Source of the DNA: Escherichia phage vB_EcoM_WFC
Length of the DNA stretch: 64,000 bases
Direction: 5' to 3' (one strand)
Sequence record: NC_048195.1
Notes under the pieces: generated by a model
What the model was told of the DNA's origin: nothing
Seen by the model: only the letters and a program-made list of their open reading frames with translations
The model's database searches: none
Program-made: the position numbers and the translations under genes
In this document: positions 1-64,000 of the stretch, one piece after another
Layout of the letters: each line of letters opens with the position of its first letter
Position numbering within the stretch: the stretch's first letter is position 1

Positions 1-34
1 GCTAGACGTTTCAACTTCCAACTGCACCATCGAT

Positions 35-286
35 TCACAGTTCATCTCCAGATTGCAAAATAAGACCCGCATAGAGGATTGCCAAAGCCAAAGGTGCACC
101 ACCACCAGCCTCTCTATTCTCTTTGATTTGAAGAGTATCCTTAAGGAATTGCAACTGAACGTTGAATTCATTTTCAATTCCAAGAACTCCAGCCAATTCT
201 TTTACAGAATCTGCATATGCCTTGTCTAGCAATTCTTTTGGTACTGTTAAAGTCAATTCATTTGCCATTTTCTTTCCACTCCACAA
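35..286 (-). CDS. hypothetical protein (83 aa)
   Basis: Minus-strand ORF at window start, co-directional with two neighbours; no recognisable motif. Confidence 0.3.
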   Translation of the reverse strand: MWSGKKMANELTLTVPKELLDKAYADSVKELAGVLGIENEFNVQLQFLKDTLQIKENREAGGGAPLALAILYAGLILQSGDEL

Positions 287-479
287 ATGTGCTGCCGCTT
301 GTTTCTCTATTTAGCAGGTATCTGCCGCGCATTCCATGAAGGCTGAATTCAACCGTCGATGGATTAGATTTTGAAAGCCATATAGGTTGTCCGTCGAATG
401 GACCGCCTATGCATGTGTATTTAGCTTTTGGCTCACTCCTTTTGGGCCGTTTTGCCCGCTCTTTGATTGATAGTCTCAT
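258..479 (-). CDS. hypothetical protein (73 aa)
   Basis: Minus-strand ORF; its stop region overlaps the next ORF by 29 nt, so the true start may be internal. Confidence 0.3.
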   Translation of the reverse strand: MRLSIKERAKRPKRSEPKAKYTCIGGPFDGQPIWLSKSNPSTVEFSLHGMRGRYLLNRETSGSTFVEWKENGK

Positions 480-694
480 CAGTCTTCACCTTGAGATTCC
501 AGACAAGTAAGGACAAGCCACGTCATCGGAAGAATCAAAACCAGAGAAATGAGGGACCAGATAGACCAGCACAAGATGACAGACTTGAATGTGTGAACGT
601 CGCCAAACGCAGCAGTAAAACAGAATCCCATCACAAATGCAATAGCGGTGGAATGGTTGTCTATGGCTTTTATGGCACGGTCGATGAGTTTCAT
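479..694 (-). CDS. small membrane protein, two predicted TM helices (holin-like topology)
   Basis: 71 aa with two hydrophobic stretches (AIAFVMGFCFTAAFG and ILCWSIWSLISLVLILPMTWLVL). Confidence 0.4.
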   Translation of the reverse strand: MKLIDRAIKAIDNHSTAIAFVMGFCFTAAFGDVHTFKSVILCWSIWSLISLVLILPMTWLVLTCLESQGED

Positions 695-768
695 ATTACC
701 TCCGGTTTTGAGTTAATATGATTATAACGCAGAGTCTCAGAAAGGCAAACTTTTTGTGAATTTTAATC

Positions 769-795
769 AAAAAAATGGCCAGAAAAAATCTGGCC
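769..795 (-). terminator. putative intrinsic terminator on the minus strand
   Basis: Inverted repeat GGCCAG/CTGGCC (777-782 / 790-795) with a 7-nt loop; the A-run at 769-775 is a U-run on the minus-strand transcript. Confidence 0.35.
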
Positions 796-841
796 GAAAG
801 ATCACCCTTTATCCACTACTAAGCTGGAATCATAATTTTAC

Positions 842-871
842 TTGATATAGCTTGTACAAGCAAACTATAAT
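842..871 (+). promoter_or_regulatory. sigma70-like promoter candidate upstream of the large terminase gene
   Basis: TTGATA (842-847), 18-nt spacer, TATAAT (866-871); the -10 abuts the ATG at 872, implying a leaderless start or a downstream start codon. Confidence 0.3.
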
Positions 872-2332
872 ATGAATAAAATATTAACACATAATTGGAA
901 ATTCATGTACCAGTTGAATCCTGCTTTAAAAGAAGTCTGGAAGACAAAAGCGCGATACAAAGTAATATACGGCGGTCGTGCATCTTCCAAATCGCATGAT
1001 GCCGCTGGTTTTGCTATTTATTTGGCGGCAAACTTCAAATTAAAATTCCTTTGCGTTCGACAATTCCAGAACAAGATTTCTGAATCTGTATATACTCTAT
1101 TAAAAGATAAAATAGAGATTTCTGATTTTAAAGATGAGTTCAATTTATTAAAGAACTCTATCGAGCATAAAAGAACTAAATCTGAATTTCTATTTTACGG
1201 TATCGCACGTAACGTTGATGAAATTAAATCAACGGAAGGTGTTGATGTTCTTTGGCTGGAAGAAGCGCACGCACTTACTGAAGAACAGTGGGACATTATT
1301 GAGCCGACAATCCGTAAAGAAGGGTCAGAAATATGGATCATCTTTAACCCTGATGAAGAGGCCGATTTCGTCTACCAAAACTTTGTTATGCGACCGCCGA
1401 AGAATGCCATAGTTAAAAAGATAAACTGGCAAGACAACCCATTCTTGTCGCAAACAATGCTGGATGTTATCGCAGGCATGTACGAGCGCGACCCGAAAAA
1501 GGCAGAGCACGTTTATGGCGGCGTGCCGAAGACTGGCGGCGATAAATCTGTAATCAACCGTGCATTCGTTAAGGCCGCTCTTAATCTCCACAAACACCCT
1601 ACGCTGGGCTGGAGTTTGTCAGGGTCTAACCGTATAGGCTTTGACGTAGCGGACGATGGCGACGACCTTAACGCCACTGCATTCGTCACAGGAAACGTAT
1701 TGCGCGGCATCAAGACGTGGGAAGGTCTGGAAGATGAATTGTTGAAATCGGCAAGCGGAGTTTGGAAAGATGCGCTTACATTTGGCGCTTCTATAACTTA
1801 TGACGCCATCGGTGTCGGCGCTTTTGCTGGTTCAAAATTTGATGAACTAAACGAGTATGCAATACATGAAAATCCATCATTTCCAAGAATCGAATTTAAT
1901 GCGTTCAACGCGCAAGGGTCTGTTGATGATCCTGATGACGTTTTTCTTGAGCTACCACACGTTGAAATACTCAATAAAGACCATTTCGCAAACATAAAAG
2001 CGCAAAAGTGGACTGAAATTGCAGAGAGATTCAGAAAGACATACGAATATGCAACTGGGCAAGCCGTATATCCGACTGATGAATTGATTTCAATCGACAC
2101 CGATGGTATACCGGAACTTGGGATTCCAGCTTGGACTACTGAAGAGATTGAGACGTTTCTTTTTGAGATGTCAGCGCCGCGCAAAGATACGTCTGTTCTT
2201 GGCAAGTTCAAAGTTGAATCTAAAAAGGATATGGCAAAGCGTGGAGTCAAATCACCTAACAAAGCGGACGCAGCAATCATGGCATTGATGAAACCAATCG
2301 TTGCAGCATCCGGCTTCTTCTCTAACCTTTAA
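872..2332 (+). CDS. terminase large subunit
   Basis: 486 aa; N-terminal Walker A-like GGRASSKS about 35 residues in, followed by a nuclease-like C-terminal half; first gene of the structural block. Start could instead be the ATG at 905. Confidence 0.9.
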   Translation: MNKILTHNWKFMYQLNPALKEVWKTKARYKVIYGGRASSKSHDAAGFAIYLAANFKLKFLCVRQFQNKISESVYTLLKDKIEISDFKDEFNLLKNSIEHKRTKSEFLFYGIARNVDEIKSTEGVDVLWLEEAHALTEEQWDIIEPTIRKEGSEIWIIFNPDEEADFVYQNFVMRPPKNAIVKKINWQDNPFLSQTMLDVIAGMYERDPKKAEHVYGGVPKTGGDKSVINRAFVKAALNLHKHPTLGWSLSGSNRIGFDVADDGDDLNATAFVTGNVLRGIKTWEGLEDELLKSASGVWKDALTFGASITYDAIGVGAFAGSKFDELNEYAIHENPSFPRIEFNAFNAQGSVDDPDDVFLELPHVEILNKDHFANIKAQKWTEIAERFRKTYEYATGQAVYPTDELISIDTDGIPELGIPAWTTEEIETFLFEMSAPRKDTSVLGKFKVESKKDMAKRGVKSPNKADAAIMALMKPIVAASGFFSNL

Positions 2333-2335
2333 CAA

Positions 2336-2575
2336 TTAAAGCATTCCGTGCTGAAGGTCTAGTTTTCTTGCAGCAAATGACCTGGCACGGAATCGCTTAC
2401 CCGCTCTTACTGCCTGCCGAATCTTCTTTTGCATACACTTACGGTCAAAATCGTTGCGGTCAACGGCTTCGAGCAAATCCCGACGCAAAGCACCTAGTGT
2501 CGCCTTTTCGGATAATTCTACGCCCAGCGCGGCTGCAACGTCTTTCAAAACATCGAGTTCGGTTAACGTTCTCAT
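2336..2575 (-). CDS. small basic protein with N-terminal helix-extension-helix (Rho_N/SAP-like) motif
   Basis: 79 aa; LTELDVLKDVAAALGVEL pattern then Arg/Lys-rich tail; second gene of a two-gene minus-strand unit inside the + strand structural block. Confidence 0.4.
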   Translation of the reverse strand: MRTLTELDVLKDVAAALGVELSEKATLGALRRDLLEAVDRNDFDRKCMQKKIRQAVRAGKRFRARSFAARKLDLQHGML

Positions 2576-2988
2576 TTGATGATCCCCTTGATGTCTGATT
2601 CTGCCATAAAGATTGGAGTGCCGCCGCCAGGAACAATCGAGCGCGTTACTTTGTCGAACATATCGTTCTCTTCAACTTGAATACGATAAAATTTATTTTT
2701 GGATGAAGATGGGCACAATCCAATAAATTTACCAATGCCGCGAACGCATTCATCTTCAAAGTATACTGTTTCACCTTGAATGGATTCGATGTTTTCAACC
2801 GGATACACCTTGCGACCTAAAAGCCATTCATCCATGGTCGCCTGCAACACGTTTCGCGCATCCAAAATCCAAGGGTCAACTGTGGCACCTTCATATCGCG
2901 CAGCAGTGGCTTTTGCCAGCTCTTCATATTCGCATACGTTTACTACTTCGCCTTGATGAAGGACGACAAATACAATTGTTGTGCTCAT
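2572..2988 (-). CDS. hypothetical protein (138 aa)
   Basis: Overlaps the downstream ORF by 4 nt (operon-like); AT-rich promoter-like region at 2989-3117. Confidence 0.4.
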   Translation of the reverse strand: MSTTIVFVVLHQGEVVNVCEYEELAKATAARYEGATVDPWILDARNVLQATMDEWLLGRKVYPVENIESIQGETVYFEDECVRGIGKFIGLCPSSSKNKFYRIQVEENDMFDKVTRSIVPGGGTPIFMAESDIKGIIK

Positions 2989-3150
2989 TTCAATCTCCTT
3001 TCGTTTGGTTAACTAAAATATAACTCAAAATGATACAAAAGCAAAATATTTTATGAACTATTTATGATTACTATACATATCATTTGCTTACAAACACATG
3101 AATATTTATAATATAGATTGATTCCCTTTCACTGTCAGGTGGCGTTAACA

Positions 3151-5526
3151 ATGAAAATTCTTGGCATAAAACTCTGGGAGAAGACGCAACCAGAAGCCGA
3201 ACCAGCGGAGATGCCGCCAGGCGACCCATTGGCACCGTTTGAACGCCTGGAAAGGCGCGGCAGCGGTCAACGCTGGGATAAGACCGAAAGCAACCGCCCG
3301 ACCTTTAAAACCGTTGATGACTTTCCTTTATATGAGCCTGATATCAACGGGGACGGTGTTGCAATCATCAAAGGTCGCTCAGTAGATTCAGCAACCGTAT
3401 CCAAAAAAGTTATGGATAATGCTTTGAAGAACATCAGTTCAGAAGGGCAGGTTAATCCATACACAGTACCTATTCAGTTGCAAAACTGGTACTTATCGCA
3501 ATCATTTATCGGATATCAAGCTTGCGCCATCATCGCGCAGCACTGGCTGGTGAACAAGGCTTGTTCCATGGTAGGCCGCGATGCGGTCCGTAAAGGCTGG
3601 GAAGTCAAATCCAGTTCTGAGTCCGAATTATCAGTGCAGGCCAGCGAACGCCTAAAGCAAATTGATAAAGAATTTAATATCAAAGAGCACTTAGTTGAAG
3701 CCGAACGATTCAAAAATATTTTTGGTATCCGCGTCATCATATTTGATGTGCGTAGCGATGACCCAGAATACTACAGTAAACCTTTTAACATTGATGGTGT
3801 GACAAAGGGGTCTTATAAGGGGATCATTCAGGTTGACCCTTATTGGATGATGCCATTTCTGACGTCTGAAAACACCGCCGACCCTGCTTCACAGCACTTT
3901 TATGATCCAGAATACTGGGTGATCAGCGGACAACGTTATCATCGCAGCCACCTCATCATATTGCGCAACGATGAGCCAGCTGATATTCTTAAGCCGACTT
4001 ACATCTACGGCGGCATTCCTCTAACTCAGCAGATTTATGAACGCATCTATGCCGCTGAACGTACCGCTAACGAAGCACCATTGTTGGCGATGTCTAAACG
4101 TACAACGACACTACGGACCGACGTTGACAAGGCGATTGCCAATGAGCGGTCTTTTGCCGAACGCCTGATGATGTGGATTAAGTACCGCGACAACTATGCT
4201 GTTAAGGTACTTGGCCAAAAAGAAGAAATGGACCAGTTCGACATCAACTTGTCAGACTTCGACAGCATCATCATGAACCAGTACCAGCTGGTGGCCGCAA
4301 TCGCAAAAGTTCCGTCGACCAAACTGCTTGGGACTTCGCCAAAAGGCTTTAACGCCACTGGTGAATTTGAGATGGTCAGCTATCACGAAGAGTTGGAAAC
4401 GTGCCAGCAGCATGACCTGACAAAAATTCTCGACCGCCATTACAAAATCCTTCTCAAATCAGAAGGGGTGGAAGTCGACGTTAAGGTTGCATGGGAACCA
4501 GTTGGCTCACTTACTGCTACTCAACTTGCAGAAATCAACGACAAGCGAGCTAACACTGGCAAAACTCTCATTGATGCTGGCGTCATTTCTCCTGATGAAG
4601 AGCGCGACCGCATCAAAGACGACAAAAACAGCGGTTACAACCGTCTGCCGGAAGATGCAGCAGAAGAAACCCCAGGGATGTCTCCAGAGAATATGGCATT
4701 GCTTGGCAAGTCTGCTGGTGAAGTCCTGCAAGGTAAGGCTGATATTGAACAGGCAAAAGCTGATGTCGTTAAGATGGGCGGCCAGTTCTATAGCGAGACT
4801 GGTATTATGCCAGAAGGTGCCGCGCGTGGTGAGTTGGCGGAAAACCCTGACAGAGCACCTGTCGAAATTAACATGGACGATACCGATGATGAATCAAACC
4901 ATCAGGTTGATGTCCTAACGCAGTTGAAAGAAGGTCTGGAGGGTATTGCGGATTACTACCTGAAAGAAGGTCAGGATGTGGATTTTGACCCTCAAAAAGA
5001 TTCACGGTCGGTGCAGCCGTCTACCCTTCCAAGCGTCAAAGGTAATGTCGTAAACTTACGACACAACGTTGGCGAGATGGACGCAGCATCATTACCTAAG
5101 ATGAAGTTGCACGGAATGATTCTTGGGATTGAGAATCCTCGCAACAGCATCCGTAGAGGAAATAGCCTTGACGGTGAATGGGCAGTCAAGATGCCGCACC
5201 ACTACGGATTCATCAAAGGCACCAAGGGCGCGGACGGCGATGAAGTCGACTGCTTTGTTGGCACAAATCTGAAGTCGCCGAAGGTCTTTATCGTGAACCA
5301 AAACGATAACTACTCTGGCGAGTTCGATGAACACAAGTGCATGCTTGGATTCGATTCAGCAGAAGAAGCAAAAGAAGCTTATCAGGCATCATTTGGTAAC
5401 GGTTGGAACGGATTCGACTCAATCCACGAATTAGATGTGAACTCATTCAAAGAGTGGTTGAAGGGTGATTGCTCTCAAGCATACGGAGCACTCAATAATC
5501 CTACTAATTCACCGAAGCAAGGTTGA
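3151..5526 (+). CDS. portal protein with C-terminal inorganic-pyrophosphatase-like domain
   Basis: About 790 aa immediately after the terminase gene; ATG at 3151 is preceded by AGGTGG (the ORF track starts at TTG 3118). The final ~120 aa contain HYGFIKGTKGADGDEVDCFVG, which fits the family I pyrophosphatase signature D-[SGDN]-D-[PE]-[LIVMF]-D-[LIVMGAC]. Confidence 0.65.
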   Translation: MKILGIKLWEKTQPEAEPAEMPPGDPLAPFERLERRGSGQRWDKTESNRPTFKTVDDFPLYEPDINGDGVAIIKGRSVDSATVSKKVMDNALKNISSEGQVNPYTVPIQLQNWYLSQSFIGYQACAIIAQHWLVNKACSMVGRDAVRKGWEVKSSSESELSVQASERLKQIDKEFNIKEHLVEAERFKNIFGIRVIIFDVRSDDPEYYSKPFNIDGVTKGSYKGIIQVDPYWMMPFLTSENTADPASQHFYDPEYWVISGQRYHRSHLIILRNDEPADILKPTYIYGGIPLTQQIYERIYAAERTANEAPLLAMSKRTTTLRTDVDKAIANERSFAERLMMWIKYRDNYAVKVLGQKEEMDQFDINLSDFDSIIMNQYQLVAAIAKVPSTKLLGTSPKGFNATGEFEMVSYHEELETCQQHDLTKILDRHYKILLKSEGVEVDVKVAWEPVGSLTATQLAEINDKRANTGKTLIDAGVISPDEERDRIKDDKNSGYNRLPEDAAEETPGMSPENMALLGKSAGEVLQGKADIEQAKADVVKMGGQFYSETGIMPEGAARGELAENPDRAPVEINMDDTDDESNHQVDVLTQLKEGLEGIADYYLKEGQDVDFDPQKDSRSVQPSTLPSVKGNVVNLRHNVGEMDAASLPKMKLHGMILGIENPRNSIRRGNSLDGEWAVKMPHHYGFIKGTKGADGDEVDCFVGTNLKSPKVFIVNQNDNYSGEFDEHKCMLGFDSAEEAKEAYQASFGNGWNGFDSIHELDVNSFKEWLKGDCSQAYGALNNPTNSPKQG

Positions 5527-5527
5527 T

Positions 5528-6379
5528 ATGGCTTTTAAAGCTTCGAAAAAACGTGAACGCCGCTCACCCGATAGAATCGGGCGCGGCAGTCCGATAATCC
5601 CATCAAACGCTATTGCGATGGCCTACCGTCGTGAGATGAAAGGTCTTTGCTATGCGATGATTGATGACTATCAGGCAGGCATTTCAGAATGGCTTGACAA
5701 GAAGCAGGTGCAGAAGTTTTTTGCGCAAGACTCTGCTGATTCGACATTCCAGACCCTTATGAAACGGCTGCAACTGAAATGGGCAAAGGCGTTTGCACGT
5801 GTTGGGTCGAAGATTGCCGCTGATTTTATCAAATCGGTCGAAAAGGGTGCCACTTCTGCTACATTCGCAAGCCTTAAGTCCGCAGGCATAGAAGCGCCAA
5901 AGGCCACATATAACAAATTCGTTGAGAACACTCTTAGAACAAGCGAGAAGTTTAACACGACTCTAGTGACTAAGGTCGGCGAGGATATTCACAACAGAGT
6001 GTACGAAGCAGTCATGCTTTCGCTGACTTCTCCCGACCCAGCCCAGCAAGGCACGTCAGGCATTCAGGCGGCATTGCGAAACGTAAAACACTTCTCTGCA
6101 AAGAGAGTCGACTTGATCGCTAAAGACCAGACAAGCAAATTGTATTGCGTTCTAAGCGATGAAAGGATGCGCCAGAATGGAGTCGAAGAATTTGAGTGGG
6201 CGCACTCAGGAGCAGGAAAGGAGCCGCGAATCTCTCATGAACACGTCGACGGAATGAGATTCAAACTTGATGACAAGCGCCTATGGGAAGTTGGCGGCGA
6301 ATTGAAGTTCAAAAAGGGTGACATCGGTCCTCCTGGATGGGCAATACACTGCAAGTGCAGAAAAATACCAATCATTTGA
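5528..6379 (+). CDS. head morphogenesis protein (Mu F / SPP1 gp7-like)
   Basis: 284 aa directly after the portal gene (ATG 5528 adjacent to the portal stop); sequence pattern remembered for minor head proteins of this family. Confidence 0.7.
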   Translation: MAFKASKKRERRSPDRIGRGSPIIPSNAIAMAYRREMKGLCYAMIDDYQAGISEWLDKKQVQKFFAQDSADSTFQTLMKRLQLKWAKAFARVGSKIAADFIKSVEKGATSATFASLKSAGIEAPKATYNKFVENTLRTSEKFNTTLVTKVGEDIHNRVYEAVMLSLTSPDPAQQGTSGIQAALRNVKHFSAKRVDLIAKDQTSKLYCVLSDERMRQNGVEEFEWAHSGAGKEPRISHEHVDGMRFKLDDKRLWEVGGELKFKKGDIGPPGWAIHCKCRKIPII

Positions 6380-6386
6380 GGTCATT

Positions 6387-7307
6387 ATGACGATACCAAT
6401 CAGCACGTTTCCTCTATCTGGACAAACGCCAGTATTGCCTGCTGTATATGCTAACGGTTTGGCGATTGTTTCAGAATTTACATCCGATAAAAACCTGATT
6501 GTTCCATTGAGTCCGCCATTGGCGTCTGGATACAATTCAGTTGGTCAATTCTTTATGATCGGTAATGATGGCGATTCTACCAGCAAGCCGAATCTGACAC
6601 TTTCAGTTCCCAAAATGAACATAACAGACGTGCAGACTGGTTTAACTGCATCTACAATCACCATCGCTTTTGGAGAAGCAGTGATTATAGGAATGGAGTC
6701 TGGAGGGTCAAAGAATGCTGTCGCCGTTAAAGTGGTCAAATCAAGCGGCAACCAATACACGTTACCAGCGGCAACGGCTTCTGTTCTCGGCGGCGTCAAA
6801 ATAGGAAGCGGAATAAGCGTCGCAGGTGACGGTACAATTAGCGTTACTCAATACTCATTGCCGATTGCGTCAGCATCTACTTTAGGCGGCGTAAAGGTCG
6901 GTACAACTCTATCAATTGATGGTTCCGGTGTGCTTAACGCAGCGGAAAGCACCGTCCAGAATGCCACGAACAGTGTTAGCAATCCTCCAACCACTTTGGT
7001 TAATCTGGCGACCTTAAACCTTCCTGCAGGAAAGTGGCTTGTGACGGCAAGTCAGTTGACTGTCGCGACAGCAGGAATTCAAGCGAATACCGGAATTACA
7101 GCCAAATTGTCAACAAGCGATTCAGATATTACGGATGATGCATTTACGATGTCAGCTGGCATTCGGGCTGCAGGTCGTTTCGGCGGCAATATTCCAACAA
7201 AGATAATCACTCTTGCCGCGCCTGGCAACGTGTATCTAAACTATCAATGCACAGAGGCGTTGACATCTACCGTTTACGGACAGATCACCGCAATCAAGCT
7301 GAACTAA
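6387..7307 (+). CDS. structural protein with tandem fibre-like repeats
   Basis: RBS GAGGT before ATG 6387; internal repeats TLPAATASVLGGVKIG / SLPIASASTLGGVKVG typical of phage fibre or decoration proteins. Confidence 0.55.
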   Translation: MTIPISTFPLSGQTPVLPAVYANGLAIVSEFTSDKNLIVPLSPPLASGYNSVGQFFMIGNDGDSTSKPNLTLSVPKMNITDVQTGLTASTITIAFGEAVIIGMESGGSKNAVAVKVVKSSGNQYTLPAATASVLGGVKIGSGISVAGDGTISVTQYSLPIASASTLGGVKVGTTLSIDGSGVLNAAESTVQNATNSVSNPPTTLVNLATLNLPAGKWLVTASQLTVATAGIQANTGITAKLSTSDSDITDDAFTMSAGIRAAGRFGGNIPTKIITLAAPGNVYLNYQCTEALTSTVYGQITAIKLN

Positions 7308-7317
7308 AGAGGAAGTT

Positions 7318-7455
7318 ATGCAAAAGATTATTCAGTCACGTTATGTTAAAGTGCGAAATATTAATTGCAACTCTTTGCTTTCTTGGAAATGGGCTGTTTA
7401 TGACTCAATGCTGATTGGCGTTTTAGTTGCAGGAGTGCTATTTAATATCCACTGA
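7318..7455 (+). CDS. small hydrophobic protein (45 aa)
   Basis: ATG 7318 preceded by AGAGGAAG RBS; C-terminal hydrophobic segment MLIGVLVAGVLF; not in the ORF track (below its size cutoff). Confidence 0.35.
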   Translation: MQKIIQSRYVKVRNINCNSLLSWKWAVYDSMLIGVLVAGVLFNIH

Positions 7456-7496
7456 ATTCATCGGCAAAGGATTGCCGCGAGTTTTATACGTATAAT

Positions 7497-7760
7497 GACG
7501 TATCATACGTATCAAGTAAGTTATTGTTTTCAAAAGAATCTTACGGATGATACGGATGATACGCGTTGCCGCCGTACTATATAGGAATTCAAATAAATTA
7601 ATTTAAAATTATATATCTAATTTAATTTTATTTTTTTATAAACTCTTATATATGAAAAGTATCCGTATCATCCGTATCATCCGTAGCACACCAGTGATAG
7701 CGCGGCTTATACACCGATACGGATAAAAATACGCCTCATTTTATCCGTATCATCCGTATC
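7497..7760. repeat. iteron-like CCGTATCAT repeats in both orientations flanking an AT-rich core (region A)
   Basis: ACGTATCATACGTATCA (7497-7516), CTTACGGATGATACGGATGATACG (7540-7563), ATCCGTATCATCCGTATCATCCGTA (7661-7685), TATCCGTATCATCCGTATC (7742-7760); AT-rich core about 7575-7650. Homologous to region B at 60018-60347. Confidence 0.6.
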
Positions 7761-7818
7761 ACACTAATAAAGGCGCGGCTATATCGGTTGTTATACATAT
7801 TCAAACCATAATTATTGT

Positions 7819-7847
7819 TTGCCTAAGTTTTTTTCATTAGATATAAT
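7819..7847 (+). promoter_or_regulatory. sigma70-like promoter upstream of the scaffold/capsid genes
   Basis: TTGCCT (7819-7824), 17-nt spacer, TATAAT (7842-7847), then GAGGGTGG RBS and ATG 7871. Confidence 0.45.
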
Positions 7848-7870
7848 ACACAATACTTATTTGAGGGTGG

Positions 7871-9289
7871 ATGCGAATGCAAACGGCACGCGAAATTGAC
7901 AAAAATGGATTCTTGACGATTATGGGTTGTCCAATTTCGTCATTTGGCATTTTTGATTATTCTGCTGGTCAAGTTGGTCTTGATGGTGATCCGAATCGCA
8001 TCGTAAAAGTCTATCGCCCTGAGTCAGCGGTGAAAGACCCCGAAGCGATAGATTCATTCAAAAATATCCCTTTCATCGACAATCACGAAATGCTTTCTGG
8101 ATTTGAAGGTGATGAGGATAACACAGCACCCGAAGAGTATGGAGTTGATGGCGTTCTGACTGGCAATGTTTATTATGACAAGCCATGGATGCGCGGCGAC
8201 CTTAAAGTGTTTAGCCGTCGTCTGAAGAAGGCCATTGATTCTGGAAAGGTTGACTTGTCTTTGGGCTATGACTGTGAATTCATCATACAGTCTGGAGAGT
8301 TTGACGGGCAGCCGTATGAAGTGGTGCAGACAACTCTTCGCGGCAACCACATTGCTCTCGTGGACGTTGGTCGAGTACCAGGTGCACGGGTGCTGGATGG
8401 TCGTTGCTTTGACCATCTTTGTTTGACGACTGTAACACCATCCAACGAGGATTTAGACATGCCAAAACCGTTAAAAGGTAAAGCGCGTGATAATGCTGTT
8501 GAACAGCTGAAATCACTGATCCCTGCGCTCGAACAATTTCTGAACGAAGAGAGTACTGAAGCTGCTCATCAGGATGAAGTTGAAGTGAAAGCAGAAGAGA
8601 AGGACTCAACCGAAAATCGTGAAGAAGTAATGGTTGATCCAGAAGTCAAGGCAGAAGCAGAAGAAACCCCAGAAGGTGAAGAGAAGTTTGAAGTTGAAAC
8701 TGAATCTCACGCTGGCGGCGAACTTCCGCAATTGATCAGCCAAATCGAAGCACTTATTGCAAAACTGAAAGGTGGCGCGGTAGGTGATGAAGAAGAAGTT
8801 GAAGCCGAAGTCAAAGACGAAGAAGTTGAAGTCAAGGCTGAAGATGTATCACCTTGCGACAAAGCTGAAGATGTGGTTAGCGGCCTGCAAAACAGCAACG
8901 TAAAGGGGGCTTCGGTCGAAAAAGATGACAAACCGACAAAAGCGGCGAAAGCGTCGCCAGGTCCAGCAAAAGGGGAACACTCAATGGCATCTGATTCAGC
9001 AGTTGCTGCTTTCTACGCTGATTCTGCTCGTAAGAATAGCCTCTACCAGCGCCTGTCTAAAGTTGTTGGTGCCTTTGATCATGCAACTATGGACTCCAAG
9101 TCCGTAGCGAAATATGGCGCTAAAAAGTTAGGCTTGAAGTGCGTTGATGGTGCTGAGTTTGACGTGGTGGATAATTATCTGCGCGGCGTTGAGCACGGTC
9201 AGAAACAGCGTGTAGTCGCAAAACAAAAGGCCGCTGCGGATTCTGCAGCAACTGACGAAGCATTTGAAGCTTGGTTGAAAGGGGAATAA
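7871..9289 (+). CDS. scaffolding-like protein (N-terminal domain plus acidic Glu/Lys-rich region)
   Basis: 472 aa; conserved-looking N-terminal 190 aa followed by long EVKAEE-type acidic low-complexity segment; sits between head morphogenesis and capsid genes. Confidence 0.55.
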   Translation: MRMQTAREIDKNGFLTIMGCPISSFGIFDYSAGQVGLDGDPNRIVKVYRPESAVKDPEAIDSFKNIPFIDNHEMLSGFEGDEDNTAPEEYGVDGVLTGNVYYDKPWMRGDLKVFSRRLKKAIDSGKVDLSLGYDCEFIIQSGEFDGQPYEVVQTTLRGNHIALVDVGRVPGARVLDGRCFDHLCLTTVTPSNEDLDMPKPLKGKARDNAVEQLKSLIPALEQFLNEESTEAAHQDEVEVKAEEKDSTENREEVMVDPEVKAEAEETPEGEEKFEVETESHAGGELPQLISQIEALIAKLKGGAVGDEEEVEAEVKDEEVEVKAEDVSPCDKAEDVVSGLQNSNVKGASVEKDDKPTKAAKASPGPAKGEHSMASDSAVAAFYADSARKNSLYQRLSKVVGAFDHATMDSKSVAKYGAKKLGLKCVDGAEFDVVDNYLRGVEHGQKQRVVAKQKAAADSAATDEAFEAWLKGE

Positions 9290-9291
9290 AC

Positions 9292-9909
9292 ATGACTTTC
9301 CAAACTAGTGTAGGCCGTCAATATACAACTGGCTTTCCTGGCGACATCGTTCGCGACGGCCCACAGCGTGGGAAGCCAGGCCGAATCGTTAGCGCCAACG
9401 ACGGTGCAAACGTAAACGCCATCAGCCGTGTGTTTGGTTTTAAAGCCGACGTATCATTAATGGGTACTGGCCAAACCAAAACCTTGGGCGCGCAGGACTT
9501 TGAAGTTGAACTGGGCGGCACCAATTACTATGGCATCCTTGGCAACAGCAAGCGTTACGCTCTGTATGGCAACTCTACTGGTCCTTTGGGTGCCAGCATG
9601 GTTCTGCCTCAATATAGCGAAGGCGAGTTCTATGATATGTGCACGGGCCTCGTAGTTGAAGTATTCAACCCAAGCACCAGTCCGCAGACGCTGAACTACG
9701 GCGACCTGCTCGCTTATGTACCTAAAGGCATTTCCAGCGGTAACAACCCGAACAACTTGCCTATCGGTGCAATTATCGCCTATACTGGCTCACTGCCAAC
9801 TGGCATGGTTGCCATTCCAGGCGGTATCGTGATTGACCCGACTGCTATTGCCCTTTCCGGCCCAAGCGTCCAGTCTTCCACTTATACCATTGTACAATTG
9901 ACTCGTTAA
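9292..9909 (+). CDS. structural protein (205 aa)
   Basis: ATG 9292 right after the scaffold stop; Gly/Pro-rich; lies between scaffold and capsid candidates. Confidence 0.5.
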   Translation: MTFQTSVGRQYTTGFPGDIVRDGPQRGKPGRIVSANDGANVNAISRVFGFKADVSLMGTGQTKTLGAQDFEVELGGTNYYGILGNSKRYALYGNSTGPLGASMVLPQYSEGEFYDMCTGLVVEVFNPSTSPQTLNYGDLLAYVPKGISSGNNPNNLPIGAIIAYTGSLPTGMVAIPGGIVIDPTAIALSGPSVQSSTYTIVQLTR

Positions 9910-9923
9910 TAGGCAGGTGAATA

Positions 9924-11063
9924 ATGACTCGCATTAGCCAAACACACTCTCGCCTCCCAGCGAGCAAGGTGCGCCCTTTTGATATGCAATCCGTTACTGA
10001 CGCGGCTGTTTCCCAGCTTGCTCGTATCGGTATTGTGTTTGATTCCGCGATTGTGCGTGATCAGATTGAGCACTTAAACCGTGCAGGCGCTTTCCGCGTA
10101 GGTGACGCCGCGTTTACTGCGCCGCAGACTACTCCGTCAATCCCGACCCCGTTGCAGTTCCTGCAGCAGTGGTTGCCTGGCTTCGTCAAAATCATGACCG
10201 CTGCTCGTAAAATCGACGAGCTGGTTGGTATTGATACCGTTGGTCAGTGGGAAGATGCAGAAATCGTTCAGGGCATCGTTGAACCAGCTGGCACCGCAGT
10301 TGAATATGGTGATTTCACCTCTATTCCTCTGGCAAGCTGGAACGTAAACTTTGAACGTCGTTCTATCGTTCGTGGCGAAATGGGCATGGCAGTTGGTATG
10401 CTGGAAGAAGGCCGCGCATCCGCTATGCGTCTGAACTCCGCAGAAACCAAGCGCCAGCAGGCTGCTGTATCTCTGGAAATCATGCGTAACGCAATCGGCT
10501 TCTATGGTTGGTACAACGGGAACAACCGCACATTCGGCTTCCTGAATGATCCAAACCTGCCAGCAGCGATGACTTCCAACACCACTTCCGGCTGGGCTAC
10601 TGCGACTTTCCAACAGGTAACTGCAGACATCCGTTTGATGGTTCGTCAAATTCGTGTGAACTCTCAGGACCAGATTGATCCAGAGAAAGTTGACATGACT
10701 CTGGCGCTGCCGACTAACTCTATCGATTGGCTGTCCAACACCACTGACTTCGGTATTTCTGTACGTGACTGGATCACCCAGACTTATCCGAAGATGAAGA
10801 TCAAATCTGCACCGGAACTCAACGGCGCACTTGGCAGTGACCCGACTTTCTTGAACGTGGCATACCTGTACGCCGATCACATCGATTCCTCAATCGATGG
10901 TTCAAGCGATGATGGTTCCGTATTCAGTCAGCTGGTTCAAACCAAGTTCATGACTCTGGGCGTTGAAAAGCGTGCTAAGAGCTACGTTGAAGACTACGCA
11001 AACGCAACAGCAGGCGTTCTGCTCAAGCGTCCGTTCGCAGTCGTCCGTATGACTGGTATTTAA
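9924..11063 (+). CDS. putative major capsid protein
   Basis: 379 aa; strong RBS AGGCAGGTGA; position after scaffold; followed by a stable hairpin. Family assignment is by gene order and memory, not a search. Confidence 0.6.
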
Positions 11064-11088
11064 TTGCTGTGATTACACAGTAAAACAC

Positions 11089-11118
11089 ATGGGGCGTGGT
11101 CGAAAGGCTTCGCCCCAT
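11089..11118 (+). terminator. GC-rich hairpin after the capsid gene
   Basis: ATGGGGCG ... CGCCCCAT 8-bp stem with 14-nt loop; no clean U-run, so it may be a processing or attenuation hairpin rather than a strong terminator. Confidence 0.35.
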
Positions 11119-11178
11119 ATCAATAGACCTCAAGGGCTGTAGGGGCTTATCTGAGGCTTATATAAATAGGACTACAAA

Positions 11179-11643
11179 ATGTCAAAATACATCGTTTCAA
11201 CTATGTCTATGTCAGTTAACTACACTTTCTATACGGAAGTGAAAGAAAACCCGAATGCAAAAGCTGGTTCAGGCGCTCTTCCAAATATTCGCAAACAGAT
11301 TCTAATCAAGGGCGGCGCTGGTCTTACTTCAGCAACTTCCGGCTTTGGTGAAATGGCAAAAGGCGCTGACGGTGCACCTTTGTGGACTCCTGAAGGAATC
11401 GTCACCGTTGTAAGCGATGCAGATTTTGAGCATCTGAAAGATCATCACGTGTTTAAGCAGCATCTTGAAAAAGGTTTGGTGAAAGTCGTAAATCACGACA
11501 TTGTTGGCAACCACAAAGCCGTCGCTAAAGAAGTTCGCGGCATGTCAGACGACCCGTTTGCGCCTATGACGCGTGAAACTGCTGACAAGCGCATCAAGGT
11601 AAAATTGAGCGGCGACCAAGACGATGATTTATTCCGCGTTTAA
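11179..11643 (+). CDS. hypothetical structural protein (154 aa)
   Basis: ORF in the co-directional late array. Confidence 0.5.
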   Translation: MSKYIVSTMSMSVNYTFYTEVKENPNAKAGSGALPNIRKQILIKGGAGLTSATSGFGEMAKGADGAPLWTPEGIVTVVSDADFEHLKDHHVFKQHLEKGLVKVVNHDIVGNHKAVAKEVRGMSDDPFAPMTRETADKRIKVKLSGDQDDDLFRV

Positions 11644-11657
11644 ATAAGGTGAATGCC

Positions 11658-12113
11658 ATGTCATTAGATTACGAAAAGTTCAGAATTAAATTTCCACAGT
11701 TTGCTGATCAGGTTAAATTTCCTGACACAACACTTCAAGTATTCTATGACATGGCATGTGAATTTATTGAATCACAAGACAGTCCTTGTCGTGTTTTAAA
11801 TGGCAGTAAATTGGAGCTGGCATTGGAATATATGACGGCTCATCTTTTATGCATAGCCGCAGACCAGCAAGTGTCTGTGTCTTCTGGTGACGGAGTTGAA
11901 CAAGGCGGCTTCGTGACTGGCGCAACAATTGGTGACATCACAGTGAACAAAGTTGCGCCGCCTGCGAGTGATGGCTGGGAATACTGGCTGTCAAGCACTC
12001 CTTATGGCATGGCGTTGTGGGCGCTTCTTCAAGCACTGGCCGTTGGCGGCTTGTCATTCGGTGGGCTTCCAGAGCGCGAAGGATTTCGTAAAATTGGTGG
12101 GGTATTCTGGTGA
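11658..12113 (+). CDS. hypothetical head-tail joining protein (151 aa)
   Basis: ATG 11658 preceded by AAGGTGA; position between capsid and tail genes. Confidence 0.5.
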   Translation: MSLDYEKFRIKFPQFADQVKFPDTTLQVFYDMACEFIESQDSPCRVLNGSKLELALEYMTAHLLCIAADQQVSVSSGDGVEQGGFVTGATIGDITVNKVAPPASDGWEYWLSSTPYGMALWALLQALAVGGLSFGGLPEREGFRKIGGVFW

Positions 12114-12496
12114 GGATTCCTGGCGTAAACTTATATCGAGTTGCGACAAAGGTCATCGGTCGCCAACCGATTCAATATTACATGTACAAGGGGCGCACCC
12201 TTGATAAGATGCGCAACTATGTAACTACATATGAAGAACCAATCACCTTACTTGCTTCGGTGCAGGCTGTACTTCGAAACCAATACGTTGAGCTTGGTTT
12301 AGAGCTTCAAAAGAACTATGTCAAAATCTGGGTGGACAAAGACATTGTTGACCTTGACCGCGACGCTTCCGGCGACTATTTTGTGTTTGGTGGCAAAACG
12401 TACAAGATGGAAGATGAAACGACATGGTTTGACCAAGATGGTTGGACGTCTTGCCTTGCCGTGGAAGTAAAACAAAGCTTTCCAGTGTCTACTTGA
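12110..12496 (+). CDS. hypothetical protein (128 aa)
   Basis: 4-nt overlap with the upstream gene; late array. Confidence 0.5.
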   Translation: MRIPGVNLYRVATKVIGRQPIQYYMYKGRTLDKMRNYVTTYEEPITLLASVQAVLRNQYVELGLELQKNYVKIWVDKDIVDLDRDASGDYFVFGGKTYKMEDETTWFDQDGWTSCLAVEVKQSFPVST

Positions 12497-12503
12497 GGTG
12501 TAT

Positions 12504-13079
12504 ATGACAGATGTCGACCTGATTGACATGCTGGCAACGCGAATTGAAGAAGGTCTGGCGGCGTATAGTCGTGCAGACCTTTCTGCTGTTCCGGTCCAGA
12601 AAAAATACCAACCGACTCAACAGGGCATTCCGACTGGTGATCAGATTTGGTTTAACCTTTTATTCTCAGTCCCATTCGGTTGGTCAATGAGAAAGAATGA
12701 ATTTGTCAATGATGAATCTCAATTCGTTAATGGCAAATTTAAAGATATTGAAGATCAGATATACGCAACACGTTTTCAAATTAGCGGCTTATTTCCAGAA
12801 GTTCCTGGCAATCCAGAAAAGCCTACGGCTAATGACGTTTTGACTTATTTAGCAAGATTCATAACCCACAAGGCTAATTTGAGGGATTGGTTTAAAAGGC
12901 ATCAAGCTTCAGTATATAGAGTCGACATGAACAACAATGAAAAGTTCTATGACGACATGTCTCAGTTTGAATCGTTTCCTTCTTTTGATTTGGTAATCCT
13001 TCACAGAAACGCAATTTCAATTTACACGCCTGCTGTTGCAAGAGCTGTTAATAACGATTTAGGCGATATTCCGGTGTGA
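12504..13079 (+). CDS. hypothetical protein (191 aa)
   Basis: ATG 12504 preceded by GAGGTG; late array. Confidence 0.5.
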   Translation: MTDVDLIDMLATRIEEGLAAYSRADLSAVPVQKKYQPTQQGIPTGDQIWFNLLFSVPFGWSMRKNEFVNDESQFVNGKFKDIEDQIYATRFQISGLFPEVPGNPEKPTANDVLTYLARFITHKANLRDWFKRHQASVYRVDMNNNEKFYDDMSQFESFPSFDLVILHRNAISIYTPAVARAVNNDLGDIPV

Positions 13080-13080
13080 T

Positions 13081-13566
13081 ATGACAAAATCAAAAATGAT
13101 AGAAAAACAGATAAAGGCGCTTCAATCGATGAAGGGTCTTACTGTTGAAGCAGGATGGTTTGATTCTACCAGATACCCTTCAGAAACTGGTGGGGAAGGC
13201 ATGTTGGTGTCAGAAGTCGCGCGGCTTAATGAATTTGGTCACATAGCCGTTTTGAACTTTGGGCAAGGGCCAGTCAGGGTAGAAGTGCCACCCAGACCAT
13301 TCATGAGATATGCCTATGAATTATTCGTTAGTGAGCGCAGTGAAATAGAGAATAAAATTGCTAAAAAGATTTTTTCCGGTAAAATAGACGCTAGACAGGC
13401 ATTAGGTCAGATTGGGCTTGCGATGGAAGCAAAGATTGTCGAATCAATTAAAAACGGACCTTGGCAAAGAAACGCCAGATATACCGTGCGTGTGAAAGGA
13501 TTCGACAAACCTTTAATTCACAGCAGCCTTATGTGGCAATCTGTCAACAGCCAAGTCATTAAATAA
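13081..13566 (+). CDS. hypothetical protein (161 aa), possible neck or tail-completion protein
   Basis: Position immediately upstream of the sheath gene. Confidence 0.5.
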   Translation: MTKSKMIEKQIKALQSMKGLTVEAGWFDSTRYPSETGGEGMLVSEVARLNEFGHIAVLNFGQGPVRVEVPPRPFMRYAYELFVSERSEIENKIAKKIFSGKIDARQALGQIGLAMEAKIVESIKNGPWQRNARYTVRVKGFDKPLIHSSLMWQSVNSQVIK

Positions 13567-13578
13567 GAGGACACCGAC

Positions 13579-15117
13579 GTGATCAGTCAATCTCGTTATA
13601 TTAAAATTGTATCAGGGGTCGGAGCAGGCGCGGCTGTTGCAGTTCGCAAACTGTCGCTTCGCATCATGACTTCCAATACAGTTCTGCCGCCAGGCATTGT
13701 AGCAGAATTTTCAACTGCTGATGCCGTTGGATCATATTTCGGTTTTTCTTCCGAAGAATACAAGCGTGCAGCACTGTATTTCGGATTCATCAGCAAGCAA
13801 ATCAACTCGCCTGATTCAATCAGCTTTTCTCGCGTTGTATCCACGGCGATTCCTGCAATGGTTATCGGCGACACTGAGCCTAAAACGCTTGCTACTTTCC
13901 AGGCATTCACTGGCGCTATCTTAAGCATCACTTATGACGGCACAGACTACCTGACTGACGCCATCAACCTTTCAGCGGCAACAAGTCTTGCCAACGTAGC
14001 GGAACTTTTGGAAACGGCAATCAACACCAAGTTTGCAGCAGAAGGTGGCACGTCGGTGCCTGCACTTGCTGATGCGGAAGTGTATTGGAATGCCAACACC
14101 CAGCAGTTCACTTTGGAAGCCGCTCCGTCGACCGCTGGTGCTGGAAACCTTTCGATTAACGTCACAGGTCAACCGACAGACCCATCTCAGGCGCTTGGTT
14201 GGACGACTACTGGCACCGTTACGGTTGCTGGACAGGGTGTAGCAAGTCCGGTAGAAGCCATCGCGGCATCTGTGGAGATTTCCAACAACTTTGGCTCATT
14301 CCTTTTCGCTGGAGCAGACCGAACGCTGGAAGAAATCACAGCCGTTGCAGCTTGGACTCACTCGCAGAACAACATGTACATGTATCTGTTCTCGACTGCA
14401 TTCGCCAACATCGGCTCATACTATACCGCGTTGAAAGGTTACTCAGGCGTTGGTATGATGATCCGTGCAACTAACCTCGCGAATGATTACATCGACCAGG
14501 CACCTGCTGAAATTCTTGCGGCGACAAACTATAACACTGTAAATGCAACTCAAAACTATATGTATTATCAGTTTGAAACGCGAAATGTAACCGTATCGAC
14601 TGATTCACGCGCAGATACTGCTGATCAAAACCGTGCAAACTATATCGGTGCGACTCAGCAAGCTGGTCAAACTCTCGCGTTCTTCCAGCGTGGTGTTCTG
14701 ATGGGCGGGTCTACCGCAGCAGTTGACATGAACACTTATGCCAACGAGATGTGGCTTAAATCTGCTATCACTTCTCAGCTGTTCAGCATGTTCTTGAATC
14801 TTGGTCGCGTGCCTGCAAACGAAGAAGGCAAAGCGACTGTCCAAGCCATGATTCAAGTTGCTGTTGACAATGCGAAGGTTAACGGCACCATCTCTGTCGG
14901 TAAGGCGCTGACGGAAATTCAGAAACAGTACATCACGCAAACCTCCGGTGACAACACTGCTTGGCGCCAGGTTGAGACTATCGGTTATTGGTTGACTGTC
15001 GATTTTGACACTGAAACCACTTCCGATAACCGCACCGAATACTATGCAACATACACGCTAATCTACTCTAAAGATGATGCTGTGCGTCGCGTTGAAGGTC
15101 GTGACGTTCTTATTTAA
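13579..15117 (+). CDS. tail sheath-like protein
   Basis: 512 aa, GTG start with AAGAGG RBS; immediately upstream of the tube gene; size and order typical of contractile-tail sheath. Confidence 0.6.
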   Translation: MISQSRYIKIVSGVGAGAAVAVRKLSLRIMTSNTVLPPGIVAEFSTADAVGSYFGFSSEEYKRAALYFGFISKQINSPDSISFSRVVSTAIPAMVIGDTEPKTLATFQAFTGAILSITYDGTDYLTDAINLSAATSLANVAELLETAINTKFAAEGGTSVPALADAEVYWNANTQQFTLEAAPSTAGAGNLSINVTGQPTDPSQALGWTTTGTVTVAGQGVASPVEAIAASVEISNNFGSFLFAGADRTLEEITAVAAWTHSQNNMYMYLFSTAFANIGSYYTALKGYSGVGMMIRATNLANDYIDQAPAEILAATNYNTVNATQNYMYYQFETRNVTVSTDSRADTADQNRANYIGATQQAGQTLAFFQRGVLMGGSTAAVDMNTYANEMWLKSAITSQLFSMFLNLGRVPANEEGKATVQAMIQVAVDNAKVNGTISVGKALTEIQKQYITQTSGDNTAWRQVETIGYWLTVDFDTETTSDNRTEYYATYTLIYSKDDAVRRVEGRDVLI

Positions 15118-15164
15118 ATAATTGCCGCCGTAAATGGCGGCCATCTCTCTGAGAGGAATCTGTA

Positions 15165-15632
15165 ATGATTAACGTTTCCGGTTTTGGCGCTTCGATTCGT
15201 TTGGTAGCATCAAACACTTTTCCGAATGGTGTGACTCTTTCTGATTTTGCAGATGATGCTGATCCGATTGACGCGCCGGACCTGCAAATTTCTGAGGCTG
15301 CAATGGGCCTTAACGGTGACTTAGTAGTATGGAACCGTGCAAACCCGCTTGAAGTAGGTGTGAACATCATCCCTACTTCTGAAAGTGATGTCAACTTGGA
15401 CGTTCTTGCAGCTGCAAACCGCGTAGGCAAGCGTAAGAACTCTGCAAAAGACGTGATCACACTTGTGCTGACTTATCCTTCTGGAATGGTTATCACGCTA
15501 AACAAAGGCACCTTGACAACTGGTTCAGTAATTCCTGGCATCCAGTCTCAAGGTCGTGTGAAAACACGTCAATATCGCTTCAAGTTTGAGAACGTAGTCA
15601 AAACTGGCGTGAGCAACCAAGAGATTTTATAA
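15165..15632 (+). CDS. tail tube protein (paralog 1)
   Basis: 155 aa; N-terminus MINVSGFGASIRLVA and overall pattern shared with the ORF at 16583. Confidence 0.6.
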   Translation: MINVSGFGASIRLVASNTFPNGVTLSDFADDADPIDAPDLQISEAAMGLNGDLVVWNRANPLEVGVNIIPTSESDVNLDVLAAANRVGKRKNSAKDVITLVLTYPSGMVITLNKGTLTTGSVIPGIQSQGRVKTRQYRFKFENVVKTGVSNQEIL

Positions 15633-15961
15633 TGTATCAAATACCACTTGACAGCGTACCTAACCAGAATATCAGCTTTAACGTTGACGGTGCATATTGG
15701 CAGTTGCACATTTTTGCCGCTATCGAGCACATGTGCGCCGACGTATACCGCAACGGTGAACTTTTGATTCAAGGGGTGCGCTGTTTTGGTGGTATCCCAA
15801 TGGTGCCTTATAAGTATCTCATGATTGGGTACGGTAATTTCATTTTCGACAGCGTACCTGATTATGAAAGTTTTAACTCTGGCGGCTGTAATCTATATTA
15901 CATGTCAGAATCTGAGTTGGCTGAATTCCAGGCCACTGCTGAAGCGGAGTTTGCAATTTGA
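15632..15961 (+). CDS. hypothetical protein (109 aa)
   Basis: Tightly packed in the tail gene array. Confidence 0.45.
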   Translation: MYQIPLDSVPNQNISFNVDGAYWQLHIFAAIEHMCADVYRNGELLIQGVRCFGGIPMVPYKYLMIGYGNFIFDSVPDYESFNSGGCNLYYMSESELAEFQATAEAEFAI

Positions 15962-16314
15962 CAACTCTAACCATTGAAGTGAACGAAAATAATGACCTTT
16001 TTCTACCTGATGGAAGAAACTTAAATATTCTTTCAGGAGAAAAAGCGATGGTGCAAGTAATCAAGGCCGCGCACCAGATGCGACTTGGCGAGGACTTGTA
16101 CGATATAGAAAACGGTGTCGATTATTTGGGGACCGTTTTCAAGTCGCCCGTTGACGAAGACGGTGCGCGAAAGTCGATTGCAGATGCTATTCTGAAGAAA
16201 GCAGACGTTGCCGGAATCGACTCATTGACTGTCACCATCCAAAACGGTATCCTTGGATTCACTGCAGAAGTGGTGACTATTTATGGCGAACGTATAAAGG
16301 TGAGTAATCAATAA
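15958..16314 (+). CDS. hypothetical protein (118 aa)
   Basis: TTG start in the ORF track; an internal ATG exists, so the start is uncertain. Confidence 0.4.
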   Translation: MTTLTIEVNENNDLFLPDGRNLNILSGEKAMVQVIKAAHQMRLGEDLYDIENGVDYLGTVFKSPVDEDGARKSIADAILKKADVAGIDSLTVTIQNGILGFTAEVVTIYGERIKVSNQ

Positions 16315-16580
16315 TGGCACAAGTAATTCATTTTGCAAATGGCGTCATGAAATTTGGCGAAAAATTTGAAGACGCATCAGAGCTGTTTAATAAGAAGGTT
16401 GAGCCTGTTGCAGAAATCAAAGAGCAGGTCGAAGAAAAATCCGTTGAACAAAAACTAGATTTTGATTCCATGAGCGTTTCAGAATTGAAGTCTTATGCTA
16501 AAGAAAATGGCATTGACATCAAGGGTCTTTCTTATAAGGATGAAATTCTTGCTGCAGTTAAATCTGCATCTGCGGAGTAA
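16314..16580 (+). CDS. small protein with C-terminal helix-extension-helix (Rho_N/SAP-like) motif
   Basis: 88 aa; MSVSELKSYAKENGIDIKGLSYKDEILAAVK. Confidence 0.45.
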   Translation: MAQVIHFANGVMKFGEKFEDASELFNKKVEPVAEIKEQVEEKSVEQKLDFDSMSVSELKSYAKENGIDIKGLSYKDEILAAVKSASAE

Positions 16581-16582
16581 AC

Positions 16583-17080
16583 ATGGTCAATATTAGTGGA
16601 TTTGGCACAAGCATTAGAATTGTCGCTCTTCAATCTTTTCCTGTTGGGCTGAATATCAGTTCTTTGTCTGATGACCAGGATTCGCTAATTATTGAGGAAG
16701 TTGAATCAGTAGGTTATCAACTTACTTACGACGGCGGCATTTGCATATACGACAAAGCCGCCGTCGTTCGCGTATCCATTGCGGTCATTCCAAACACTGA
16801 AGACGACATAAATCTTAAGCTTTTATTATCTGCCCGTAAAGGTGGATTCAAGTGGTTGCCAATTCAGGATGTGACATCGATGCTCATTACATATCCTGAC
16901 GGTGGAAGGGTGGCATTCTCTAACGGAACGATAATCAGCGGTCCGCTTGGCGACTCCATAGAGCAATCAGGCCGTCGCAAGACAAACCGATACACATTTG
17001 TGTTTGCCAGCTACGGTGGCGCACAGAGCACGTCTCAAATTGCCAAGGGCGTGGTGCAGAGCATATTGGGGTCCATTTAA
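16583..17080 (+). CDS. tail tube protein (paralog 2)
   Basis: 165 aa; MVNISGFGTSIRIVA and the ITYPDGG / GRRKTNRYTF segments align with the 15165 protein. Confidence 0.6.
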   Translation: MVNISGFGTSIRIVALQSFPVGLNISSLSDDQDSLIIEEVESVGYQLTYDGGICIYDKAAVVRVSIAVIPNTEDDINLKLLLSARKGGFKWLPIQDVTSMLITYPDGGRVAFSNGTIISGPLGDSIEQSGRRKTNRYTFVFASYGGAQSTSQIAKGVVQSILGSI

Positions 17081-17613
17081 TGGCTATCGATTTACTGTCA
17101 TATAGTCTATCAAACAGAAGCTTCACGATAAAGAGCTTCAACCTTGGAGAAGTATCCACGCTTGGATGGGCCATAGTCAACGTCAAAATAAGACTCCAAG
17201 CGAAGATATTCAAAAACCAAAGGGAAGACGGCAGCTATATTGTCGATGGCAGAGTAAAGATGCCGCGAATACTCACTGTCACCGTGATAGCTCAGACGAA
17301 AAGCGCATCAGATGCAATAGCTAAGATGTTGCAAAACAGGTCGACTATATACACAATTAATTCCCGTGGTCTAATATTCGAACGTATGGTGCTGCAAAAT
17401 AACAACTTCAGCCAGGACGCTGACAATATAACGTCTCAGCCCATACAATTGGTCTTCCATGAGATATTAACACAGCAGGATGTGTCTATTCAAACAGCGC
17501 AGGCAGGCGACTCAACAGTAATAGAGCGCGGCATTGCATACATAAAAGAAACTTCTGCCAGCGTCACTGGCGTCGCTACAAAGGTGATGAATGGTATCAA
17601 GGGGATGTTCTGA
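17080..17613 (+). CDS. hypothetical tail protein (177 aa)
   Basis: Start overlaps the upstream stop; tail array. Confidence 0.45.
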   Translation: MAIDLLSYSLSNRSFTIKSFNLGEVSTLGWAIVNVKIRLQAKIFKNQREDGSYIVDGRVKMPRILTVTVIAQTKSASDAIAKMLQNRSTIYTINSRGLIFERMVLQNNNFSQDADNITSQPIQLVFHEILTQQDVSIQTAQAGDSTVIERGIAYIKETSASVTGVATKVMNGIKGMF

Positions 17614-18173
17614 TGGACTTCGTTTCGATTCTGCTTTCTGGTCAATCTTTGGCCATAACGAATGAGTCAACAGGTCTTCCTGTCTGGACAAGGCTTTCAC
17701 CTGTTTCTGCAGAAATAACATCCCCAGCAGAAACAACTCAATTCCCTCTTGCTGGTACAGCCATGCAGGTTGTCGAAGTATCAAGCACGTCATCAGTAAG
17801 CAATTTACAGGCGGCAAAGGTTGTAATGCCAGCCCATATGGCGTTAAACGTAATTTGCAATGACCAGTCTACAATTGAAAATATCATAAATTCATTTGAT
17901 GATGACGAAGTCACATTTTCAATAACTTCTCGAAGCATCATTGCCAGTAAAATGTCGATGTCCGACGTTGAAATAACCCAGTCAGAAGAAAACTTGAATG
18001 GAGTCTCAATAGTAATAACTTTCGAGCAAACGTCATTTAGCATTCAAGGAAGCTTCGACCCTAAACAATCTGCAGACGAATCATCAAATGGTGTTGCCAT
18101 TAAAGAACCAGTCAGTTTGACTACAACTGTGAGTTCGTTATATAATAAAATAAAATCAACAGTAGGAATATAA
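17613..18173 (+). CDS. hypothetical tail protein (186 aa)
   Basis: Start overlaps the upstream stop; tail array. Confidence 0.45.
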   Translation: MDFVSILLSGQSLAITNESTGLPVWTRLSPVSAEITSPAETTQFPLAGTAMQVVEVSSTSSVSNLQAAKVVMPAHMALNVICNDQSTIENIINSFDDDEVTFSITSRSIIASKMSMSDVEITQSEENLNGVSIVITFEQTSFSIQGSFDPKQSADESSNGVAIKEPVSLTTTVSSLYNKIKSTVGI

Positions 18174-18174
18174 A

Positions 18175-18591
18175 ATGAAGATCACCAACAAACAAACTGG
18201 TCGTACAGTAGAAATTAAAATCAGCAAAATGACTGCGATGGAAGGCTGGAATATTCAGCGTCGATTCGTAGAATTTGCAATGTCGAAAGACCCTGCTTTT
18301 CGTTCAGAGTATACGATGGAAGTGTTGAGCTTTGCAAAAGTCGAGCTTGACGTGGGACAAGAAATCCCATTAAGCACTGGTGCACTAATTGACAACCATC
18401 TTGGTGACTGGGAAAACCTTAAAGAAGTATTTGAAGCAGTTCTCATGGAGAACGGTATAAACCCAGACACCCACGCCGAGCGTGAAGGCTACTGGGAACA
18501 AGCTGGCGGCGAAATGGCTGCAGCATTCATCGGCGAATCGATGCGATTAATCGCGCCATTCCTCAGCGGCGAGACTCCAAACAAGGGGTAA
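18175..18591 (+). CDS. putative tail assembly chaperone (138 aa)
   Basis: Position immediately upstream of the tape measure gene; no motif evidence. Confidence 0.4.
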   Translation: MKITNKQTGRTVEIKISKMTAMEGWNIQRRFVEFAMSKDPAFRSEYTMEVLSFAKVELDVGQEIPLSTGALIDNHLGDWENLKEVFEAVLMENGINPDTHAEREGYWEQAGGEMAAAFIGESMRLIAPFLSGETPNKG

Positions 18592-18594
18592 ACT

Positions 18595-20775
18595 GTGTCT
18601 GACTCATTAGAAAAATTTGTGCTTCAATATACGGTGGACTTGAAAGAGTCCATCAATCGTCTTGAGCAATTGCAAGATAAGGTTGATCAGACAAACAAAA
18701 AGGCAAAATCCGCTGGCAAAGATTTCTCTGGAGCATTCAAAGATGTTTTTGGCGAGCTAAAGCCGCTTACTGGTGAGCTAGGGTCAATTGACGGAATACT
18801 TGCGCGACTGACATATCGTTTTGCCGCGCTCGTTCCTGTTGTCGCAGGATTGGCCGTCGTCGTCAAATCCATCGTTGATGTTCGAAAAGAATACGAAGCG
18901 CAAAGAAAGCTTGGTTTTGAAGCCGGACTCTCTCCAATGGGTGTCGAGCAACTACAACGACAGTTGAATGAAAGTTCAGGCGGCATCCTTGGCGCACAGG
19001 GGTCGCGAGATTTAATCAGCAAAGCTTCTAATCTGGCATTCAATGCATACACCAACCCCGATGTGATGAACAAGGACAACTTGTTGTTGAACAAGATGGG
19101 GACAAGTCCTTTCAACAGTAACGGCGGCATCAAAGACACGAATCAGCTGCTTGATGAAATTGGAACAAAGCTGAGAAGTGTTAATGAGCAAACCGCTCGT
19201 GCCATTGGTGCTCTGGCAGGTTTTACCGCCGATGAAGTCCGCGCCCTTCGCGAGCGCAACCAGTCTGTGAAAGAAAGCACACGCATAAGCGATGAGGAAA
19301 CGGCAAAGCTGCAGCGCCAACAAGCTGCTCTTGAGACTATACGAAATAGTATGGGGCAAATTCAAGAAGATTGGCGACGTATTGAATTGGTCATCGGTGA
19401 AAACGTTATGCCTGCATTCTCGACGCTTGTCAGCAAAACCGCCGATACAGTCGAAGGATTCCAGATGATGTTCCAAAGAATGTCTGACGGATGGAGCGAA
19501 TTTGTCGACAATTTCATTGCTGACTTGAAACACCCGTTTGATAAACAGGCGGCTGTTAACGAGCGTCACGAGCGTGCCGTTGATAGATGGATCACGCAGA
19601 TGGCCGAAGGCGATGTGAAACGCCAGAGGAACCAGGAGCAAAACGCAGCTGAACAACGTTCTGCGCAAGCACTTTTCACTCGCGATATAAACCTGTTTTC
19701 AAGCGCCGTTTCAACATTTGCTGGCGTCATTGATGAGCGACAAGCATGGGCTGCATGGGCTGGTGAAATAGGACGAAGCGCAGGTCAATCTGCCATGCCT
19801 GGAACACCAGCACTAAGTACTGGCGCGACCGTAGGCAACAACTTGGGATCAGGCAATCCGACCGCTTACGACTCAATATATGAGGAAGCATCCAAGCGTT
19901 ATGGAATCCCTGTTGCGATGATGAAGGCCGTAACAGAAGTCGAATCTGGATTCAACCCCAATGCCGTAAGCGGAGCAGGTGCGACCGGACTGATGCAAAT
20001 CATGCCTTCCAACTTCAAGGGTCTTGGTATCACAGACGGCAACGACCCTAGACAAAACATTATGGGCGGTGCTCAACTGTTGAAAGAGTATTTAAACGCT
20101 GCCAACGGCGATTGGAATCTTGCGCTGACGATGTATCACGGCGGCTACGACCGCAGCGGCTGGGGCAAGAATACACGCGCTTATCCTGGAAAGGTCATGG
20201 CCGCTCTCGACCGACAATCCAATGGTGAGTATGCCACGGCAGCGCCGCAAGGTGCACCAGTTGCTCCAGTACTTAGCGGTAGCGGAGCGGAAGCACCAAA
20301 GGGCAGCTATGCACCAGTACAAGGCCAATCGCGCCAAACGGTGCAATACAGGCAATTGCAAGAAGCCATTGCAGGATACCTGAACGTACCAGTTGAGCAG
20401 TTGATGCAGGGACAAGTAAACAAAGGTGATATTGACTTTGCTCAAACTTACCTTAAGCTTGGAACGCAAAGGGATTATATTAAAAATATGCAGCTGGCTT
20501 CAACTCCAGGTGTAAGACCGAACATTCAAGCCGAAGCGATGAAAAACGCTCGTCTTGCTGCATTCCAACTTGAAGCATTCCAGAAATATGGCGGCGACCT
20601 TTCCGCGAATAGTCGACCTGGTGGGCGTGATATTACTATGGGTCAGAAAAACGTTGTCATCAACGTCAACGGCGCTCAAGACCCACGCAGCACGGCGTTC
20701 GAAACGAAACGGGTGCTTGAACAAGATGATATCAACGACATAAACAACCTTACTGCTACACCTTTGAAGTGGTGA
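18595..20775 (+). CDS. tape measure protein with soluble lytic transglycosylase (SLT) domain
   Basis: 726 aa, GTG start; coiled-coil N-terminal part, hydrophobic segment, and an SLT-like block (EVESGFNPNAVSGAGATGLMQIMPSNF ... YHGG). Confidence 0.7.
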   Translation: MSDSLEKFVLQYTVDLKESINRLEQLQDKVDQTNKKAKSAGKDFSGAFKDVFGELKPLTGELGSIDGILARLTYRFAALVPVVAGLAVVVKSIVDVRKEYEAQRKLGFEAGLSPMGVEQLQRQLNESSGGILGAQGSRDLISKASNLAFNAYTNPDVMNKDNLLLNKMGTSPFNSNGGIKDTNQLLDEIGTKLRSVNEQTARAIGALAGFTADEVRALRERNQSVKESTRISDEETAKLQRQQAALETIRNSMGQIQEDWRRIELVIGENVMPAFSTLVSKTADTVEGFQMMFQRMSDGWSEFVDNFIADLKHPFDKQAAVNERHERAVDRWITQMAEGDVKRQRNQEQNAAEQRSAQALFTRDINLFSSAVSTFAGVIDERQAWAAWAGEIGRSAGQSAMPGTPALSTGATVGNNLGSGNPTAYDSIYEEASKRYGIPVAMMKAVTEVESGFNPNAVSGAGATGLMQIMPSNFKGLGITDGNDPRQNIMGGAQLLKEYLNAANGDWNLALTMYHGGYDRSGWGKNTRAYPGKVMAALDRQSNGEYATAAPQGAPVAPVLSGSGAEAPKGSYAPVQGQSRQTVQYRQLQEAIAGYLNVPVEQLMQGQVNKGDIDFAQTYLKLGTQRDYIKNMQLASTPGVRPNIQAEAMKNARLAAFQLEAFQKYGGDLSANSRPGGRDITMGQKNVVINVNGAQDPRSTAFETKRVLEQDDINDINNLTATPLKW

Positions 20776-20779
20776 TAAT

Positions 20780-21652
20780 TTGAAAAAGAGAATCCTTAAA
20801 GTCACCTTATCTATGCCGGATGGCACAAGCCAAGTGCTTGATGAAGGATTGATGCTTAGATGCCGAATCAAAAAGGCAGCACTTTCCGTGCAAAATAAGG
20901 CCACAATCGAAGTCGCAGGATTGACAGGGTACTTGAGAGAGTACCTGCTTTCCAACTTCACCGCATTCAACAAACGTCTGCGTGATCAAGGCCAATTGGC
21001 GGCGAATCACGTCAACGTAACAATTGAAGCTGGATATAGAGAAGGCAACGTTGTTAGCAGCAACTTAGTCTACAAGGGGCAAGTCACAACGGTCGAGATA
21101 ACAGCGCCGCCGCCGAACATCGTCATACGCATCACTTGCTACACCAACCAGATAAACAGGACTAAGTTCATCACTCAAGCTGCACCGTCAAACCCAACAT
21201 TCAAAGAGTTTGTGGAGTGGTCGGCAAAGCAAATGGATATTGATACTGTTATATGCGATACTTCGATTAACAATCAGCGTCTTGTTAACCCAGGCCGCAC
21301 AACATATGTTGCAGCCGCCTTGCTGCTTGAGATTCAGAACTATCAAAGGAACTCTATTGCGGCATATATCGATGATGATACGCTCATCGTCAAGGATAAA
21401 GACAAAATTCTGAATCCAGAACAGATAACGGTGATTGAGGAATTTGTCGGAATACCGATGTGGAACGAGTGGGGTGCTGACTTCACTTGCATGTATAACG
21501 CGGATTTGAAGCTTGCCCAAGGTGTGAAATTCAAATCAGTCTTAAACCCAAGCTTGAACGACACCACATTCGTCATCATGCAACTTGAATATGATTTAGC
21601 AAGTCGTGATGACATATTTACGGTGACGGGCGGCGTTGCACCATCGGCCTAA
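20780..21652 (+). CDS. hypothetical baseplate/tail protein (290 aa)
   Basis: Follows the tape measure gene; TTG start in the ORF track, first ATG at 20813. Confidence 0.45.
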   Translation: MKKRILKVTLSMPDGTSQVLDEGLMLRCRIKKAALSVQNKATIEVAGLTGYLREYLLSNFTAFNKRLRDQGQLAANHVNVTIEAGYREGNVVSSNLVYKGQVTTVEITAPPPNIVIRITCYTNQINRTKFITQAAPSNPTFKEFVEWSAKQMDIDTVICDTSINNQRLVNPGRTTYVAAALLLEIQNYQRNSIAAYIDDDTLIVKDKDKILNPEQITVIEEFVGIPMWNEWGADFTCMYNADLKLAQGVKFKSVLNPSLNDTTFVIMQLEYDLASRDDIFTVTGGVAPSA

Positions 21653-21654
21653 AT

Positions 21655-22176
21655 ATGAGAAAGAATAAAGTAATTGAGTTGTTTGGAGTTACTTATGAAA
21701 TACATCAATTCAGCGCAATAGATGCGTTTGAAATGGTTGATGCGATAAGCATATTAACTCCACTTGAATTATTAAGTGAATGTCATGTTATTAAATATGA
21801 CGGAACTAAAGTCAGGCTGAATTCTGAGAAGGCCATCAGTGAAGAAGTGAAAAGTGTGCCAAATCACTTGCCGCCCAACCTTGTATTGAAAGTTCTAATG
21901 GAAGCGGTAAAGAAGCACAATTTTGGATTCCTCAGTGATTGGAAAGGCACTAAGATTCCAAATAGATTCTTGGCTGACGTTCCGACCGTGGAGCCTAATT
22001 ATCTTGAGCCGATGGTTGCAAGCCTAATAAACAATGGTCTTGCTTCGTTAAAAGAATTGGAAGAATATTATTCATTGCGTGATGCATTCGCCATGTTTGA
22101 TGGACTAATAGCAAAATCACTTAATGAAGCCTACTCAAACGAAGCTGCCATTAAAGAATCAAAGTCAAATCGCTAA
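21655..22176 (+). CDS. hypothetical protein (173 aa)
   Basis: Baseplate region of the late array. Confidence 0.45.
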   Translation: MRKNKVIELFGVTYEIHQFSAIDAFEMVDAISILTPLELLSECHVIKYDGTKVRLNSEKAISEEVKSVPNHLPPNLVLKVLMEAVKKHNFGFLSDWKGTKIPNRFLADVPTVEPNYLEPMVASLINNGLASLKELEEYYSLRDAFAMFDGLIAKSLNEAYSNEAAIKESKSNR

Positions 22177-22233
22177 AATATTGCTTATAGACTCCTTATA
22201 GATTATAATTTGTTGATCAGATATAAGGAGTCT

Positions 22234-22962
22234 ATGATGGCAGAAAAGTTAACCCAACTTACAAGCCCCAACCAAACTGACAAATCAAGTATGTTTGCCG
22301 CGCTGCAGGGAATGCTGGACCGTGGCAAGTATACCACTGACGGCATGATTCCTGCACAAGTAATATCTTATGACCGCAAACAGAATTTAGCAGTCATAAA
22401 GCCTGTTATTCATTTCGTAAGTCTTGATGATAGACCAGTGGAGCGTCAACCACTGGTGTCAATTCCTGTATTGGCAATCGGCGGCGGCGGCTTCGTAATC
22501 AACTTTCCTCTGAAAGAGGGTGATTTGGGCTGGATATTCGCTGGCGACCGCGAGTTGTCGACATTCCTTGAAGAATTGAAGCCGACCGCGCCTACCAATG
22601 GCCGCGCGAAAACTTTCGCTGATGGACTGTTCATACCGGATGTATTTAGAAAATACACCATAAGCGGAGAGGATGCAGGCTCAATGGTAATCCAGTCACT
22701 CAGCGGCGCTGTCCGCATTGCATTAAGTGATGACTCGATAAACATAACTGCATCGGCTGGAGTAAATGTGAAAACACCAATAACCACTATCGACCAACAA
22801 TTGATAGTTAATGGAAAGGCAACGTTCAATGGTGGTATAGAAGGGAAAGAAGGAACGACGGCAACGCTTCCGACTGGCACAACAATCGGCGGCACAAATG
22901 TATCCACTCACGGTCACATAGGTAACGGACCTGGAAACAGAACTGGGGATATGATAGAATGA
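22234..22962 (+). CDS. putative baseplate central spike-like protein
   Basis: AAGGAG RBS before ATG 22234; Gly-rich C-terminal end with HGH motif (STHGHIGNGPGN); position before the baseplate J-like gene. Confidence 0.4.
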   Translation: MMAEKLTQLTSPNQTDKSSMFAALQGMLDRGKYTTDGMIPAQVISYDRKQNLAVIKPVIHFVSLDDRPVERQPLVSIPVLAIGGGGFVINFPLKEGDLGWIFAGDRELSTFLEELKPTAPTNGRAKTFADGLFIPDVFRKYTISGEDAGSMVIQSLSGAVRIALSDDSINITASAGVNVKTPITTIDQQLIVNGKATFNGGIEGKEGTTATLPTGTTIGGTNVSTHGHIGNGPGNRTGDMIE

Positions 22963-24230
22963 GTGCACAATATTCTTACATAGTAAGCACTGGTGTAATA
23001 ACCATCGACACAGCCGATTTGCTGGCTGACGTTCAAAGTGAATGGATTGAGTCATTAGGGGTCGGGCTTGACGTTGATGCCTCGACACCGCAAGGCACCC
23101 TAATCGCGACAGAGACTTTGGCAAGAACTTCAGTCATGAAGAACAATGCCGAGCTGGGAAGTCTCATCAACCCTAATTATTCATATGGCGTATACCTTGA
23201 TGCCATCGCGGCGTTGCTTGGTATTGAGCGAACGAAAAACATCAGCACGATGTTGAAAGGAATTACCGCAGAAGGAACGCCGCTGTTGGAAATTCCTGCT
23301 GGAAGTTTGCTGACGGATTCAAACGGTACATACTGGTATGTTCTTGAAGACGTTCAAATCACTTCGACTGGCAAGACAGGCAATATGACTCTTGCATCAA
23401 AAGAGTATGGCTCATTTACTGTTGCGCCTGATGAAGAGTTTACCGTGGTGCAAGGATATGACGTCATCGGATGGTCAAGAACGTATTCAACATCAGCAAC
23501 GACGACCGTACCAGGTACGCAATACATGGGCGACGGAGCGTTAAAGGCCGCTCGCGTTAAGCGCCTTTACCAGCAGGGAATTGCATCGCTTGGTGCTATT
23601 CGCGCTCGCGCCATGTCGGTCGACGGCGTGGAATCGGTGATGGTCGTGGAGAACGACACGGGATTGCCTGGAACGGTGCGCGGCATCACCTTTTCAACGC
23701 CTAACGGTGTCTGGGTGTGCGCAAGCGGAACGTTCGATAAGCAAGTTTTTGCTGAGACTATTTTCAAGGCAAAGATGGGTGGCCAGCCGTGGGACTTTGG
23801 TGCTACCAACCAGGGTGATCCAGTCAACTCGCCTGATGGAATAGAAGTTGTCGACGAAGAATCGCAACTGTCTTATTTCGTAAAGTTCAACACTGCTGTC
23901 ATATATGACTTGTATGTCGACATTACTGTTGTAAGAGGCACCGCAACCGCCGATGCCGAATCTATTATTGCCGCTGTGTTGAATTACGGTAATGGAAATT
24001 TTAACGGCGAGCAAGGATATGCAGTGGGCCAATCTCAATCTTCTTTTGAGATTGCTTCAGCAGTGTCTTGCGAGTATCCAGGTCTGTACATTAAAGATTG
24101 CAAAATTGCAGCAGTAAAAAGCGGACAGGCAGCGCCAAATTATCCATCCGATTACGGCAGCGAGTGGATTGCCAATCCTTGGGATAAGGCTAATACTATG
24201 CGCGGCTTCATCAACGTTAAATTTGTGTGA
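22959..24230 (+). CDS. baseplate J-like protein
   Basis: 423 aa; size and position typical of baseplate wedge proteins; assignment from memory. Confidence 0.5.
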   Translation: MSAQYSYIVSTGVITIDTADLLADVQSEWIESLGVGLDVDASTPQGTLIATETLARTSVMKNNAELGSLINPNYSYGVYLDAIAALLGIERTKNISTMLKGITAEGTPLLEIPAGSLLTDSNGTYWYVLEDVQITSTGKTGNMTLASKEYGSFTVAPDEEFTVVQGYDVIGWSRTYSTSATTTVPGTQYMGDGALKAARVKRLYQQGIASLGAIRARAMSVDGVESVMVVENDTGLPGTVRGITFSTPNGVWVCASGTFDKQVFAETIFKAKMGGQPWDFGATNQGDPVNSPDGIEVVDEESQLSYFVKFNTAVIYDLYVDITVVRGTATADAESIIAAVLNYGNGNFNGEQGYAVGQSQSSFEIASAVSCEYPGLYIKDCKIAAVKSGQAAPNYPSDYGSEWIANPWDKANTMRGFINVKFV

Positions 24231-24236
24231 GGAACT

Positions 24237-24509
24237 ATGCAAAAGTTTGACACAAACCTGTTGCAAAACCTTAAGTGGATGCAGAACAATGCGCCAAACA
24301 TCACATCTTTGGTGCAAAAGAAAAGTGACTGGTATGAAAGATACCAAGATCAGTTTTGGACTGACTGGTACAATAACATTTTTAACATTGACACTTGTGA
24401 TGCAATGGGCATTTATATTTGGTGCGACATTCTTTGCATACCAAGAGACTTTGTGGACTTAAGCAATTATGAGCACAACTGGGCGTTTGGACCGACGCGA
24501 CAACTTTGA
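24237..24509 (+). CDS. hypothetical protein / possible N-terminal fragment of a frame-shifted fibre or wedge gene
   Basis: 90 aa ORF followed by two further ORFs in the other two frames within 400 nt. Confidence 0.35.
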   Translation: MQKFDTNLLQNLKWMQNNAPNITSLVQKKSDWYERYQDQFWTDWYNNIFNIDTCDAMGIYIWCDILCIPRDFVDLSNYEHNWAFGPTRQL

Positions 24510-24616
24510 AGGTGCGGACAACATCGGCGGCAACTTCTTTGGTGCTGGCGGGAAGGTTGTAAAGAATATCGAAGAAGCACGCATACTTCTTAAGCTTCGT
24601 TATCTGACGCTCACAA

Positions 24617-26974
24617 GTGATGGCCGCATCGAAAGTATCAACCGCATGCTTAAGTGGATTTTCAACCGTGGAGAGGCTTGGGATTACTCTTCATCACGCT
24701 ACGCATACGTGGACCGACAACACTCAAGGCGCAGTATCTTCATCTGAATCAACAAATGGATCATTCCTTCTATACGACTGGCAGGGGTCAACTGAGATTC
24801 AGCACGATTATAAGCAGATACTTTTAAGCCATGGCAACAACGCCGGACTGACTATCAGCGGAGTGTCAGGCACCGTGTCACGGATGGCGCATCCAGATTG
24901 GTACTCATGGGGGAATGGTTCCGGCACAGGTCTTGTCGGCGGCGACACAAGACAGTATGGCGGCCCTGATTACTATGGGCAGTTGTGTGGCGATTACCCA
25001 GGTGAGGCAATAGAGAATTTTGCCAACGCAGTAAGGGTCGTCAAGACGGCTTCAAGCGGTGAGCCTGTGTATTCTTTGGCCAATAATCCAAGCGCACAGT
25101 CAATTGCCCTTCCTTCGCAGGCTGGCGTTAACGTTTGCTATAGCTTCTACATAAAGGTGCTTTCTGAAAACGTCGCTTCTGTTTCTGTTACAGAGAATAG
25201 TGATGCATCGAGTAATGGAAAGCTGTTTGACCCCGTCACTGGCCAGTTCAACTTGGACCCGTCATTGAGCTATTTCATCAAAGGTAAATTCGATGGAGTA
25301 AGAAGGGAATCAAACCGTGGTGGCATAAAAGCAATTGGCGGCGATTGGTATCGAATCTGGATTGTAGAGCAGACGGCAACCGCTGCTTCTGGAGTAAGTA
25401 CCAGCTTTTCAATAGAGTTGAAGGCGACTGCCGCTGGATCAACTCAAACTCGTGAATTGCCTGAAGGGTCTGATGCTCTTTTGTTTGGATACTCGATTTG
25501 CGTCTGCGACCCTGTTCAGAATCCAAATGGACCTGAGCCTTATTTTTATGGAACGCAAAACCCTCCTTCTGACGGAACAGCAATCCTGTCTGTAACGGCG
25601 GGAACGCTCAATAACATCTCCTGTGCAAACGGACCGCTGACGACAAGAAACGGTGTAGTTGGCGAGTCATTCATGCAACCTGGCTCATCACTTGCATACT
25701 CTGGCTCAATCGGTGGCTACCCGTACCCAGGGAACGCCACGCTGATTGCAGAGACTGATGGAATCAGACGCTCATGGAACGTTAGCAGGCTGGATGGAGT
25801 ACCGCCGCCGCCGACCGCCGACTATTACATGGAATACGTCATCGGACCTTATTTCGCCAACAACCTGTCTGACAACTTTAAGACGCTAGTTGGCGACAGG
25901 AATGAAGGATTCTTGCCAGCAAATGCCGGAATACGCTGGCAGCTTTACCAAGAAGTCGCAGACTTATCTGATATCGATTTGACTGTCAACGACATAACAG
26001 ACACGCGCGTAGGATTTGAAACGGAAGGTGTTGCGTGGATTAACACTGACGGTATCATTAGAGTTGGCGGCATCAACGAGTGGCCGCTGAACAACTTCAA
26101 CGGTGTGATACGCCAGCTTGAATCTTTGAAAGGTGTAAACCAGGTCGTCGACGGCGCACTTGTCAACGACTATTCAATCTCAAAAGCATCAAGAGATGAC
26201 TTTGGTCGTGAAATACCACGCGCGGCAATCACTAACTATTGGCGCTACACACAGCCAAACGACGGTACATCTTTTGGCAATATCATTGAGGATGGCGCAA
26301 ACACTGTCACAGCTACGCCAATCAGCGGTGTGCCCAACCAGTTCCCATCATTCAAGCTTTCCGCTACAATAGGGACTGTGCCAGCGTCCGGTTATGCACG
26401 CGCTGTACTTGCTACTAAATACACTGGCACCCTGACTGGCCCTTTGTCATTTATCGCAATAGTCAAAAACAACACGGTTAACGGTCAAAAACTTTTTGTA
26501 ACTGTACCGGATGGGATGGGTGGCTATATCCCTAAATTCTACAACATAGGCGCAGGTGATTTGCAACGTATCGAAATTGACCTTGCCGCTGAGATTGTTG
26601 AAGGCGCTACCTGGGATGGATCAACAGGCGGCATCAGCATCGGTTTGATATCAGGGAAAGACTTGCCGACCGAAGTTGGTACGACTCTTGAACTTGATAT
26701 TTTAAGCTTGATGCTTGTGTCTGGTAGTACGATGAATGCGCTTGCAATTTCAACAAGCGAAGATTTCGCAAAGAAAACTGCGACTTCTATATACATCAAA
26801 AACCCAGGATCACTTGCCACTGGAGTTCAACTGATTGCTTCTAATGGTGATGTTGTAGCAACAGTAAACTTTCCGAGAAGTGCTGCTGGTGGTTATGTTT
26901 CAAGCATGAACATAACTGACTTAACTGGTGATTGGGCAACAACCCTTTTGTCAAAAATTAAATACATCGTGTAG
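24617..26974 (+). CDS. tail fibre protein
   Basis: 785 aa, Gly/Ser/Thr-rich, downstream of baseplate genes. Start is uncertain because an upstream reading frame continues into this gene. Confidence 0.55.
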   Translation: MMAASKVSTACLSGFSTVERLGITLHHATHTWTDNTQGAVSSSESTNGSFLLYDWQGSTEIQHDYKQILLSHGNNAGLTISGVSGTVSRMAHPDWYSWGNGSGTGLVGGDTRQYGGPDYYGQLCGDYPGEAIENFANAVRVVKTASSGEPVYSLANNPSAQSIALPSQAGVNVCYSFYIKVLSENVASVSVTENSDASSNGKLFDPVTGQFNLDPSLSYFIKGKFDGVRRESNRGGIKAIGGDWYRIWIVEQTATAASGVSTSFSIELKATAAGSTQTRELPEGSDALLFGYSICVCDPVQNPNGPEPYFYGTQNPPSDGTAILSVTAGTLNNISCANGPLTTRNGVVGESFMQPGSSLAYSGSIGGYPYPGNATLIAETDGIRRSWNVSRLDGVPPPPTADYYMEYVIGPYFANNLSDNFKTLVGDRNEGFLPANAGIRWQLYQEVADLSDIDLTVNDITDTRVGFETEGVAWINTDGIIRVGGINEWPLNNFNGVIRQLESLKGVNQVVDGALVNDYSISKASRDDFGREIPRAAITNYWRYTQPNDGTSFGNIIEDGANTVTATPISGVPNQFPSFKLSATIGTVPASGYARAVLATKYTGTLTGPLSFIAIVKNNTVNGQKLFVTVPDGMGGYIPKFYNIGAGDLQRIEIDLAAEIVEGATWDGSTGGISIGLISGKDLPTEVGTTLELDILSLMLVSGSTMNALAISTSEDFAKKTATSIYIKNPGSLATGVQLIASNGDVVATVNFPRSAAGGYVSSMNITDLTGDWATTLLSKIKYIV

Positions 26975-26984
26975 AGGAACGGCA

Positions 26985-28769
26985 ATGCCAACACTTATTA
27001 ACAGACCTTTCGCGCAAAGCGGTGATGTATCCGTGGTGCCGGATGCAAGTCCAAGCGGTTATGTGAACTTCCAGCGCGGCTACACCCCTGACTATGCACT
27101 TGCGCTGGAAGCCGGAAACGTCGCCGCGAAAGCAGTTGAACGTGAGTCGATGAACTGGTTGCTGAATCTGATCACCGACAACCTTATGTTCATCCAGGAC
27201 CACGGCGCTCAACAGTATTTCTCGTCTGACTTGAAGCCAGATGGATACCCGAAAAATGCCATCGTTGTCAGCAACTCCGGCACCCCTTCAGCGCCTGAAT
27301 GGCGCATTTTCCAGAGTGTGGTAGACGGCAACACCAGCGCAGTCCCAGCTAACGGCGAAACGGAATCTTGGCAGGAATTGACGCTGCCTAGCGAAGCGCG
27401 AAAATATATTCCTATGCCTGCTGGCGGCGATGCGCAAAACCCGTATTTTGTTCGCGGACTGATTTCAAACTTTGTGGACTTTGATAATATCACGACTTCC
27501 ACAACTATTGTTATTCAATCTGACGCAGTCGCCGCTCTCTGCTCTAACATCCCGAACGCGGTTGGTGCGACGAAGGTTGCAGGTCGTCTCCAGGTTTGCG
27601 CTTGGCAGGTTAATGCGCAGACTTTCGCCCTGCAACAATACACGTCAATGAACGGATATGTTTTCACCCGCTCTTATACTTCTGGTGCCTGGAGTGCCTG
27701 GATTCAAAATGCTACTGTTCAAGACGTGCAAATTGGAACGCCGAATCTTGCATCAGGTAAAGGCGCACAAGATATAATCCTTACCGTTCCAGCAGGTTAT
27801 TCATGGCCTCCGTCAGCAGGTAGTCGCCTGACCATCATTAATGATGTCACGACCACCGGACCTGTCACCGTGACCATTGGTGCAAACAAAGTTGCAGTCC
27901 TTGGATTCGACGGCGGCGAGCTGCCAGCAGGGTCCATCGTCGGGCTTCTTCCTTTTACTATTATTTATGACGGCACCGTTTGGCGTCTTCTTCAAGCATT
28001 CGGCGCGGCGCAAATCGGTGTCGATGCTAGTGAGCCGCAACAGTTTGTTACAAAGCGCCAACTCGATGCTTTGGCCGCGAAGTTGATCACTATGGGTGAT
28101 GTGTTCGAAGTCGGTGAGACTCGATTCTTGACTAATGGCACCAACCCAAATACTAAACTGGGCGCTTACGGTCAGGTATGGACCAGGTTGCCTGATAACA
28201 TGGTCATCAGGACGTCTGGCACGGCAAGAAACGGTCTTGACACTGGAGGTGCAGACTCTGTTACTCTTACCGCCGCCATGCTTCCTCTCCACAATCACAG
28301 CGTGGACATCACTACGCGACAAAGTGGTCCATGGTCCAATACCACTGGAGACGCAGGCAACCATAACCACACAGGCGATACTAGTCAGAACGGTGCTCAC
28401 GTGCACGGAATGGATGCCGCTGGTAATCATTATCACGACAGTGGCTGGGGTGAGGCTTATGCAGACCAGGCTAGATACGGGGTATATGATGGCACGCACA
28501 ATAACCTTGGAAGTGCAAGATCTGATTATGACAACTATAAATACAACACCTCAACTAACGGCAACCACGTTCACAATATTCAATCTTCTGGGTCACACAC
28601 TCATGGGTTGAATATAAATTACGCTGGCAATCACAGCCATGGATATACCCTCCCCGCTCACACTCACGATGTGGTCGGTAACACTGGCGATGCAGGGCAG
28701 TCCGTCCCAACGGCTGTTTCAACTCTGCCGCGATATGTCGTCTTGAACGGCTGGTACAGAAGCGCATAA
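26985..28769 (+). CDS. tail fibre protein with C-terminal HxH metal-binding repeats (receptor-binding tip)
   Basis: GAGGAAC RBS before ATG 26985; eight His-x-His motifs in the last ~130 aa (HNH, HNH, HVH, HYH, HVH, HTH, HSH, HTH). Confidence 0.65.
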   Translation: MPTLINRPFAQSGDVSVVPDASPSGYVNFQRGYTPDYALALEAGNVAAKAVERESMNWLLNLITDNLMFIQDHGAQQYFSSDLKPDGYPKNAIVVSNSGTPSAPEWRIFQSVVDGNTSAVPANGETESWQELTLPSEARKYIPMPAGGDAQNPYFVRGLISNFVDFDNITTSTTIVIQSDAVAALCSNIPNAVGATKVAGRLQVCAWQVNAQTFALQQYTSMNGYVFTRSYTSGAWSAWIQNATVQDVQIGTPNLASGKGAQDIILTVPAGYSWPPSAGSRLTIINDVTTTGPVTVTIGANKVAVLGFDGGELPAGSIVGLLPFTIIYDGTVWRLLQAFGAAQIGVDASEPQQFVTKRQLDALAAKLITMGDVFEVGETRFLTNGTNPNTKLGAYGQVWTRLPDNMVIRTSGTARNGLDTGGADSVTLTAAMLPLHNHSVDITTRQSGPWSNTTGDAGNHNHTGDTSQNGAHVHGMDAAGNHYHDSGWGEAYADQARYGVYDGTHNNLGSARSDYDNYKYNTSTNGNHVHNIQSSGSHTHGLNINYAGNHSHGYTLPAHTHDVVGNTGDAGQSVPTAVSTLPRYVVLNGWYRSA

Positions 28770-28777
28770 GGTGATTT

Positions 28778-29422
28778 ATGATTAATGCAAACGTAATATC
28801 TAAAGGGACCGGATGCAGCATGGATGTTGCTGAAAAATGGGTCGACCCCTTCAAGCAGGCTTGTGAGCACTACGGAATCAAAAGCAAGAATGCCATCGCG
28901 GCGCTGCTTGCAAACGTAGGAGTGGAAACAGGCAGCCTGAAGACCTTTGTGGAAAACCTGAATTATTCCGCTCAAGGTCTTGCTAATACGTGGCCTAGCC
29001 GTTACAGCGCCAGCGGTCGTTTCGGTGGCGCACCAAACTCCTTGGCATTGTCGATTGCCCGTAAACCAATGGAAATCGCCAATAATACATATGCAAACCG
29101 AATGGGAAATGGTTCGGTAGCATCTGGCGACGGTTGGAAGTACCGTGGCCGTGGTGCCATTCAGCTGACTGGAAAGGCTAACTATGCAGAGTATTCAAAG
29201 CAATCAGGGTATGACGCATTGAATAACCCTGACATTTTGACTGAGCCGAAATACATCGCTGACAGCGCGGCGTGGTTCTTCAAGAACAGCGGTTGCATTC
29301 CACTTGCCGATGCGGGTGCATTTGATTCGACCGTGAAGCGGATTAACGGGGCCGCGCCGAATACGGCTAACCATGGGGATTTGCGACGGAAGCGTTACAA
29401 GGATGTACTAGCAGTCATGTAA
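28778..29422 (+). CDS. endolysin, glycoside hydrolase family 19 (chitinase-like)
   Basis: 214 aa; AAGGTGA RBS; GDGWKYRGRGAIQLTGKANY block typical of GH19 lysozymes; no signal peptide or TM segment. Confidence 0.8.
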   Translation: MINANVISKGTGCSMDVAEKWVDPFKQACEHYGIKSKNAIAALLANVGVETGSLKTFVENLNYSAQGLANTWPSRYSASGRFGGAPNSLALSIARKPMEIANNTYANRMGNGSVASGDGWKYRGRGAIQLTGKANYAEYSKQSGYDALNNPDILTEPKYIADSAAWFFKNSGCIPLADAGAFDSTVKRINGAAPNTANHGDLRRKRYKDVLAVM

Positions 29423-29423
29423 G

Positions 29424-29454
29424 AAAAAGGCCCATATGGGCCTTTGTTTATTTT
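29424..29454. terminator. bidirectional intrinsic terminator between convergent genes
   Basis: AAAGGCCC ATAT GGGCCTTT hairpin flanked by A-run upstream and T-run downstream. Confidence 0.65.
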
Positions 29455-29678
29455 ACGGCTTCAACCTGGACAGGCGGCGCGGAACTTGTATCAATGTCTG
29501 GCAAGTCGAAGTAATACCCCGCCATGCCAATCACGCCAACAATCGCGGCCCGTGCCACCTTGTTGCTAATTGACTCCCCAATAAGCTTTACCAACAGGGA
29601 CAAGATTTGAGACGTCAAAGCCTTTTTCAGCCTTTTGTTTTCTTCCAAATCTTTCTGCATAACTACCACCCATGTCAA
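29448..29678 (-). CDS. small membrane protein (one TM helix), possible holin or antiholin
   Basis: 76 aa with hydrophobic segment VARAAIVGVIGMAGYYF; convergent with the endolysin gene. Confidence 0.4.
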   Translation of the reverse strand: MTWVVVMQKDLEENKRLKKALTSQILSLLVKLIGESISNKVARAAIVGVIGMAGYYFDLPDIDTSSAPPVQVEAVK

Positions 29679-30217
29679 CGCACATCCTGTGTCTTAACAT
29701 TACCTGAAGCATCTCTTAAGGGCAGTGGATAGTAGGCCATTTGGTAGTCTGATACGCCTTCAACATGATAAAACACGATTACGTCTTTGCTGTTGATGAG
29801 CATGTTAACGACATCTGATTTATCTTCTGGAGTGAGTATGAGTGCGCCGCCTGTCCTGCTGTCTACTGCAACAGGGTATGTCTTGTCGACAAGGCCGCTG
29901 TCCAATGTATTATACCTGACAACGATTTCAGCGGCATCAACTTTTGCAATTGACATTCCGAACACAAACGAAACGACTTGGCGACCGCGATCATTCATTA
30001 CGCACATCTTTTCCTTATCAAACCTTTTCTTTATCACATCATATTTGTTCCAGCAAAATTCGAACGATTGGCCGTTGTTAAAATATCTCGTTAACACTTT
30101 GGCATTACTATTTGGCGGCGTAAACATACTTTCAGCCGCTGCACTTTTGGTGAAGAACAAGACTGTCAGCATAGCCATGATGGTGATCAAAACAATCTTT
30201 AAAGTTTTCGATTTCAT
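29675..30217 (-). CDS. secreted protein with N-terminal signal peptide
   Basis: 180 aa; MKSKTLKIVLITIMAMLTVLFFTKSAAA then polar mature part. Confidence 0.45.
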   Translation of the reverse strand: MKSKTLKIVLITIMAMLTVLFFTKSAAAESMFTPPNSNAKVLTRYFNNGQSFEFCWNKYDVIKKRFDKEKMCVMNDRGRQVVSFVFGMSIAKVDAAEIVVRYNTLDSGLVDKTYPVAVDSRTGGALILTPEDKSDVVNMLINSKDVIVFYHVEGVSDYQMAYYPLPLRDASGNVKTQDVR

Positions 30218-30393
30218 TATAATTCACCTTTTGATTACGAATATTAATAGTATAGGCCGAAGGTTTTGAAAGTAAATAAGGCGAAAGGTAAATAAAAGAA
30301 AAGCCGGAGATTTCCGGCTTTATGTATACACTGTATATTAAATTCTATAAAACGACGCGATAGATTATCCGCACCAATTATTTATCTAGTGTC

Positions 30394-31356
30394 TTAAAAA
30401 TACTCCATATCGGTAATATCACGGAAGCATTTATACAAAGCAGAGCGCGGCACGTCGACGATGCCAAAGTTAAAGAATTTATACGTTAGGTATTTATCGC
30501 GATAGTTCTCGCGATTCTCCCAAAGCATTTTACGCTCTGCCATAGGCATTGAACCAGCGGAGACGCGGAAAGGAATCATTTCACCTTTCTCATCCACATA
30601 TTTTGGATTGACGACTACGAATGAGCCAAGGTATCCTTTCGCAACTAAACCTTCAGCCTCTTTTGAACGCTTGGTGCGACCCAATTCGTCAATGAATGCT
30701 TCGTTGTTATTCTCCATCATCTCAACGAAGTCTATGATCAACCCTTCTTCATCGGTCCACGGCTTGTCCTTCCACACATCACGTGACTTCGGCGTCGCGC
30801 GCCCATGCTTATATTTGCCCGTCCAAGACTTGCCATACAAGCCTTCATATCCAAGCTGGTCTGCTTCGATTTGCATCGCCGCGTACTGTTCCATATTTTC
30901 GATGTTTCGATATTCGAGAGCGCGAAGGAATGGGCGTCGACCATGGTTGATGAGATGTTGATTAACTTCAGCAACTCTAGCTCGATAGTTTGCATAACGC
31001 TTTTCAAAAGGCAGATCAGGGTCGCTGAAGTCATCAAACACCCACCATGTAAAGTTAGTGATTGCATCAGTATTCATGCATGCAGTATAGGCCTGTTGCA
31101 TGACGTTCTTATCATTTGGATTGCCGTCGATTAGCTCTCCATCAAGTCCGTGAATTAGTTCACCCAAAAAGAGGAACTCTTTTTTGATTTGAACGTTGCG
31201 CAACGGCATGCCGGAAGTGCCCATTGGCAAGTTGTCATACGCCATTGCACGTATGCCATCGACCTTGAATGACAGTCCGCAAGGCAGCGGCACGTCCTCG
31301 CCGCGCTCGATAATCTGCTTACGTTGGCAACCCTTCATTGGTTTTAATGCTGTCAT
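30394..31356 (-). CDS. ATP-dependent DNA ligase
   Basis: 320 aa; nucleotidyltransferase motif I FKVDGIRAM (KxDG) and motif IV-like EGLVAKG. Confidence 0.8.
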   Translation of the reverse strand: MTALKPMKGCQRKQIIERGEDVPLPCGLSFKVDGIRAMAYDNLPMGTSGMPLRNVQIKKEFLFLGELIHGLDGELIDGNPNDKNVMQQAYTACMNTDAITNFTWWVFDDFSDPDLPFEKRYANYRARVAEVNQHLINHGRRPFLRALEYRNIENMEQYAAMQIEADQLGYEGLYGKSWTGKYKHGRATPKSRDVWKDKPWTDEEGLIIDFVEMMENNNEAFIDELGRTKRSKEAEGLVAKGYLGSFVVVNPKYVDEKGEMIPFRVSAGSMPMAERKMLWENRENYRDKYLTYKFFNFGIVDVPRSALYKCFRDITDMEYF

Positions 31357-31358
31357 AA

Positions 31359-31982
31359 TTATTGTCCTGTAACTTCTCTGATCACACGGTCTTCAAGTTC
31401 CAGCTTCTTTACCATTTTGCAGGAGTGCTCATAAGCGGGATCAGTAGATTTGATGAACGTTCCGTTGTACATGACACCTTTGCGGTCCTTGATGTCTTCG
31501 TAGGCCGCTTGCGCACAGTCGGATAAGCGAAGGCCATAATCATGAGCTACGCCGGAAAGGTAATCGACTGCGGCCATGATGGTGACGTCAATATCCATGG
31601 TCTGATTCTTAGCAATAGCATCACCAAGCCGTCCAAGGGTCTTTGCCAGGCGAAGGATGAATGAATGAGGGTGAGCGCCTTTATCAGCGCAACCGCCGCC
31701 ATTAATGTTTTCGATTTCAGTACCGTTTTGCGCCGCCAGGATGGTCAACACAACAAGACAATCGCCAATGTCGTCCTTGATTGCAGCTTGCAAGTCACAG
31801 ATGGCCTGCTCTGTATATCCAATTTCAGGGTCGAAGAACACAAGGTCATGGAGTTGATCAACGTGGTCGGTTAACTCCCCAAACTCGCTGATAAGCTTCG
31901 GGTATTGGTCCTTAAGGTCGCAACCTTGGATGATGTTACGGTCAGAAGCCCACTGGCGAATGTTTGCATAAATCTGTTTCAT
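31359..31982 (-). CDS. MazG-like nucleotide pyrophosphohydrolase (putative)
   Basis: 207 aa; all-alpha pattern with EFGELTDH and DIGDCLVVL acidic motifs resembling MazG/HisE-type NTP pyrophosphatases. Confidence 0.5.
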   Translation of the reverse strand: MKQIYANIRQWASDRNIIQGCDLKDQYPKLISEFGELTDHVDQLHDLVFFDPEIGYTEQAICDLQAAIKDDIGDCLVVLTILAAQNGTEIENINGGGCADKGAHPHSFILRLAKTLGRLGDAIAKNQTMDIDVTIMAAVDYLSGVAHDYGLRLSDCAQAAYEDIKDRKGVMYNGTFIKSTDPAYEHSCKMVKKLELEDRVIREVTGQ

Positions 31983-32498
31983 CTATTTTTCCTTTGATGC
32001 ATTGAATTGATCGATTTTTATTTTAGCCTGATTATAAGTATCAATCAAGCTATTAACTTTCTCTTTTAATCGATTTGTTTCTGCGGCGAACTGAACAAGA
32101 AATCTGACATCCTCTTCTGATAGTCCACAGTTTCCTTCTGGGATAGAGAGGCGTCCAGTGGTCGCAGAGTCGGGCACACTCCTGAGTAACTCACGGGAGC
32201 AGCTGAGTTGCTCGCGCAACTTGACATTCCCAGACTTGTAACGAGCAATAGTGTCATCAGCAACCAGTTGCGCTTCCTGGCGACCCTTCTCATATGCCGA
32301 TGCCGATTCAACCTGTAAAGTTGCAATTTGCTCTTCGAGTGCATTTATCTTGTCCTTACGCTCATTAAGCGATGTCAGATATTGATTATCCTTGGCCAGT
32401 GATGCGTTGGTTTGCTGCAGGTCTTCAACGTATGATCCAGCGGCAAACGCGCCAACAAGGGCCAGAATCTTCAGGAGCGGTACAATTCTTTCTATCAT
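31983..32498 (-). CDS. i-spanin (Rz-like)
   Basis: 171 aa; N-terminal TM segment (IVPLLKILALVGAFAAGSYV), long coiled-coil periplasmic part, and an embedded lipoprotein ORF in another frame. Confidence 0.5.
   Translation of the reverse strand: MIERIVPLLKILALVGAFAAGSYVEDLQQTNASLAKDNQYLTSLNERKDKINALEEQIATLQVESASAYEKGRQEAQLVADDTIARYKSGNVKLREQLSCSRELLRSVPDSATTGRLSIPEGNCGLSEEDVRFLVQFAAETNRLKEKVNSLIDTYNQAKIKIDQFNASKEK
32066..32293 (-). CDS. o-spanin (Rz1-like) embedded in the i-spanin gene
   Basis: Out-of-frame ORF wholly inside 31983-32498; MRRVARKRNWLLMTLLLVTSLGMSSC lipoprotein-like signal with Cys, followed by a short Pro-containing mature peptide. Confidence 0.45.
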   Translation of the reverse strand: MRRVARKRNWLLMTLLLVTSLGMSSCASNSAAPVSYSGVCPTLRPLDASLSQKETVDYQKRMSDFLFSSPQKQID

Positions 32499-32555
32499 GA
32501 TGCACCAGATAAATAAAAGGCCGCCAAACGGCAGCCTTGTTGATTTGATTGTCGA

Positions 32556-33416
32556 TTAAAACTCTTCTGCGTCGGTCGGAGTTTCATTGACAGGACCAGC
32601 GGCACCGCTTGCTTCTTCCTGCTTGCTGCGGTCGATGTTAACGTTACCGCCAACTACGTCGTTGTGGAATGCCTTGGCGACTTCGTACAGGCCTTTGTCC
32701 TGCACCAGACCTTCCAGCTCAAACTTCAGAACAGACCAGGTGTTGCCGTCTTTGGACTGGGATGCAGTACCCATGCGAACGATGTTCATAAAGGTCGGCG
32801 GCGTTTTCAGACCCTGCGGAGTCTGAACTTTCTTCTGCTGCAGAGCGGTCATCAGCATGCGAGACGGCTTGATCATGGAAGAAGTCAGAGACAGCATTGC
32901 GCTACCAAATTCACCAGTTTCTTCGTTCAACAGAATTACGAAGTGGTTGCGTGTATCTGCGTAGTAAGGAGATTTCTTCTCGTGCACCTTGCCGTTTTCG
33001 TCCGGCACGAATACCTTACCGTTGATCTCAACAGCGCGGCCTGCCGCGACTTCTGCATCAACGTGCTCTTTGGTGAATTCACCTTTAAAGCCTTTATCGT
33101 CGGACTCGCGACCGCCCCAAAGAATGAAGGTGCGTTTGAATGCGCAAGGGATGATTTGCACGCCTTTCTTGCCGTCATACAACTCACCAGTAACGGTGTT
33201 GTAAAGCATGCCAGCTTTTGCGCCAGGAACGTGTTTTGGATCATCTTCGTCGACCATAGGAGACATCTTCTGCAGTACGACGATAAAAGGAATGGCATAC
33301 GCATCGGCATCGGCACCTTCAAAACCAGCGCCAAAATCGGTCATGTCGACAAAATCAGCCATAGCGGACATCTGGGTGTTTTTCACTGCAACTTCGGTGG
33401 TTTCTTTCTTAGACAT
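32556..33416 (-). CDS. putative ssDNA-binding or annealing protein
   Basis: 286 aa; acidic C-terminal tail ending in Phe (TDAEEF), as in T7 gp2.5-type SSBs; position within the replication module. Confidence 0.4.
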   Translation of the reverse strand: MSKKETTEVAVKNTQMSAMADFVDMTDFGAGFEGADADAYAIPFIVVLQKMSPMVDEDDPKHVPGAKAGMLYNTVTGELYDGKKGVQIIPCAFKRTFILWGGRESDDKGFKGEFTKEHVDAEVAAGRAVEINGKVFVPDENGKVHEKKSPYYADTRNHFVILLNEETGEFGSAMLSLTSSMIKPSRMLMTALQQKKVQTPQGLKTPPTFMNIVRMGTASQSKDGNTWSVLKFELEGLVQDKGLYEVAKAFHNDVVGGNVNIDRSKQEEASGAAGPVNETPTDAEEF

Positions 33417-33475
33417 TTGATATTTTCCTATAGTATCAAGTTTCGTGGCAACCTGATTTCAAGATAAAGGTTAAA

Positions 33476-34033
33476 TTACTTTTTGCTTTTAGGCAAGGTT
33501 ATTTTAGCTTCTTTGTATTCAAAAACGCTAATATCTTCACTAACTGGATTGCCCGCTTCCAGCTGTTCTTTTACAAACGACTTCAGTGTAGCAGAATGAA
33601 CGCCTTGTTTCAACGTGGCTTCAACACCATCTTCACGCAGCGCAGCAACAATCTCTTGCGCCTGTTCGATTTCTTCGCGACCGAACTCAGCCGTGACGCT
33701 GGACTTGATCAAGCCGCCGTAACCGTTGTTGACAAGCCAATCGAAAACTTTTAATTCGTTTTCTTTCTTGATTGAAGCGTTCACCCTGGACTCGACCTTG
33801 ATTTTGGTCTTGTCCTCAAGCTTGATTTCGGACACGCCAAGCTCATCCATAACGCCAGGAAGCAGAACAGTTTTGATTTCACTGATGCGCTGCTTTTGCA
33901 TATCAGCTTCATCTTCAAGCTCTGTCAAAGCTTCTTGTCGTTCTGCCAGTTCAGACACTAAGCGCGCAAGGCGCTCTTGAATGCTCTCAGGAGCAACCTG
34001 CGGCAAATCATCTTCCCAATTAATATTGCTCAT
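33476..34033 (-). CDS. hypothetical protein (185 aa), acidic coiled-coil N-terminus
   Basis: Replication-module ORF; no recognisable motif. Confidence 0.45.
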   Translation of the reverse strand: MSNINWEDDLPQVAPESIQERLARLVSELAERQEALTELEDEADMQKQRISEIKTVLLPGVMDELGVSEIKLEDKTKIKVESRVNASIKKENELKVFDWLVNNGYGGLIKSSVTAEFGREEIEQAQEIVAALREDGVEATLKQGVHSATLKSFVKEQLEAGNPVSEDISVFEYKEAKITLPKSKK

Positions 34034-34293
34034 ATTTTACCTTCTTGCATTAGCCCTTCAACACGGGTCATTTGATAACGTTCAGGTTTCCAAGCCGCCA
34101 AAGCCTTCTCAGCGCCTTTCAAGGTTTTATATGCCTTGATGCCAGGCATAATAACGGTATTCACCCCAGCACCGTTGCCATAATCAAACTCTTTAACAAC
34201 GCGGAACATCCCGTCAATTTCTTTGACCAAAAGACGTTTGAAAGCGATTGCGCCAGTAGCTTCATTTTTGTAACGTTCAAGGATGCGTACCAT
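34030..34293 (-). CDS. hypothetical protein (87 aa)
   Basis: 4-nt overlap with the downstream gene. Confidence 0.4.
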   Translation of the reverse strand: MVRILERYKNEATGAIAFKRLLVKEIDGMFRVVKEFDYGNGAGVNTVIMPGIKAYKTLKGAEKALAAWKPERYQMTRVEGLMQEGKI

Positions 34294-34367
34294 TTTGTGT
34301 TCCTCTGTTTCGTTTCGATGAAGTAATTATGACTCATCTTCCATGACAAGTCAAATTATTTTTGATA

Positions 34368-35891
34368 TTAATTCATCTTTTTGCCGTCGAGGATGTGATC
34401 AGCAAGCATAGATTTCATGCTCAGTGAACGCTGAATTTCTTCGTCGATGGTATCAACGCCAATAAAATCAACATACAACACGCTTGATTTGGTGCCGATG
34501 CGGTGATTTCGGTCTTCGGATTGCTTGCGCAACTCGTTGTCATAGTTGCAAGAATAATAGATTGCCAAGTCGGCGGCTGTAAGCGTGATTCCGATGCCTG
34601 CCGCTGCAGCGTGGCAAACCAAGACTTGTGTTCCACCGTTCTCGACTGTGTTTTTCTGGAAGTCATCAATCAAGAACTCTCGCTGCTCTTTTGACGTTTC
34701 ACCGTTGTATACACCAGTGACCACGCCTTCAGACTCAAGCCAATCCTTAATCTGGTTCATCTCTTCCTTGAAGATGGCCCAAACAATGAATTTGCGCCCT
34801 GGGTCGTCTTCCAGCACCCCTTCCACATAATCCTTAAAGGCCGTGAATCGTGGGTTGTCTTCCATGTAGACCATCTCATCATACACCTTAACAAAGCCTG
34901 ATGTCACCTGCTTCATCTTAGTGCGAGATGCGATCATCTCAAACTTAACGTTTTCTTCTTCGCCTTTGTACTCCATCAGATAGTTGTACTCATTCTTGAG
35001 TTCATCGTAGACATCGCGCTGCTTAGGCGACAACTCGAAGTCGATAAACTTGTACACCTTCTCTGGAAGGTCCGGCAAGTATTCCGCTTTTGTCGCGCGG
35101 AAATAGTGCGGCTCCATCAGCCGGATAAGCTTGTCAAGGTTTTTGTACATCGGTCGACCAAACTGGTCTTTGCGCGGCACTTGCGGAATGCCATAACCGT
35201 TGCCGCCGATTTTCTTGAGAATGGCCTGCATCTCTGGGTCGTGCGCTTCAAGTAGCACTGTGAATTCAGAGTTGAATGCACGGAACGATTTGGTGCCGAG
35301 CAATCCTGCTTCAAGGAAGTGGTATTGCATGTAAATATCCGCAGGGGAGCGCGGCAACGGCGTGCCAGAAAGGATTCGACGGGCCTTGGCCAGCCGTCCC
35401 AATTCCACAACCTTGATGGAGCGTTTGGCTGTGTTATTCTTGATGCGCGTTGATTCGTCGATGATCATCAGGCAGCGGTACTTCTTCAAGACCGACTCGA
35501 TGTGTTGATAACCTACTGGTGTGTTGACGGTATCGATGTTGAATGAGAAGATGCGCGCAGGCACTTCACCTTCAGGGTAGTGATCAGCAAACATCTTCTC
35601 CCAAAGCGCCTTGCCCTTTTTAGTTTTCATCTTATCGTTGCCGCGCCAGTAGTGCCCAATCCACTTGATGGAAAGGTGCTCTGGTGCTTCACGACGAATC
35701 CAGTTTGAGTGGACCCCGTTTGGAGCGATAACGACCATGGCGTCGAACGCGCCAGCGGTGAAGTGCTTTTCAAACTCTGCCAAAGCGGTCCAAGTTTTAC
35801 CAAGACCCTGTTCCATGAAATAGGCAAAGTATTTTCTGCGGCCTGCTTTATCAAGCGCCAGAAGCTGGTGGCGCATCCCTTGTGTTTTCAT
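34368..35891 (-). CDS. SNF2-family (DEAD/DEAH-box) helicase
   Basis: 507 aa; Walker A GLGKT, DEST(R) box, LSGTPL motif. Confidence 0.8.
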   Translation of the reverse strand: MKTQGMRHQLLALDKAGRRKYFAYFMEQGLGKTWTALAEFEKHFTAGAFDAMVVIAPNGVHSNWIRREAPEHLSIKWIGHYWRGNDKMKTKKGKALWEKMFADHYPEGEVPARIFSFNIDTVNTPVGYQHIESVLKKYRCLMIIDESTRIKNNTAKRSIKVVELGRLAKARRILSGTPLPRSPADIYMQYHFLEAGLLGTKSFRAFNSEFTVLLEAHDPEMQAILKKIGGNGYGIPQVPRKDQFGRPMYKNLDKLIRLMEPHYFRATKAEYLPDLPEKVYKFIDFELSPKQRDVYDELKNEYNYLMEYKGEEENVKFEMIASRTKMKQVTSGFVKVYDEMVYMEDNPRFTAFKDYVEGVLEDDPGRKFIVWAIFKEEMNQIKDWLESEGVVTGVYNGETSKEQREFLIDDFQKNTVENGGTQVLVCHAAAAGIGITLTAADLAIYYSCNYDNELRKQSEDRNHRIGTKSSVLYVDFIGVDTIDEEIQRSLSMKSMLADHILDGKKMN

Positions 35892-36310
35892 GACAATTCC
35901 TCTAAATACTTGATGATGTGGTGAATAGTTCCCTTCACGATTATCTCACGTTGAACGTCTGCAATATTATAACGCTTTAATTCAATCGAAGGGTGGACTA
36001 AATAAAACATCTTCTCAGAATCGACTTTAAGCAAAACAAATGATGGGTATTTCCAATCATTCCACGAAGAAAGAAAGCTGCACTGGCCTTTCTCAAATGC
36101 ATTTCTGAAAGGTGCAGTGGTGGCCCTTGCAGGCCACGATTCAAAGAACTTCATTTCAAGCCAAAAGCCGCGACCTTTCCGGTTGGTGCCGATTACGTCC
36201 GGCACACCATCACCCGTCATGGATTCGATTCTTTGAAGCTTCAATACTGATTCTGAATGCTTCTTCAGAGGCACAAAAATGTATTTTTGTTCACGGTTGT
36301 TTGTTGCCAT
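35888..36310 (-). CDS. VRR-NUC domain nuclease
   Basis: GVPDVIG ... WLEMKF fits a PD-(D/E)xK core; start set at the internal ATG 36310 because the ORF-track start would overlap the polymerase gene by 70 nt. Confidence 0.6.
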   Translation of the reverse strand: MATNNREQKYIFVPLKKHSESVLKLQRIESMTGDGVPDVIGTNRKGRGFWLEMKFFESWPARATTAPFRNAFEKGQCSFLSSWNDWKYPSFVLLKVDSEKMFYLVHPSIELKRYNIADVQREIIVKGTIHHIIKYLEELS

Positions 36311-39194
36311 CTGGATACACCTGTTTGATAACGTCGACGATGAACATATCAATGCCTTCAAGCTTGCGGCCTTTCATCAGGAAGAATGCACCGTTCCCGA
36401 CGTTCTCTGCGATGTACTTCCCGTATTTCTGGAACTTCTCTGGGCGAATCCTGAAGCGCATTGGCGAGTCGGTTGAGTCATCCTTGCACATAAGGTCGAT
36501 GAACTGAGTCTCAAGCTTGTTTCCATACTGGTCAAACTCTGCGTAGCGACCATCAGCTTGAAGACCCTTTTTAAGTTTGCCGTGCTTTGTGTAAATGCCG
36601 CGCTCAAGACGTTTACGGATGCGTGTTGCTTCGTTCTCGTCTGCCAGCACTTTCTTGGTCAGTTTGCCGATTACTATTGCACGCTCATCATCGCCTACTT
36701 CCTTCATCTGGCGTATTGAAGCGCCGGAAGTGACGCCAATAAGATATGGGTCATTATATGCCCAGCCGAACTTGGTGTGCATCTCTGTAAGGTCGCCGTA
36801 TTTGACTTCAGCATTGGCCAATGCATCCTTCTGCTTTTGCGTTAAGGTTCCGGCTTCACGTGCTTCGATGTACTTCATCGCCTTCACCATTCCGTACCCT
36901 TTAGCGTTCATGATGCCGCCGATTAGCTTTCCGTTAGCGATGGTCCAGTTCATTGAAGAGTGATCAGGGTCGATTGGCACATAATCCACGCCTTCCTTCG
37001 CAAGTTCACGTAATATCGCAATCGTCTGGTCTTCGTCCTTAGCAGCGCGTAAGCAAGCAGCGGCAAATTCCAACGGGTAGTGTCGTTTAAGCCACAAGGT
37101 CCAGTAGGTCACGACCGCGTATGACACGGAGTGTGACTTGTTAAAGCCCCATGACCCGAACGTCGCCATCGCCTGCCAAAGCTTTCTTGCATCCGCTTCC
37201 GGTACGCCATTATTTATTGCGCCTGCAACGAAGTCTTCGCCAAGCTTGTTAAAGTATTCCTCACCCTTACGGCCTGACATCGCCTTACGTACAGCGGATG
37301 TTTTCGCCCAGTCAAATGAACCAATCTCTTTAACCACGGCCATGATTTGCTCTTGGTAAAGAAACACGCCGTAAGTCTCTTTTAAGTACGGCTCAAGCTG
37401 CGGCACATCATACTCAATCGGTGCACGCCCTGCCGCGCGTTCGATGTATTTCTGGGCCATACCGGATGACAACGGGCCAGGTCGACCAAGTGCTGTCAGG
37501 TTATCGATTTTGTTAAAGTTATCAACGTGCACAAAGTTGGTTACTGAGCGTACAGCGTCACCTTCAAACTGGAAGATGCCTGACATTTTGTTTTCGTTAA
37601 GGATGTCAAGGACGCTTTGATCATCAAGCTTGATTCCGTACAGCGTTTCAGCATCTATCACGCCAGTATCAGAAATGATGCCGAGGGTACGAAGGCCCAA
37701 CGCATCAAGCTTCAAAAGGTTAAGGTATTCGCTGTCAGGCTTATCAATTTGCGCAATCCCTTCTGCAGTTACAGTACAGTAATCAGAGATTGGGTCATTA
37801 CACACAATGATTCCCGCTGCGTGAACACCTGTGTGAGACGGGTGAATCTCAAGGTCACCCATGCAACGCGCGGCGTCAGGATATTTCGCCACGAACTCTT
37901 GACCCGTGGTCGTTGTTGCAAAGGTATCCTCCAGGCCGTGACCATAACGGGCGTCACCGGATGAGTATTCAAGCAGTGCGTTTTTAATGTTGGCCGTTTC
38001 GTGGTATCCAATGTTGAACTTCTTACCAACCTGCGCCATTACTGAGTTGGCCTTAAGCGTGTTGATGTTGCCAAGCTTTGCAACGTTCATTTCGCCGTAT
38101 TTCTCTTTAAGATAATCAAACACCATATAGCGTTTGGTATCTTCAAAGTCGATGTCGATGTCAGGAAGGTCGGCGCGGCTTACGTCGATGAATCGGGCAA
38201 ACAGCAGCTTATACGGTATTGGGTCCACTTCCGTGATGCCGAGGCAATAGCAAACAAGTGAACCAGCCGATGAGCCGCGTGCAGGACCGACAAGCATTTT
38301 TGTTTTTGCGAATCGTACAAGGTCGGCTACTACCAGAAAGTATGAGTCGAAATCTTTCAGCTGAATCTGGTGAATTTCTTCGTTGAAGCGGTCCTCATAT
38401 TCCTGAGTCCATTCTTTGATGTGACCTGCTTTTAGACGGTACTCCATCCCCTCGCGAGCAAGCTTTACCATGTCACCAGCAAGGTGAATAATCGGTGCCT
38501 TACGCAATTTCAAGTCAAGTCCGACTATGCCGTTTGCTATGTCAACAGCATTGGCCGTTGCCTGATTGAGCTCATCTTCAGTCAAGATGCCTTTAAGCTG
38601 TTTGCGCAAGTCTTCCACGTCAACGATGCAATGCGGCTTCACAGTGTCGCGAACTTCCCAAGCATAAGCGAAGTCAACGTGCTCAGGAGAAGGCATGTGA
38701 TTGTATCCGGTTAAAACCAGCGGCCTTCCACCGCTACGATGAGCCAATGCCTGGCGCTTTGCCAAAAGGAACGATGATGGGTTGACGTCTATATAGTCGT
38801 AGTCCTCTGGCCGCAGCAGCTCCACGGCACCGCCACAGAATTTAACGACGCCATCGAGCGCCCCGAACTCTGCACGGGTAAGTCCACCGCGCTGCGTTGC
38901 AAGTGTTGTAGCGTTGTAAAAAGATTTTAAGTCAAGGGCCAATATCCAAGCCTTCGGTTTGAATCCCTTTTTCGGGTCCGCATCAGGGTCGATGATTGGA
39001 ATCTCCATCCCAAACATAGGCTTAATATCATTTTTCTGGCATTCCTTTTCCCAGCGAACGTGACCCCATGTATTGTTATCAACTAATGCCGCGACTTCGC
39101 AGCCCAACTCTTTGAGCCGTGCTATAATTTCAGGATGCCGTCCATAAACTTCTTTGAACGTGTAACCGCTGCGAACTCTCAATTGTGGAAACAT
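36291..39194 (-). CDS. DNA polymerase III alpha-like (DnaE-type) replicative polymerase
   Basis: 967 aa; N-terminal PHP-like domain (LRVRSGYTFKEVYG ... IKPMFGMEI) followed by polymerase core. Confidence 0.85.
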   Translation of the reverse strand: MFPQLRVRSGYTFKEVYGRHPEIIARLKELGCEVAALVDNNTWGHVRWEKECQKNDIKPMFGMEIPIIDPDADPKKGFKPKAWILALDLKSFYNATTLATQRGGLTRAEFGALDGVVKFCGGAVELLRPEDYDYIDVNPSSFLLAKRQALAHRSGGRPLVLTGYNHMPSPEHVDFAYAWEVRDTVKPHCIVDVEDLRKQLKGILTEDELNQATANAVDIANGIVGLDLKLRKAPIIHLAGDMVKLAREGMEYRLKAGHIKEWTQEYEDRFNEEIHQIQLKDFDSYFLVVADLVRFAKTKMLVGPARGSSAGSLVCYCLGITEVDPIPYKLLFARFIDVSRADLPDIDIDFEDTKRYMVFDYLKEKYGEMNVAKLGNINTLKANSVMAQVGKKFNIGYHETANIKNALLEYSSGDARYGHGLEDTFATTTTGQEFVAKYPDAARCMGDLEIHPSHTGVHAAGIIVCNDPISDYCTVTAEGIAQIDKPDSEYLNLLKLDALGLRTLGIISDTGVIDAETLYGIKLDDQSVLDILNENKMSGIFQFEGDAVRSVTNFVHVDNFNKIDNLTALGRPGPLSSGMAQKYIERAAGRAPIEYDVPQLEPYLKETYGVFLYQEQIMAVVKEIGSFDWAKTSAVRKAMSGRKGEEYFNKLGEDFVAGAINNGVPEADARKLWQAMATFGSWGFNKSHSVSYAVVTYWTLWLKRHYPLEFAAACLRAAKDEDQTIAILRELAKEGVDYVPIDPDHSSMNWTIANGKLIGGIMNAKGYGMVKAMKYIEAREAGTLTQKQKDALANAEVKYGDLTEMHTKFGWAYNDPYLIGVTSGASIRQMKEVGDDERAIVIGKLTKKVLADENEATRIRKRLERGIYTKHGKLKKGLQADGRYAEFDQYGNKLETQFIDLMCKDDSTDSPMRFRIRPEKFQKYGKYIAENVGNGAFFLMKGRKLEGIDMFIVDVIKQVYPDGNKQP

Positions 39195-39736
39195 TATTTA
39201 CTCCAGATGTCATATACGCCAATTTGTTGGCAGACTTTGTGCAGTAATATTACGTCGTCTAATGCACGGTGCTTCTGTTCATATTTTCCGAAATATAATT
39301 CATACAGCTCTTGAAGCTTAACTCTTCGGCCAAAAATAGGCAAGGTTTGCTCAACTGTACATATGTTTATTTCTGGAAAATTAACATCATCAAGCGTAAG
39401 TCCTTCGCGCTGTAGTGCATAATCAAGAATGTTTTTATCGAACGCATGGTTGTGCGCGATAGTTGCATCAGTCTTCTTGAAGATTTCTTTTAGCTGCGGG
39501 ACGAAATTGATGAACGGTGGATTGCACTCAAGATCTTCATTTGTTAATCCGGTAATCTTTGTGATAATTTCTTCAATCACGATTTCAGGATTAATTATGA
39601 ATTCAAACGTTTCAAGAATCTCTTTGCCGTCTGTCAGCAAGCCTGCAAATTCAATAGGGCGCGGCTGCATCCCAAGCGGCGCTTTCGGGTGCACGGTCAA
39701 TCCGGTTGTTTCGAAGTCATAAGGGAGAAATAACAC
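39194..39736 (-). CDS. DnaQ-like 3'-5' exonuclease (proofreading subunit)
   Basis: 180 aa; Exo I YDFETTGL, Exo II HNHAFD, Exo III HRALDD. Confidence 0.85.
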   Translation of the reverse strand: MLFLPYDFETTGLTVHPKAPLGMQPRPIEFAGLLTDGKEILETFEFIINPEIVIEEIITKITGLTNEDLECNPPFINFVPQLKEIFKKTDATIAHNHAFDKNILDYALQREGLTLDDVNFPEINICTVEQTLPIFGRRVKLQELYELYFGKYEQKHRALDDVILLHKVCQQIGVYDIWSK

Positions 39737-39790
39737 ATTAGCCTCCTACAAAAAGGCCGCCCATTAGGACGGCCACAGATTCACGATTCG

Positions 39791-40342
39791 TTATACAGTG
39801 TACGGAGTACCGTCTTGATTCAAGCGCACGATAAACTTCAAATCAACGCCGATGATTTCACGCGTATCAAAGATCACATAGTTGTAACGACGTTGACCAG
39901 CAATGTTTGGGTTGGTGTGAGAGTCGGTCACAACTTCCTGCGCAACCTGAATGCCTTCTTCTTTAAAGAACTTGCGCCATTCAGCAAGTTCAGCGGCAGT
40001 CACGTGCATACCAAGATGGCTAACCTGATTGTCGTGCGCATCGATGTATTCGATGTTTTCGTGAATCCAGTTGCAACCTTTTGTATAGTCAAGAATTTCA
40101 AGCTCAAGAGGCTTACCAGCGCCGCCATCGGTGCCGTTGCCAGCCTGATAGTTGAAGCGCAAGTCAGCTTCGTTGGTGCAATCGCCGCGCTGACCCTTAA
40201 AGACATCAGCTTCAAATACGCGACCAGTAGCAACAACGTGATCATGGAACCATTCTGTCAGGCCGATTTTAGCCAGGAAATTCTGTGCGCGCTGAGCACC
40301 TGGAATTGACAGGGCGATTTGTTCAATTTTAAAATGTGGCAT
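39791..40342 (-). CDS. hypothetical protein (183 aa), possibly glyoxalase/VOC-like fold
   Basis: Weak His/Glu pattern only; low-confidence fold guess. Confidence 0.4.
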   Translation of the reverse strand: MPHFKIEQIALSIPGAQRAQNFLAKIGLTEWFHDHVVATGRVFEADVFKGQRGDCTNEADLRFNYQAGNGTDGGAGKPLELEILDYTKGCNWIHENIEYIDAHDNQVSHLGMHVTAAELAEWRKFFKEEGIQVAQEVVTDSHTNPNIAGQRRYNYVIFDTREIIGVDLKFIVRLNQDGTPYTV

Positions 40343-40438
40343 TTTGTTTCCTTAATTAAATATTATTGATTAATTACTGTGTTGTCTTCGTCCTGTTTCT
40401 TTTCAGGAGCGGGTGTGACAACTTCAAATGTTCGTGAT

Positions 40439-41122
40439 TTATTTACCAAATGGAATATCAGTGCCAGACATAAAGCGCCATGCGCCCGTAATTAAGATAT
40501 GGCGAATGAAGTCAGCAATTACTTGCGGCTCAGTCTCCAATCCATTCATCAATGCCTTTTTCTGGTATTCAGCGGCGTATTCAGGAGTCCAGCCGCGAGT
40601 CGCGCAAACGGCATCTTCAATCTGTTTAGACATGCCAGTGCCGCGCAACTTGTTAGGACTAATAGAGAATACCGTGATGCCGTACTTAGGCGTAAGTTCG
40701 TGAGCCATCTGCTTGCTGATCATAAGCGCAGCAGCCTTGGATGCATTATAACATAAGCTGGACGTCATAGGAATATGCGCAGCGTTGGAAACGATGTTGA
40801 TCACAAAGCCTTTGTTGTCGATAAGACTTTTCAGCGCAGCCTGAGTCGTGTTAACGAAAGAGAATGCGTTGGTGTGCATAACGCGGTTAAACTCTTCATA
40901 GTTTACATCTTCAAACCAATTGTTAGAGTTGACACCAGCACAGTTGATCAAGCCTTCAACATCATATGGGCTTAAAATTTCTTTCATCTGTTTAGCATCG
41001 CGGACGTCATATCCGTATGCTGAATCGATGCCAAGCACGTTATGACCGTAAGCGCCAAGGGTGTCAAAAATAGATTTACCAAGACCGGAATTGGAACCTG
41101 TTACAACAATTACTTTTTTCAT
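40439..41122 (-). CDS. short-chain dehydrogenase/reductase (SDR) family oxidoreductase
   Basis: 227 aa; TGSNSGLG cofactor-binding motif and YNASK catalytic YxxxK. Confidence 0.8.
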   Translation of the reverse strand: MKKVIVVTGSNSGLGKSIFDTLGAYGHNVLGIDSAYGYDVRDAKQMKEILSPYDVEGLINCAGVNSNNWFEDVNYEEFNRVMHTNAFSFVNTTQAALKSLIDNKGFVINIVSNAAHIPMTSSLCYNASKAAALMISKQMAHELTPKYGITVFSISPNKLRGTGMSKQIEDAVCATRGWTPEYAAEYQKKALMNGLETEPQVIADFIRHILITGAWRFMSGTDIPFGK

Positions 41123-41188
41123 TTATTTATCCTTTTTTGGACTTCGTTTCGATGAGGTAAATATAACTCATCGAAACGCACAAGTAAA

Positions 41189-42064
41189 CTATTTATTGAA
41201 ATTAATATTATGGGTGTTGACAAGACGTTCACACATGGCGCTATAAACACCATCATCGTGTATCGAGTCTTCATGCTTCAGGCCGCTGATTGCGAAGCGT
41301 GTAAGCTTGACAATCTTAAGCTCGAACAGGTGCCACATGTGGTAGTCTTCCGGTGTCTTCAACGTTACGCCATTAGGGAACAACACCTGCATAACCTGAC
41401 CTACCATCACAGCGTTATCGCCATAAACGGCATTGCGCTCACGGAAGGTCGCGGCCATCGCATCAAGAATATCAGCAGCGGTTGCTGGGGCTTGTTGTTC
41501 AACTTCAACAAGTTTAGTCTCTTCTTTCCCTGTTGCACTTGGATCAACTGCTAATTGTTGCACCACTTCACCTGCCTTGCAAAGATTAAATGTAAAGGCG
41601 ATTTTATTTTGCGCCATGGAATTATAATGCAAAGCTTCTTCTTGCATCCGCGCGAGTACGTCTTGTCTATCTTCAAATACGTTGATTATTCGATAATCGC
41701 CGTGTCGCAATACATACGATAACCATGCAGATTTCATAACAGTTGATGGACGCTTGTCGCCATGTTCTCTCATCTTGATTGTGAATTCATCAAAAGGGAA
41801 AACGTTGTCCAGACGTTCAAAAGTGACTTGTCTGTATTTTTCTGGTCTTGCAGTCCAATATTCAACCGCCTCACCGCGAAGTGATGCCGTCTCTACTGCT
41901 GACGCAATGTTAGGATAGAACTGATCATAACCAATGCCGCTGTGGTAATCATCATAGTCGGACAACGGGCCTGCCACCCTGATACGGTCTAAGCGCCAAC
42001 GGTCATCAAACAGAGTTCCGTCAAGGTCGAATACGTTTAAGATTTGGTTATTTTTGATACTCAT
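41189..42064 (-). CDS. HAD-superfamily phosphatase fused to an unknown C-terminal domain
   Basis: 291 aa; N-terminal FDLDGTLFDD (DxDxT) motif; C-terminal ~130 aa unassigned. Confidence 0.65.
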   Translation of the reverse strand: MSIKNNQILNVFDLDGTLFDDRWRLDRIRVAGPLSDYDDYHSGIGYDQFYPNIASAVETASLRGEAVEYWTARPEKYRQVTFERLDNVFPFDEFTIKMREHGDKRPSTVMKSAWLSYVLRHGDYRIINVFEDRQDVLARMQEEALHYNSMAQNKIAFTFNLCKAGEVVQQLAVDPSATGKEETKLVEVEQQAPATAADILDAMAATFRERNAVYGDNAVMVGQVMQVLFPNGVTLKTPEDYHMWHLFELKIVKLTRFAISGLKHEDSIHDDGVYSAMCERLVNTHNINFNK

Positions 42065-42864
42065 CCTTTTGATACTCCATCTTTGGCAACTGGATTATTG
42101 GTGATTGGCATCGCATCCCAAAACTGGATGCGCAACTCTTCTTGCTGTGCAGTGGTATCCATCCAATCACGATACCATGGGCAATGGGCCTTACCGTGAC
42201 GAGGAAATGCGCACTTACCCATACCGATGCACTGCGGCTGTAGTAAAGGATTGGCCCACGGGTGCACCTTAAGGACTTCCGCAACCATTGCACGGAATAC
42301 TTCTTGATACTCGCCTTGAGTACGCGTGCACAAGCGGTTAGAGGCCATTTGTTGTAGAGTGCGCAAGTTGAACTTTGCCATGATATGCGTTTGCATATTA
42401 GAAGGCAACACGGCACGTGCATCTTGAATCTCTGCGCCAGCCGCGCGAAGTTCTTGGTATAGGGCGTCAATGGTTGCCATTGCATCATCCCATTTCTCTG
42501 CCAGTTCAGCAGCCTTCTCGTCATGACGAGTCCATCCCTTTGGATCATCCTCTGGGTAAGTAAATTTGGCAGGACGAATCGCATCAAACGCTGATGACTC
42601 TTGAGCGCGGCTTGTGCGTTCTTGATATGCACCTGTTCGTGTGCGCACCATCTGATGAGTCATATTCTTTGATACATCAGTGATGTCAAAGATATAGTCA
42701 ACAAAGTCGAAAGGTGACTTGATGGTGTCAAGCATGTAGCGCCAGTGCTCTTGCTTCTCTGATTCTGTCATCTCAGAGACGGGCTTGCCAGTCATGCGCG
42801 TGTTCTTTGTTTCCAGCAAAAGGTCAAGTGCATCTTGGGTGTATCGAATTAATTCAACTTTCAT
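42061..42864 (-). CDS. flavin-dependent thymidylate synthase (ThyX)-like protein with divergent signature motif
   Basis: 267 aa; SPFDFVDYIFDI ... VRTRTGAYQERTSR parallels the ThyX region around the RHRxxxxxxxS motif, but His is replaced (RTR) and the distal residues differ. Confidence 0.6.
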   Translation of the reverse strand: MKVELIRYTQDALDLLLETKNTRMTGKPVSEMTESEKQEHWRYMLDTIKSPFDFVDYIFDITDVSKNMTHQMVRTRTGAYQERTSRAQESSAFDAIRPAKFTYPEDDPKGWTRHDEKAAELAEKWDDAMATIDALYQELRAAGAEIQDARAVLPSNMQTHIMAKFNLRTLQQMASNRLCTRTQGEYQEVFRAMVAEVLKVHPWANPLLQPQCIGMGKCAFPRHGKAHCPWYRDWMDTTAQQEELRIQFWDAMPITNNPVAKDGVSKG

Positions 42865-42877
42865 TTTAATTATCCTA

Positions 42878-43324
42878 TTAACGGTAGTTAACTAGTTGCT
42901 GATCACCAGAGAAGGTGCAATGATAAACGAATTGTGCGTTATAAAGCAACTGAAAACTTTTCTTTGGTTCATTATTAGAACTCATTGATGTAAAGATTTC
43001 TGCACCAGAACGGTTTTCACCAATAAGGTTGATAAAGCCGCCAGTTGAACGAGGTTGGACGAAAGTGAAACGTTGCATCCACGGAGTGCGGTTGGCACCT
43101 TTCCCTGTGAATCCCTGAATCTGAATATTCAGACCTTCTTGCTCGTTCACACCGATGTAAGTGGTAATTGTTGCGCCAGTCGTCGCTGCAGTCTTGCCGT
43201 CCATCGCTTCGCAATCGTAAACAGCGATTGAATCGGAAGTACGGACAGCGGCTTCAGTCGCTTCCATATACATGGTTCCGAGAATAGCAGTTGCGGCAAG
43301 CGCGATTCCAGTGATGCGTTTCAT
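42878..43324 (-). CDS. secreted protein with N-terminal signal peptide
   Basis: 148 aa; MKRITGIALAATAILGTMYMEA then polar mature part. Confidence 0.45.
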   Translation of the reverse strand: MKRITGIALAATAILGTMYMEATEAAVRTSDSIAVYDCEAMDGKTAATTGATITTYIGVNEQEGLNIQIQGFTGKGANRTPWMQRFTFVQPRSTGGFINLIGENRSGAEIFTSMSSNNEPKKSFQLLYNAQFVYHCTFSGDQQLVNYR

Positions 43325-43389
43325 TTTCGTTTCCTCTATGAGTTCTGCTTCAATGATTAAAGTATACGCCCATTGAAGCAGAAAGCAAA

Positions 43390-44385
43390 TTATTTATTAG
43401 CAATATAAGCAAATTTTTGATAGTTATTTGCTTTGATGAGTTTTTCAACTTCAGCAAGGTCATGGGCGACGTCATCAAGCAAAATGTTTCGCCAAGTAGC
43501 GAATCGACCGACACTAAATACGTTCAAATCCATGGTCAGTTGCAGGAGTAGGGCGTGTCGTAAGTCTTTCGGAATGTCGACAATCTTGCCATACTTCTGG
43601 TCAACCTTTTCAACTTCTTCAAGAGCGATGTCACTCCATGAGAGGCCAAAAGCCGTCAATACTTCGTCAACTTCTGCACGCAACTTAATGTCACGGTAAC
43701 GAGTAATGCCGCCAGCGGCTTCAACTGCGGCTTCACTTACGCTAACCAAAGGAATTGTTTCAATGATCAGCGTGTCACCAGTGATTGATGCGCGGTAAGT
43801 TCTGACGGAGTAGTCAGGAAAGTAAATGGTTTGATACAGTTCACACTTGCGTTTAATCTTAAAGCGGTAAACACGAATGTTTGCCTTATCGAATGAGAAA
43901 TCAATCTTTTGATCAATCCCAGCAAGCTTCATCATGACTGGCAGCGGCGATGTGTTGATGATTGGCGTCTCGCTATAGCCGCAAAGCGTGTCGACCGGAG
44001 TATTAAAGAATATACGGTCACCCAGTTTATCGACAAGCTGATCATAAAAGTCATCAGGCGCAATATAACGCGTTGCAGTTTTAAGCTTCATGATTGAACG
44101 GCTGCCAAACTGATTGGTGACCTTCATGGAATACATATTGGCAAGGTTGATTGGGCAATGGTCGTGATAGTAGTTACCGCGAAAATACACAGCCTTGTCA
44201 ACTGTCACGGCCTTAAAAGGGATTCCGGTAATACGGCTTACTTCTTCGCCGCGAAAGCGTAGCAGTGCCTTGTGCTGTGGCGCTCGCTCCCCTGCTTCGT
44301 ACACAATAGAGTTCGGGAAGTGACACGCGGTAATAAGTCCTGCCAAACCGCCGCCGATAATCATTACAGGTTGTTTCATGTTCAT
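43390..44385 (-). CDS. FAD/NAD(P)-binding oxidoreductase
   Basis: 331 aa; N-terminal dinucleotide-binding motif VMIIGGGLAGL. Confidence 0.7.
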   Translation of the reverse strand: MNMKQPVMIIGGGLAGLITACHFPNSIVYEAGERAPQHKALLRFRGEEVSRITGIPFKAVTVDKAVYFRGNYYHDHCPINLANMYSMKVTNQFGSRSIMKLKTATRYIAPDDFYDQLVDKLGDRIFFNTPVDTLCGYSETPIINTSPLPVMMKLAGIDQKIDFSFDKANIRVYRFKIKRKCELYQTIYFPDYSVRTYRASITGDTLIIETIPLVSVSEAAVEAAGGITRYRDIKLRAEVDEVLTAFGLSWSDIALEEVEKVDQKYGKIVDIPKDLRHALLLQLTMDLNVFSVGRFATWRNILLDDVAHDLAEVEKLIKANNYQKFAYIANK

Positions 44386-44519
44386 TTGTCCTTTGTGGGT
44401 GATATGAGAAGTATAATAGCTAAATTATTTTACAGCAACAAGTCATTTCTATTTAGTACAGACGAAAAAAGACCCACAACAAGTGTGGGTCAATTACCGC
44501 TATATAACCGTCCTACAGG

Positions 44520-45365
44520 TTATTCCGCTTGATCACCGTCTTCAGCATCGTCGTTGGATTCAACATCGACAAACTCGATGTGGCCCATCTCTTCCAGCTT
44601 GCTCAGGTAGGAGCGAACGGAAGCGCCAAACAGTTGATCTTTAACTTTTTCGCCCAGCTCATCGATAGACTGTGCCACACCAACTTCGCCTTCTTTGATC
44701 GCCGCCAGAACGCGTCCACGGGTGGAATGCTCTTGCGGCTGGCTCAGGCCATTGCCAGTGTAGATGAAGTGAGTGGCTTTTGCACGACGCTGACCGTTTG
44801 CCTTTTTAGCAGCCTTACGTTCTGCGATGGCTTTGCGACGTTCTTCAGCTTCTTTCTTACGCTGTTCTTTCTGCTGTTCTGCAGCTTCTTTCGCCGCAAT
44901 CTTAGCAGCTTCACGCTCTGCCTTGCGTTTCGCTTTAGCTTCTTCTTTGGCCTTCTCTTTTTCGGCCTTCGCTGCAGCACGGGCTTGATCACGCTCTGCT
45001 TTCTTGGCCGCAGCCTGCTCAGCTTTCAGGCGCTTGGCTTCTTCTTTAGCCTTTGCCTTTTCGATTTCTTTTGCTGCTTTAGCGGCTTCACGCTCTGCTT
45101 TCTTAGCAGCAGCCTTTTCTGCACGCTCTTTAGCTTTCTTAGCTGCTTCTTCAGCACGCTTCTGAGCCTTCTCATCAGCAGCCTGCTTGCGTTTCAGCGC
45201 AGCTTCTTCACGCTTGGCTTGTTTTTCCTGCTCACGCTTCTGGCGTTTTTCTTCGGCTTCTTTCTTTTTAGCCAGGCGTTTTTCTTCAGCCACGCGACGA
45301 CGTTCTGCTGCGGCTGCTTGTTTTTCTTCTTTAGATAATACTTTGATTGCTTCGGCCATATTCAC
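44520..45365 (-). CDS. highly charged Lys/Glu/Ala-rich protein (predicted long single alpha-helix) with small C-terminal domain
   Basis: 281 aa; about 200 residues of KAEKEAAKKA-type low complexity, then an ~80 aa globular tail and acidic end. Confidence 0.55.
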   Translation of the reverse strand: MNMAEAIKVLSKEEKQAAAAERRRVAEEKRLAKKKEAEEKRQKREQEKQAKREEAALKRKQAADEKAQKRAEEAAKKAKERAEKAAAKKAEREAAKAAKEIEKAKAKEEAKRLKAEQAAAKKAERDQARAAAKAEKEKAKEEAKAKRKAEREAAKIAAKEAAEQQKEQRKKEAEERRKAIAERKAAKKANGQRRAKATHFIYTGNGLSQPQEHSTRGRVLAAIKEGEVGVAQSIDELGEKVKDQLFGASVRSYLSKLEEMGHIEFVDVESNDDAEDGDQAE

Positions 45366-45518
45366 AGTCCTTAAATAAATTAGTTTATTTTATATTCCCC
45401 GTTTGGGATAACTTAATTATGCCTTCAGTCGCCGCCAGTAGCAACTAAAAACTATGGCGGCAATGCCACTTTAATTAAACTGATTTTCAGTTTTATTTTT
45501 CGTAAATTTACGTCAACA

Positions 45519-46703
45519 TTAACGCGCTTTCAAATCACGGTACACGGTCAGATTCTTCTTAGCGCGGGTGATTGCGGTGTACATCATCTTGGAGTACGGG
45601 ACGCCGCGCAAGATTTCTTCCAGCACGCACACATTATCCCACTCGCTGCCTTGCGATTTGTGCACCGTGATTACATAGCCATAGTCCATCCCGCCAACAG
45701 CGCGTTGCGCTTCTTTGCGCACTTCCTGATCAGTAGAGAAGGAAAGAGGATTGATCTTCACCTTTATATCTTTACCATCAGTTAATGAACGCAAGTTGAC
45801 ATACATTATTTCATTCGACTCGTCTTCATCCCTTTCAAAGTCCGGCACTGGTTCATAGCTAATAACAATCCCTTGCTCGCCATTACAGAATCCTGGCCCG
45901 TGCTGGTTGAAGGTGCAAATAACTTTCTCGCCGATTCCTGGCATTGGCGTTATACGTCCGCTCACTTGCCGTAATAATGAATTCCATTTATCTTTGGTGC
46001 TATTATAGGAGCAAATAATTTGATCATCTTCGCCCATGAATTTCTTCAATGCAGTAACGCGCGGCGATTCTGCCAATACTTTGACGTCATCGTATTCACG
46101 CGGAGGAAGGCGGTTGCCTTGGCGCACGAAGAAGGAGGCGCGGATTATATTGGACTCTTTCCCTTGCCGCATGATTTCGGTTAACAGCACGTCAACGGCA
46201 TCTTCAGTAAAGTAGGCGGCGGCTTTTACCGGAGGGACTTGTCCAATGTCGCCTAATGCCAGGACAGGGATGCGGTGATCAAGAAGGCGCTCTGTGTCCC
46301 ACTCGCCAACCATCGACGCTTCATCGAGTACAACAAGGTGCGGCCTTTCATCCAGCTTTGACTTTCTCGAAAAGATTGGCTCATTGTCGTCATTTACGCC
46401 GCGCACGTTATAGATGAACTGGTGAAGGGTCTTAGCGCCACGACAGCCTTTTTGCTTTAATCGGCTTGCAGCCTTTCCGGTCGGCGCAATATAGATAGCG
46501 CCGTACTCACCGACACAGCGGCGCACAATCTCACGAGCAATAGAGGTTTTACCAGTCCCTGCATAGCCAGCAATGAAAAACACACGCTTCGTCGTTTTAC
46601 CGTCCTGCAATCGCTTGTACCATGCAACGGCCTTCTCGATGGCATCGATTTGTTGCGCGTTAAACTGAATAACTGGCTCATCATTAAATTCTGGAATGTT
46701 CAT
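45519..46703 (-). CDS. SF1 DNA helicase (Dda/RecD-like)
   Basis: 394 aa; Walker A GYAGTGKTS, Walker B VVLDEASM, C-terminal VHKSQGSEWD motif. Confidence 0.8.
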   Translation of the reverse strand: MNIPEFNDEPVIQFNAQQIDAIEKAVAWYKRLQDGKTTKRVFFIAGYAGTGKTSIAREIVRRCVGEYGAIYIAPTGKAASRLKQKGCRGAKTLHQFIYNVRGVNDDNEPIFSRKSKLDERPHLVVLDEASMVGEWDTERLLDHRIPVLALGDIGQVPPVKAAAYFTEDAVDVLLTEIMRQGKESNIIRASFFVRQGNRLPPREYDDVKVLAESPRVTALKKFMGEDDQIICSYNSTKDKWNSLLRQVSGRITPMPGIGEKVICTFNQHGPGFCNGEQGIVISYEPVPDFERDEDESNEIMYVNLRSLTDGKDIKVKINPLSFSTDQEVRKEAQRAVGGMDYGYVITVHKSQGSEWDNVCVLEEILRGVPYSKMMYTAITRAKKNLTVYRDLKAR

Positions 46704-47029
46704 TATAACTCCACTACGCTGTCAAGGTCCAGATATACTGGAATAAAATGGCAATCTTCTTTTCGTTCAAACATCTCACCATCAACATGGCTGAAGAAAA
46801 CAGTTGTGTTTGGTATCTTCCATCCTTTCTCGTCGCGCACTAAGTACGCCATGGATTCAACAGGGATGTACAGCGATACCGGATTTGCGGCAAAAATAAA
46901 TTTGATTCTGTCTGGTTGACCCAGGAATCGCATGATTGTTAGGCTTGAATTCAATCTTGTATTAAGGAAGGACTCAACGATTCCGACGTGTGTTGCACGT
47001 TCGCGTTGCTTCGTCTCTTTTTCGTTCAT
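46703..47029 (-). CDS. hypothetical protein (108 aa)
   Basis: First gene of the minus-strand module; start overlaps the helicase gene end. Confidence 0.45.
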   Translation of the reverse strand: MNEKETKQRERATHVGIVESFLNTRLNSSLTIMRFLGQPDRIKFIFAANPVSLYIPVESMAYLVRDEKGWKIPNTTVFFSHVDGEMFERKEDCHFIPVYLDLDSVVEL

Positions 47030-47132
47030 TTCAGGCGACCTTTGTTAGTGCGGAAATATTTTTTGATAGTATAATTGCAGATATAGTATAAAGCAAAGTA
47101 AATCGAAATTGTGAACTAAATGGTAAATATTG

Positions 47133-47160
47133 TTGACTTTGTATCACTCAATATTATACT
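47133..47160 (+). promoter_or_regulatory. sigma70-like promoter for the + strand early/replication operon
   Basis: TTGACT (47133-47138), 16-nt spacer, TATACT (47155-47160), in the divergent intergenic region 47030-47189. Confidence 0.5.
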
Positions 47161-47189
47161 GCAGGTATTGATCACCGAAGGAAAGAAAG

Positions 47190-48272
47190 ATGGCTAGTTT
47201 AAGAGAAGAAGCAAAAATAATTGAAGAGTTTTTAACAGAACTCCAAAGAGGCATTCCAGAAGATGAGCGCGTCATGACGGTGTTTGCTCCTGAAGCAACG
47301 GTACAGACCGACGAGCGCGGCAAGAAGATTAACAGCAGCTTCTGGCCTAAGCCTTGGAAGTTGGGCAAGCCGCTCATGCAGCACCAAAACGGCTATGCTT
47401 GCATCAGTTCAATGCGTAAGTCTCCCAACCCAAAGACGGGTGAGATGCGATACTGGCGTACAGAGTCTGCCTTTGGTCACGGCATGGCGATGATGGTTGA
47501 TGACATCGGTCACGGTAAAGGGTCCAAAGGTGATTTAGATTTGGAATTCTTTTTCGAGCGACTGAAGCCGACTGTCATCGTCGAGACTTCACCGAACAAC
47601 CACCAGCTTTGGTACTTCTTTAAAGAACCGATTGACCATCTTATTCAGTTCAAAGCGTTCCTTGGGTCTTTCGTTAACATGGTACTCAAGAAGGGCGGCG
47701 ACAACACGATTAAAGACGTAACGCGCGTGGGTCGTGTTCCTGGGTGCATCAATAACAAGCGTGTGACTCACGACGGCCCCTATAAATATGTCGATGAGAA
47801 CGGCGACCCGTTCCGCTGCCGACTTGTCCATGCAGACTACTCCTTGCGCTACACCATCGAAGACATTTGTCAGGCATTTGGCTTTCACGTCGTCATGCCG
47901 CAAAAGCGTGAGATTCAAATTGACGTCGATGAATACAAGTATGATGCTGTTTGGTATAAAATAGCCCAGCAGATTCTAGCGCGCAACAAGATGGGTGAAG
48001 GGTCTGATGGCGACGTCATCGAGAATATGTCAGGCAAGTGTCGCATAATCTGTCCTTGGGGTGAAGAGCACACCAACGGCGACCCGTATGGCGCTTACTT
48101 TCGCGGCCCTATCCCTGGTGCAGAACATGAATTTGTGTTCGGTTGCGCCCACGACTGCCACCGGAAAGGGGAAGGCAAGAAAGGTTGGACTGCTTTTGTT
48201 GAAGCAATCGTCATGCCTTATATTGAGAATCAACTTGACATGATAAATCGTCGTGCAGGTGGCATAAAATAG
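47190..48272 (+). CDS. DNA primase-like protein (archaeo-eukaryotic primase / Prim-Pol-like) with C-terminal Cys/His cluster
   Basis: 360 aa; acidic MMVDDIGHG and ETSPNNHQLWYFF resemble AEP motifs; C-terminal CPWGEEH ... CAHDCH zinc-binding-like cluster. Confidence 0.55.
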   Translation: MASLREEAKIIEEFLTELQRGIPEDERVMTVFAPEATVQTDERGKKINSSFWPKPWKLGKPLMQHQNGYACISSMRKSPNPKTGEMRYWRTESAFGHGMAMMVDDIGHGKGSKGDLDLEFFFERLKPTVIVETSPNNHQLWYFFKEPIDHLIQFKAFLGSFVNMVLKKGGDNTIKDVTRVGRVPGCINNKRVTHDGPYKYVDENGDPFRCRLVHADYSLRYTIEDICQAFGFHVVMPQKREIQIDVDEYKYDAVWYKIAQQILARNKMGEGSDGDVIENMSGKCRIICPWGEEHTNGDPYGAYFRGPIPGAEHEFVFGCAHDCHRKGEGKKGWTAFVEAIVMPYIENQLDMINRRAGGIK

Positions 48273-48273
48273 T

Positions 48274-48301
48274 TTGCTTTTATTTTCATAGCAACTATAA
48301 T
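48274..48301 (+). promoter_or_regulatory. sigma70-like promoter candidate
   Basis: TTGCTT (48274-48279), 16-nt spacer, TATAAT (48296-48301). Confidence 0.4.
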
Positions 48302-48330
48302 CATTTTATGAACTGAAGCAGAGGTGATTC

Positions 48331-48477
48331 ATGCAAAGCGAAGAATTGAACATCGAGGTTGAATGTCTGTTAAAGTCGTTAGAACCTAAACCAGCAGAGC
48401 TTCCGACCCTTCAAGGAGTCATGGCTCACCATCAAGCGGCTGCGGCCAAACACTACTCTGAATTTGTTAAGGAATAA
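48331..48477 (+). CDS. small hypothetical protein (48 aa)
   Basis: GAGGTG RBS before ATG 48331; below the ORF-track size cutoff. Confidence 0.35.
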   Translation: MQSEELNIEVECLLKSLEPKPAELPTLQGVMAHHQAAAAKHYSEFVKE

Positions 48478-48479
48478 AA

Positions 48480-48770
48480 ATGAACGAACCAAAAATGATG
48501 ACCGTTGAAGAAGCACAAAAGCTTCGTGTTGAAAACGAGCTTAAGCTTGTCAACCAGATTCTCCCCTTGTTTGCAGGCTACGCAGTGGAGGAAGTTGTTG
48601 GGGCAATCCTTAACGTATCCACGCATGTCGCTATGAATCTTCAGGCAGAGCGATTCAACACGCTGCTGACTATTAAAGACCTTACAGTCAGTGCAACGTT
48701 CACCGTTGAGCCAGTCAATTTTGACGAAGCTTCAGCCGCGATTCAACAGCAAAGAGATCAAGAGGTGTAG
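48480..48770 (+). CDS. hypothetical protein (96 aa)
   Basis: Co-directional early array. Confidence 0.45.
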   Translation: MNEPKMMTVEEAQKLRVENELKLVNQILPLFAGYAVEEVVGAILNVSTHVAMNLQAERFNTLLTIKDLTVSATFTVEPVNFDEASAAIQQQRDQEV

Positions 48771-48771
48771 C

Positions 48772-49035
48772 ATGGGCGCTTTCCGTAACGAGTTCACCTG
48801 GAACGTTACCAGCAATCTCTCGACTTGTCCTAACTGTGCAAGCGATGTTATCAAGGTGCGGCAGCATCGCAACGCGGAGGAAGGTGCCTGGGAAGATGGC
48901 GACCTTGTAGAGTGCCAGTGCTGTTCTCATGAAGGTGTTGTTGAGCTTCAAGCTGGCGAAGGTTGTCCACCAGCAGAACGTACAGCACGCGTTGAATGGG
49001 ATGCAACAGACTCCATTGGTGATCCTCAACAGTAA
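48772..49035 (+). CDS. small zinc-ribbon protein (87 aa)
   Basis: CPNC ... CQCC Cys pairs; ATG 48772 just after the upstream stop. Confidence 0.45.
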   Translation: MGAFRNEFTWNVTSNLSTCPNCASDVIKVRQHRNAEEGAWEDGDLVECQCCSHEGVVELQAGEGCPPAERTARVEWDATDSIGDPQQ

Positions 49036-49053
49036 ATTTAGGTATAGATACTT

Positions 49054-49158
49054 ATGAAAGCCGTAAAGAAATACACATTAATCATTTCCCTTGTCATCAT
49101 CCTGGGGCTATTATATGTATTGGATATGGCATATTATTTGGCAGGGGTGAGTGGATGA
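49054..49158 (+). CDS. small hydrophobic peptide (34 aa)
   Basis: MKAVKKYTLIISLVIILGLLYVLDMAYYLAGVSG; its stop overlaps the next start (ATGA coupling). Confidence 0.35.
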   Translation: MKAVKKYTLIISLVIILGLLYVLDMAYYLAGVSG

Positions 49159-49445
49159 ATATTGTAATTCTTTATGGTGAAAATATCAGCGATGACGACA
49201 TCGAAGTTGCCGTTGATGTTTACGGTATCGATGAGGTGAAACGTGTTGAAGAAATTAGTGGCGCAAATCTCAATGAGATTGTCAAAGAAGCTGGCTGCCC
49301 TTCGGAAGAGATTCTGGTGGTTACTAACGATGACCTGTCTTCTATGGATCATTTGCGCCGCATCTTCACCGATTGCCAATACCTTCATGCTGTTCAATCA
49401 GTAAACAAATTGAGAAAGGCATACGCCAACCAATTTCCTTGCTGA
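49155..49445 (+). CDS. hypothetical protein (96 aa)
   Basis: Co-directional early array. Confidence 0.45.
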   Translation: MNIVILYGENISDDDIEVAVDVYGIDEVKRVEEISGANLNEIVKEAGCPSEEILVVTNDDLSSMDHLRRIFTDCQYLHAVQSVNKLRKAYANQFPC

Positions 49446-49495
49446 TAGTTCACCAGTTATATTGCTTTAAATTGAGTTTTACTATATTAATATAC

Positions 49496-49520
49496 AACGC
49501 CAGATTTCTGGCGTTTATTT
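49496..49520 (+). terminator. intrinsic terminator or attenuator
   Basis: AACGCCAG ATTT CTGGCGTT hairpin followed by TTTATTT. Confidence 0.55.
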
Positions 49521-49581
49521 ACCGCACCCTGAAAGGATATATCCATGCAACAATATAACAAAGCCGTATCAGGAGGATTAA

Positions 49582-51252
49582 ATGTCAATTAATAATGACA
49601 ATCTTCCAGAGGATACAGGTGATGAATTTGGTGCAATCTTTGACGAAATTCAAGATGCAGGCGTTTCGGAAGAAATGCAGGCAGCAGAGCAGCAAGGCAC
49701 CAGAGCTAAAATCAGCCTTCAACATAAAGCTGTTGAAAAAGATTCAGAGCGCATGGAATGCTACGGTGAAGAAGACTTGGTTGAAAGAGCACGCTTGCTC
49801 GCCTCACTTCAGGTAATCAAGTTCCCTCACTACAAGCCTACCAAAGATGACTTCGTTCTACAGGCAGACCGGACGAGTGACATGAACCGTTATGCGGTTT
49901 TCGACGCGTTGTTTGATAAGGGAAGTGGCGTTGTTCCATTCCCTCACAAAGATACTTTTCGTGGGCGCTTAGTCGACCATCGCGGCGAAACATTCACTGA
50001 CCGTACCTTGGAAGTCACAGAGATAGTTGCCGCTGTCGACGCAGCAGGGTTGTCCAACCCAAACTCACGTCAGGTCGCTCAATCCTATAAGGAATGGGCC
50101 ATGCGTTATCAGCGCGACGACCTGATGGACTTCTTCTACAAGAAGCTGCCTGAATGGGACGGTACTGCGCGCATCGAGAAATACCTTATCGAGCTATTCC
50201 GACCGTTCGATACAGAGTTAAACCGACAAATCGGTGTGTATTTTTGGCTATCGCTCTACAACCGCCTGACCAACCCTGGCTGTCAAGCGCCAATCTCCAT
50301 CGCGCTCATCGGCGGCCAGAACGCAGGGAAGAGTTATTTTAGCAAGCTGCTTTGCGAAGCTATTATGAACGACCGCCACGCAACACCGATTCCGTTGAAC
50401 TTAGCCGCGCAAAACTTCAACCCGTTCTTGCGAGCTATCACGGGTCGCTCGATTATCGCGAACGTCGGCGAGATGACAGGCTTTAAAAAGGCCGACATCG
50501 AAAACATGAAAGCATTCCTGACTAAGACGGAAGATGACCTGGACTTCAAATTTGAAGATACGCAGGTTAAACCACGCCAGTGGATTGCTATCATGGACGG
50601 CAACGAATACGCAGGCATGCAGCGTGATGACACGGGCAACCGTCGTGTGTATCCTATCTTTGTTGGCCAACTCGCTGACAAGGACGGGCAACCGAACTGG
50701 TCGAAAGACTTCCAAGCTGACCTTTCCACTTTGAAAGAAGACGTTTGGCAGCTTATGGCTGAGTGCGCTGCGTGGATGGAGAAGCACGGCGAAGCAGGCT
50801 ATAACGCGTTTGTTGGTGAAACATCTCGCATGCTTACTGAGTTCAGTAAAAACGAAATGGAACGCGCTCGCGGCGTTATCCGTGATGAGATGGTTGATAA
50901 CGACCTTGTTGAAGTCGTCATCACCGCGCCTTATGACCGACATCACAGCGGACGCTGGCACATCACCAGTGGTGCTATTGCTATGGGATTCAGAGCGAAG
51001 TGCGGCAAGTCGCCTTTCTCTCGTACCCTTGCGCCACACATGTCGAAGCTTGGTTTTGAGCCTGCGACCTATCGCAACCAGCGCGGTTACTTTACGCCGC
51101 TGATTAAGAATGAAGCAGGGGAATACATTTCTGATTTGATGACCATCTTAGCGTATCTTATCCGCGATGAGTCTGACCCTGAAGATATTGAATTCTTGAA
51201 GAAGGTTATTGAGCGTAAACGTTCTTTGGGAAGAGATAAGGATGAATTCTGA
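49582..51252 (+). CDS. VirE-family P-loop NTPase (primase-associated helicase-like)
   Basis: 556 aa; Walker A IGGQNAGKS; AGGAGG RBS; position next to the primase gene. Confidence 0.7.
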   Translation: MSINNDNLPEDTGDEFGAIFDEIQDAGVSEEMQAAEQQGTRAKISLQHKAVEKDSERMECYGEEDLVERARLLASLQVIKFPHYKPTKDDFVLQADRTSDMNRYAVFDALFDKGSGVVPFPHKDTFRGRLVDHRGETFTDRTLEVTEIVAAVDAAGLSNPNSRQVAQSYKEWAMRYQRDDLMDFFYKKLPEWDGTARIEKYLIELFRPFDTELNRQIGVYFWLSLYNRLTNPGCQAPISIALIGGQNAGKSYFSKLLCEAIMNDRHATPIPLNLAAQNFNPFLRAITGRSIIANVGEMTGFKKADIENMKAFLTKTEDDLDFKFEDTQVKPRQWIAIMDGNEYAGMQRDDTGNRRVYPIFVGQLADKDGQPNWSKDFQADLSTLKEDVWQLMAECAAWMEKHGEAGYNAFVGETSRMLTEFSKNEMERARGVIRDEMVDNDLVEVVITAPYDRHHSGRWHITSGAIAMGFRAKCGKSPFSRTLAPHMSKLGFEPATYRNQRGYFTPLIKNEAGEYISDLMTILAYLIRDESDPEDIEFLKKVIERKRSLGRDKDEF

Positions 51253-51899
51253 TGAATAAAGCAATCAACATCGCTAAATTCTTTCAACATCTTGGTGAAC
51301 TGAACAAAGAGAGTGACGTTCACGGAGAAGAAATGAACCGGATGATTTCAACCGTGTTGCGTGGCTTTGGTTATGATAAGGACTCCATCACTTGCAAGCG
51401 CACAAAGCTTGTCGATGAGTCTTATCTTTACTACGTAGAGCTGCGCATTGGTAAAGATGTAATGATCATTGACCCTAAACTGGAAGGTGCGCACTGTTTT
51501 GGCGCTCATCCTCGTGCGAGTGAATTCAAGGGTCGCGGTCGCAACCGAATCCAGAAACTTGATGACGCAGGCGACTTGAACATTGCCATGTTCCTTAAAG
51601 AGTTCCTTGCGCTACCGAAGGTTGCATCATCCACTGGTCGTGATGACCCTTGCAAGATTGGATTCCGAACTAAAGATTTGCGCAATGCGCTACGCAAGAA
51701 GGGATTTGTGCCTTCTTATGACAATGTCGCCGCGCTGATGGCTTCAATGGAGGAAGCTGAAGCGATGGACAAGGTGCGCGGCTATTTCCTGAATACAGGC
51801 TTCACCATGTATGAATGGCACACGAAGGGATTGACTGTCGCCGACTTCATCTATTCATTAGAGCAGAAGTATGTACGCAATATGCAGGCCACAGGATAA
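51252..51899 (+). CDS. hypothetical protein (215 aa)
   Basis: Start overlaps the upstream stop. Confidence 0.45.
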   Translation: MNKAINIAKFFQHLGELNKESDVHGEEMNRMISTVLRGFGYDKDSITCKRTKLVDESYLYYVELRIGKDVMIIDPKLEGAHCFGAHPRASEFKGRGRNRIQKLDDAGDLNIAMFLKEFLALPKVASSTGRDDPCKIGFRTKDLRNALRKKGFVPSYDNVAALMASMEEAEAMDKVRGYFLNTGFTMYEWHTKGLTVADFIYSLEQKYVRNMQATG

Positions 51900-51938
51900 T
51901 TATCATCAAAATATTTGCTTTTCTGACGAGGTGATATT

Positions 51939-52163
51939 ATGATTAATTTAGACAGGATTGAGTTAGCACTTAGTACCTTAATCAAATATTACCAGTTTGC
52001 GTTTAAGGCTAGTTTGTTTGGCTTGTTCAATCCTCATCAAGCAGCAAAGGCGAGAAGCAATGCCAACCGCCTGCGCTGTACTGGTATAGTTATCCATGAC
52101 CGGATATTGACAGAGGGTAGATTCAGCCATGAATACACAGGGGAGAATAACAAATCAACGTAG
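51939..52163 (+). CDS. hypothetical protein (74 aa)
   Basis: GAGGTG RBS; early array. Confidence 0.4.
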   Translation: MINLDRIELALSTLIKYYQFAFKASLFGLFNPHQAAKARSNANRLRCTGIVIHDRILTEGRFSHEYTGENNKST

Positions 52164-52338
52164 GGCTTTACAAGTCCTCATCCACTACCTGTCACGCCTT
52201 TATCCAACGGCGCACGAGCAGAATCCAGCAACTGGTCATCTGTTTAAGCGCCGTAACCTTTCGCTAAAAACATTCGCTTTAATCCAATATGACCGCTACC
52301 TGGACGGGCGCTACTGCGGCCCGAAGGATTCTCTATGA
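52129..52338 (+). CDS. hypothetical protein (69 aa)
   Basis: Early array; overlaps upstream ORF by 35 nt, so the start is uncertain. Confidence 0.35.
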   Translation: MNTQGRITNQRRALQVLIHYLSRLYPTAHEQNPATGHLFKRRNLSLKTFALIQYDRYLDGRYCGPKDSL

Positions 52339-52613
52339 TTAATACATACAAAGTATTCTTTGTCAAGTGCACATCATCTATTGATGACCAATTTACTGCT
52401 GGCAAGAATTATCCCGTGATTTCTGAGTCAAGGCTAGATATAATCTTGAATGATCATGAAATCTATGAGCCGATGCCAGCGACTGCGTTTGATGTTATCG
52501 GTCACGTTCGGATTAAGACTAATGTTGATACGATGCATGATCCGTTGTTCAAGAAGCAAATCAAGAATGCCATGCAAGACTTTTGCGCGGCTATGTTTAA
52601 ATATTATAAGTGA
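52335..52613 (+). CDS. hypothetical protein (92 aa)
   Basis: ATGA start/stop coupling with the upstream ORF. Confidence 0.45.
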   Translation: MINTYKVFFVKCTSSIDDQFTAGKNYPVISESRLDIILNDHEIYEPMPATAFDVIGHVRIKTNVDTMHDPLFKKQIKNAMQDFCAAMFKYYK

Positions 52614-52620
52614 GTTGAAG

Positions 52621-52842
52621 ATGAGCAAGAAAACCCTTAAGGCTGGCGACCGTATCCGTTGGATGTCAGGACAGAATATGCGCGCAGGCACCATCCTTGA
52701 GCTGGATGAATACCTTACCGATTCGCGCGGTCGCAATCATTACCGTGTCAGAATCGATACAGTAAAAGAAGATGACAAGTCACTTGTTGGTGAAGTGGTC
52801 ATCGTTACTCCACGTCAAATCAAGGCGGCTTGTGAAGCATGA
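52621..52842 (+). CDS. hypothetical protein (73 aa)
   Basis: Internal ATG 52621 chosen because the ORF-track start would lie inside the previous gene. Confidence 0.4.
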   Translation: MSKKTLKAGDRIRWMSGQNMRAGTILELDEYLTDSRGRNHYRVRIDTVKEDDKSLVGEVVIVTPRQIKAACEA

Positions 52843-52994
52843 ATAAATTTCAGTTCAACGATAACAAGATCAGTAAAGCAGACGCAATCAAGCAGCTTCG
52901 TCGCGTACTTGAAGCCAGTGGCCATACGAAAGAGCGTGCACGCGTCTTGGCCAAAGAACATTATAAACGTTTTGTGTCACAAATCAGAGGTTAA
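52839..52994 (+). CDS. small hypothetical protein (51 aa)
   Basis: ATGA coupling with the upstream stop; below the ORF-track cutoff. Confidence 0.35.
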   Translation: MNKFQFNDNKISKADAIKQLRRVLEASGHTKERARVLAKEHYKRFVSQIRG

Positions 52995-52996
52995 TT

Positions 52997-53491
52997 ATGA
53001 TCATCCATCGCCCTTTAATGTTAAAGAAAGAAGAGTGTGAAGAAATCTTACACGCATTGAGACGTGCAGAAGCAGATGTTAACCTTCGAATAAAGGTAAG
53101 AGACTTCATTATGAAGCAGTTCGAAAATGATGATGTTGACTATGCCATTGATGAATTGCTGAATCGCAACGTCAAAGGCGCAACAAGACCCATTTGCCAT
53201 CAATCACGTTGCGCAAGAGTCCCTATTCAAAATTATGTTCATAAAAAGCCGCGCCTTAAACCTGTTCCGGCTGATAAAATAGAAGTCGGTGATGTTATCG
53301 TCTGCGTCTATTACGGCAGTCAGATTTTCAATGCCGTTGTGGTAAGGCGATACAGCATAAACGGTTGCCAATACATGGAAGTGACAAACGCAAAGAAAGA
53401 ACCTGGCAGCTTGAACGTGGCTTACGCATTAAGGGAATTCAGCAGTCCTTCTTGCATTCTTTATAAGGTACTCGACCATGGCTCATGTTAA
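52997..53491 (+). CDS. hypothetical protein (164 aa)
   Basis: Early array. Confidence 0.45.
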   Translation: MIIHRPLMLKKEECEEILHALRRAEADVNLRIKVRDFIMKQFENDDVDYAIDELLNRNVKGATRPICHQSRCARVPIQNYVHKKPRLKPVPADKIEVGDVIVCVYYGSQIFNAVVVRRYSINGCQYMEVTNAKKEPGSLNVAYALREFSSPSCILYKVLDHGSC

Positions 53492-53825
53492 AGACGAAGT
53501 GCTGTTTGGCGCAGAGATTAAGAAACGTGTCAGAGAAATGGCAGGAGAAGAAAGAATGAAGCCGTTGCGAAAAGGTTTTGATCACATCAATGGCGTATCC
53601 GGCACGAAGGAGATGGGCGTGTTGGTGAAAGACATCCGCGTTGGCGATGTCATGGTCATCGACCGACAAGCGCGAGTCGTTATCCAGGTGCAACCTAACG
53701 ATGATGAAGGATGTGTCCTATTGAAGCTGAAGAAGCTTTCATCCAGCCCAGCGAAAGCAGTCATCAAGAAGGTGTGGCCTGAAGGATTACGCAAACTCAT
53801 CCGTCGACCCGTGGAGAATGCATGA
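53478..53825 (+). CDS. hypothetical protein (115 aa)
   Basis: Early array. Confidence 0.45.
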   Translation: MAHVKDEVLFGAEIKKRVREMAGEERMKPLRKGFDHINGVSGTKEMGVLVKDIRVGDVMVIDRQARVVIQVQPNDDEGCVLLKLKKLSSSPAKAVIKKVWPEGLRKLIRRPVENA

Positions 53826-54061
53826 TGGAAGATTATATTAACGCGATGTATATGGCATTCTATGTCGTGCAACTTCCCAATGGCGCGGTATTTTATGGCG
53901 AGTATACCTTTGACGTTCAATACGACGTTTCAGAGCGTACAGTGTTGACAAGGGAGTTGATTGCGGACCTTAAGGACGACATCAAACGCGTCGCGCGGCA
54001 GCAGTTCAATTTGGATGACACAGTCATCGTTCGAATTACCGGAATAACAGAGGTGCAGTGA
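53822..54061 (+). CDS. hypothetical protein (79 aa)
   Basis: Start/stop overlap with neighbours. Confidence 0.45.
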   Translation: MMEDYINAMYMAFYVVQLPNGAVFYGEYTFDVQYDVSERTVLTRELIADLKDDIKRVARQQFNLDDTVIVRITGITEVQ

Positions 54062-54390
54062 TGACCCGTGATCAGATACTCGCCGCGCATGAGCGTGAGA
54101 AGGTGAAAGAGATTTGTAAAAGGCACAAATCATTTGCTGACTCTTATGTGTTCTTAAAGTCTTGCATCAAACAAAACGCAAGGATGGATAACACTGTATT
54201 GACATTCAACCTTTTGTCTAACGGAGCAAAGCTTGATGCGATATGCGGGTGCAGAATTGCCAGCATGACGTTTGAACGAGGTGCTCACAAAGACTCTTTC
54301 TTCTATCAATTCTCCCATCGGACGGGTGATACAAAGATAACAAGGACGCGGCACGAGATAGAGATTGACCTGCTCCACTATGTAAAATGA
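54058..54390 (+). CDS. hypothetical protein (110 aa)
   Basis: Start/stop overlap with neighbours. Confidence 0.45.
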   Translation: MMTRDQILAAHEREKVKEICKRHKSFADSYVFLKSCIKQNARMDNTVLTFNLLSNGAKLDAICGCRIASMTFERGAHKDSFFYQFSHRTGDTKITRTRHEIEIDLLHYVK

Positions 54391-54408
54391 ATATCAAAAA
54401 GGTGATTT

Positions 54409-54603
54409 ATGAGTGTTAAACTAGACATACAGAAAACCCTTGACAAAGCTGCTGCAATAAAGAACTTCATGGATTGTTACGCCAGTTGCACGCTTTATGG
54501 AAGCGTTCCAAACGGTGATGTGAGACCGGAAAGCATGCTTGAGTGGCTTGTTGAGCACCGTTACATAATCGACATAGTTGATGAATACATAAAGCAGAAA
54601 TGA
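54409..54603 (+). CDS. hypothetical protein (64 aa)
   Basis: AAGGTGA RBS before the ATG. Confidence 0.45.
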   Translation: MSVKLDIQKTLDKAAAIKNFMDCYASCTLYGSVPNGDVRPESMLEWLVEHRYIIDIVDEYIKQK

Positions 54604-54611
54604 ATATCAAA

Positions 54612-54656
54612 AAGGTGAGCTAAATGCTTGCCTTTTCTTTTATCAATACTTATACT
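54612..54656 (+). promoter_or_regulatory. hairpin-plus-promoter cassette (copy 1)
   Basis: Hairpin AAGGTGAGC/TAAAT/GCTTGCCTT (54612-54634) with T-run; TTGCCT (54628-54633), 17-nt spacer, TATACT (54651-54656). Confidence 0.45.
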
Positions 54657-54688
54657 CTTTTCATCAAGACGAACAAGTGAGGTGAATT

Positions 54689-55006
54689 ATGATTTACTTA
54701 GGAATGGACGAAGATGCGCACAAAGACCTTTCAAGGGTGCCAAACGTTAAGTTAGACACAGCTGTACACATCAAGCCTTGGCCAATCGCCCACCCTGACG
54801 TAGTTGTACCAGTCGCGCCTGGCACGCGTTACGTGGCCATTGATGACGACGGAGTAATTCACTGTTATTCGGAAAAACCAAAGTATATAAAGCAATATCA
54901 CGGTTGGTTTTTGGACGAGCGTGCAATGGCGCGTTACTGCGGCGAAGTCGGTCTGGAAGGTTGGAGCTTCAAGGCTAGTGAATCGTGTGTCGAGGTGCAA
55001 TTATGA
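54689..55006 (+). CDS. hypothetical protein (105 aa)
   Basis: GTGAGGTGA RBS; early array. Confidence 0.45.
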   Translation: MIYLGMDEDAHKDLSRVPNVKLDTAVHIKPWPIAHPDVVVPVAPGTRYVAIDDDGVIHCYSEKPKYIKQYHGWFLDERAMARYCGEVGLEGWSFKASESCVEVQL

Positions 55007-55221
55007 ATGCCGCGCTGGGTAAGTTGTCTTTCAATAAACGCAACGAGCTGCGCATGGTGTCGCGCTTTCAACAAACGTATTCATCACTAATAAAGATTAC
55101 AAATAAGGCCGACTCTAGAGCTTGCCCTAAAGAAGAATGGGAAGCATTGAACGAGCGTCGTAAACAATTACAACATGCTGCATTCAAGCTGCAGCAATAT
55201 GCTATGGAGTATGCAAAATGA
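55003..55221 (+). CDS. hypothetical protein (72 aa)
   Basis: ATG 55003 preceded by GAGGTG. Confidence 0.4.
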   Translation: MNAALGKLSFNKRNELRMVSRFQQTYSSLIKITNKADSRACPKEEWEALNERRKQLQHAAFKLQQYAMEYAK

Positions 55222-55502
55222 AGATGCAAAGATGTCCCCATTGCTTGTCCACGATGCGGCTTACTGCTGAAGAATATTTACATCACGTTAACGTTTGTGA
55301 GGCTAATCCTGAAAACTCGACGCGTTACTATTATCATTATCACGCAGAAGCGGAAGATGGATCAGGCGCAACAGGCATCGTCACCACTAAAGAAATGGTG
55401 ATAACTAAAAAGGCATATGAAAGCTTGCTGGAGACGATTAAAGAAGTTTCTGGCAAAGAAATCACCTGTATTAAATCTTTATCTTTCTTGCACGAGGTAT
55501 AA
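55218..55502 (+). CDS. small Cys/His zinc-finger-like protein (paralog a)
   Basis: 94 aa; N-terminus MKMQRCPHCLSTMRLTAEEYLHHVNVCEANPENS. Confidence 0.45.
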   Translation: MKMQRCPHCLSTMRLTAEEYLHHVNVCEANPENSTRYYYHYHAEAEDGSGATGIVTTKEMVITKKAYESLLETIKEVSGKEITCIKSLSFLHEV

Positions 55503-55503
55503 A

Positions 55504-55887
55504 ATGAGAATGAAGCGTTGCCCTTACTGCCACGATGTGGTGCACCTTCCACACGAAGAGTTTGTGCACCACATGACTAACTGTGATAAGAATCCTAATA
55601 GCGAAAGCCAACTTGAAGAAAGAATGTTCTTGGTGTCATTCAAAGCTTCTGCTTATGAAGTGCAACGTTCTTACGGCGCACCAAGTACGATTTACTGTCC
55701 AACAACATTGAGAAGCGACATCGACTCAATTCAGCTTGCGGCCTGGATTAACGTTAAGGAAGGAATCACGCCGCACTTTATTGCGCGCATCCAATCTCAG
55801 ATTCTACAAATCAAGCGCGAATACAACCGTGACATCACTGAAGTGAAGGTGTTGTCTATCACACCGATGAATAAGGAGTTGCCGTGA
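55504..55887 (+). CDS. small Cys/His zinc-finger-like protein (paralog b)
   Basis: 127 aa from ATG 55504; N-terminus MRMKRCPYCHDVVHLPHEEFVHHMTNCDKNPNSES matches the adjacent paralog. Confidence 0.45.
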   Translation: MRMKRCPYCHDVVHLPHEEFVHHMTNCDKNPNSESQLEERMFLVSFKASAYEVQRSYGAPSTIYCPTTLRSDIDSIQLAAWINVKEGITPHFIARIQSQILQIKREYNRDITEVKVLSITPMNKELP

Positions 55888-56144
55888 ACAAGGGTCCGAT
55901 GACTAAGTTAGCCGTTGCCGCGCGGAAGCTTCGACAAGCCGTTAATGGGTCGCGGCCCGTGGTGTTAACACTCGACGATGCAAAGGCACTGGTAGAGCTA
56001 CTCGACGAGCACAACCGACGCAAGAATCTGGAGAACACATTACGCTGGCGCGTTACTCCGAAAGGGCGGGAGAGCGAGAAGAAAGCTTACTTGCGACGCA
56101 AACTAAGGTCAGTCGGCCTCCACGAAGAGGCGAAGAATATTTAA
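55884..56144 (+). CDS. hypothetical protein (86 aa)
   Basis: GTG start preceded by AAGGAG. Confidence 0.4.
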   Translation: MNKGPMTKLAVAARKLRQAVNGSRPVVLTLDDAKALVELLDEHNRRKNLENTLRWRVTPKGRESEKKAYLRRKLRSVGLHEEAKNI

Positions 56145-56150
56145 TTCAAA

Positions 56151-56194
56151 AAGGTGAGCTAAATGCTTGCCTTTTTATTTGCCTGTATTATACT
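56151..56194 (+). promoter_or_regulatory. hairpin-plus-promoter cassette (copy 2)
   Basis: Same hairpin as copy 1 (56151-56173); TTGCCT (56167-56172), 16-nt spacer, TATACT (56189-56194). Confidence 0.45.
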
Positions 56195-56215
56195 TAGTTC
56201 ATCAAGCAAAGGAGA

Positions 56216-56524
56216 ATGATTATGAGTTACGACGAAAGGTTTGGCAGAAGCGGATTATTTCATGACGCTGTACACAAAGACAGCAAAGATGTTGTCTGCG
56301 CATTCAAGGTTGATTCTTACGGTACACTGAAACCTTTTAAGGTCGGCGAAACATACAAGCTGTTTCACGGCTGGTTGACGCGTCGCAACAACTTGCCTGA
56401 CATGGAAGTCTGGTGGATAGAATACAAGGGTCAGGCTCATCGTTGCAAGGTTGTAGAGGTGCGCGGCGTGGAATACTATCAATCTGTTATCAGCGGCTTT
56501 GTTTTTAAAGAGGGTGAGCTATGA
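56216..56524 (+). CDS. hypothetical protein (102 aa)
   Basis: AAGGAG RBS; early array. Confidence 0.45.
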   Translation: MIMSYDERFGRSGLFHDAVHKDSKDVVCAFKVDSYGTLKPFKVGETYKLFHGWLTRRNNLPDMEVWWIEYKGQAHRCKVVEVRGVEYYQSVISGFVFKEGEL

Positions 56525-56826
56525 GTACAGAAGCGATGAAGAAAAAGATTTTGAACGCTTTGCAAGAAGCCGTGAACTGTGGTGCAATTAAAACCTTTAC
56601 TGAAAGGCAAGTCGGTGAGGTGACGGTGCACGGATTCAATAATAACAAAAACGGAATTGCTGCCATAATGCTGTTGAAGAACAGCGATGACACATTCATC
56701 ATTTACGTCGGCGGATATGAGCTTATCGTTGATGATTTGTTCATCACTTGCGCTGACGGCCTTAACCCAATGTTAACGTTCGAGCGGCGCGGCATCCGTG
56801 TTGCAACGTTTGGAGGGAAGTTATGA
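56521..56826 (+). CDS. hypothetical protein (101 aa)
   Basis: AGGGTGAG RBS; N-terminal AVNCGAI segment shared with the 57004 protein. Confidence 0.45.
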   Translation: MSTEAMKKKILNALQEAVNCGAIKTFTERQVGEVTVHGFNNNKNGIAAIMLLKNSDDTFIIYVGGYELIVDDLFITCADGLNPMLTFERRGIRVATFGGKL

Positions 56827-56987
56827 CATCAAATCTTAAAGCCCGTTTATTATTCATCAAGCCGCATGTGCCGTATAAGATTAGTAAGCGCACCTGGCTT
56901 AACATTTACAACCGCAGCGGCGACCGTTGTTTGTACAAGGCAAAGCGGCGCAAGAAGGTATATTCTTACACAACATCAATCAAATAA
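56823..56987 (+). CDS. small basic protein (54 aa)
   Basis: ATGA coupling with the upstream stop; Lys/Arg-rich. Confidence 0.35.
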   Translation: MTSNLKARLLFIKPHVPYKISKRTWLNIYNRSGDRCLYKAKRRKKVYSYTTSIK

Positions 56988-57003
56988 ATAGGATAAGACA
57001 ACA

Positions 57004-57507
57004 ATGAAAATCGAACAACTCGAAGCAGTACTGGAAATGGCTGTAAAGGCTGGCGCAATCAGAAGCTATAGCCGCGAGAAGTCGGAAAACGATATGGTGT
57101 TTTGTCGCAACTTCTATATCGTCGGCAACCTTAACGACCACTACACCATCGAGTGGTATATTAACATGATGACGCTTAAGTCGCGCACCATGGAGCTTTG
57201 GTGCGATGACATTTGCTTATCCAACACCCATCCATCCTACGACGTTGCATTGGCATTCTATTACGGAAGCCGTCAACCTGTCGCCCACATCGGTGAGAAG
57301 CATGAGCATCTTAAGGCGCGACCAGAGGAATCAATGGAAGGCTGGATTGAATGGGCTGGAGGAAAGAATCCGGTGCCTGGTAAGAAGGTCATGTTGATGT
57401 GGAGGAATGAAGAAAAGTCGTCGTATTCGTCCAATTCAGAGGGATGGCTATGGCATCACAACGGAAGCGTTTATGACATCATAAAGTATCGCGTCGTGGA
57501 GGAATGA
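57004..57507 (+). CDS. hypothetical protein (167 aa) with C-terminal WxGGxNPVPGK module
   Basis: C-terminal EGWIEWAGGKNPVPGKKV ... YRVVEE shared with the 58791 protein. Confidence 0.45.
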   Translation: MKIEQLEAVLEMAVKAGAIRSYSREKSENDMVFCRNFYIVGNLNDHYTIEWYINMMTLKSRTMELWCDDICLSNTHPSYDVALAFYYGSRQPVAHIGEKHEHLKARPEESMEGWIEWAGGKNPVPGKKVMLMWRNEEKSSYSSNSEGWLWHHNGSVYDIIKYRVVEE

Positions 57508-57848
57508 TGGAAGAACAAGAAGGCCGTGAGCTGACATTCGATGAACAGATGGCCGAACTTCAGCGCACATCGCCGCTGCGCGGTAAGGTTGTTGACATTG
57601 AGGCGAGCGAATCCAATCTCACCAAGTGGCGGCTCAAGTGCACCAGCACAAGCAAGGATATGTTAAGCTTCAAAGTCGGTCAGACTTATTTGCTTTATGA
57701 GGCAAAAGGACTTATTATTGATGGAAGGCAAATTGTCTTCACGGTTGTCAACGGCATGCGTTGGTTCGTGAAGCGTGATGTCGAGGGACGTGACATGTTT
57801 GTCGCAGGCTTTCCAGAAGCAAGATTCCAATTGGAGAAGGTTAAATGA
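57504..57848 (+). CDS. hypothetical protein (114 aa)
   Basis: Start overlaps the upstream stop. Confidence 0.45.
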   Translation: MMEEQEGRELTFDEQMAELQRTSPLRGKVVDIEASESNLTKWRLKCTSTSKDMLSFKVGQTYLLYEAKGLIIDGRQIVFTVVNGMRWFVKRDVEGRDMFVAGFPEARFQLEKVK

Positions 57849-58171
57849 AATTGAAATGGTACGTGGACCCTGAGCCGACAGGCTCATACAGGTCATTCCA
57901 ACGTCGCGGCTGGCCGATTTGTTACAGCGGCAATCCCGATAAAGAAGACTGCGAGATGATCGCCGCGATAGTAAGTCTTAACCATGACGGCTATGAAGGC
58001 CACTACGCGAGAGCAACCAACCTTCGGCTCAAGGTGCGCATCCATTTCAAGGTCGCAGGCAAGGACCGCACCGGACTCTCCAAGGAAGAGTTCAGCAGCA
58101 TTGCCGAAGCAAAGGCATGGCTCAAGGCATTCTACAAGGCCAATCCTAAATTTTATCCAGTCAAGGAATAA
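57845..58171 (+). CDS. hypothetical protein (108 aa)
   Basis: Start overlaps the upstream stop. Confidence 0.45.
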   Translation: MKLKWYVDPEPTGSYRSFQRRGWPICYSGNPDKEDCEMIAAIVSLNHDGYEGHYARATNLRLKVRIHFKVAGKDRTGLSKEEFSSIAEAKAWLKAFYKANPKFYPVKE

Positions 58172-58174
58172 GTG

Positions 58175-58579
58175 ATGAATCAACATAAAGAACGTTTAGA
58201 AGAACTGGTGCGCGGCGAGCTTTACGGCGGCGATGACTCACTGTTCAAGTTAAGCGATGCGGTTGTCAACGAGTACGTGCACGGACTGGTCGACCCGCAA
58301 GGCCGTTTCCCTTATCCGCGAGATTACTGCAACGACATCACAGCAGCTTGGCCCGTGATGCTTGCCAATGATGTCAGCGTCGTGCGAAACTGCGGCAACA
58401 AAGAACCAAACCGTGACTACTCGGCTTACGTCGCGTTGGACGCCATGGACATTGCATCATTTAAATGCAGCGGCAGCCACGACAACCCGTTACGCGCCGC
58501 TATGCATGTAATCATTAAGTTGCACGTGAGCAAGGGCGAAGGTGCAGTGGCAACCGTTTATGAGAAGGTGAAATTATGA
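58175..58579 (+). CDS. hypothetical protein (134 aa)
   Basis: First ATG taken (ORF track starts at GTG 58172). Confidence 0.45.
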   Translation: MNQHKERLEELVRGELYGGDDSLFKLSDAVVNEYVHGLVDPQGRFPYPRDYCNDITAAWPVMLANDVSVVRNCGNKEPNRDYSAYVALDAMDIASFKCSGSHDNPLRAAMHVIIKLHVSKGEGAVATVYEKVKL

Positions 58580-58794
58580 CCGATAAACAATACGCAGTCG
58601 GGCAACGTGACATCGAGCAACTCGACGAGGGCGGCTATTATACTCGCCACATCTATGCAATGACGCATGAAGGACTCTACAGCAAGTCGGACATTGCCGC
58701 TGAACTGGCCCATCGTGACTTGCAAATTGACCTTCTCAAGATAGAAGTGCAAAACTTACGCAACACCCTGTTAAATACCTGGAGCTTAAAATGA
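58576..58794 (+). CDS. hypothetical protein (72 aa)
   Basis: GAAGGTG RBS. Confidence 0.45.
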   Translation: MTDKQYAVGQRDIEQLDEGGYYTRHIYAMTHEGLYSKSDIAAELAHRDLQIDLLKIEVQNLRNTLLNTWSLK

Positions 58795-59192
58795 TCAATC
58801 GATTTAACTGCATCGTCAACAAGGGGATGGCGGTCAATGAGGATGGTCCTTGGATTCACTATGAGGACTATGAATCACTGCTCAAGCTTAATGAGTCGCT
58901 AACAAAAGAGATTGAGCAATACCGCGAGCGCATCAAAGCCGCTGAAGATGTTATCAAGCTTTTTAGCGAGGCTGTTGAGAAATACAAGGAGCGCAACGTA
59001 CCGATTAAGGAGGAAGCGTGGACCGTGTGGTTTGGTGGTGAGAATCCGGTGCCTGGGAAGATGGTTGAGTTTGAATTACTCAACGGTTATAAATCAAAAG
59101 GTGCTGTTCCTTCGGATAGTTTGACATGGGATAAAGTCACAAGCCCGACTGGTGCAAAGATTGTTGCTTATCGGGTCGTTAAGGAGGGGTGA
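58791..59192 (+). CDS. hypothetical protein (133 aa) with C-terminal WxGGxNPVPGK module
   Basis: GGAG RBS; C-terminal WTVWFGGENPVPGKMV ... YRVVKEG. Confidence 0.45.
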   Translation: MINRFNCIVNKGMAVNEDGPWIHYEDYESLLKLNESLTKEIEQYRERIKAAEDVIKLFSEAVEKYKERNVPIKEEAWTVWFGGENPVPGKMVEFELLNGYKSKGAVPSDSLTWDKVTSPTGAKIVAYRVVKEG

Positions 59193-59725
59193 TGGGTAAC
59201 GATGCAGGATGGGGCAAGCCGCGATACTCAAAACTTGCCCACTACTTTGACAACGGCGAGCAAATCAGCTTGTGCGGTAAATTCAACAAAGGCAATACAG
59301 AGTTGACCGATGCTCAAGAAATGGAATCAAGTTTTACAATTGGTGATTGCTCTAAGTGCAGAAAGGCATTATATGAGTTATTAACTCTAAGGGGATTGAA
59401 AGCGGCAAAATCAAGGGATGAATGGGTCATCAACGTCTGTGAAGGGAATCCAGAATTAATGGATGAATTGCTGAAAACAGATGCCGTTAATGCCATTTTT
59501 AAAAGGCATTATAAAACTTGTATGCGTTACAAGATGAATGATAATATTATTTTTATGGTATTATCTTATTCAAGGAGCACAATGGACGTCAAAAAGCTTC
59601 GACAATATCGTCACAAGGTAATGTGTGAATTGCGCCGTTTAGGAGTGACTGTTGATAATAATGTCATTAAAACGGAGTTAAAGAAGCGTGATAAAAGGAA
59701 TGGTGACTGGAAGGTCAGCAGATAA
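59192..59725 (+). CDS. hypothetical protein (177 aa)
   Basis: AAGGAGG RBS; last gene of the early array. Confidence 0.45.
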   Translation: MGNDAGWGKPRYSKLAHYFDNGEQISLCGKFNKGNTELTDAQEMESSFTIGDCSKCRKALYELLTLRGLKAAKSRDEWVINVCEGNPELMDELLKTDAVNAIFKRHYKTCMRYKMNDNIIFMVLSYSRSTMDVKKLRQYRHKVMCELRRLGVTVDNNVIKTELKKRDKRNGDWKVSR

Positions 59726-60017
59726 AGAACGTTGATTTGTGTGTTTTGAAGAATGGAATGTGTGCAATGGGTCGCTTTATGCGGCCTTTTGTTGTTTGGG
59801 TCGTGTTTTGCGATGGAATAATTATGAGGTTGTGTTTTATTTATTAATTGTGCGGAAATATTTAGAAATATATATAAACAGGATTGTTAATATTTTAATA
59901 GTGTATGGCTATTGGTCCGTGGTGTTCGTTAGATTCTATCTATGGATTGGATTTTCTTGGGTCGTGAAACGTGGTTTTGAACACATTTGATACGCCTAAA
60001 ATACGGTTAAAAATTAA

Positions 60018-60347
60018 GCGTATCATGGCTGCAGGCCGCGCCGTTCCTGGATTCCTATTTTCAAAAGTGGTACACCCTTACGTCATGATACGTCATGGTT
60101 TTCTATCCGTAAGAGTGTACAGCCCTTGCCGCGCCTGGCTTGTACATTAATCTTACGGATGATACGGATAAAACTGAGCATCGTTATATATAGAATTCGA
60201 AAAATTAATTAACTCCATTTTAAAAACATTTATATTAATTTTTTTCATATCCTCATACTTATGTTAATTTATATATTTAACGTATTATCCGTAAGATATA
60301 AGTAAAAACAAAGACTTGCGGCAATACGGATGATACGTCATGATACG
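60018..60347. repeat. iteron-like TACGGATGATACG repeats flanking an AT-rich core (region B)
   Basis: CGTCATGATACGTCATG (about 60080-60097), CTTACGGATGATACGGATA (60152-60170), ATCCGTAAG copies near 60104 and 60287, AATACGGATGATACGTCATGATACG (60323-60347); AT-rich core 60180-60280. Confidence 0.6.
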
Positions 60348-60512
60348 CTTCGACCAGCCAGCAGCGGCTAAGTCATTGATTTGCATAACAAGCGGCAAAA
60401 GGGATGGATTTCTTTTATACGTATCAAACAGTACACCACGCACCACGGTCCGCAATCCACGCAGCATTATGATTTGTGTACTTTTATAGCCATAATGAAC
60501 ATCAATCTGCAC

Positions 60513-60541
60513 TTGAATATAATGTCCATCCATTGTATAAT
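60513..60541 (+). promoter_or_regulatory. sigma70-like promoter upstream of the TerS-like gene
   Basis: TTGAAT (60513-60518), 17-nt spacer, TATAAT (60536-60541). Confidence 0.45.
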
Positions 60542-60561
60542 TCACACTATTAATTTGCACT

Positions 60562-61050
60562 ATGGGATTTTGCACTATGAGTCAAGATTATGTAGCGATG
60601 CCTGAAGACTTTGAAGACCCGCGATTCGCAGAGCACAATCAGGCTTTATTCGATGAGTTCATTGACCTTGTTATTCAGGGCCATGACATGCGCGCAGCTT
60701 TTGCACTAGTATTTGGAATGGAAGTTGCAACGGATAACTACACTGGCCAGCGAATCCTTTGCACGCAACGCAATCCATACTACAAGATGCGCTTCAAAAA
60801 GCGTATGGAAGAGATGCCACTCAAGGATTTGTGGAGCGTAAAAGGTGCAATTCACAATTTGGTCAAGCTTGTGCGTGATCCAGAAGTCGCGGCGTCAGCC
60901 AAGCTTAATGCTATTCGTGAACTGAATATCATCTACGGCATCACGATGATTGATGAAAACGGCAATAGTAAAATGGGCCGTTCCATGGACGATTTCTACA
61001 AGGATTTCGGAGAGGCGGCCAAAGAAGGCGAGCAATTTTCCCGCCACTAG
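60562..61050 (+). CDS. putative terminase small subunit (HTH-type)
   Basis: 162 aa; GHDMRAAFALVFGME ... QRILCTQRNPYYKMRFKKRMEE and later KLNAIRELNIIYGI resemble small-terminase patterns from memory; alternative ATG at 60577. Confidence 0.45.
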   Translation: MGFCTMSQDYVAMPEDFEDPRFAEHNQALFDEFIDLVIQGHDMRAAFALVFGMEVATDNYTGQRILCTQRNPYYKMRFKKRMEEMPLKDLWSVKGAIHNLVKLVRDPEVAASAKLNAIRELNIIYGITMIDENGNSKMGRSMDDFYKDFGEAAKEGEQFSRH

Positions 61051-61052
61051 CC

Positions 61053-61448
61053 AATTTGCACTATAAAACGGCCCTAGAACACATTTTCTCCACTTCTAGG
61101 GCCATCGGTAATACGACGGGGAAGGTTGCAACCATAAACGCGTTAGAAAGTGTATTATTATAAGTCATCTTTTAGTCACTTTACGTAACAATTTACGACC
61201 TTCAACCGTCCAATCGAACGACTCCACCAGCAGATTCGCACTATAACCTAAGACGATGCGCCCTTTCTCGTTATCGACCCGCCAACAAGTCTCGAATAGC
61301 ATTCGATTTGCACTATTAACTATTGCCGCAACTCGCGTAGGATAAGCGCAATTTGCACTATGGTCGTAAAGGGATAAGGTGCGACCACTTCCGATGGACA
61401 ACGTAGCGATGAGAATAAGCGTATTCATAAGCCACCAATTTGCACTAT
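61053..61448 (+). repeat. array of same-orientation (A)ATTTGCACTAT motifs
   Basis: Copies at 61053-61064, 61233-61244 (TTCGCACTAT variant), 61305-61316, 61350-61361, 61437-61448; further copies at 60552-60563, 60569-60578, 61734-61745, 61748-61759, 62021-62032. Confidence 0.6.
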
Positions 61449-61478
61449 GAAAAGCGACCCCGAAGGGCCGCCATTCGA

Positions 61479-62105
61479 TTAGATAATCTGGAAGGTATAG
61501 GACTTGTTGCCGAACTCGAAGTTCAAGCGTCCAGCTTCTTTAAGCTTCATGCGGAAGCGAATGTGCTTGCTATCCGGTAAGCCCAGCGCGGCGAACGCTA
61601 CGCGGACCGATTTGAACTCGCCTACACCCTCGACCATAACGCCGTTACGGGTAAGACGCTTTTGCGCCACTTCCTTATTATCCCAACTTTTTGCAATGCC
61701 TTCGCTATTCGAACGGCGATGGGAAGGAGTTCCATTTTGCACTACGCAATTTGCACTATCGTTTAAACCGCTCTTAACGAAGGCTTCATACTCTTCGTCG
61801 GTCATCGCGTCGAGTTCTTCCTGCGTCGGCTCGGCCTTTTTAACGACCGCACGCGCCTTATGCGTTTTTACATCGCTGGACACTTCCTCGCGAGACTTCG
61901 CGTCGGGGATGGGCGATTCGTTGGACGGCTCATCGAGCGCGTTTAAGGACTCGATTAACGCTATTACGCGAGTCTCGGCGGTCCGGCGGTCCGCAAATTT
62001 TTTAATCGGCTTCGAACCGGAATTTGCATTATAAAATGCAACGAGGTCGGCGGTCTTAGTTGCGATAACGTCGCCGCTAGTCGAGAAACGATTTAAGCTA
62101 ACCAT
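61479..62105 (-). CDS. hypothetical protein (208 aa)
   Basis: Minus-strand ORF in the CpG-rich block; second gene of an operon driven from about 62570. Confidence 0.45.
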   Translation of the reverse strand: MVSLNRFSTSGDVIATKTADLVAFYNANSGSKPIKKFADRRTAETRVIALIESLNALDEPSNESPIPDAKSREEVSSDVKTHKARAVVKKAEPTQEELDAMTDEEYEAFVKSGLNDSANCVVQNGTPSHRRSNSEGIAKSWDNKEVAQKRLTRNGVMVEGVGEFKSVRVAFAALGLPDSKHIRFRMKLKEAGRLNFEFGNKSYTFQII

Positions 62106-62185
62106 AATGAACTCCTATTTGTTAGGGCGCTAGGCGCGAAAGAATTTTATTAAAGCGCCGCGCACGACGCTCTAAAAATCCTCTC

Positions 62186-62500
62186 TTACTCTTCGTCATC
62201 TTCGATTAATTCGAGGGCGAAGGCGTAAGCTTTGCTATCGTAATTAACTAAAACGGCGAGTTCGAACTCGTTAATAAACGCCGTTTTACCGCATAAATTT
62301 AATTCCGCATCGACTTCGAAGAATCCGTTTTCGTCGCGCTCTAAGCGAGAAGCAGCGAGTTGCTCGATTACCGTCGCGTCGTTAATTTCTTCGCCTAAGC
62401 GAACGCCGGAGAATTTCGCGAGAATTTCGCCGTAAGTAAGCGTAACGCCCTGGACTTCGGCGGTTGCGTTTTCGAGGGTAAAGCGGGTAACGATAGCCAT
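62186..62500 (-). CDS. hypothetical acidic protein (104 aa)
   Basis: AGGAG RBS upstream on the minus strand; CpG-rich codon usage. Confidence 0.45.
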   Translation of the reverse strand: MAIVTRFTLENATAEVQGVTLTYGEILAKFSGVRLGEEINDATVIEQLAASRLERDENGFFEVDAELNLCGKTAFINEFELAVLVNYDSKAYAFALELIEDDEE

Positions 62501-62568
62501 AATAAACTCCTAGTTGGGAGAGGCGTTAACGACCTATTCGTTAACTCATCCCGTCCCGATATGAGTAC

Positions 62569-62596
62569 ATTATAATATAGTGTAGAAAAAAGTAAA
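62569..62596 (-). promoter_or_regulatory. sigma70-like promoter (family copy 1, minus strand)
   Basis: On the minus strand: AAAAAGTGC TTTACT, 16-nt spacer containing TACACT, TATAAT. Confidence 0.5.
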
Positions 62597-62640
62597 GCAC
62601 TTTTTCGATAAAAATGCGATAAATTATTTTATCTTTTTTC

Positions 62641-62668
62641 TTTACTTCTTCGTACACTCGCGTATACT
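62641..62668 (+). promoter_or_regulatory. sigma70-like promoter (family copy 2)
   Basis: TTTACT (62641-62646), 16-nt spacer TCTTCGTACACTCGCG, TATACT (62663-62668). Confidence 0.5.
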
Positions 62669-62724
62669 TGTTTATATCGAGACGGGCGATGGCCCTTTCT
62701 TCTACTAGCATCGGGAGCTTTATT

Positions 62725-63027
62725 ATGACTACTTTAATCTCTTCCATCCTTACTTACGACGAAGACCGCTTAACCGTTCGCTCTCTTATCGCCGCCGTTA
62801 ACGCGGAACTAGAATCTAGCGCCATTAAGGTCCGCGCGGTCGCCTTCATCGGCCTTTCCTTCGACGATATGAAGTATGCCGAACGTAGCGCCATCCGCTT
62901 CGCGAAGACCGACGACGAAGCCGTTACCCTTATCGAGACGGTTACGCCGCGCGGCGAAGCGTTAATTATCGTCGAGTATATCGACGTAGAAGGCGATAAA
63001 TCTTATAAACATTTTATCGCAGAATAA
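62725..63027 (+). CDS. hypothetical protein (100 aa)
   Basis: ATG 62725 preceded by GGGAG; the ORF-track TTG start at 62668 lies inside the promoter; CpG-rich. Confidence 0.45.
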   Translation: MTTLISSILTYDEDRLTVRSLIAAVNAELESSAIKVRAVAFIGLSFDDMKYAERSAIRFAKTDDEAVTLIETVTPRGEALIIVEYIDVEGDKSYKHFIAE

Positions 63028-63039
63028 CGAAAAAAGTGC

Positions 63040-63068
63040 TTTACTTCTTCGTACACTAAGACTATAAT
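63040..63068 (+). promoter_or_regulatory. sigma70-like promoter (family copy 3)
   Basis: AAAAAGTGC TTTACT (63040-63045), 17-nt spacer TCTTCGTACACTAAGAC, TATAAT (63063-63068). Confidence 0.5.
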
Positions 63069-63135
63069 GTTTTATATCGAGAGGGGATGAGGTAGCGAAT
63101 AGGTCGCTACCCTCCCGACTAACTAGGAGAATATT

Positions 63136-63426
63136 ATGATTACTTTAGCCGCTATCCGTTCCGCTCGCGTCGAAACTTCCGAAAACTCTAACGTATTTGG
63201 CGAAAAACTTAAAAACGTTTATCTTTTTAACGTAGATGCGACTATCGAGGAGCTTCATAGTCCTATCGATTTTAGCGAATTTACGGAACTCGAAGAGGAA
63301 GATATTTCTACCTTCCGCGTTACTATCGAAGGCAAGGTTTATTTTGCTACGGAGTTCGGCGGCGAATATCTCGCGGTATCCGAAGGCGAAGGCCGTTACT
63401 CTTTCTTTAAAATCGTTTCCTTATAA
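63136..63426 (+). CDS. hypothetical acidic protein (96 aa)
   Basis: AGGAG RBS; CpG-rich; followed by a terminator. Confidence 0.45.
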   Translation: MITLAAIRSARVETSENSNVFGEKLKNVYLFNVDATIEELHSPIDFSEFTELEEEDISTFRVTIEGKVYFATEFGGEYLAVSEGEGRYSFFKIVSL

Positions 63427-63446
63427 TACCCATCCGTTACTAATAG

Positions 63447-63470
63447 GCCGCGCTTAGTCGCGGCTTTTCT
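63447..63470 (+). terminator. intrinsic terminator
   Basis: GCCGCG CTTAGT CGCGGC hairpin followed by TTTTCTT. Confidence 0.6.
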
Positions 63471-63592
63471 TCGTCCCTATCTCGATGCGCTTCTCCGCGA
63501 AAACTCCTTTATCCTTCCCTTCGTCGTCGCATAATCTTCGTCGAGATGCGCCTTAGTTCGCATAACAGGTATTACGTTAAATGGAGAACATC

Positions 63593-63668
63593 GCGTAAGT
63601 CGTTGTTTTATATAGACACCTATATCGGACCGTTAGCGAGGGTCGCGTAAGTCGTTGTTTTATAAAGG
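63593..63668. repeat. direct repeat ATCGCGTAAGTCGTTGTTTTATA (2 copies)
   Basis: Two copies about 53 nt apart in a ~550-nt stretch with no convincing ORF; further short direct repeats (AATCATTAGCYTTCGAAT) near 63789-63854. Confidence 0.4.
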
Positions 63669-64000
63669 CGCAAAACTTTCCCTTCGTTCCGAACTAAAAC
63701 GAGGAATATGCCGACCCTTCGCCCGAAAATAGTACGCATGCGATATTACCGACATCTAGAATAATCCCTCCCGATATTATTACGCGCTCAATCATTAGCT
63801 TTCGAATCATTATGCTGCATACTATTATGCGCCAAATCATTAGCCTTCGAATTGTAACGCTGGAAACTGTAACGTCGATTGATTATTGCGTTCGTGTGGT
63901 TTTTAGGACATGGGTCTTTTGGTGCGTTTTGCTACTTGATGGAATTTGCAGTACACTAATCAAAATACGACACATTTGGTCCACTAACTTTTCAAAGAAA

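Follow-up and report, generated by a model that had tools for sequence, protein, structure and literature searches.

In phage lambda, gpNu1 binds the three sites R1-R3 of cosB, which lie beside cosN and the Nu1 gene, just inside the end at which packaging starts. These sites are 16 bp long, are spread over ~120 bp in mixed orientation and co-vary with the specificity of Nu1. The pac sites of the headful phages SPP1, P22, Sf6 and P1 measure 20-270 bp and lie within or beside the gene for the small terminase (TerS); those of P1 (seven TGATCA/G hexamers) and SPP1 contain short repeated words. T7 and T3 cut exact repeats from concatemers, and their concatemer junction carries pacB and repeat arrays made of short words beside a 160-bp repeat. 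According to a 2026 review, the way in which packaging begins and ends in phages with long exact terminal repeats is not yet understood, and not even in T7 and T5 has the mechanism been worked out (PMC13595956).

The locus described here, in Escherichia phage vB_EcoM_WFC (WFC), shares features with each of these systems. As in lambda, short sites are found just inside the packaging-start end; they lie in the interval from the cut site to the small-terminase gene, or overlap these, and that gene is the first on the chromosome. In contrast to cosB, however, there are 10-14 putative sites in arrays of this type, all in one orientation, spread over 1-1.5 kb, invariant between lineages and at least 320 bp from the cut, in a phage with a direct terminal repeat (DTR). 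The array resembles pac in its position within and beside the TerS gene, but the pac phages package by the headful mechanism, and JG024, a headful relative of WFC, has no array. Exact repeats cut from concatemers and short words are shared with T7 and T3, whereas the WFC repeat is 3.7 kb long and carries genes, TerS among them, and the proteins are unrelated. Like the iterons of plasmid and phage origins, the array is built from a short word repeated directly, always in the same orientation; it differs from them by its irregular spacing, by the lack of an adjacent initiator gene and by the location of most copies inside genes.

WFC is a Wifcevirus, the genus to which BLAST assigns this region and which comprises E. 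coli myoviruses with genomes of ~68 kb, and the window (the whole stretch of 64,000 nt that was analysed, record NC_048195.1) is the final 64 kb of its genome. Base 1 of WFC corresponds to window position 60217, and WFC 1-3784 is identical to window 60217-64000. In phage WFH the same genes are annotated at both genome ends, with the repeat ending at ~63919, and in phage Mansfield a PhageTerm repeat_region at 1-3673 (3,673 bp) has the same start base as the WFC repeat. Terminal repeats of ~3.7 kb were reported in WFC and WFH by Korf et al. 2019. These data place the motif array inside the DTR. WFC is a direct-terminal-repeat packager, not a pac/headful phage. The DTR of Pantoea phage Kyle (Kylevirus) is 3,603 bp long. 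An Rfam search of 59800-64000 gave zero matches, and searches of the DTR proteins with Pfam, NCBIfam and PHROGs gave nothing informative except TerL, which lies at window 872-2332. Public assemblies also hold many stand-alone contigs of ~3.4-4.4 kb.

The array occupies the left 1.8 kb of the DTR. It consists of 12 motif copies between 60540 and 62032, every one on the + strand, the first being 323 bp from the physical left end (Table 1). All the copies listed by an earlier, sequence-only reading of this DNA were recovered, together with one that it had missed, at 60699 within TerS; a weak variant that it had noted near 60380 (TTTGCATAAC, at 60381) does not belong to the array.

Table 1. Features of the DTR of WFC and of its boundaries, in window coordinates.
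Feature	Position	Strand	Remarks
DTR, right copy, 3,784 bp	60217..64000		Identity to WFC 1-3784; WFH, Mansfield and Korf 2019 agree
Left-boundary element	60140..60307		27-nt inverted repeats 60140-60166 / 60281-60307 flanking an AT-rich palindrome
Two overlapping sigma-70-like TerS promoters (predicted)	60496..60541	+	TGAACA-16-TATAAT and TTGAAT-17-TATAAT; consensus scan only
Motif copy 1, ATTCACACTAT	60540..60550	+	2 mismatches, degenerate; invariant in 14 Wifcevirus genomes
Motif copy 2, ATTTGCACTAT	60553..60563	+	Motif search
Motif copy 3, TTTTGCACTAT	60568..60578	+	Final bases form the TerS start codon (ATG 60577)
TerS, 157 aa	60577..61050	+	First gene inside the DTR; phmmer to 7UXE, Foldseek, Mansfield annotation
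Motif copy 4, TTTTGCACTAG	60699..60709	+	Within TerS; Ala43-Leu44 as GCA-CTA, rare Leu codon
Motif copy 5, ATTTGCACTAT	61054..61064	+	4 nt past the TerS stop, abuts hairpin 61070-61103
87-aa gene	61165..61428	-	Small exported protein (predicted); signal peptide, two conserved Cys
Chi (GCTGGTGG), single site	61224..61231	-	3 nt upstream of motif copy 6; oriented for RecBCD entry from the left end
Motif copy 6, ATTCGCACTAT	61234..61244	+	Perfect ATTTGCACTAT in 10/14 genomes
Motif copy 7, ATTTGCACTAT	61306..61316	+	'NSAN' position; sole copy with cross-lineage positional conservation
Motif copy 8, ATTTGCACTAT	61351..61361	+	
Motif copy 9, ATTTGCACTAT	61438..61448	+	Abuts terminator hairpin of the 208-aa gene
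208-aa protein, WFC_00110	61479..62105	-	Family-wide conservation
Motif copy 10, TTTTGCACTAC	61735..61745	+	Missing from 2/14 genomes
Motif copy 11, ATTTGCACTAT	61749..61759	+	Missing from 2/14 genomes
Motif copy 12, ATTTGCATTAT	62022..62032	+	Degenerate variant, poorly conserved
Right-boundary element	63774..63863	+	45-bp tandem duplication carrying AATCATTAGCYTTCGAA

A count on both strands of the window confirmed the one-sidedness of the array and its restriction to this locus. With at most one mismatch, TTTGCACTAT gave 12 matches in 64 kb; 11 of them, on the + strand without exception, are within 60554-62032, and the single near-match elsewhere is at 41624, on the - strand. The whole-window count is by itself barely unusual (12 was reached in 2 of 100 shuffles), and the significance lies in the clustering, which is far beyond chance: 10 exact GCACTA are found in 1.3 kb versus 0.10 expected (Poisson P = 3e-17). 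Avoidance of the motif elsewhere in the genome was considered and rejected, its depletion relative to composition being explained by the rarity of sub-words. Spacings between copies range from 10 to 390 bp (180, 72, 45 and 87 for copies 5 to 9), without regular or helical periodicity. When the arrays of the seven lineages described below were pooled, no helical phasing was detected (Rayleigh p ~0.5), and a weak signal seen in Kyle alone (p ~0.03-0.05) was lost. A literature search for the motif returned no phage context, the matches being unrelated primers.

Comparison of 13 distinct Wifcevirus genomes revealed that copies 1-9 vary less than the sequence around them (variable columns 5 of 99 versus 169 of 1,163, i.e. 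5% versus 14.5%, p = 0.006). The three distal copies, 10-12, are indeed present antisense to the 208-aa gene, as the sequence-only reading had it, but they are poorly conserved among Wifceviruses, two genomes having none of them.

Same-strand arrays of 7-14 copies (mean ~10.6) surround TerS in seven lineages, that of WFC and six others whose TerS proteins are 41-69% identical. They comprise the Wifcevirus, the Kylevirus (Kyle), Pantoea phage PA1 and four metagenomic lineages. In Kyle, with a TerS 41-43% identical, 14 GCACTA are found on the TerS strand at 477-1478 of the DTR, and only five elsewhere on that strand in 69.5 kb (genome-wide P = 1.6e-24). The DTR of Kyle starts 356 bp upstream of TerS, the same geometry as in WFC. 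PA1 has 13 copies, and the four metagenomic contigs (TerS 47-69% identical) have 10, 9, 7 and 11. All 74 sites of the seven lineages lie on the TerS strand, between -110 and +1180 from the TerS ATG. Their pooled consensus is rATTTGCACTAy, with zero information outside these 12 bases; the Kyle copies end in C, not T. Between lineages the surrounding DNA is unalignable and the positions of the copies turn over. The array is thus conserved as a number, a strand and a location, but not as exact positions.

No array was found at the TerS-homolog loci of E217, JG024, Spe5P4, PCSE1, Gekk3-15, FoX7 and BcepF1, PCSE1 having only a weak TTGCSSTA set. The array is restricted to the clade with documented DTRs and is missing from the headful Pbunavirus and from five other relatives; it marks out the clade whose members produce exact terminal repeats. 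When viral contigs were screened for paired motifs, real arrays turned up in Wifceviruses only; the other matches were rejected as chance, tandem repeats or, in an unrelated phage, a palindromic operator. No covariation of motif and TerS was seen, the motif being invariant while the helix-turn-helix (HTH) helices of TerS vary.

Part of the array is embedded in coding sequence, and there codon usage is informative. Among the Ala-Leu dipeptides encoded by the TerS genes of array-bearing lineages, 13 of 18 are written GCA-CTA, versus 1.4% expected (P = 7e-21), and none of three in TerS genes without array. CTA makes up 4.9% of the Leu codons in large WFC genes. The copies inside TerS are mostly Ala-Leu as GCA-CTA, at positions that differ by lineage, and in several lineages a motif copy takes in the stop codon of TerS (…CAC-TAA). 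A coding artefact is rejected, since the GCA-CTA excess shows that selection acts on the DNA itself, even within coding sequence, overriding the codon choice of TerS.

The gene at the centre of the array, 'TerS-like' in the sequence-only reading, is by homology and predicted structure a true small terminase of the E217 type. A phmmer comparison with PDB 7UXE (E217 TerS) gave E = 6e-34, and 7UXE was the best Foldseek match of the AlphaFold model (prob 1.0), followed by the TerS of PaP3 and NV1; in this monomer model the N-terminal helical domain has a pLDDT of 83-92. The ORF has no Pfam match and belongs to a PHROG family without assigned function, and the same gene is annotated as TerS in Mansfield. 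The start codon overlapping motif copy 3 is the one chosen by most annotators, and the predicted promoters lie directly upstream of copies 1-3. The TerS of E217 forms a decamer with HTH domains at the N-terminus (PMC9611059). In E217, as in WFC, the TerS gene is far from TerL, and an excess of E217 TerS is harmful. Residues specific to the array clade were found at the end of helix 56-65, where a basic (Q/K/R)R replaces E-S; the putative recognition helices of the HTH region are otherwise variable between lineages.

The 430 nt downstream of TerS, taken for a gap by the sequence-only reading, hold a conserved 87-aa gene that is found only in array-bearing lineages. Motif copies 6-8, read in antisense, account for the x-S-A-N tripeptides of its product; of these positions a single one is conserved. 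The 87-aa protein was rejected as a reader of the motif because it is predicted to be exported. The 208-aa gene is conserved beside TerS throughout the family, array-less relatives included; retrievable homologues of its product are all at least 98% identical.

Inspection of the ends of the repeat showed that the cut is associated with another element. The physical left end (60217) falls within the AT-rich palindrome of the left-boundary element, whose repeats are inverted arrays of the 9-bp unit ATACGGATG; the pac-type site that had been proposed finds no support here, the end lying 323 bp upstream of the first copy, in a different repeat element. A paralogous copy of this element lies at 7480-7770. 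The same architecture is found in every lineage, each with its own repeat unit, so that the unit covaries, unlike the motif. Near the right DTR boundary, the AATCATTAGCYTTCGAA element is conserved in Kyle and in two of the other lineages, L028 and L029.

The direction of packaging can be read from JG024, a headful Pbunavirus, for which published long reads start at 59,376. This position is 601 bp upstream of TerS, within the same kind of boundary element. From there the predicted XbaI fragment is 14,627 bp rightward and 20,954 bp leftward, and the published pac fragment is ~15 kb. The start of the reads and the rightward match indicate that packaging in this family starts just upstream of TerS and runs through it; within the DTR, the array is on the packaging-start side. 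JG024 starts at the corresponding position and has no GCACTA array, so the array is not a generic initiation site. The boundary repeat element, being lineage-specific and present at the JG024 start, is a more conventional candidate for recognition by TerS. The proposal of a pac-type site therefore stands as regards the link with TerS, the one-sidedness and the position at the packaging-start end, but not as regards the DTR mode of packaging, the array-less start of JG024 and the lack of covariation with TerS. 'Polar array inside a direct terminal repeat' is a better label than 'pac site'.

Five of the seven lineages have Chi sites oriented like that of WFC and interleaved with the array (nine in Kyle, P = 3e-16; seven each in PA1 and L028; five in L030; two in L029). 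These oriented Chi arrays show that the left side of the repeat is a specialised DNA-end module. Full arrays are nevertheless found with a single Chi in WFC and none in L027, and Spe5P4 has Chi without array, so the two are separable. No fixed spacing of Chi and motif was found apart from a single conserved composite at the 3' end of TerS, and GCACTA lies on the strand opposite to Chi. The array itself is Chi-like in that it is polar, invariant between phages and under selection for density and for orientation with respect to a DNA end: all 74 sites have one orientation, are over-represented and lie 0.3-1.8 kb from the left end. It differs from Chi by its sequence, its strand and its confinement to one 1.5-kb stretch, and to our knowledge GCACTA matches no known Chi.

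The array is probably a signal that loads a protein for DNA packaging or end processing. The reading that we prefer, with a probability of about 0.4, is that of a polar terminase-loading array specific to packaging of the DTR type, with TerS as its putative reader. About ten single, asymmetric 12-bp putative protein-binding sites, all in the same direction in the first 0.3-1.8 kb of the DTR and centred on TerS, would be read by the terminase, most likely by the ring of HTH domains of a decameric TerS. One or several TerS rings would load on the array, which would mark the DNA as repeat and give the direction of packaging, and so adapt a terminase with headful Pbunavirus relatives into a maker of exact terminal repeats. 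The cut itself would be specified by the different element 320 bp upstream. Through the three copies at the promoter-proximal region and start codon of TerS, the same protein may throttle TerS synthesis, as a side effect.

The tight linkage of the array to TerS and to the packaging-start end, in the geometry common to WFC and Kyle, argues for this loading by TerS, as do its correlation with DTR packaging across relatives and the basic residues specific to the clade at the end of the TerS helix. In addition, a 12-bp site suits a single HTH domain, and a mean of ~10.6 copies comes near the subunit number of TerS. What speaks against reading by TerS is, first, a motif that stays invariant although TerS is only 41-66% identical between lineages and its HTH helices are variable; known TerS sites normally co-vary with TerS, as between lambda and phage 21. 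The separate, lineage-specific repeat element that flanks the cut site and is also found at the JG024 start argues in the same direction. The length of the array, 1-1.5 kb, far exceeds that of known pac or cosB sites, the copies are not helically phased, the three distal ones are dispensable in some genomes, and the interleaved Chi sites point to DNA-end metabolism.

It is this last observation that makes a role at the DNA end, or in recombination, a serious rival. Another conserved factor, of phage or host, could act on the array at the left end, either by protecting the end or by promoting recombination between terminal repeats into concatemers, alongside RecBCD and Chi. The invariance of the motif would then reflect a host-dictated or highly conserved reader, like that of Chi. 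Both motif and Chi are polar, are selected for density over position, and lie in the left DTR, where Chi would stop RecBCD coming from the left end and spare most of the repeat, at least 1.6 kb being left for strand invasion. However, the separability of Chi and array in WFC, L027 and Spe5P4, the lack of a fixed geometry between them, their opposite strands and the absence of the array from unrelated phages in the viral-contig scan make this explanation the less probable of the two. The copies at the TerS start suggest, alternatively, operators for a phage transcription regulator, which could combine autorepression of TerS with silencing of DTR genes: three WFC and five L027 copies follow the predicted -10 boxes and precede the TerS ATG, TerS excess harms E217, and TTTGCAC half-sites are repressor operators in an unrelated phage. 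Yet the TerS start is free of copies in Kyle and PA1, and most copies are in or antisense to genes, far from promoters. Operators are normally fixed relative to a promoter, whereas these copies share one orientation while their positions turn over, and we hold such a function to be improbable.

A replication origin, whose iterons would be recognised by a phage initiator or primase, was an alternative to which the sequence-only reading pointed, together with a partition or centromere-like site. Both fit poorly with irregular, unphased spacing and the lack of an initiator or partition gene. Direct repeats in a single orientation, an AT-rich region 300 bp upstream and the primase genes found upstream in the synteny of the family are what an origin might show, and the phage P4 primase uses dispersed 8-bp sites. 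But the spacings of 10-390 bp follow no period, the array extends over 1-1.5 kb, mostly within genes, the repeats flanking the AT-rich region are of a different family, and no initiator gene was recognised in the DTR with Pfam, NCBIfam or PHROGs, so that an origin is highly improbable. Promoters for the host or a phage-modified RNA polymerase are barely conceivable. CACTATA does resemble positions -7 to -1 of T7-type promoters, and the copies are strictly strand-specific; but conservation is limited to ~12 bp with no second element at any fixed distance, a scan for sigma-70 promoters and terminators gave zero coincidence with the copies, most of these would fire antisense into genes of the - strand, and the Kyle copies have C, not T, as their last base.

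A bolder version of terminase loading, rather unlikely in our view, would make the array a polar signal of a new kind that defines a long terminal repeat. The motor, or a TerS riding along with it, would read the sites in one direction only, a second passage would arm the cut at the right-boundary element ~2 kb further on, and acquisition of the array would have converted a headful terminase, such as that of the Pbunavirus, into a cutter of exact DTRs.

The array is real, conserved and under selection at the DNA level; the identification of TerS proposed from sequence is right, and the protein is a candidate for reading the sites. The array is a concrete, conserved DNA element accessible to testing, and the first gene of the repeat that holds it, TerS, has a homolog of solved structure. 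This phage group can already be rebuilt from synthetic DNA (PMC11074155); the paper on the synthesis of vB_Eco4M-7 contains no terminus data. Knowledge of the cis signals would be useful for engineering these fast-growing, therapy-relevant phages. Since close headful relatives are devoid of the array, what causes a terminase to cut exactly can be studied by natural comparison within the family.

The apparent gap beside the small-terminase gene TerS is occupied by an 87-aa ORF, which was found in every lineage bearing the GCACTA array and was not detected in six non-array relatives. The 208-aa protein gene adjoining TerS is convergent with it in WFC, Pantoea phage Kyle, Pseudomonas phage E217 and the Pbunavirus relative JG024. 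Its product is traceable in the TerS locus, or close to it, from Wifcevirus through Pbunavirus, Carpasinavirus and Serratia phages, conservation being highest in the C-terminal 75 residues. The same gene was also present on numerous stand-alone contigs of ~3.4-4.4 kb in public assemblies, consistent with separate assembly of the double-coverage terminal repeat in many samples. In Salmonella phage PCSE1, five to six copies of TTGC(C/G)(C/G)TA(T/C) form a weak set on one strand at 294-3078, lying around the TerS homolog and downstream of it; this set could represent a divergent version of the GCACTA array.

Inside the direct terminal repeat (DTR), the promoter-like sites of an inverted duplication point outward, toward the minus-strand gene block and the pair of plus-strand DTR genes. 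By the right DTR boundary, the tandem repeat bearing AATCATTAGCYTTCGAA is conserved in Kyle and in the metagenomic lineages L028 and L029. The DTR runs to 64000 in the WFC record versus 63919 in WFH, a difference of 81 nt.

Positions of features in the window and in related phages
Feature	Sequence	Position	Strand	Remarks
Element A	window	60080-60345		inverted arrays of 9-bp unit ATACGGATG around AT-rich spacer of ~100 bp; paralogous to B
Element B	window	7480-7770		same organization
87-aa ORF	window	61165-61428	-	small exported protein, two conserved cysteines
208-aa protein gene	window	61479-62105	-	adjoins TerS
Inverted duplication, ~150 bp	window	62482-62629 and 63007-63153		strong promoter-like sites TTTACT-16/17-TATAAT
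45-bp tandem repeat	window	63774-63863		contains AATCATTAGCYTTCGAA; close to right DTR boundary
Conserved AGTACACTAATCA	window	63941-63972		~30 nt past right DTR boundary in WFH and Kyle
Lone Chi site	window	61224-61231	-
Chi array	Kyle	255-1972	-
Chi array	Pantoea phage PA1	2648-4220	-
Chi array	L028	323-1824	-
Chi array	L030 (metagenomic)	411-1836	-
Chi array	Spe5P4	4487-4937	-

Immediately inside the left genome end of several phages, Chi sites (GCTGGTGG) are densely clustered on the minus strand, an orientation set to act on RecBCD coming in from that end. Kyle carries nine of them within 1.8 kb (P = 3e-16).

The physical left end of WFC falls in element A, one of two paralogous ATACGGATG elements, the second being located in an intergenic gap among head genes. 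A two-locus pattern was also found in Kyle, with its own unit GGTTATT (78-171 and 17676-17956), and in JG024, with its own unit GTAATTTGG (59114-59454 and 13204). This pattern suggests that a co-evolving DNA-binding protein acts at the two loci.

Follow-up and report, generated by a model that had tools for sequence, protein, structure and literature searches.

Early-gene cassettes in terminal repeats are already known from phages T5 and SPO1. The host-takeover module of SPO1 and other Herelleviridae consists of small early genes with strong, host-recognized promoters in the terminal redundancy. Phage T7 carries strong host promoters at its leading end, and its early product Ocr (gp0.3) is a small, very acidic DNA mimic with anti-restriction activity; we know of no dinucleotide purge in the T7 early region. 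In T5 and BF23 the pre-early genes lie in the direct terminal repeat, form two inversely oriented units with strong host-type promoters, encode mostly small proteins without assigned function, and are accompanied by a repeat-rich non-coding stretch at the inner border of the repeat (PMC10644984).

The window analyzed here, 64,000 nucleotides of record NC_048195.1, is derived from a Wifcevirus, a myovirus of E. coli (phage vB_EcoM_WFC), and near its right end contains a locus that shares each of these features with T5 and BF23. The Wifcevirus repeat is shorter than that of T5 (3.7 kb versus 10 kb) and belongs to a myovirus; no homologues of A1, A2 or dmp were found by Pfam and PHROG searches, and the repeat, when searched, contained no DnaA boxes. 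With SPO1 and the Herelleviridae the locus has in common that small early genes are clustered in a terminal repeat and preceded by strong host-type promoters, but those phages have a Gram-positive host and a much larger repeat and show no sequence relationship. Strong host promoters and a small, very acidic early product recall T7, although the T7 early region lies outside its terminal repeat and Ocr has no sequence or fold similarity here. We interpret the locus as the Wifcevirus immediate-early cassette, kept almost free of the dinucleotides CA and TG by ongoing selection, with evasion of a nuclease as our best guess, a reading to which we give an even chance.

The terminal repeat

The repeat and its genes are as follows.

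60217..63919, no strand: direct terminal repeat (DTR), about 3.7 kb, at both ends of the virion DNA
60577..61050, plus strand: small terminase subunit gene (terS), inside the DTR, of normal composition (CA/TG rho 1.2-1.3)
61165..61428, minus strand: g87, basic ORF of 87 aa in the zone of intermediate composition, annotated in relatives
61479..62105, minus strand: g208, basic two-domain protein of 208 aa (pI 8.9), phrog_4730, a large uncharacterized phage family
62186..62500, minus strand: g104, acidic ORFan of 104 aa (pI 4.07) in a variable slot
62725..63027, plus strand: g100, acidic ORFan of 100 aa (pI 4.65), in 27/27 records
63136..63426, plus strand: g96, acidic ORFan of 96 aa (pI 4.40)
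61701..63800, no strand: core CA/TG-purged domain, approximately the three early transcription units and the right non-coding border
63470..63919, no strand: non-coding, repeat-rich inner border of the DTR, low in CA/TG until about 63800

The PhageTerm DTR of Mansfield (1-3673) maps onto window positions 60217-63919. The WFH record holds a second copy at 67583-71283, and both WFH copies match the repeat of the window. The same sequence is thus found at both ends in Mansfield and WFH, and also according to PMC6563267, where a "terminal repeat of about 3.7 kb" is given. The early-gene block occupies the right two-thirds of the DTR. In the inner border of the DTR, positions 63591-63667 contain two 25-nt repeats, and a 45-nt sequence is repeated in tandem at 63774-63863.

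Promoters, leaders and terminators

The earlier note on this DNA had pointed to three near-identical sigma70-like promoters, and these are present where it placed them.

62569..62596, minus strand: promoter P1, TTTACT-16-TATAAT with an upstream A-tract, 10/12 consensus positions
62641..62668, plus strand: promoter P2, TTTACT-16-TATACT, 9/12 consensus positions
63040..63068, plus strand: promoter P3, TTTACT-17-TATAAT with an upstream A-tract, 10/12 consensus positions
62505..62562, minus strand: P1 leader, with a 5' hairpin and the Shine-Dalgarno (SD) sequence AGGAG
63074..63135, plus strand: P3 leader, with a conserved 8-bp hairpin (loop AAUAG) and the SD sequence AGGAG
61066..61106, no strand: hairpin between terS and g87 (-20.5 kcal/mol, z=-4.1), annotated as a terminator in WFH
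61453..61472, minus strand: intrinsic terminator downstream of g208, at the end of the leftward unit (a fold of -18 kcal/mol with z=-3.7, then a U run), annotated in WFH
63445..63466, plus strand: intrinsic terminator closing the rightward units, annotated in WFH and Mansfield

All three promoters have hexamers close to the sigma70 consensus (TTGACA/TATAAT), and their spacers of 16, 16 and 17 bp lie in the 16-18 bp range of this type. They share a 19-nt core, for which 0.02 matches are expected by chance, and also a common leader, and all are kept in every related genome spanning this part of the DNA (14/14), while the downstream genes vary. In IMG/VR, multiple matches to the core occur in Wifcevirus contigs only, the others being single chance matches. 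The P3 leader folds with -21.3 kcal/mol (z=-2.3) and differs from that of P1 by compensatory changes at two stem pairs; no Rfam family matched positions 59500-64000. Two divergent units result, g104-g208 and g100/g96, each with a terminator at its end, and the long hairpin at 61066..61106 is likely a bidirectional terminator.

Gene products

The open reading frames of the earlier note were recovered: g104, g100 and g96 are acidic, as it stated, and the 208-residue protein is basic. The terS product matches a solved small terminase (PDB 7uxe "Small terminase", E=7e-34) and is 41% identical to its homologue in PB1, the sister genus. Pfam and PHROGs searches with all seven ORFs returned only phrog_4730 (g208) and phrog_4783 (terS), two families without an assigned function. 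PDB sequence searches with g208, either by itself or as a profile of 43 members, had no match, and Pfam gave scattered single weak matches only across the 43 family members. The g208 gene is inherited vertically along with the small terminase gene, the synteny being as in PB1.

The small proteins have no detectable relatives outside the genus, and neither BLASTP nor hhalign detected a relationship among g104, g100 and g96. In other genomes the g104 slot is empty or is filled by a g96 paralogue; the alternative slot-1 gene of Mansfield is such a paralogue and provides the sole paralogue link found. The g96 family is fast-evolving, with alleles 61-76% identical, an invariant N-terminus and a mosaic, variable center.

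Like Ocr and ArdA, the three ORFans are small and strongly acidic (pI 4.07, 4.65 and 4.40), and their candidacy as anti-restriction or anti-defense proteins is plausible. Remote homology and structure prediction, the check proposed earlier, uncovered no resemblance to a known inhibitor in Pfam, in PHROGs or in a fold search with g96. The AlphaFold model of g96 (to be read with caution, as pLDDT reached 71.7 in one of five models) matched no fold in PDB or BFVD except its own orthologue, and that of g104 was unusable (pLDDT 44.9), so that the comparison with Ocr, ArdA and other anti-defense inhibitors covers sequence for all and fold for g96 only.

Depletion of CA and TG

The block had been described as CpG-rich and compositionally distinct, extending from 61051 to 63500. 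Quantitatively the shift is clear: the dinucleotide distance between block and rest of the window is 0.248, compared with a mean of 0.047 (sd 0.020, maximum 0.137) for background windows of the same size. CpG is indeed elevated (observed/expected 1.6-2.2 in 61-64 kb versus about 1.1 elsewhere), as is TpA (1.0-1.2 versus 0.66), but the CpG richness is a by-product; the real signal is the removal of CA/TG. These dinucleotides occur at 4 per 100 bp (2-8 locally) versus 14.7 in the rest of the window. In 61701-63890 relative to 1-59700, the symmetrised CA/TG rho is 0.36 versus 1.18, that of CG 2.12 versus 1.09 and that of TA 1.17 versus 0.66. The limits also had to be redrawn, since the strong purge runs from about 61700 to about 63800, past 63500, and 61051-61700 is merely intermediate (CA/TG rho 0.79). 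Within g208 the density per 100 bp rises from 4-6 at the 5' end to 10-11 at the 3' end.

The purge affects both strands and coding as well as non-coding DNA, and it targets dinucleotides, not codons. The C:T ratio at wobble positions is 122:19 before a codon starting with G (background 1511:1985), 16:63 before one starting with A (background 1454:953) and 51:50 before a pyrimidine. The three small genes have no CTG, TTG, GTG, TCA, CCA or ACA codons, and His, Gln, Cys, Trp and Met together make up 3.0% of residues versus 10.7%. The cassette is a natural case of functional proteins that nearly dispense with His, Gln, Cys, Trp and internal Met.

In every gene the sense strand is as poor in CA as it is in UG, and all purged DNA lies within or just past the P1-P3 units. 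Both observations would also be expected if early mRNAs had to avoid UG and CA on account of a host endoribonuclease, a toxin or translation. This we consider distinctly unlikely: two unrelated RNA dinucleotides would be needed where one duplex-DNA motif covers both, and the non-coding DNA past the terminator is purged too. To our knowledge, no E. coli RNase has such a CA/UG specificity.

Most avoided is CA followed by A, C or G, whereas CAT/ATG is tolerated. TCAC, CCAC and TCAG have no copies versus 10-19 expected, and TTGA/TCAA, TGTG/CACA and GTGA/TCAC are nearly absent. An absence of primase sites (CTG) was considered and rejected, the depletion spanning nearly all CA/TG contexts. The missing tetranucleotides, together with the use of TTTACT instead of TTGACA in the real promoters, might indicate that CA/TG was erased to avoid accidental promoter elements (-35, TTGACA; extended -10, TG) and sites to which host proteins bind, leaving only P1-P3 to fire. 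Other early regions, such as that of T5, do without a purge, however, and such a pressure seems hardly sufficient to alter the make-up of the proteins; we think it very unlikely to be the explanation.

Maintenance of the composition

Fifteen genomes all have 3.6-5.0 CA/TG per 100 bp in spite of up to 14% divergence. Only 18.5% of 531 substitutions create CA/TG, versus 33.2% expected (p=5e-14), while gains equal losses (98 versus 99) and no shortfall is seen in the flanking DNA. Accessory and alternative ORFs in the domain are purged to an equal degree. The steady level and the halved rate of creation mean that the purge is a maintained constraint with a stationary composition, and therefore not a foreign relic.

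The earlier suggestion of possible horizontal acquisition is accordingly not supported. A donor with an odd dinucleotide signature, whose composition survives as a passive relic, would be in keeping with a block sharply unlike the rest of the genome and with small proteins lacking relatives beyond the genus. The block, however, is found in all 27 Wifcevirus records (27/27) with no patchy presence, and a relic should drift to the genome norm, whereas new CA/TG is twofold under-represented. Moreover, g208 is ancestral and nevertheless partly purged, and 509 kb of viral DNA from elsewhere contained no donor with this signature, the lowest CA/TG rho of any 1-kb stretch there being 0.70. A foreign origin is already largely refuted, and we leave it only the faintest chance.

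A local mutation bias, for instance if the repeat or strongly transcribed DNA were the target of a deaminase or repair pathway with context specificity, would also give a stationary state, as mutation equilibrium, and each transition from CA/TG yields CG or TA, exactly the enriched pairs. Against this, CA/TG is normal in the leftmost 1.5 kb of the repeat, the effect is strand-symmetric in genes of both orientations, amino-acid content is reshaped, and the promoters retain conserved CA/TG. The GC content of the block is also unchanged, therefore the C-to-T and A-to-G routes would both be required, in balance. A bias of this kind has in our view a slim chance of being responsible.

The purged domain is unique within the complete Bas98 genome. 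No purge is seen in the sister genus (PB1), in the T5 repeat (rho 0.94), in distant contigs with a g208 homologue or in the 509 kb of unrelated viral DNA, and literature searches on CA/TG depletion in phages and on terminal-repeat early genes yielded nothing on such a purge. We know of no prior description of a 2-kb phage domain purged of one dinucleotide pair and kept so by selection.

Restriction sites in the repeat

Wifceviruses resist EcoKI, EcoCFT_I, EcoRI, EcoRV and EcoCFT_II and are very sensitive to EcoP1_I; the resistance to five of the six tested systems has no known protection mechanism (PMC11990801). The DTR contains no sites for EcoKI, EcoCFT_I, EcoRI or EcoRV. The EcoP1I site, AGACC, is the only one present more than once, with five DTR copies covering both orientations. 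For EcoCFT_II, whose recognition site we deduced from published site counts, the candidate CACAG has no copies and the candidate ACACA has two, both outside the core. T5 resists restriction unless sites are located in its pre-early region, and the Wifcevirus phenotypes and site map fit this pattern. The map thus offers an explanation of the published resistance to five systems but not to EcoP1I, through a correlation that comprises six systems only and in which most absences are individually non-significant: lack of EcoRI, EcoRV, EcoKI or EcoAI sites from 3.7 kb is non-significant alone (about 1.8 expected, P about 0.16). Bas99 and Bas101 are reported as resistant although the core of each contains one EcoKI site; a lone EcoKI site on linear DNA may escape cutting.

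Phages with restriction-site avoidance or genome-signature anomalies are described as having a short-oligonucleotide bias held by selection (PMC6286503, as cited within PMC8594841). The Wifcevirus case differs in that one dinucleotide pair is purged, in that the palindromes TCGA, CGCG and CTAG are enriched 3-7x in the block, and in being confined to 2 kb and strong enough to remove codon classes and five amino acids. Removal of CA/TG doubles motifs containing CG or TA, and there is therefore no general avoidance of restriction sites. A DNA modification at CA/TG was set aside because it leaves the resistance to EcoRI and EcoRV, whose sites have no CA/TG, unexplained.

Proposed role of the cassette

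Location in the DTR would put one copy of the cassette within 3.7 kb of either genome end. The host sigma70 RNA polymerase would initiate at the three near-identical promoter-leader modules. Leftward from P1, transcripts would cover the acidic gene of the variable slot, which in this phage is g104, and then the conserved basic g208 as far as the terminator; rightward from P2 and P3 they would cover the acidic ORFans g100 and g96 and end at the second terminator. The purged block is probably the first DNA expressed in the cell. An early or host-takeover cassette dependent on host RNA polymerase, as proposed in the earlier note, is upheld in outline by the DTR location, the divergent sigma70 promoters, the terminators, the repeat-rich border and the likeness to T5; from this arrangement we infer the early timing.

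The products would most likely be host-takeover or anti-defense proteins that shield the rest of the genome, as do the T5 pre-early proteins. We infer this protective role, as well as the selective agent. The three or four tiny, fast-evolving proteins are candidate broad anti-restriction or host-takeover factors, and replication in this genus is reported as unusually fast. Ongoing selection on dinucleotides keeps the early units almost free of CA/TG. Early DNA, or its transcripts, would be active before any protection is in place and would have to be cleaved poorly by a nuclease whose short recognition motifs contain CA/TG. This nuclease would be either a host restriction enzyme or an enzyme with which the phage itself shuts off the host. 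In infected E. coli there appears to be something that reads CA/TG, and its identification could reveal a new defense or host-shutoff mechanism.

A more specific proposal, which we make tentatively and regard as possible though rather improbable, is that the CA/TG-free domain is a form of self-marking that makes the first-acting phage DNA invisible to a nuclease reading a two- or three-base motif, whether a host defense or a phage enzyme. If true, this would be immunity by dinucleotide avoidance, dictating both codon choice and protein composition, and it would account for resistance to all tested systems except the one with a CA/TG-less site.

The enzyme could also be strictly the phage's own: an early nuclease would cut host DNA or RNA at CA/TG motifs, the early cassette would survive because it has no such motif, and the rest of the genome would enter or be protected later. 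The overlap of the purge with the early units, its strand symmetry and the preferential avoidance of CA before A, C and G, with CAT/ATG tolerated, agree with this; furthermore, the pre-early region of T5 directs the degradation of host DNA, while the escape of its own DNA is unexplained (PMC10644984), and the latent period of the genus is reported as very short (PMC11990801). No nuclease domain, however, was found in any of the cassette proteins, the remaining 64 kb are normal in CA/TG and would require separate protection, and the T5 repeat has no such purge. We judge self-immunity of this kind unlikely. Under the broader reading of nuclease evasion, host and phage enzymes are both admitted.

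A motif array in the left part of the repeat

The DTR contains one further feature.

60540..62032, all on the plus strand: array of 13 ATTTGCACTAT-like motifs, several of them antisense inside g87 and g208

The number of ATTTGCACTAT-like motifs was matched by none of 100 shuffles (0/100), and the array is kept in 15 genomes. We consider it a candidate set of protein-binding sites, possibly for packaging. In the complete Bas98 genome, motifs of this type are restricted to the DTR.

Composition of the block

The block at 61051-63500 was described in an earlier note as CpG-rich and compositionally distinct, and both descriptions hold: CpG observed/expected is 1.6-2.2 in the final 3 kb of the window versus ~1.1 elsewhere, and the dinucleotide distance of 61701-63890 to the remaining window (0.248) exceeds the maximum of 0.137 among same-size background windows (0.047 ± 0.020). 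The underlying signal, however, is depletion of CA/TG, CpG being secondary. From a full dinucleotide table, the symmetrised CA/TG odds ratio (rho) is 0.36 in 61701-63890 versus 1.18 in the remaining window, with CG at 2.12 versus 1.09, TA at 1.17 versus 0.66, and little change in the other dinucleotides. The rise of CG and TA compensates for the CA/TG loss; each transition out of CA/TG gives one or the other, so that CpG richness is a by-product. CA/TG density in the block is 2-8 per 100 bp versus 14.7 in the background. The proposed start at ~61050 is correct only in part, because 61051-61700 is intermediate in composition and the strong purge extends from ~61700 to ~63800 (the core). Local CpG excess (observed/expected 1.8-2.25) was also seen, with a hairpin, in AT-rich intergenic DNA between convergent gene blocks at 30200-30600, probably a terminator region unrelated to the purged domain.

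Features of the terminal repeat (genes named by length in amino acids)
60217-63919: direct terminal repeat, found at both ends of the genome; mapped from relatives onto the window
60540-62032, plus 63944; all plus strand: ATTTGCACTAT, 13 copies (≤2 mismatches), conserved in 15 genomes
60577-61050: small terminase gene, in the left third of the repeat (match to PDB 7uxe, E=7e-34)
61165-61428, minus: g87
61453-61472: terminator of the P1 unit, after g208
61479-62105, minus: g208
62186-62500, minus: g104
62596-62569, minus: promoter P1; its leader has a 5′ hairpin and an AGGAG site; drives g104, then g208
62641-62668, plus: promoter P2, drives g100
62725-63027, plus: g100
63040-63068, plus: promoter P3, drives g96
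63136-63426, plus: g96
63445-63466: terminator of the P2 and P3 units, after g96
Right of this terminator to the repeat end: non-coding stretch of 450 bp with two repeat families

Sense-strand CA and TG are equally low in genes of both orientations, making the purge symmetric, and it reaches into non-coding DNA. It also works across codon junctions: the C:T ratio of a wobble pyrimidine is 122:19 ahead of a G-starting codon (background 1511:1985), 16:63 ahead of an A-starting codon (background 1454:953), and 51:50 ahead of a pyrimidine. The three small genes (g104, g100, g96) lack CA- or TG-containing codons; GTG, TCA, CCA and ACA number zero in them, and none of 27 leucines is encoded by CTG or TTG. 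Protein composition is shifted as well, His, Gln, Cys, Trp and Met making up 3.0% of residues here versus 10.7%. Avoidance is strongest where A, C or G comes after CA, with TCAC, CCAC and TCAG each at 0 copies versus 10-19 expected; CAT/ATG is tolerated, GCAT especially. Candidates for the selecting agent are a host nuclease recognizing short motifs, a host-shutoff nuclease of the phage itself, pressure against CA/TG at the RNA level, a mutation bias local to the region, and clearing of spurious promoter and regulator sites.

Maintenance among relatives

We compared this region across 15 Wifcevirus genomes in an alignment. Core CA/TG is 3.6-5.0 per 100 bp in all of them, despite differences of up to 14% from the window. 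The region's own mutation spectrum predicts that 33.2% of substitutions should create CA/TG, versus 18.5% of the 531 core events (p=5e-14). No such deficit was seen in two flanking segments of this alignment. Creations (98) match losses (99), and this balance, the steady level and the suppressed creation indicate that the purge is stationary and actively held. Accessory and alternative ORFs of the domain in other genomes are purged equally (2.1-2.8 per 100 bp). An extra 51-aa ORF between g100 and P3 in RCIP0363 (4448-4731), AV128 and ECO71P1 has 2.6 per 100 bp, as poor as its surroundings.

Matches to the block come from 27 phage records (90-98% identity), every one a Wifcevirus myovirus infecting E. 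coli or Shigella, with HermannAdler/Bas98 the nearest. A g208 homologue adjoins the small terminase gene in the sister genus PB1 too, from which we infer that g208 is ancestral. With the purge stationary and actively maintained, g208 ancestral and the block in all 27 records, the suggested horizontal acquisition is not upheld.

Terminal repeat and specificity of the purge

In phage Mansfield the block homologue lies within the direct terminal repeat that PhageTerm places at 1-3673; the WFH record carries block sequence at both ends, and its authors give a terminal repeat of ~3.7 kb (PMC6563267). The repeat maps to 60217-63919, so the block forms its right two-thirds. The adjoining 1.7 kb on the left (58551-60216) is hypervariable, most Wifcevirus pairs having 55-70% apparent identity there against 86-98% in the repeat; this zone looks like a mosaic of accessory genes. 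The left boundary falls inside the second of two similar structures (7480-7800 and 60120-60350), in which copies of TACGGATGATACGGAT and its complement surround very AT-rich DNA, with GC ~33% and local CpG/TpA excess. Possible roles for these structures are those of an origin, a site of terminase cutting or a signal marking the boundary.

The repeat is the only part of the complete Bas98 genome with CA/TG-poor windows, copies of the promoter core or ATTTGCACTAT motifs. Wifcevirus contigs reach a 1-kb rho of 0.27-0.32. The purge was not found in distant viral contigs with a g208 homologue (35-39% identity), the T5 terminal repeat (rho 0.94) or PB1 (1-kb minimum 0.70). Nor was it found in 509 kb of unrelated viral DNA from 56 contigs, where rho in 1-kb windows is 1.11 ± 0.12 (minimum 0.70). 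The T5 repeat (1-10219), also an early-gene repeat, has a CpG odds ratio of 1.31 versus 0.79 in the following 20 kb, with CA/TG normal, a milder shift and different in kind. The cassette probably belongs to the terminal-repeat early genes, which are already known; the apparently new part is the purge, an actively maintained dinucleotide purge having apparently not been described before.

Promoters and gene products

The three predicted sigma70-type promoters lie exactly where the earlier note placed them. They have a common 19-nt core (0.02 chance matches expected), and their alignment continues along the leader as far as the start codon. An 8-bp hairpin is common to the P1 and P3 leaders, with compensatory changes at two pairs. 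Promoters and leaders are almost invariant among genomes, in contrast to the variable genes that follow them. A 68-aa ORF (62541-62747, minus), annotated in shortened form in some BASEL records, overlaps P1, P2 and the g100 start and is probably no real gene.

All four ORFs of the earlier note were recovered, the small products being acidic as claimed (pI 4.07 for g104, 4.65 for g100, 4.40 for g96); g208 is basic. g104 occurs in 9 of the 27 records, its place being taken in most others by a g96 paralogue encoding 94 aa (33% identity, E=1e-7); in RCIP0319 the slot is empty. Alleles of g96 are 61-76% identical, with an invariant N-terminus and mosaic centre, and those of g100 84-100%. A collection of 5.8 billion protein clusters (~15 billion sequences) contains 16 clusters for g96 and 4 for g104, every one from contigs of Wifcevirus size. 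The g208 family is large and uncharacterised (phrog_4730, 832 representatives), with conserved N- and C-terminal domains. CA/TG in g208 is 4-6 per 100 bp in the 5′ half and up to 10-11 at the 3′ end; an ancestral gene has had its 5′ half drawn into the purged domain.

Early-cassette reading and restriction sites

By analogy, the cassette resembles the T5/BF23 pre-early region on a smaller scale: each has two inversely oriented host-promoter units inside its terminal repeat and, at the inner border, non-coding DNA rich in repeats (PMC10644984). Context and this analogy support the proposed early cassette. Restriction, CRISPR and Ssp systems work against T5 only with sites in the first-entering region (PMC10644984).

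Window site counts include EcoRI 20, EcoRV 5 and EcoKI 6; the repeat has none for EcoKI, EcoAI-like EcoCFT_I, EcoRI or EcoRV, and EcoRI is missing from it in all 15 genomes. The nearest EcoRI site is at 60193, 24 bp outside the left boundary. Published EcoCFT_II counts (93 in Bas98, 51 in Bas01) fit only CACAG and ACACA, both containing CA; the repeat has no CACAG (~5 expected) and two ACACA, both outside the core. Wifceviruses are reported to resist EcoKI, EcoCFT_I, EcoRI, EcoRV and EcoCFT_II with no known means of protection, but to be very sensitive to EcoP1_I, which was flagged as unexplained (PMC11990801). The EcoP1_I site, AGACC, is free of CA/TG; the repeat has five copies, in both orientations, and other full-length repeats have 4-7. 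The pattern is as a T5-like scheme would predict, a correlation over six systems with staged entry as an assumption; most absences are individually not significant, and two BASEL phages have one EcoKI site each in the core. CA/TG removal enriches other motifs, so general restriction avoidance is not the whole reason.

The ATTTGCACTAT copies flank the small terminase gene and continue beyond its end, several lying antisense within g87 and g208 in one constant frame (Ser-Ala-Asn). They may be binding sites for terminase or g208.

Follow-up and report, generated by a model that had tools for sequence, protein, structure and literature searches.

The window ends at the inner boundary of a long terminal repeat

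The window, the whole 64,000-nt stretch of DNA analysed here, ends in a repeat-rich segment (63480-64000) that had been flagged in an earlier note made from the letters of the sequence. The last 2 kb of the window match 27 Wifcevirus records at 89-98% identity, and the flagged 571 nt were found at full length in 100% (27/27) of these records, at 88-99% identity, with no other match in the phage collection. The window comes from the genome of a Wifcevirus, a genus of E. coli and Shigella myophages with genomes of 66-72 kb. The part of this genome that leads up to the flagged stretch contains the following features:

60140..60307, no strand: left (TerS-proximal) boundary of the direct terminal repeat (DTR), predicted at 60216|60217, at the dyad of an inverted repeat with 27-nt arms and of an AT-rich palindrome
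60217..63919, plus strand: predicted DTR of 3703 bp, present as a single copy in the window and duplicated at both ends of the virion DNA
60539..62032, plus strand: 11 same-strand copies of AATTTGCACTAT, an array limited to the DTR and lying outside the flagged stretch
60562..61050, plus strand: TerS (small terminase) gene, inside the DTR and 345 nt from its left end, following a note in the Mansfield record
63445..63466, plus strand: intrinsic terminator with an 8-bp stem (6 G-C pairs) and a T tail, closing the last plus-strand gene of the DTR (63136..63426)

The extent of the DTR was derived from related records. Both copies of the repeat are present in the records of WFH, SP13 and Ro157lw, where they are 3701, 3899 and 3533 bp long with 0 mismatches between copies, and the record of Mansfield carries a PhageTerm-predicted DTR annotated at 1..3673, which has been published (PMC6753283). 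A repeat of ~3.7 kb was likewise reported by Korf et al. for both WFC and WFH (PMC6563267). In all four records (4/4) the DTR starts at AACTCC|ATTTT and ends at GGGTCTTT|TGGTGCG. Since the window contains both of these boundary sequences, the comparison, made with relatives that are 92-99% identical and whose boundaries come from PhageTerm or coverage analysis, predicts a DTR at 60217..63919 and a right end of the virion DNA at 63919|63920, within the flagged segment. The window holds one copy of the repeat, as do most permuted assemblies.

The earlier note had proposed that the segment might lie near a genome terminus, either in a terminal repeat or adjacent to a cos or pac site. Its first suggestion was right, with the predicted end falling inside the flagged segment, and its second gives way to the end of a long DTR: the relatives carry terminal redundancies of 3.5-3.9 kb, where a cos site would yield cohesive ends and no terminal redundancy, and the boundaries are fixed and identical in four records, where a pac site would yield permuted genomes with no fixed ends.

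At the left boundary, the arms of the inverted repeat (60140-60166 and 60281-60307) are conserved in the four genomes aligned; the AT-rich palindrome occupies 60200-60243, and GC content falls to 0.16. We detected no motif common to both DTR boundaries, and a profile search with the left boundary returned no matches across genera, so that no one rule is evident by which both cuts would be recognised. Copies of TGGGTCG near both DTR ends were considered as a common motif and rejected, as they form part of homologous terminator stems.

The TerS protein encoded in the DTR matches PDB 7uxe, the small terminase of Pseudomonas phage E217 (E=6e-34), and its homologues at 30-41% identity point to other genera. 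The number, place and strand of the AATTTGCACTAT copies are conserved in all Wifceviruses tested, and 11 copies are also found in Pantoea phage PA1. A strong sigma-70-type promoter class, TTTACT-N5-GTACACT, occurs in the DTR only. The DTR proteins had no Pfam matches and matched only PHROGs of unknown function, and none of them was recognised as a homologue of T5 A1/A2.

The flagged stretch is non-coding and lies between convergent terminators

The repeat-rich stretch is flanked by convergent terminators. On its left, the plus-strand terminator at 63445-63466 is invariant in 16 genomes, is annotated in the Mansfield and WFH records, and forms the left edge of an untranscribed gap; on its right, a minus-strand terminator belonging to the next operon is seen in Bas99 (98.8% identical), at a position equivalent to ~64080-64096. 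The earlier description of the stretch as following early promoters and a terminator agrees with this layout, promoter-like sites being located at 62569-62668 and 63040-63068. Within the stretch itself there are two promoter-like matches, both weak (9/12).

The statement that the stretch contains no convincing ORF was borne out. Its small ORFs lack the excess of variable third positions seen in control genes, with 5/2/4, 4/6/4 and 13/11/6 variable sites by codon position as compared with 31/24/53 and 55/50/77 in the neighbouring genes, and they are disrupted in 1-13 of 15 relatives. The earlier note had named a longer ORF across the window boundary as the finding that would speak for a coding region; the sole ORF that crosses the boundary is 65 aa long, is intact in 8/15 relatives, shows no coding-type substitution pattern and has no start codon in Bas100, and it leaves the non-coding reading standing.

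Several records annotate spurious small ORFs of 31-42 aa in the stretch (Mansfield CDS 008, four CDSs in kaset, and SP13_010).

An Rfam search of the stretch gave no match at E<=1, a tRNA scan of it found none, and RNA folding of both strands was not better than that of shuffled sequences (z=+1.3 and +1.2). The suggestion that the region encodes a small RNA, or a micro-protein such as the 31-42-aa products annotated in several records, is exceedingly improbable in view of these fold and family searches, of the missing strong promoter and the flanking convergent terminators, and of ORFs that show neither a third-position excess nor consistent integrity among relatives. The flagged stretch is the untranscribed, non-coding, TerS-distal inner end of the 3.7-kb Wifcevirus DTR.

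Two sets of direct repeats precede the predicted terminus

Read from left to right, the stretch consists of a pair of 22-nt repeats, seven 15-nt units and a G/T-rich block that runs to the terminus, past which the unique side begins with TGGTGCG, followed by two GTACACT motifs:

63591..63612, plus strand: 22-nt direct repeat, copy 1, TCGCGTAAGTCGTTGTTTTATA, kept in 16/16 genomes
63643..63664, plus strand: 22-nt direct repeat, copy 2, TCGCGTAAGTCGTTGTTTTATA, 52 nt (~5 helical turns) past copy 1 and kept in 16/16 genomes
63774..63878, plus strand: seven in-phase 15-nt units with the core AATCATTA / TGTAACG, units 1-6 of which make up a 45-nt tandem duplication
63875..63919, plus strand: DTR-side part of the cut-proximal block, TCGATTGATTATTGCGTTCGTGTGGTTTTTAGGACATGGGTCTTT, whose last base is predicted to be the right end of the virion DNA
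63920..63978, plus strand: unique-side part of the cut-proximal block, TGGTGCGTTTTGCTACTTGATGGAATTTGCAGTACACTAATC..., with which the sequence beyond the predicted DTR starts
63941..63960, plus strand: first of two GRAATTTGCRGTACACT motifs, just beyond the DTR; the second lies ~95 nt further on, past the window

Every repeat listed in the earlier note was found where it had been placed. What had been called a 23-nt repeat does have two copies in the right places, and its exact length is 22 nt, because the first base of the 23-mer differs between the copies (A vs G); at 96% identity the repeat reaches 25 nt, and the spacing is 52 nt. There is no third copy of TCGCGTAAGTCGTTGTTTTATA in the 64 kb at <=3 mismatches, 0 matches being expected in 100 shuffles, and no equivalent of the repeat exists beyond the genus.

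The shorter repeats largely reflect a second element. AATCATTAGCYTTCGAAT occurs in two copies, at 63790 and 63835 (0.14 expected), which belong to a 45-nt tandem duplication (63774-63818 and 63819-63863, 78% identical), and the previously listed TATTAYGCGC and TGTAACGY lie inside or adjoin this tandem; the count of CTGTAACG alone is not above chance. The underlying period is 15 nt, as indicated both by TRF and by a lag-15 autocorrelation of 0.52 against a null of 0.26 (z=6.1), and the array stops ~40 nt ahead of the terminus. The number of units is 7 here, 4 in Bas100, ~12 in PA1 and 2 in Serratia phage MyoSmar, with Bas100 being short by exactly 45 nt, or three units, which leaves it a single 45-nt unit. 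As the unit number varies, the full 15-nt array is not strictly required.

The 22-nt pair bears on the possibility that the stretch carries sites for a regulator or an architectural protein such as IHF, which would insulate or organise early transcription, or serve DTR-DTR recombination or circularisation, and would have no part in end cutting. On its minus strand the repeat reads AAACAACGACTTA, with 1 mismatch relative to the IHF consensus, so that each copy presents an IHF core after an A/T tract, and the spacing of 52 nt would put both copies on one face of the helix. A related element near the other end of the DTR (60369-60381) matches the IHF consensus perfectly and is almost identical in PA1, and GTACACTAA is common to an early-promoter spacer and to the motif just outside the boundary. 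However, IHF-like matches with <=1 mismatch are frequent, with 103 in the window (1.6 per kb), the stretch offers no strong promoter to be regulated and is enclosed by convergent terminators, and a 70-aa 'regulator' gene that adjoins it in some relatives is absent here, where the repeats are nonetheless kept. We therefore consider such a role unlikely.

The non-coding gap is more conserved than the genes beside it

Across the 15 genomes aligned, nucleotide diversity (pi) of the ~700-nt non-coding gap is 0.047, as compared with 0.134 and 0.122 in the flanking genes, whose third codon positions reach 0.21 and 0.17; the gap is thus 2.5-4 times more conserved than the genes on either side. The lowest values of pi are those of the first 22-nt repeat (0.010), which no other 50-nt window of the locus matches in conservation, and of the terminus (0.011). 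Diversity is also low over the last 56 nt on the DTR side of the cut (pi=0.017), and the sequence TGGTGCGWTTT, which begins the unique side, has a single occurrence in the 64-kb window. The diversity values indicate that the stretch is under purifying selection stronger than that on the genes beside it. The repeats, both 22-nt copies being kept throughout and three 15-nt units missing in Bas100, act as functional cis-elements in which the length of the array may vary to some extent.

A block spanning the predicted cut is shared by three genera

Serratia phage MyoSmar (NC_048800) has a PhageTerm DTR at 1..3559 that includes TerS. Its TerS-distal boundary, in the orientation of the window, reads ...GGGCAAGGGC|TGGTGCGATTTCAC...ATGGATTGGCACGTACACTAA..., which can be compared with ...GGGTCTTT|TGGTGCGTTTTGC...ATGGAATTTGCAGTACACTAA... 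in Wifcevirus. Comparing the 220 nt outside the two boundaries, we found that the best local alignment begins at offset 0 in both, with 29/41 positions identical, and control pairings gave nothing comparable. This offset-0 alignment implies that two independently predicted ends fall at the same homologous nucleotide, immediately 5' of TGGTGCG.

A boundary profile built from the Wifceviruses and MyoSmar, and leaving out PA1, matched Pantoea phage PA1 (PP537389, Kylevirus) in an nhmmer search with E=1.1e-7. The match lies 3.1 kb downstream of TerS and on its strand, within a non-coding gap of ~680 nt whose surrounding genes are syntenic; the locus has no further DNA similarity to any record, and no relatives of PA1 were found at the DNA level. 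The PA1 record is circular, and its right end is predicted to lie just ahead of TGCTCCAAATTGG, at ~46746. Just inside this predicted boundary, 15-nt-periodic AATGRTT units (z=5.4) occur in the same register as in the window, and both sequences carry TCGATT at -45 and TTCGTGTGGTT at -29. MyoSmar has two 15-nt-spaced units, with TTTCGT at -30 as in Wifcevirus, and in both MyoSmar and PA1 two GTACACT copies are present at the equivalent place.

Both phages thus share with Wifcevirus a homologous boundary block and a TerS gene within a DTR of ~3.6-4 kb, predicted in the case of PA1. PA1 resembles Wifcevirus further in its 15-nt array, its synteny and its ATTTGCACTAT array, whereas MyoSmar differs in having only two 15-nt units, no ATTTGCACTAT array and another gene order in the DTR. 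Neither of them carries the 22-nt repeat. A duplicated TAAGTGGTT in MyoSmar had been considered as its equivalent, through the link TAAGTSGTT, and this was dropped because the MyoSmar pair fits the 15-nt array in both position and register.

As a negative control, the boundary profile was run against the complete genome of the Pbunavirus Ab27, in which the block is absent (best E 2-9); for Pbunaviruses, headful packaging and permuted ends have been reported (PMC12390725). On this comparison of three genera, with one Pbunavirus genome as the control, the cut-spanning block of ~85-100 nt is, by its sequence, homologous in three genera that have known or predicted DTRs of ~3.6-4 kb. Scans of IMG/VR with TerS and the motif recovered only three close Wifceviruses and one chance match in an ORF, and a metagenome scan added five more Wifceviruses and one unrelated match, with no new genera. 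Pseudomonas phage PS44 was set aside as a DTR example, the end of its record repeating an internal segment and not forming a clean DTR.

These comparisons weigh on two further readings. That the repeats are functionless debris of slippage or duplication in a gene-poor junction would suit the varying number of 45-nt units (one in Bas100) and the position of the most variable part of the stretch, at 63750-63790. Already disfavoured by a degree of conservation 2.5-4 times that of the neighbouring genes, it has also to contend with the recurrence of the 15-nt periodicity and the boundary block in a genus that has no other DNA similarity here, and is hardly credible.

It is also very unlikely that the stretch is a replication origin, with the 22-nt pair and the 15-nt array acting as iterons for an initiator. 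While iteron-like direct repeats in conserved non-coding DNA are what such an origin would contain, the stretch has no AT-rich unwinding element (GC 0.40-0.53) and no DnaA boxes, GC skew follows the gene-strand blocks and takes no turn at the stretch, and the replication genes are far off. An origin would moreover leave unexplained why conservation is centred on the cut, and why the block is lost from the Pbunavirus genome examined, whose genus shares the replication module.

Comparison with the terminal-repeat signals of T5, T7 and lambda

The closest parallel in layout is Repeat Region 3, or injection stop signal, of phage T5, situated at the inner end of a 10.1-kb left terminal repeat (LTR; Wang et al. 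2005, AY587007; Davison, bioRxiv 10.1101/866236). Both regions are untranslated from a terminator across the inner DTR boundary, at 9194-10409 in T5 (LTR end at 10139) and from 63467 to ~64080 here (end at 63919). Each has a pair of ~22-23-nt direct repeats together with several 15-nt ones, exceeds the genes of its terminal repeat in conservation, and belongs to a DTR that carries early genes. The two have, however, no sequence similarity, as nhmmer gave no matches and blastn only chance matches of 9-19 nt. The DnaA boxes, large inverted repeats and palindromes of the T5 region are absent here: the DnaA box TTWTNCACA is found only twice in the 64 kb and never in the DTR, and no large inverted repeat was found in 63470-64000. 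The 15-nt repeats of T5 are dispersed at spacings of 26-330 nt, whereas those described here are strictly tandem. The phages themselves are unrelated, T5 being a siphovirus of the Demerecviridae and Wifcevirus a Lindbergviridae-type myovirus, and the T5 function is tied to a two-step injection, none having been reported for Wifcevirus.

By analogy with T5, the end of the repeat could come into play while the DNA is being injected, signalling a stop or pause or serving as a membrane or host-protein anchor, such that the early genes of the DTR would be expressed before the remaining genome enters, as has been proposed for T5. The shared layout (a terminator, a ~23-nt pair, multiple 15-nt repeats, the LTR end and repeats beyond it), the untranslated and strongly conserved character of both regions relative to their LTR genes, and a strong promoter class of its own in the Wifcevirus DTR are all in keeping with such early-entry control. 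The case is weakened by the lack of sequence homology to the T5 region, by the missing DnaA boxes, which are the core of Davison's model, by the failure to detect A1/A2 homologues among the DTR proteins, and by two-step injection being unreported for the group. As entry control would also leave unexplained both a block centred on the terminus and its absence from a Pbunavirus genome, we regard it as improbable.

A second comparison is offered by end formation in T7 and T3. These phages have precise DTR ends with short tandem arrays near the boundary, as is the case here, and form their ends by a site-specific cut and the duplication of the single DTR copy present at the concatemer junction. 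The signals at their concatemer junctions comprise pacB/pacC and the short-repeat arrays SRL/SRR, beside the 160-bp terminal repeat. The differences lie in the length of the repeat, 160 bp in T7 as against 3.7 kb here, in the arrays, which in T7 consist of 7-bp units in the flanking unique DNA and here of 15-nt units inside the repeat, and in the coupling of T7 processing to T7 RNA polymerase.

The cos site of lambda (cosQ-cosN-cosB, with the IHF site I1) combines a cut site with accessory protein-binding elements, cosQ being read by the translocating terminase as it arrives from upstream and IHF bending the DNA. The arrangement of cosQ and cosB around cosN may serve as a working model, by analogy, for the cut block with its 15-nt array and 22-nt pair. 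Lambda has 12-nt cohesive ends and no terminal repeat, lambda cos has no sequence similarity to the stretch, and the IHF resemblance noted here is statistically weak.

A proposed role in forming the right genome end

This inner end of a DTR is non-coding and constrained, and its cut block and array are shared with other genera that have known or predicted fixed ends. From this combination we infer that it is probably a cis-acting site by which the right genome end is set during the processing of concatemers. In this model, the conserved block would be recognised by the terminase, namely the TerL nuclease together with TerS or another specificity factor, or by an associated nuclease, and the DNA would be cut immediately 5' of TGGTGCG, with the terminase as the simplest candidate for the nuclease. 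The 15-nt array and the 22-nt pair would serve as protein-binding tracks just upstream of the cut, where the bound protein may assemble, position or stall the packaging or replication complex, and the lone DTR copy at the concatemer junction would then be cut at a fixed nucleotide and duplicated. The homologous TerS of E217 did not bind DNA appreciably in vitro, a result that makes TerS a less likely reader of the repeats.

A bolder version of this proposal, which we put forward tentatively and consider rather doubtful, holds that the 15-nt units and the TTCGTGTGG...|TGGTGCG block together form the packaging-termination and DTR-duplication signal of long-DTR myoviruses, a module whose gain or loss separates genera. 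A ring-shaped protein, such as the decameric TerS, would make contact with one unit of the array after another and stall the arriving motor or replisome, and the cut would be set ~41 nt downstream. Gain or loss of the module would then divide Wifcevirus, Myosmarvirus and Kylevirus, with fixed ends, from the Pbunaviruses, which are reported as headful packagers and have a homologous terminase.

Implications

The DTR of Wifcevirus has already been published, and the stretch represents a further example of terminal-repeat boundary signals, alongside those of T5, T7 and, functionally, lambda cos, and not a new kind of system. The papers on this group that we read describe neither the cut-site block nor the 15-nt array or the 22-nt pair, and do not mention that such elements are conserved in MyoSmar and PA1. 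For annotators, the boundary shows where Wifcevirus genomes should be opened, most records being arbitrarily permuted, and phage engineers would do best to leave the region undisturbed.

More generally, the cutting of kilobase-long DTR ends at a fixed nucleotide, and their duplication, is poorly understood, even in T5 and SPO1. The stretch offers a short, conserved candidate signal for this process, in the form of a cut-site block found in three genera, an adjoining 15-nt array and a Pbunavirus negative control, and since Wifceviruses can be grown on engineered E. coli K-12 (BASEL Bas98-101), the proposed role in right-end formation is directly testable.

A conserved motif array within the terminal repeat

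A search of the window at 0-2 mismatches identified an array of AATTTGCACTAT that is confined to the direct terminal repeat (DTR; 60217..63919) and is carried entirely on the strand of the small terminase gene, terS. The array, together with its counterpart in the Kylevirus Pantoea phage PA1 (PP537389), is as follows:

60539-62032, plus strand: 11 copies of AATTTGCACTAT in the window
1871-2756 in PA1: 11 copies, at the equivalent location

Starting at the ribosome-binding site of terS, the array continues across two genes of the opposite strand, and its copy number, position and strand are kept across all Wifceviruses checked. Outside the DTR, the other 60 kb hold just three matches, each with 2 mismatches, which is the chance level. 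PA1 and the window have this array in common while otherwise lacking DNA similarity in the region; Serratia phage MyoSmar (NC_048800) does not have the array. We regard it as a candidate terminase-recognition (pac-like) array, or alternatively as an array binding another protein.

A likeness was also found to the 15-nt direct repeat D of phage T5 (AY587007), nine copies of which flank the end of the left terminal repeat on both sides (9672-10409). The opposite strand of repeat D reads TGTCGGATTTGCACA and has the 8-mer ATTTGCAC in common with the Wifcevirus/PA1 motif, a match found post hoc whose chance probability is borderline (~0.05 after correction for the number of comparisons). The 8-mer could hint at a shared host factor, and the 9-mer from the same comparison matches a DnaA box at 1-2 mismatches.

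Dyads and an IHF consensus match at the TerS-proximal end

Two dyads lie within a few bases of the left, TerS-proximal DTR end (60216|60217), and a perfect match to the IHF consensus occurs nearby:

60140-60166 and 60281-60307: inverted repeat with 27-nt arms, 81% complementary
60200-60243: AT-rich palindrome, GC minimum 0.16
60366-60383: GCTAAGTCATTGATTTGC, IHF consensus match on the minus strand

The 27-nt arms are kept in 4 aligned genomes. PA1 has an analogous inverted-repeat and AT-rich layout, homology between the two left ends not being found at the profile level, and carries near its TerS-proximal end (~1140-1158) an almost identical counterpart of GCTAAGTCATTGATTTGC, GCTAAGTTATTGATTTGC. 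The IHF-consensus sequence is also 68% related to the 22-nt repeat (63591 and 63643) of the non-coding stretch at 63480-64000.

Early-type promoters and Chi octamers

Three strong early-type promoters with the common form TTTACT-N5-GTACACT-N5-TATAAT were identified:

62579-62596, minus strand
62641-62658, plus strand
63040-63057, plus strand

These close matches all fall in the DTR, compared with 0.97 expected across the whole window at 2 mismatches. GTACACTAA has two exact copies in the window: at 63051, within the spacer of one of these promoters, and at 63951, slightly beyond the end of the DTR.

The window contains 7 copies of the E. coli Chi octamer GCTGGTGG (102, 4287, 26885, 35864, 47600, 48967 and 61224), versus 1.1 expected and with 7 reached in none of 100 shuffles; one of the seven copies lies within the DTR. 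Near-copies of the Chi complement are likewise enriched in the DTRs of PA1 and MyoSmar.

Variation and probable recombination in Wifceviruses

In some Wifceviruses, an additional gene of 70 aa, which the window does not have, separates the final gene of the DTR from the non-coding stretch:

ECML-117, 478-687
F13, 478-687
SP13, 3191-3400
Ro157lw, 2825-3034

F13 and the RefSeq record of ECML-117 label it 'transcriptional regulator', and its presence or absence accounts for the differences in DTR length (3533-3899 bp). Separately, just past the equivalent of the window end, Mansfield (~3860-3905) carries ~6 tandem repeats of the heptamer CGACCCA, adjoining the terminator of the minus-strand operon; the other Wifceviruses have only one or two copies.

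Upstream of ~60150 (region 59700-60150), about half of the Wifcevirus records are no longer homologous to the window, and this loss of homology is a mosaic junction, ~65 nt ahead of the left DTR end. Identity of Bas98 to the window is 98% across 62000-64000; within 63430-64000 it is 94.6%, as against 98.8% for Bas99. Such switching of identity patterns along the DTR indicates that recombination has taken place within the repeat.
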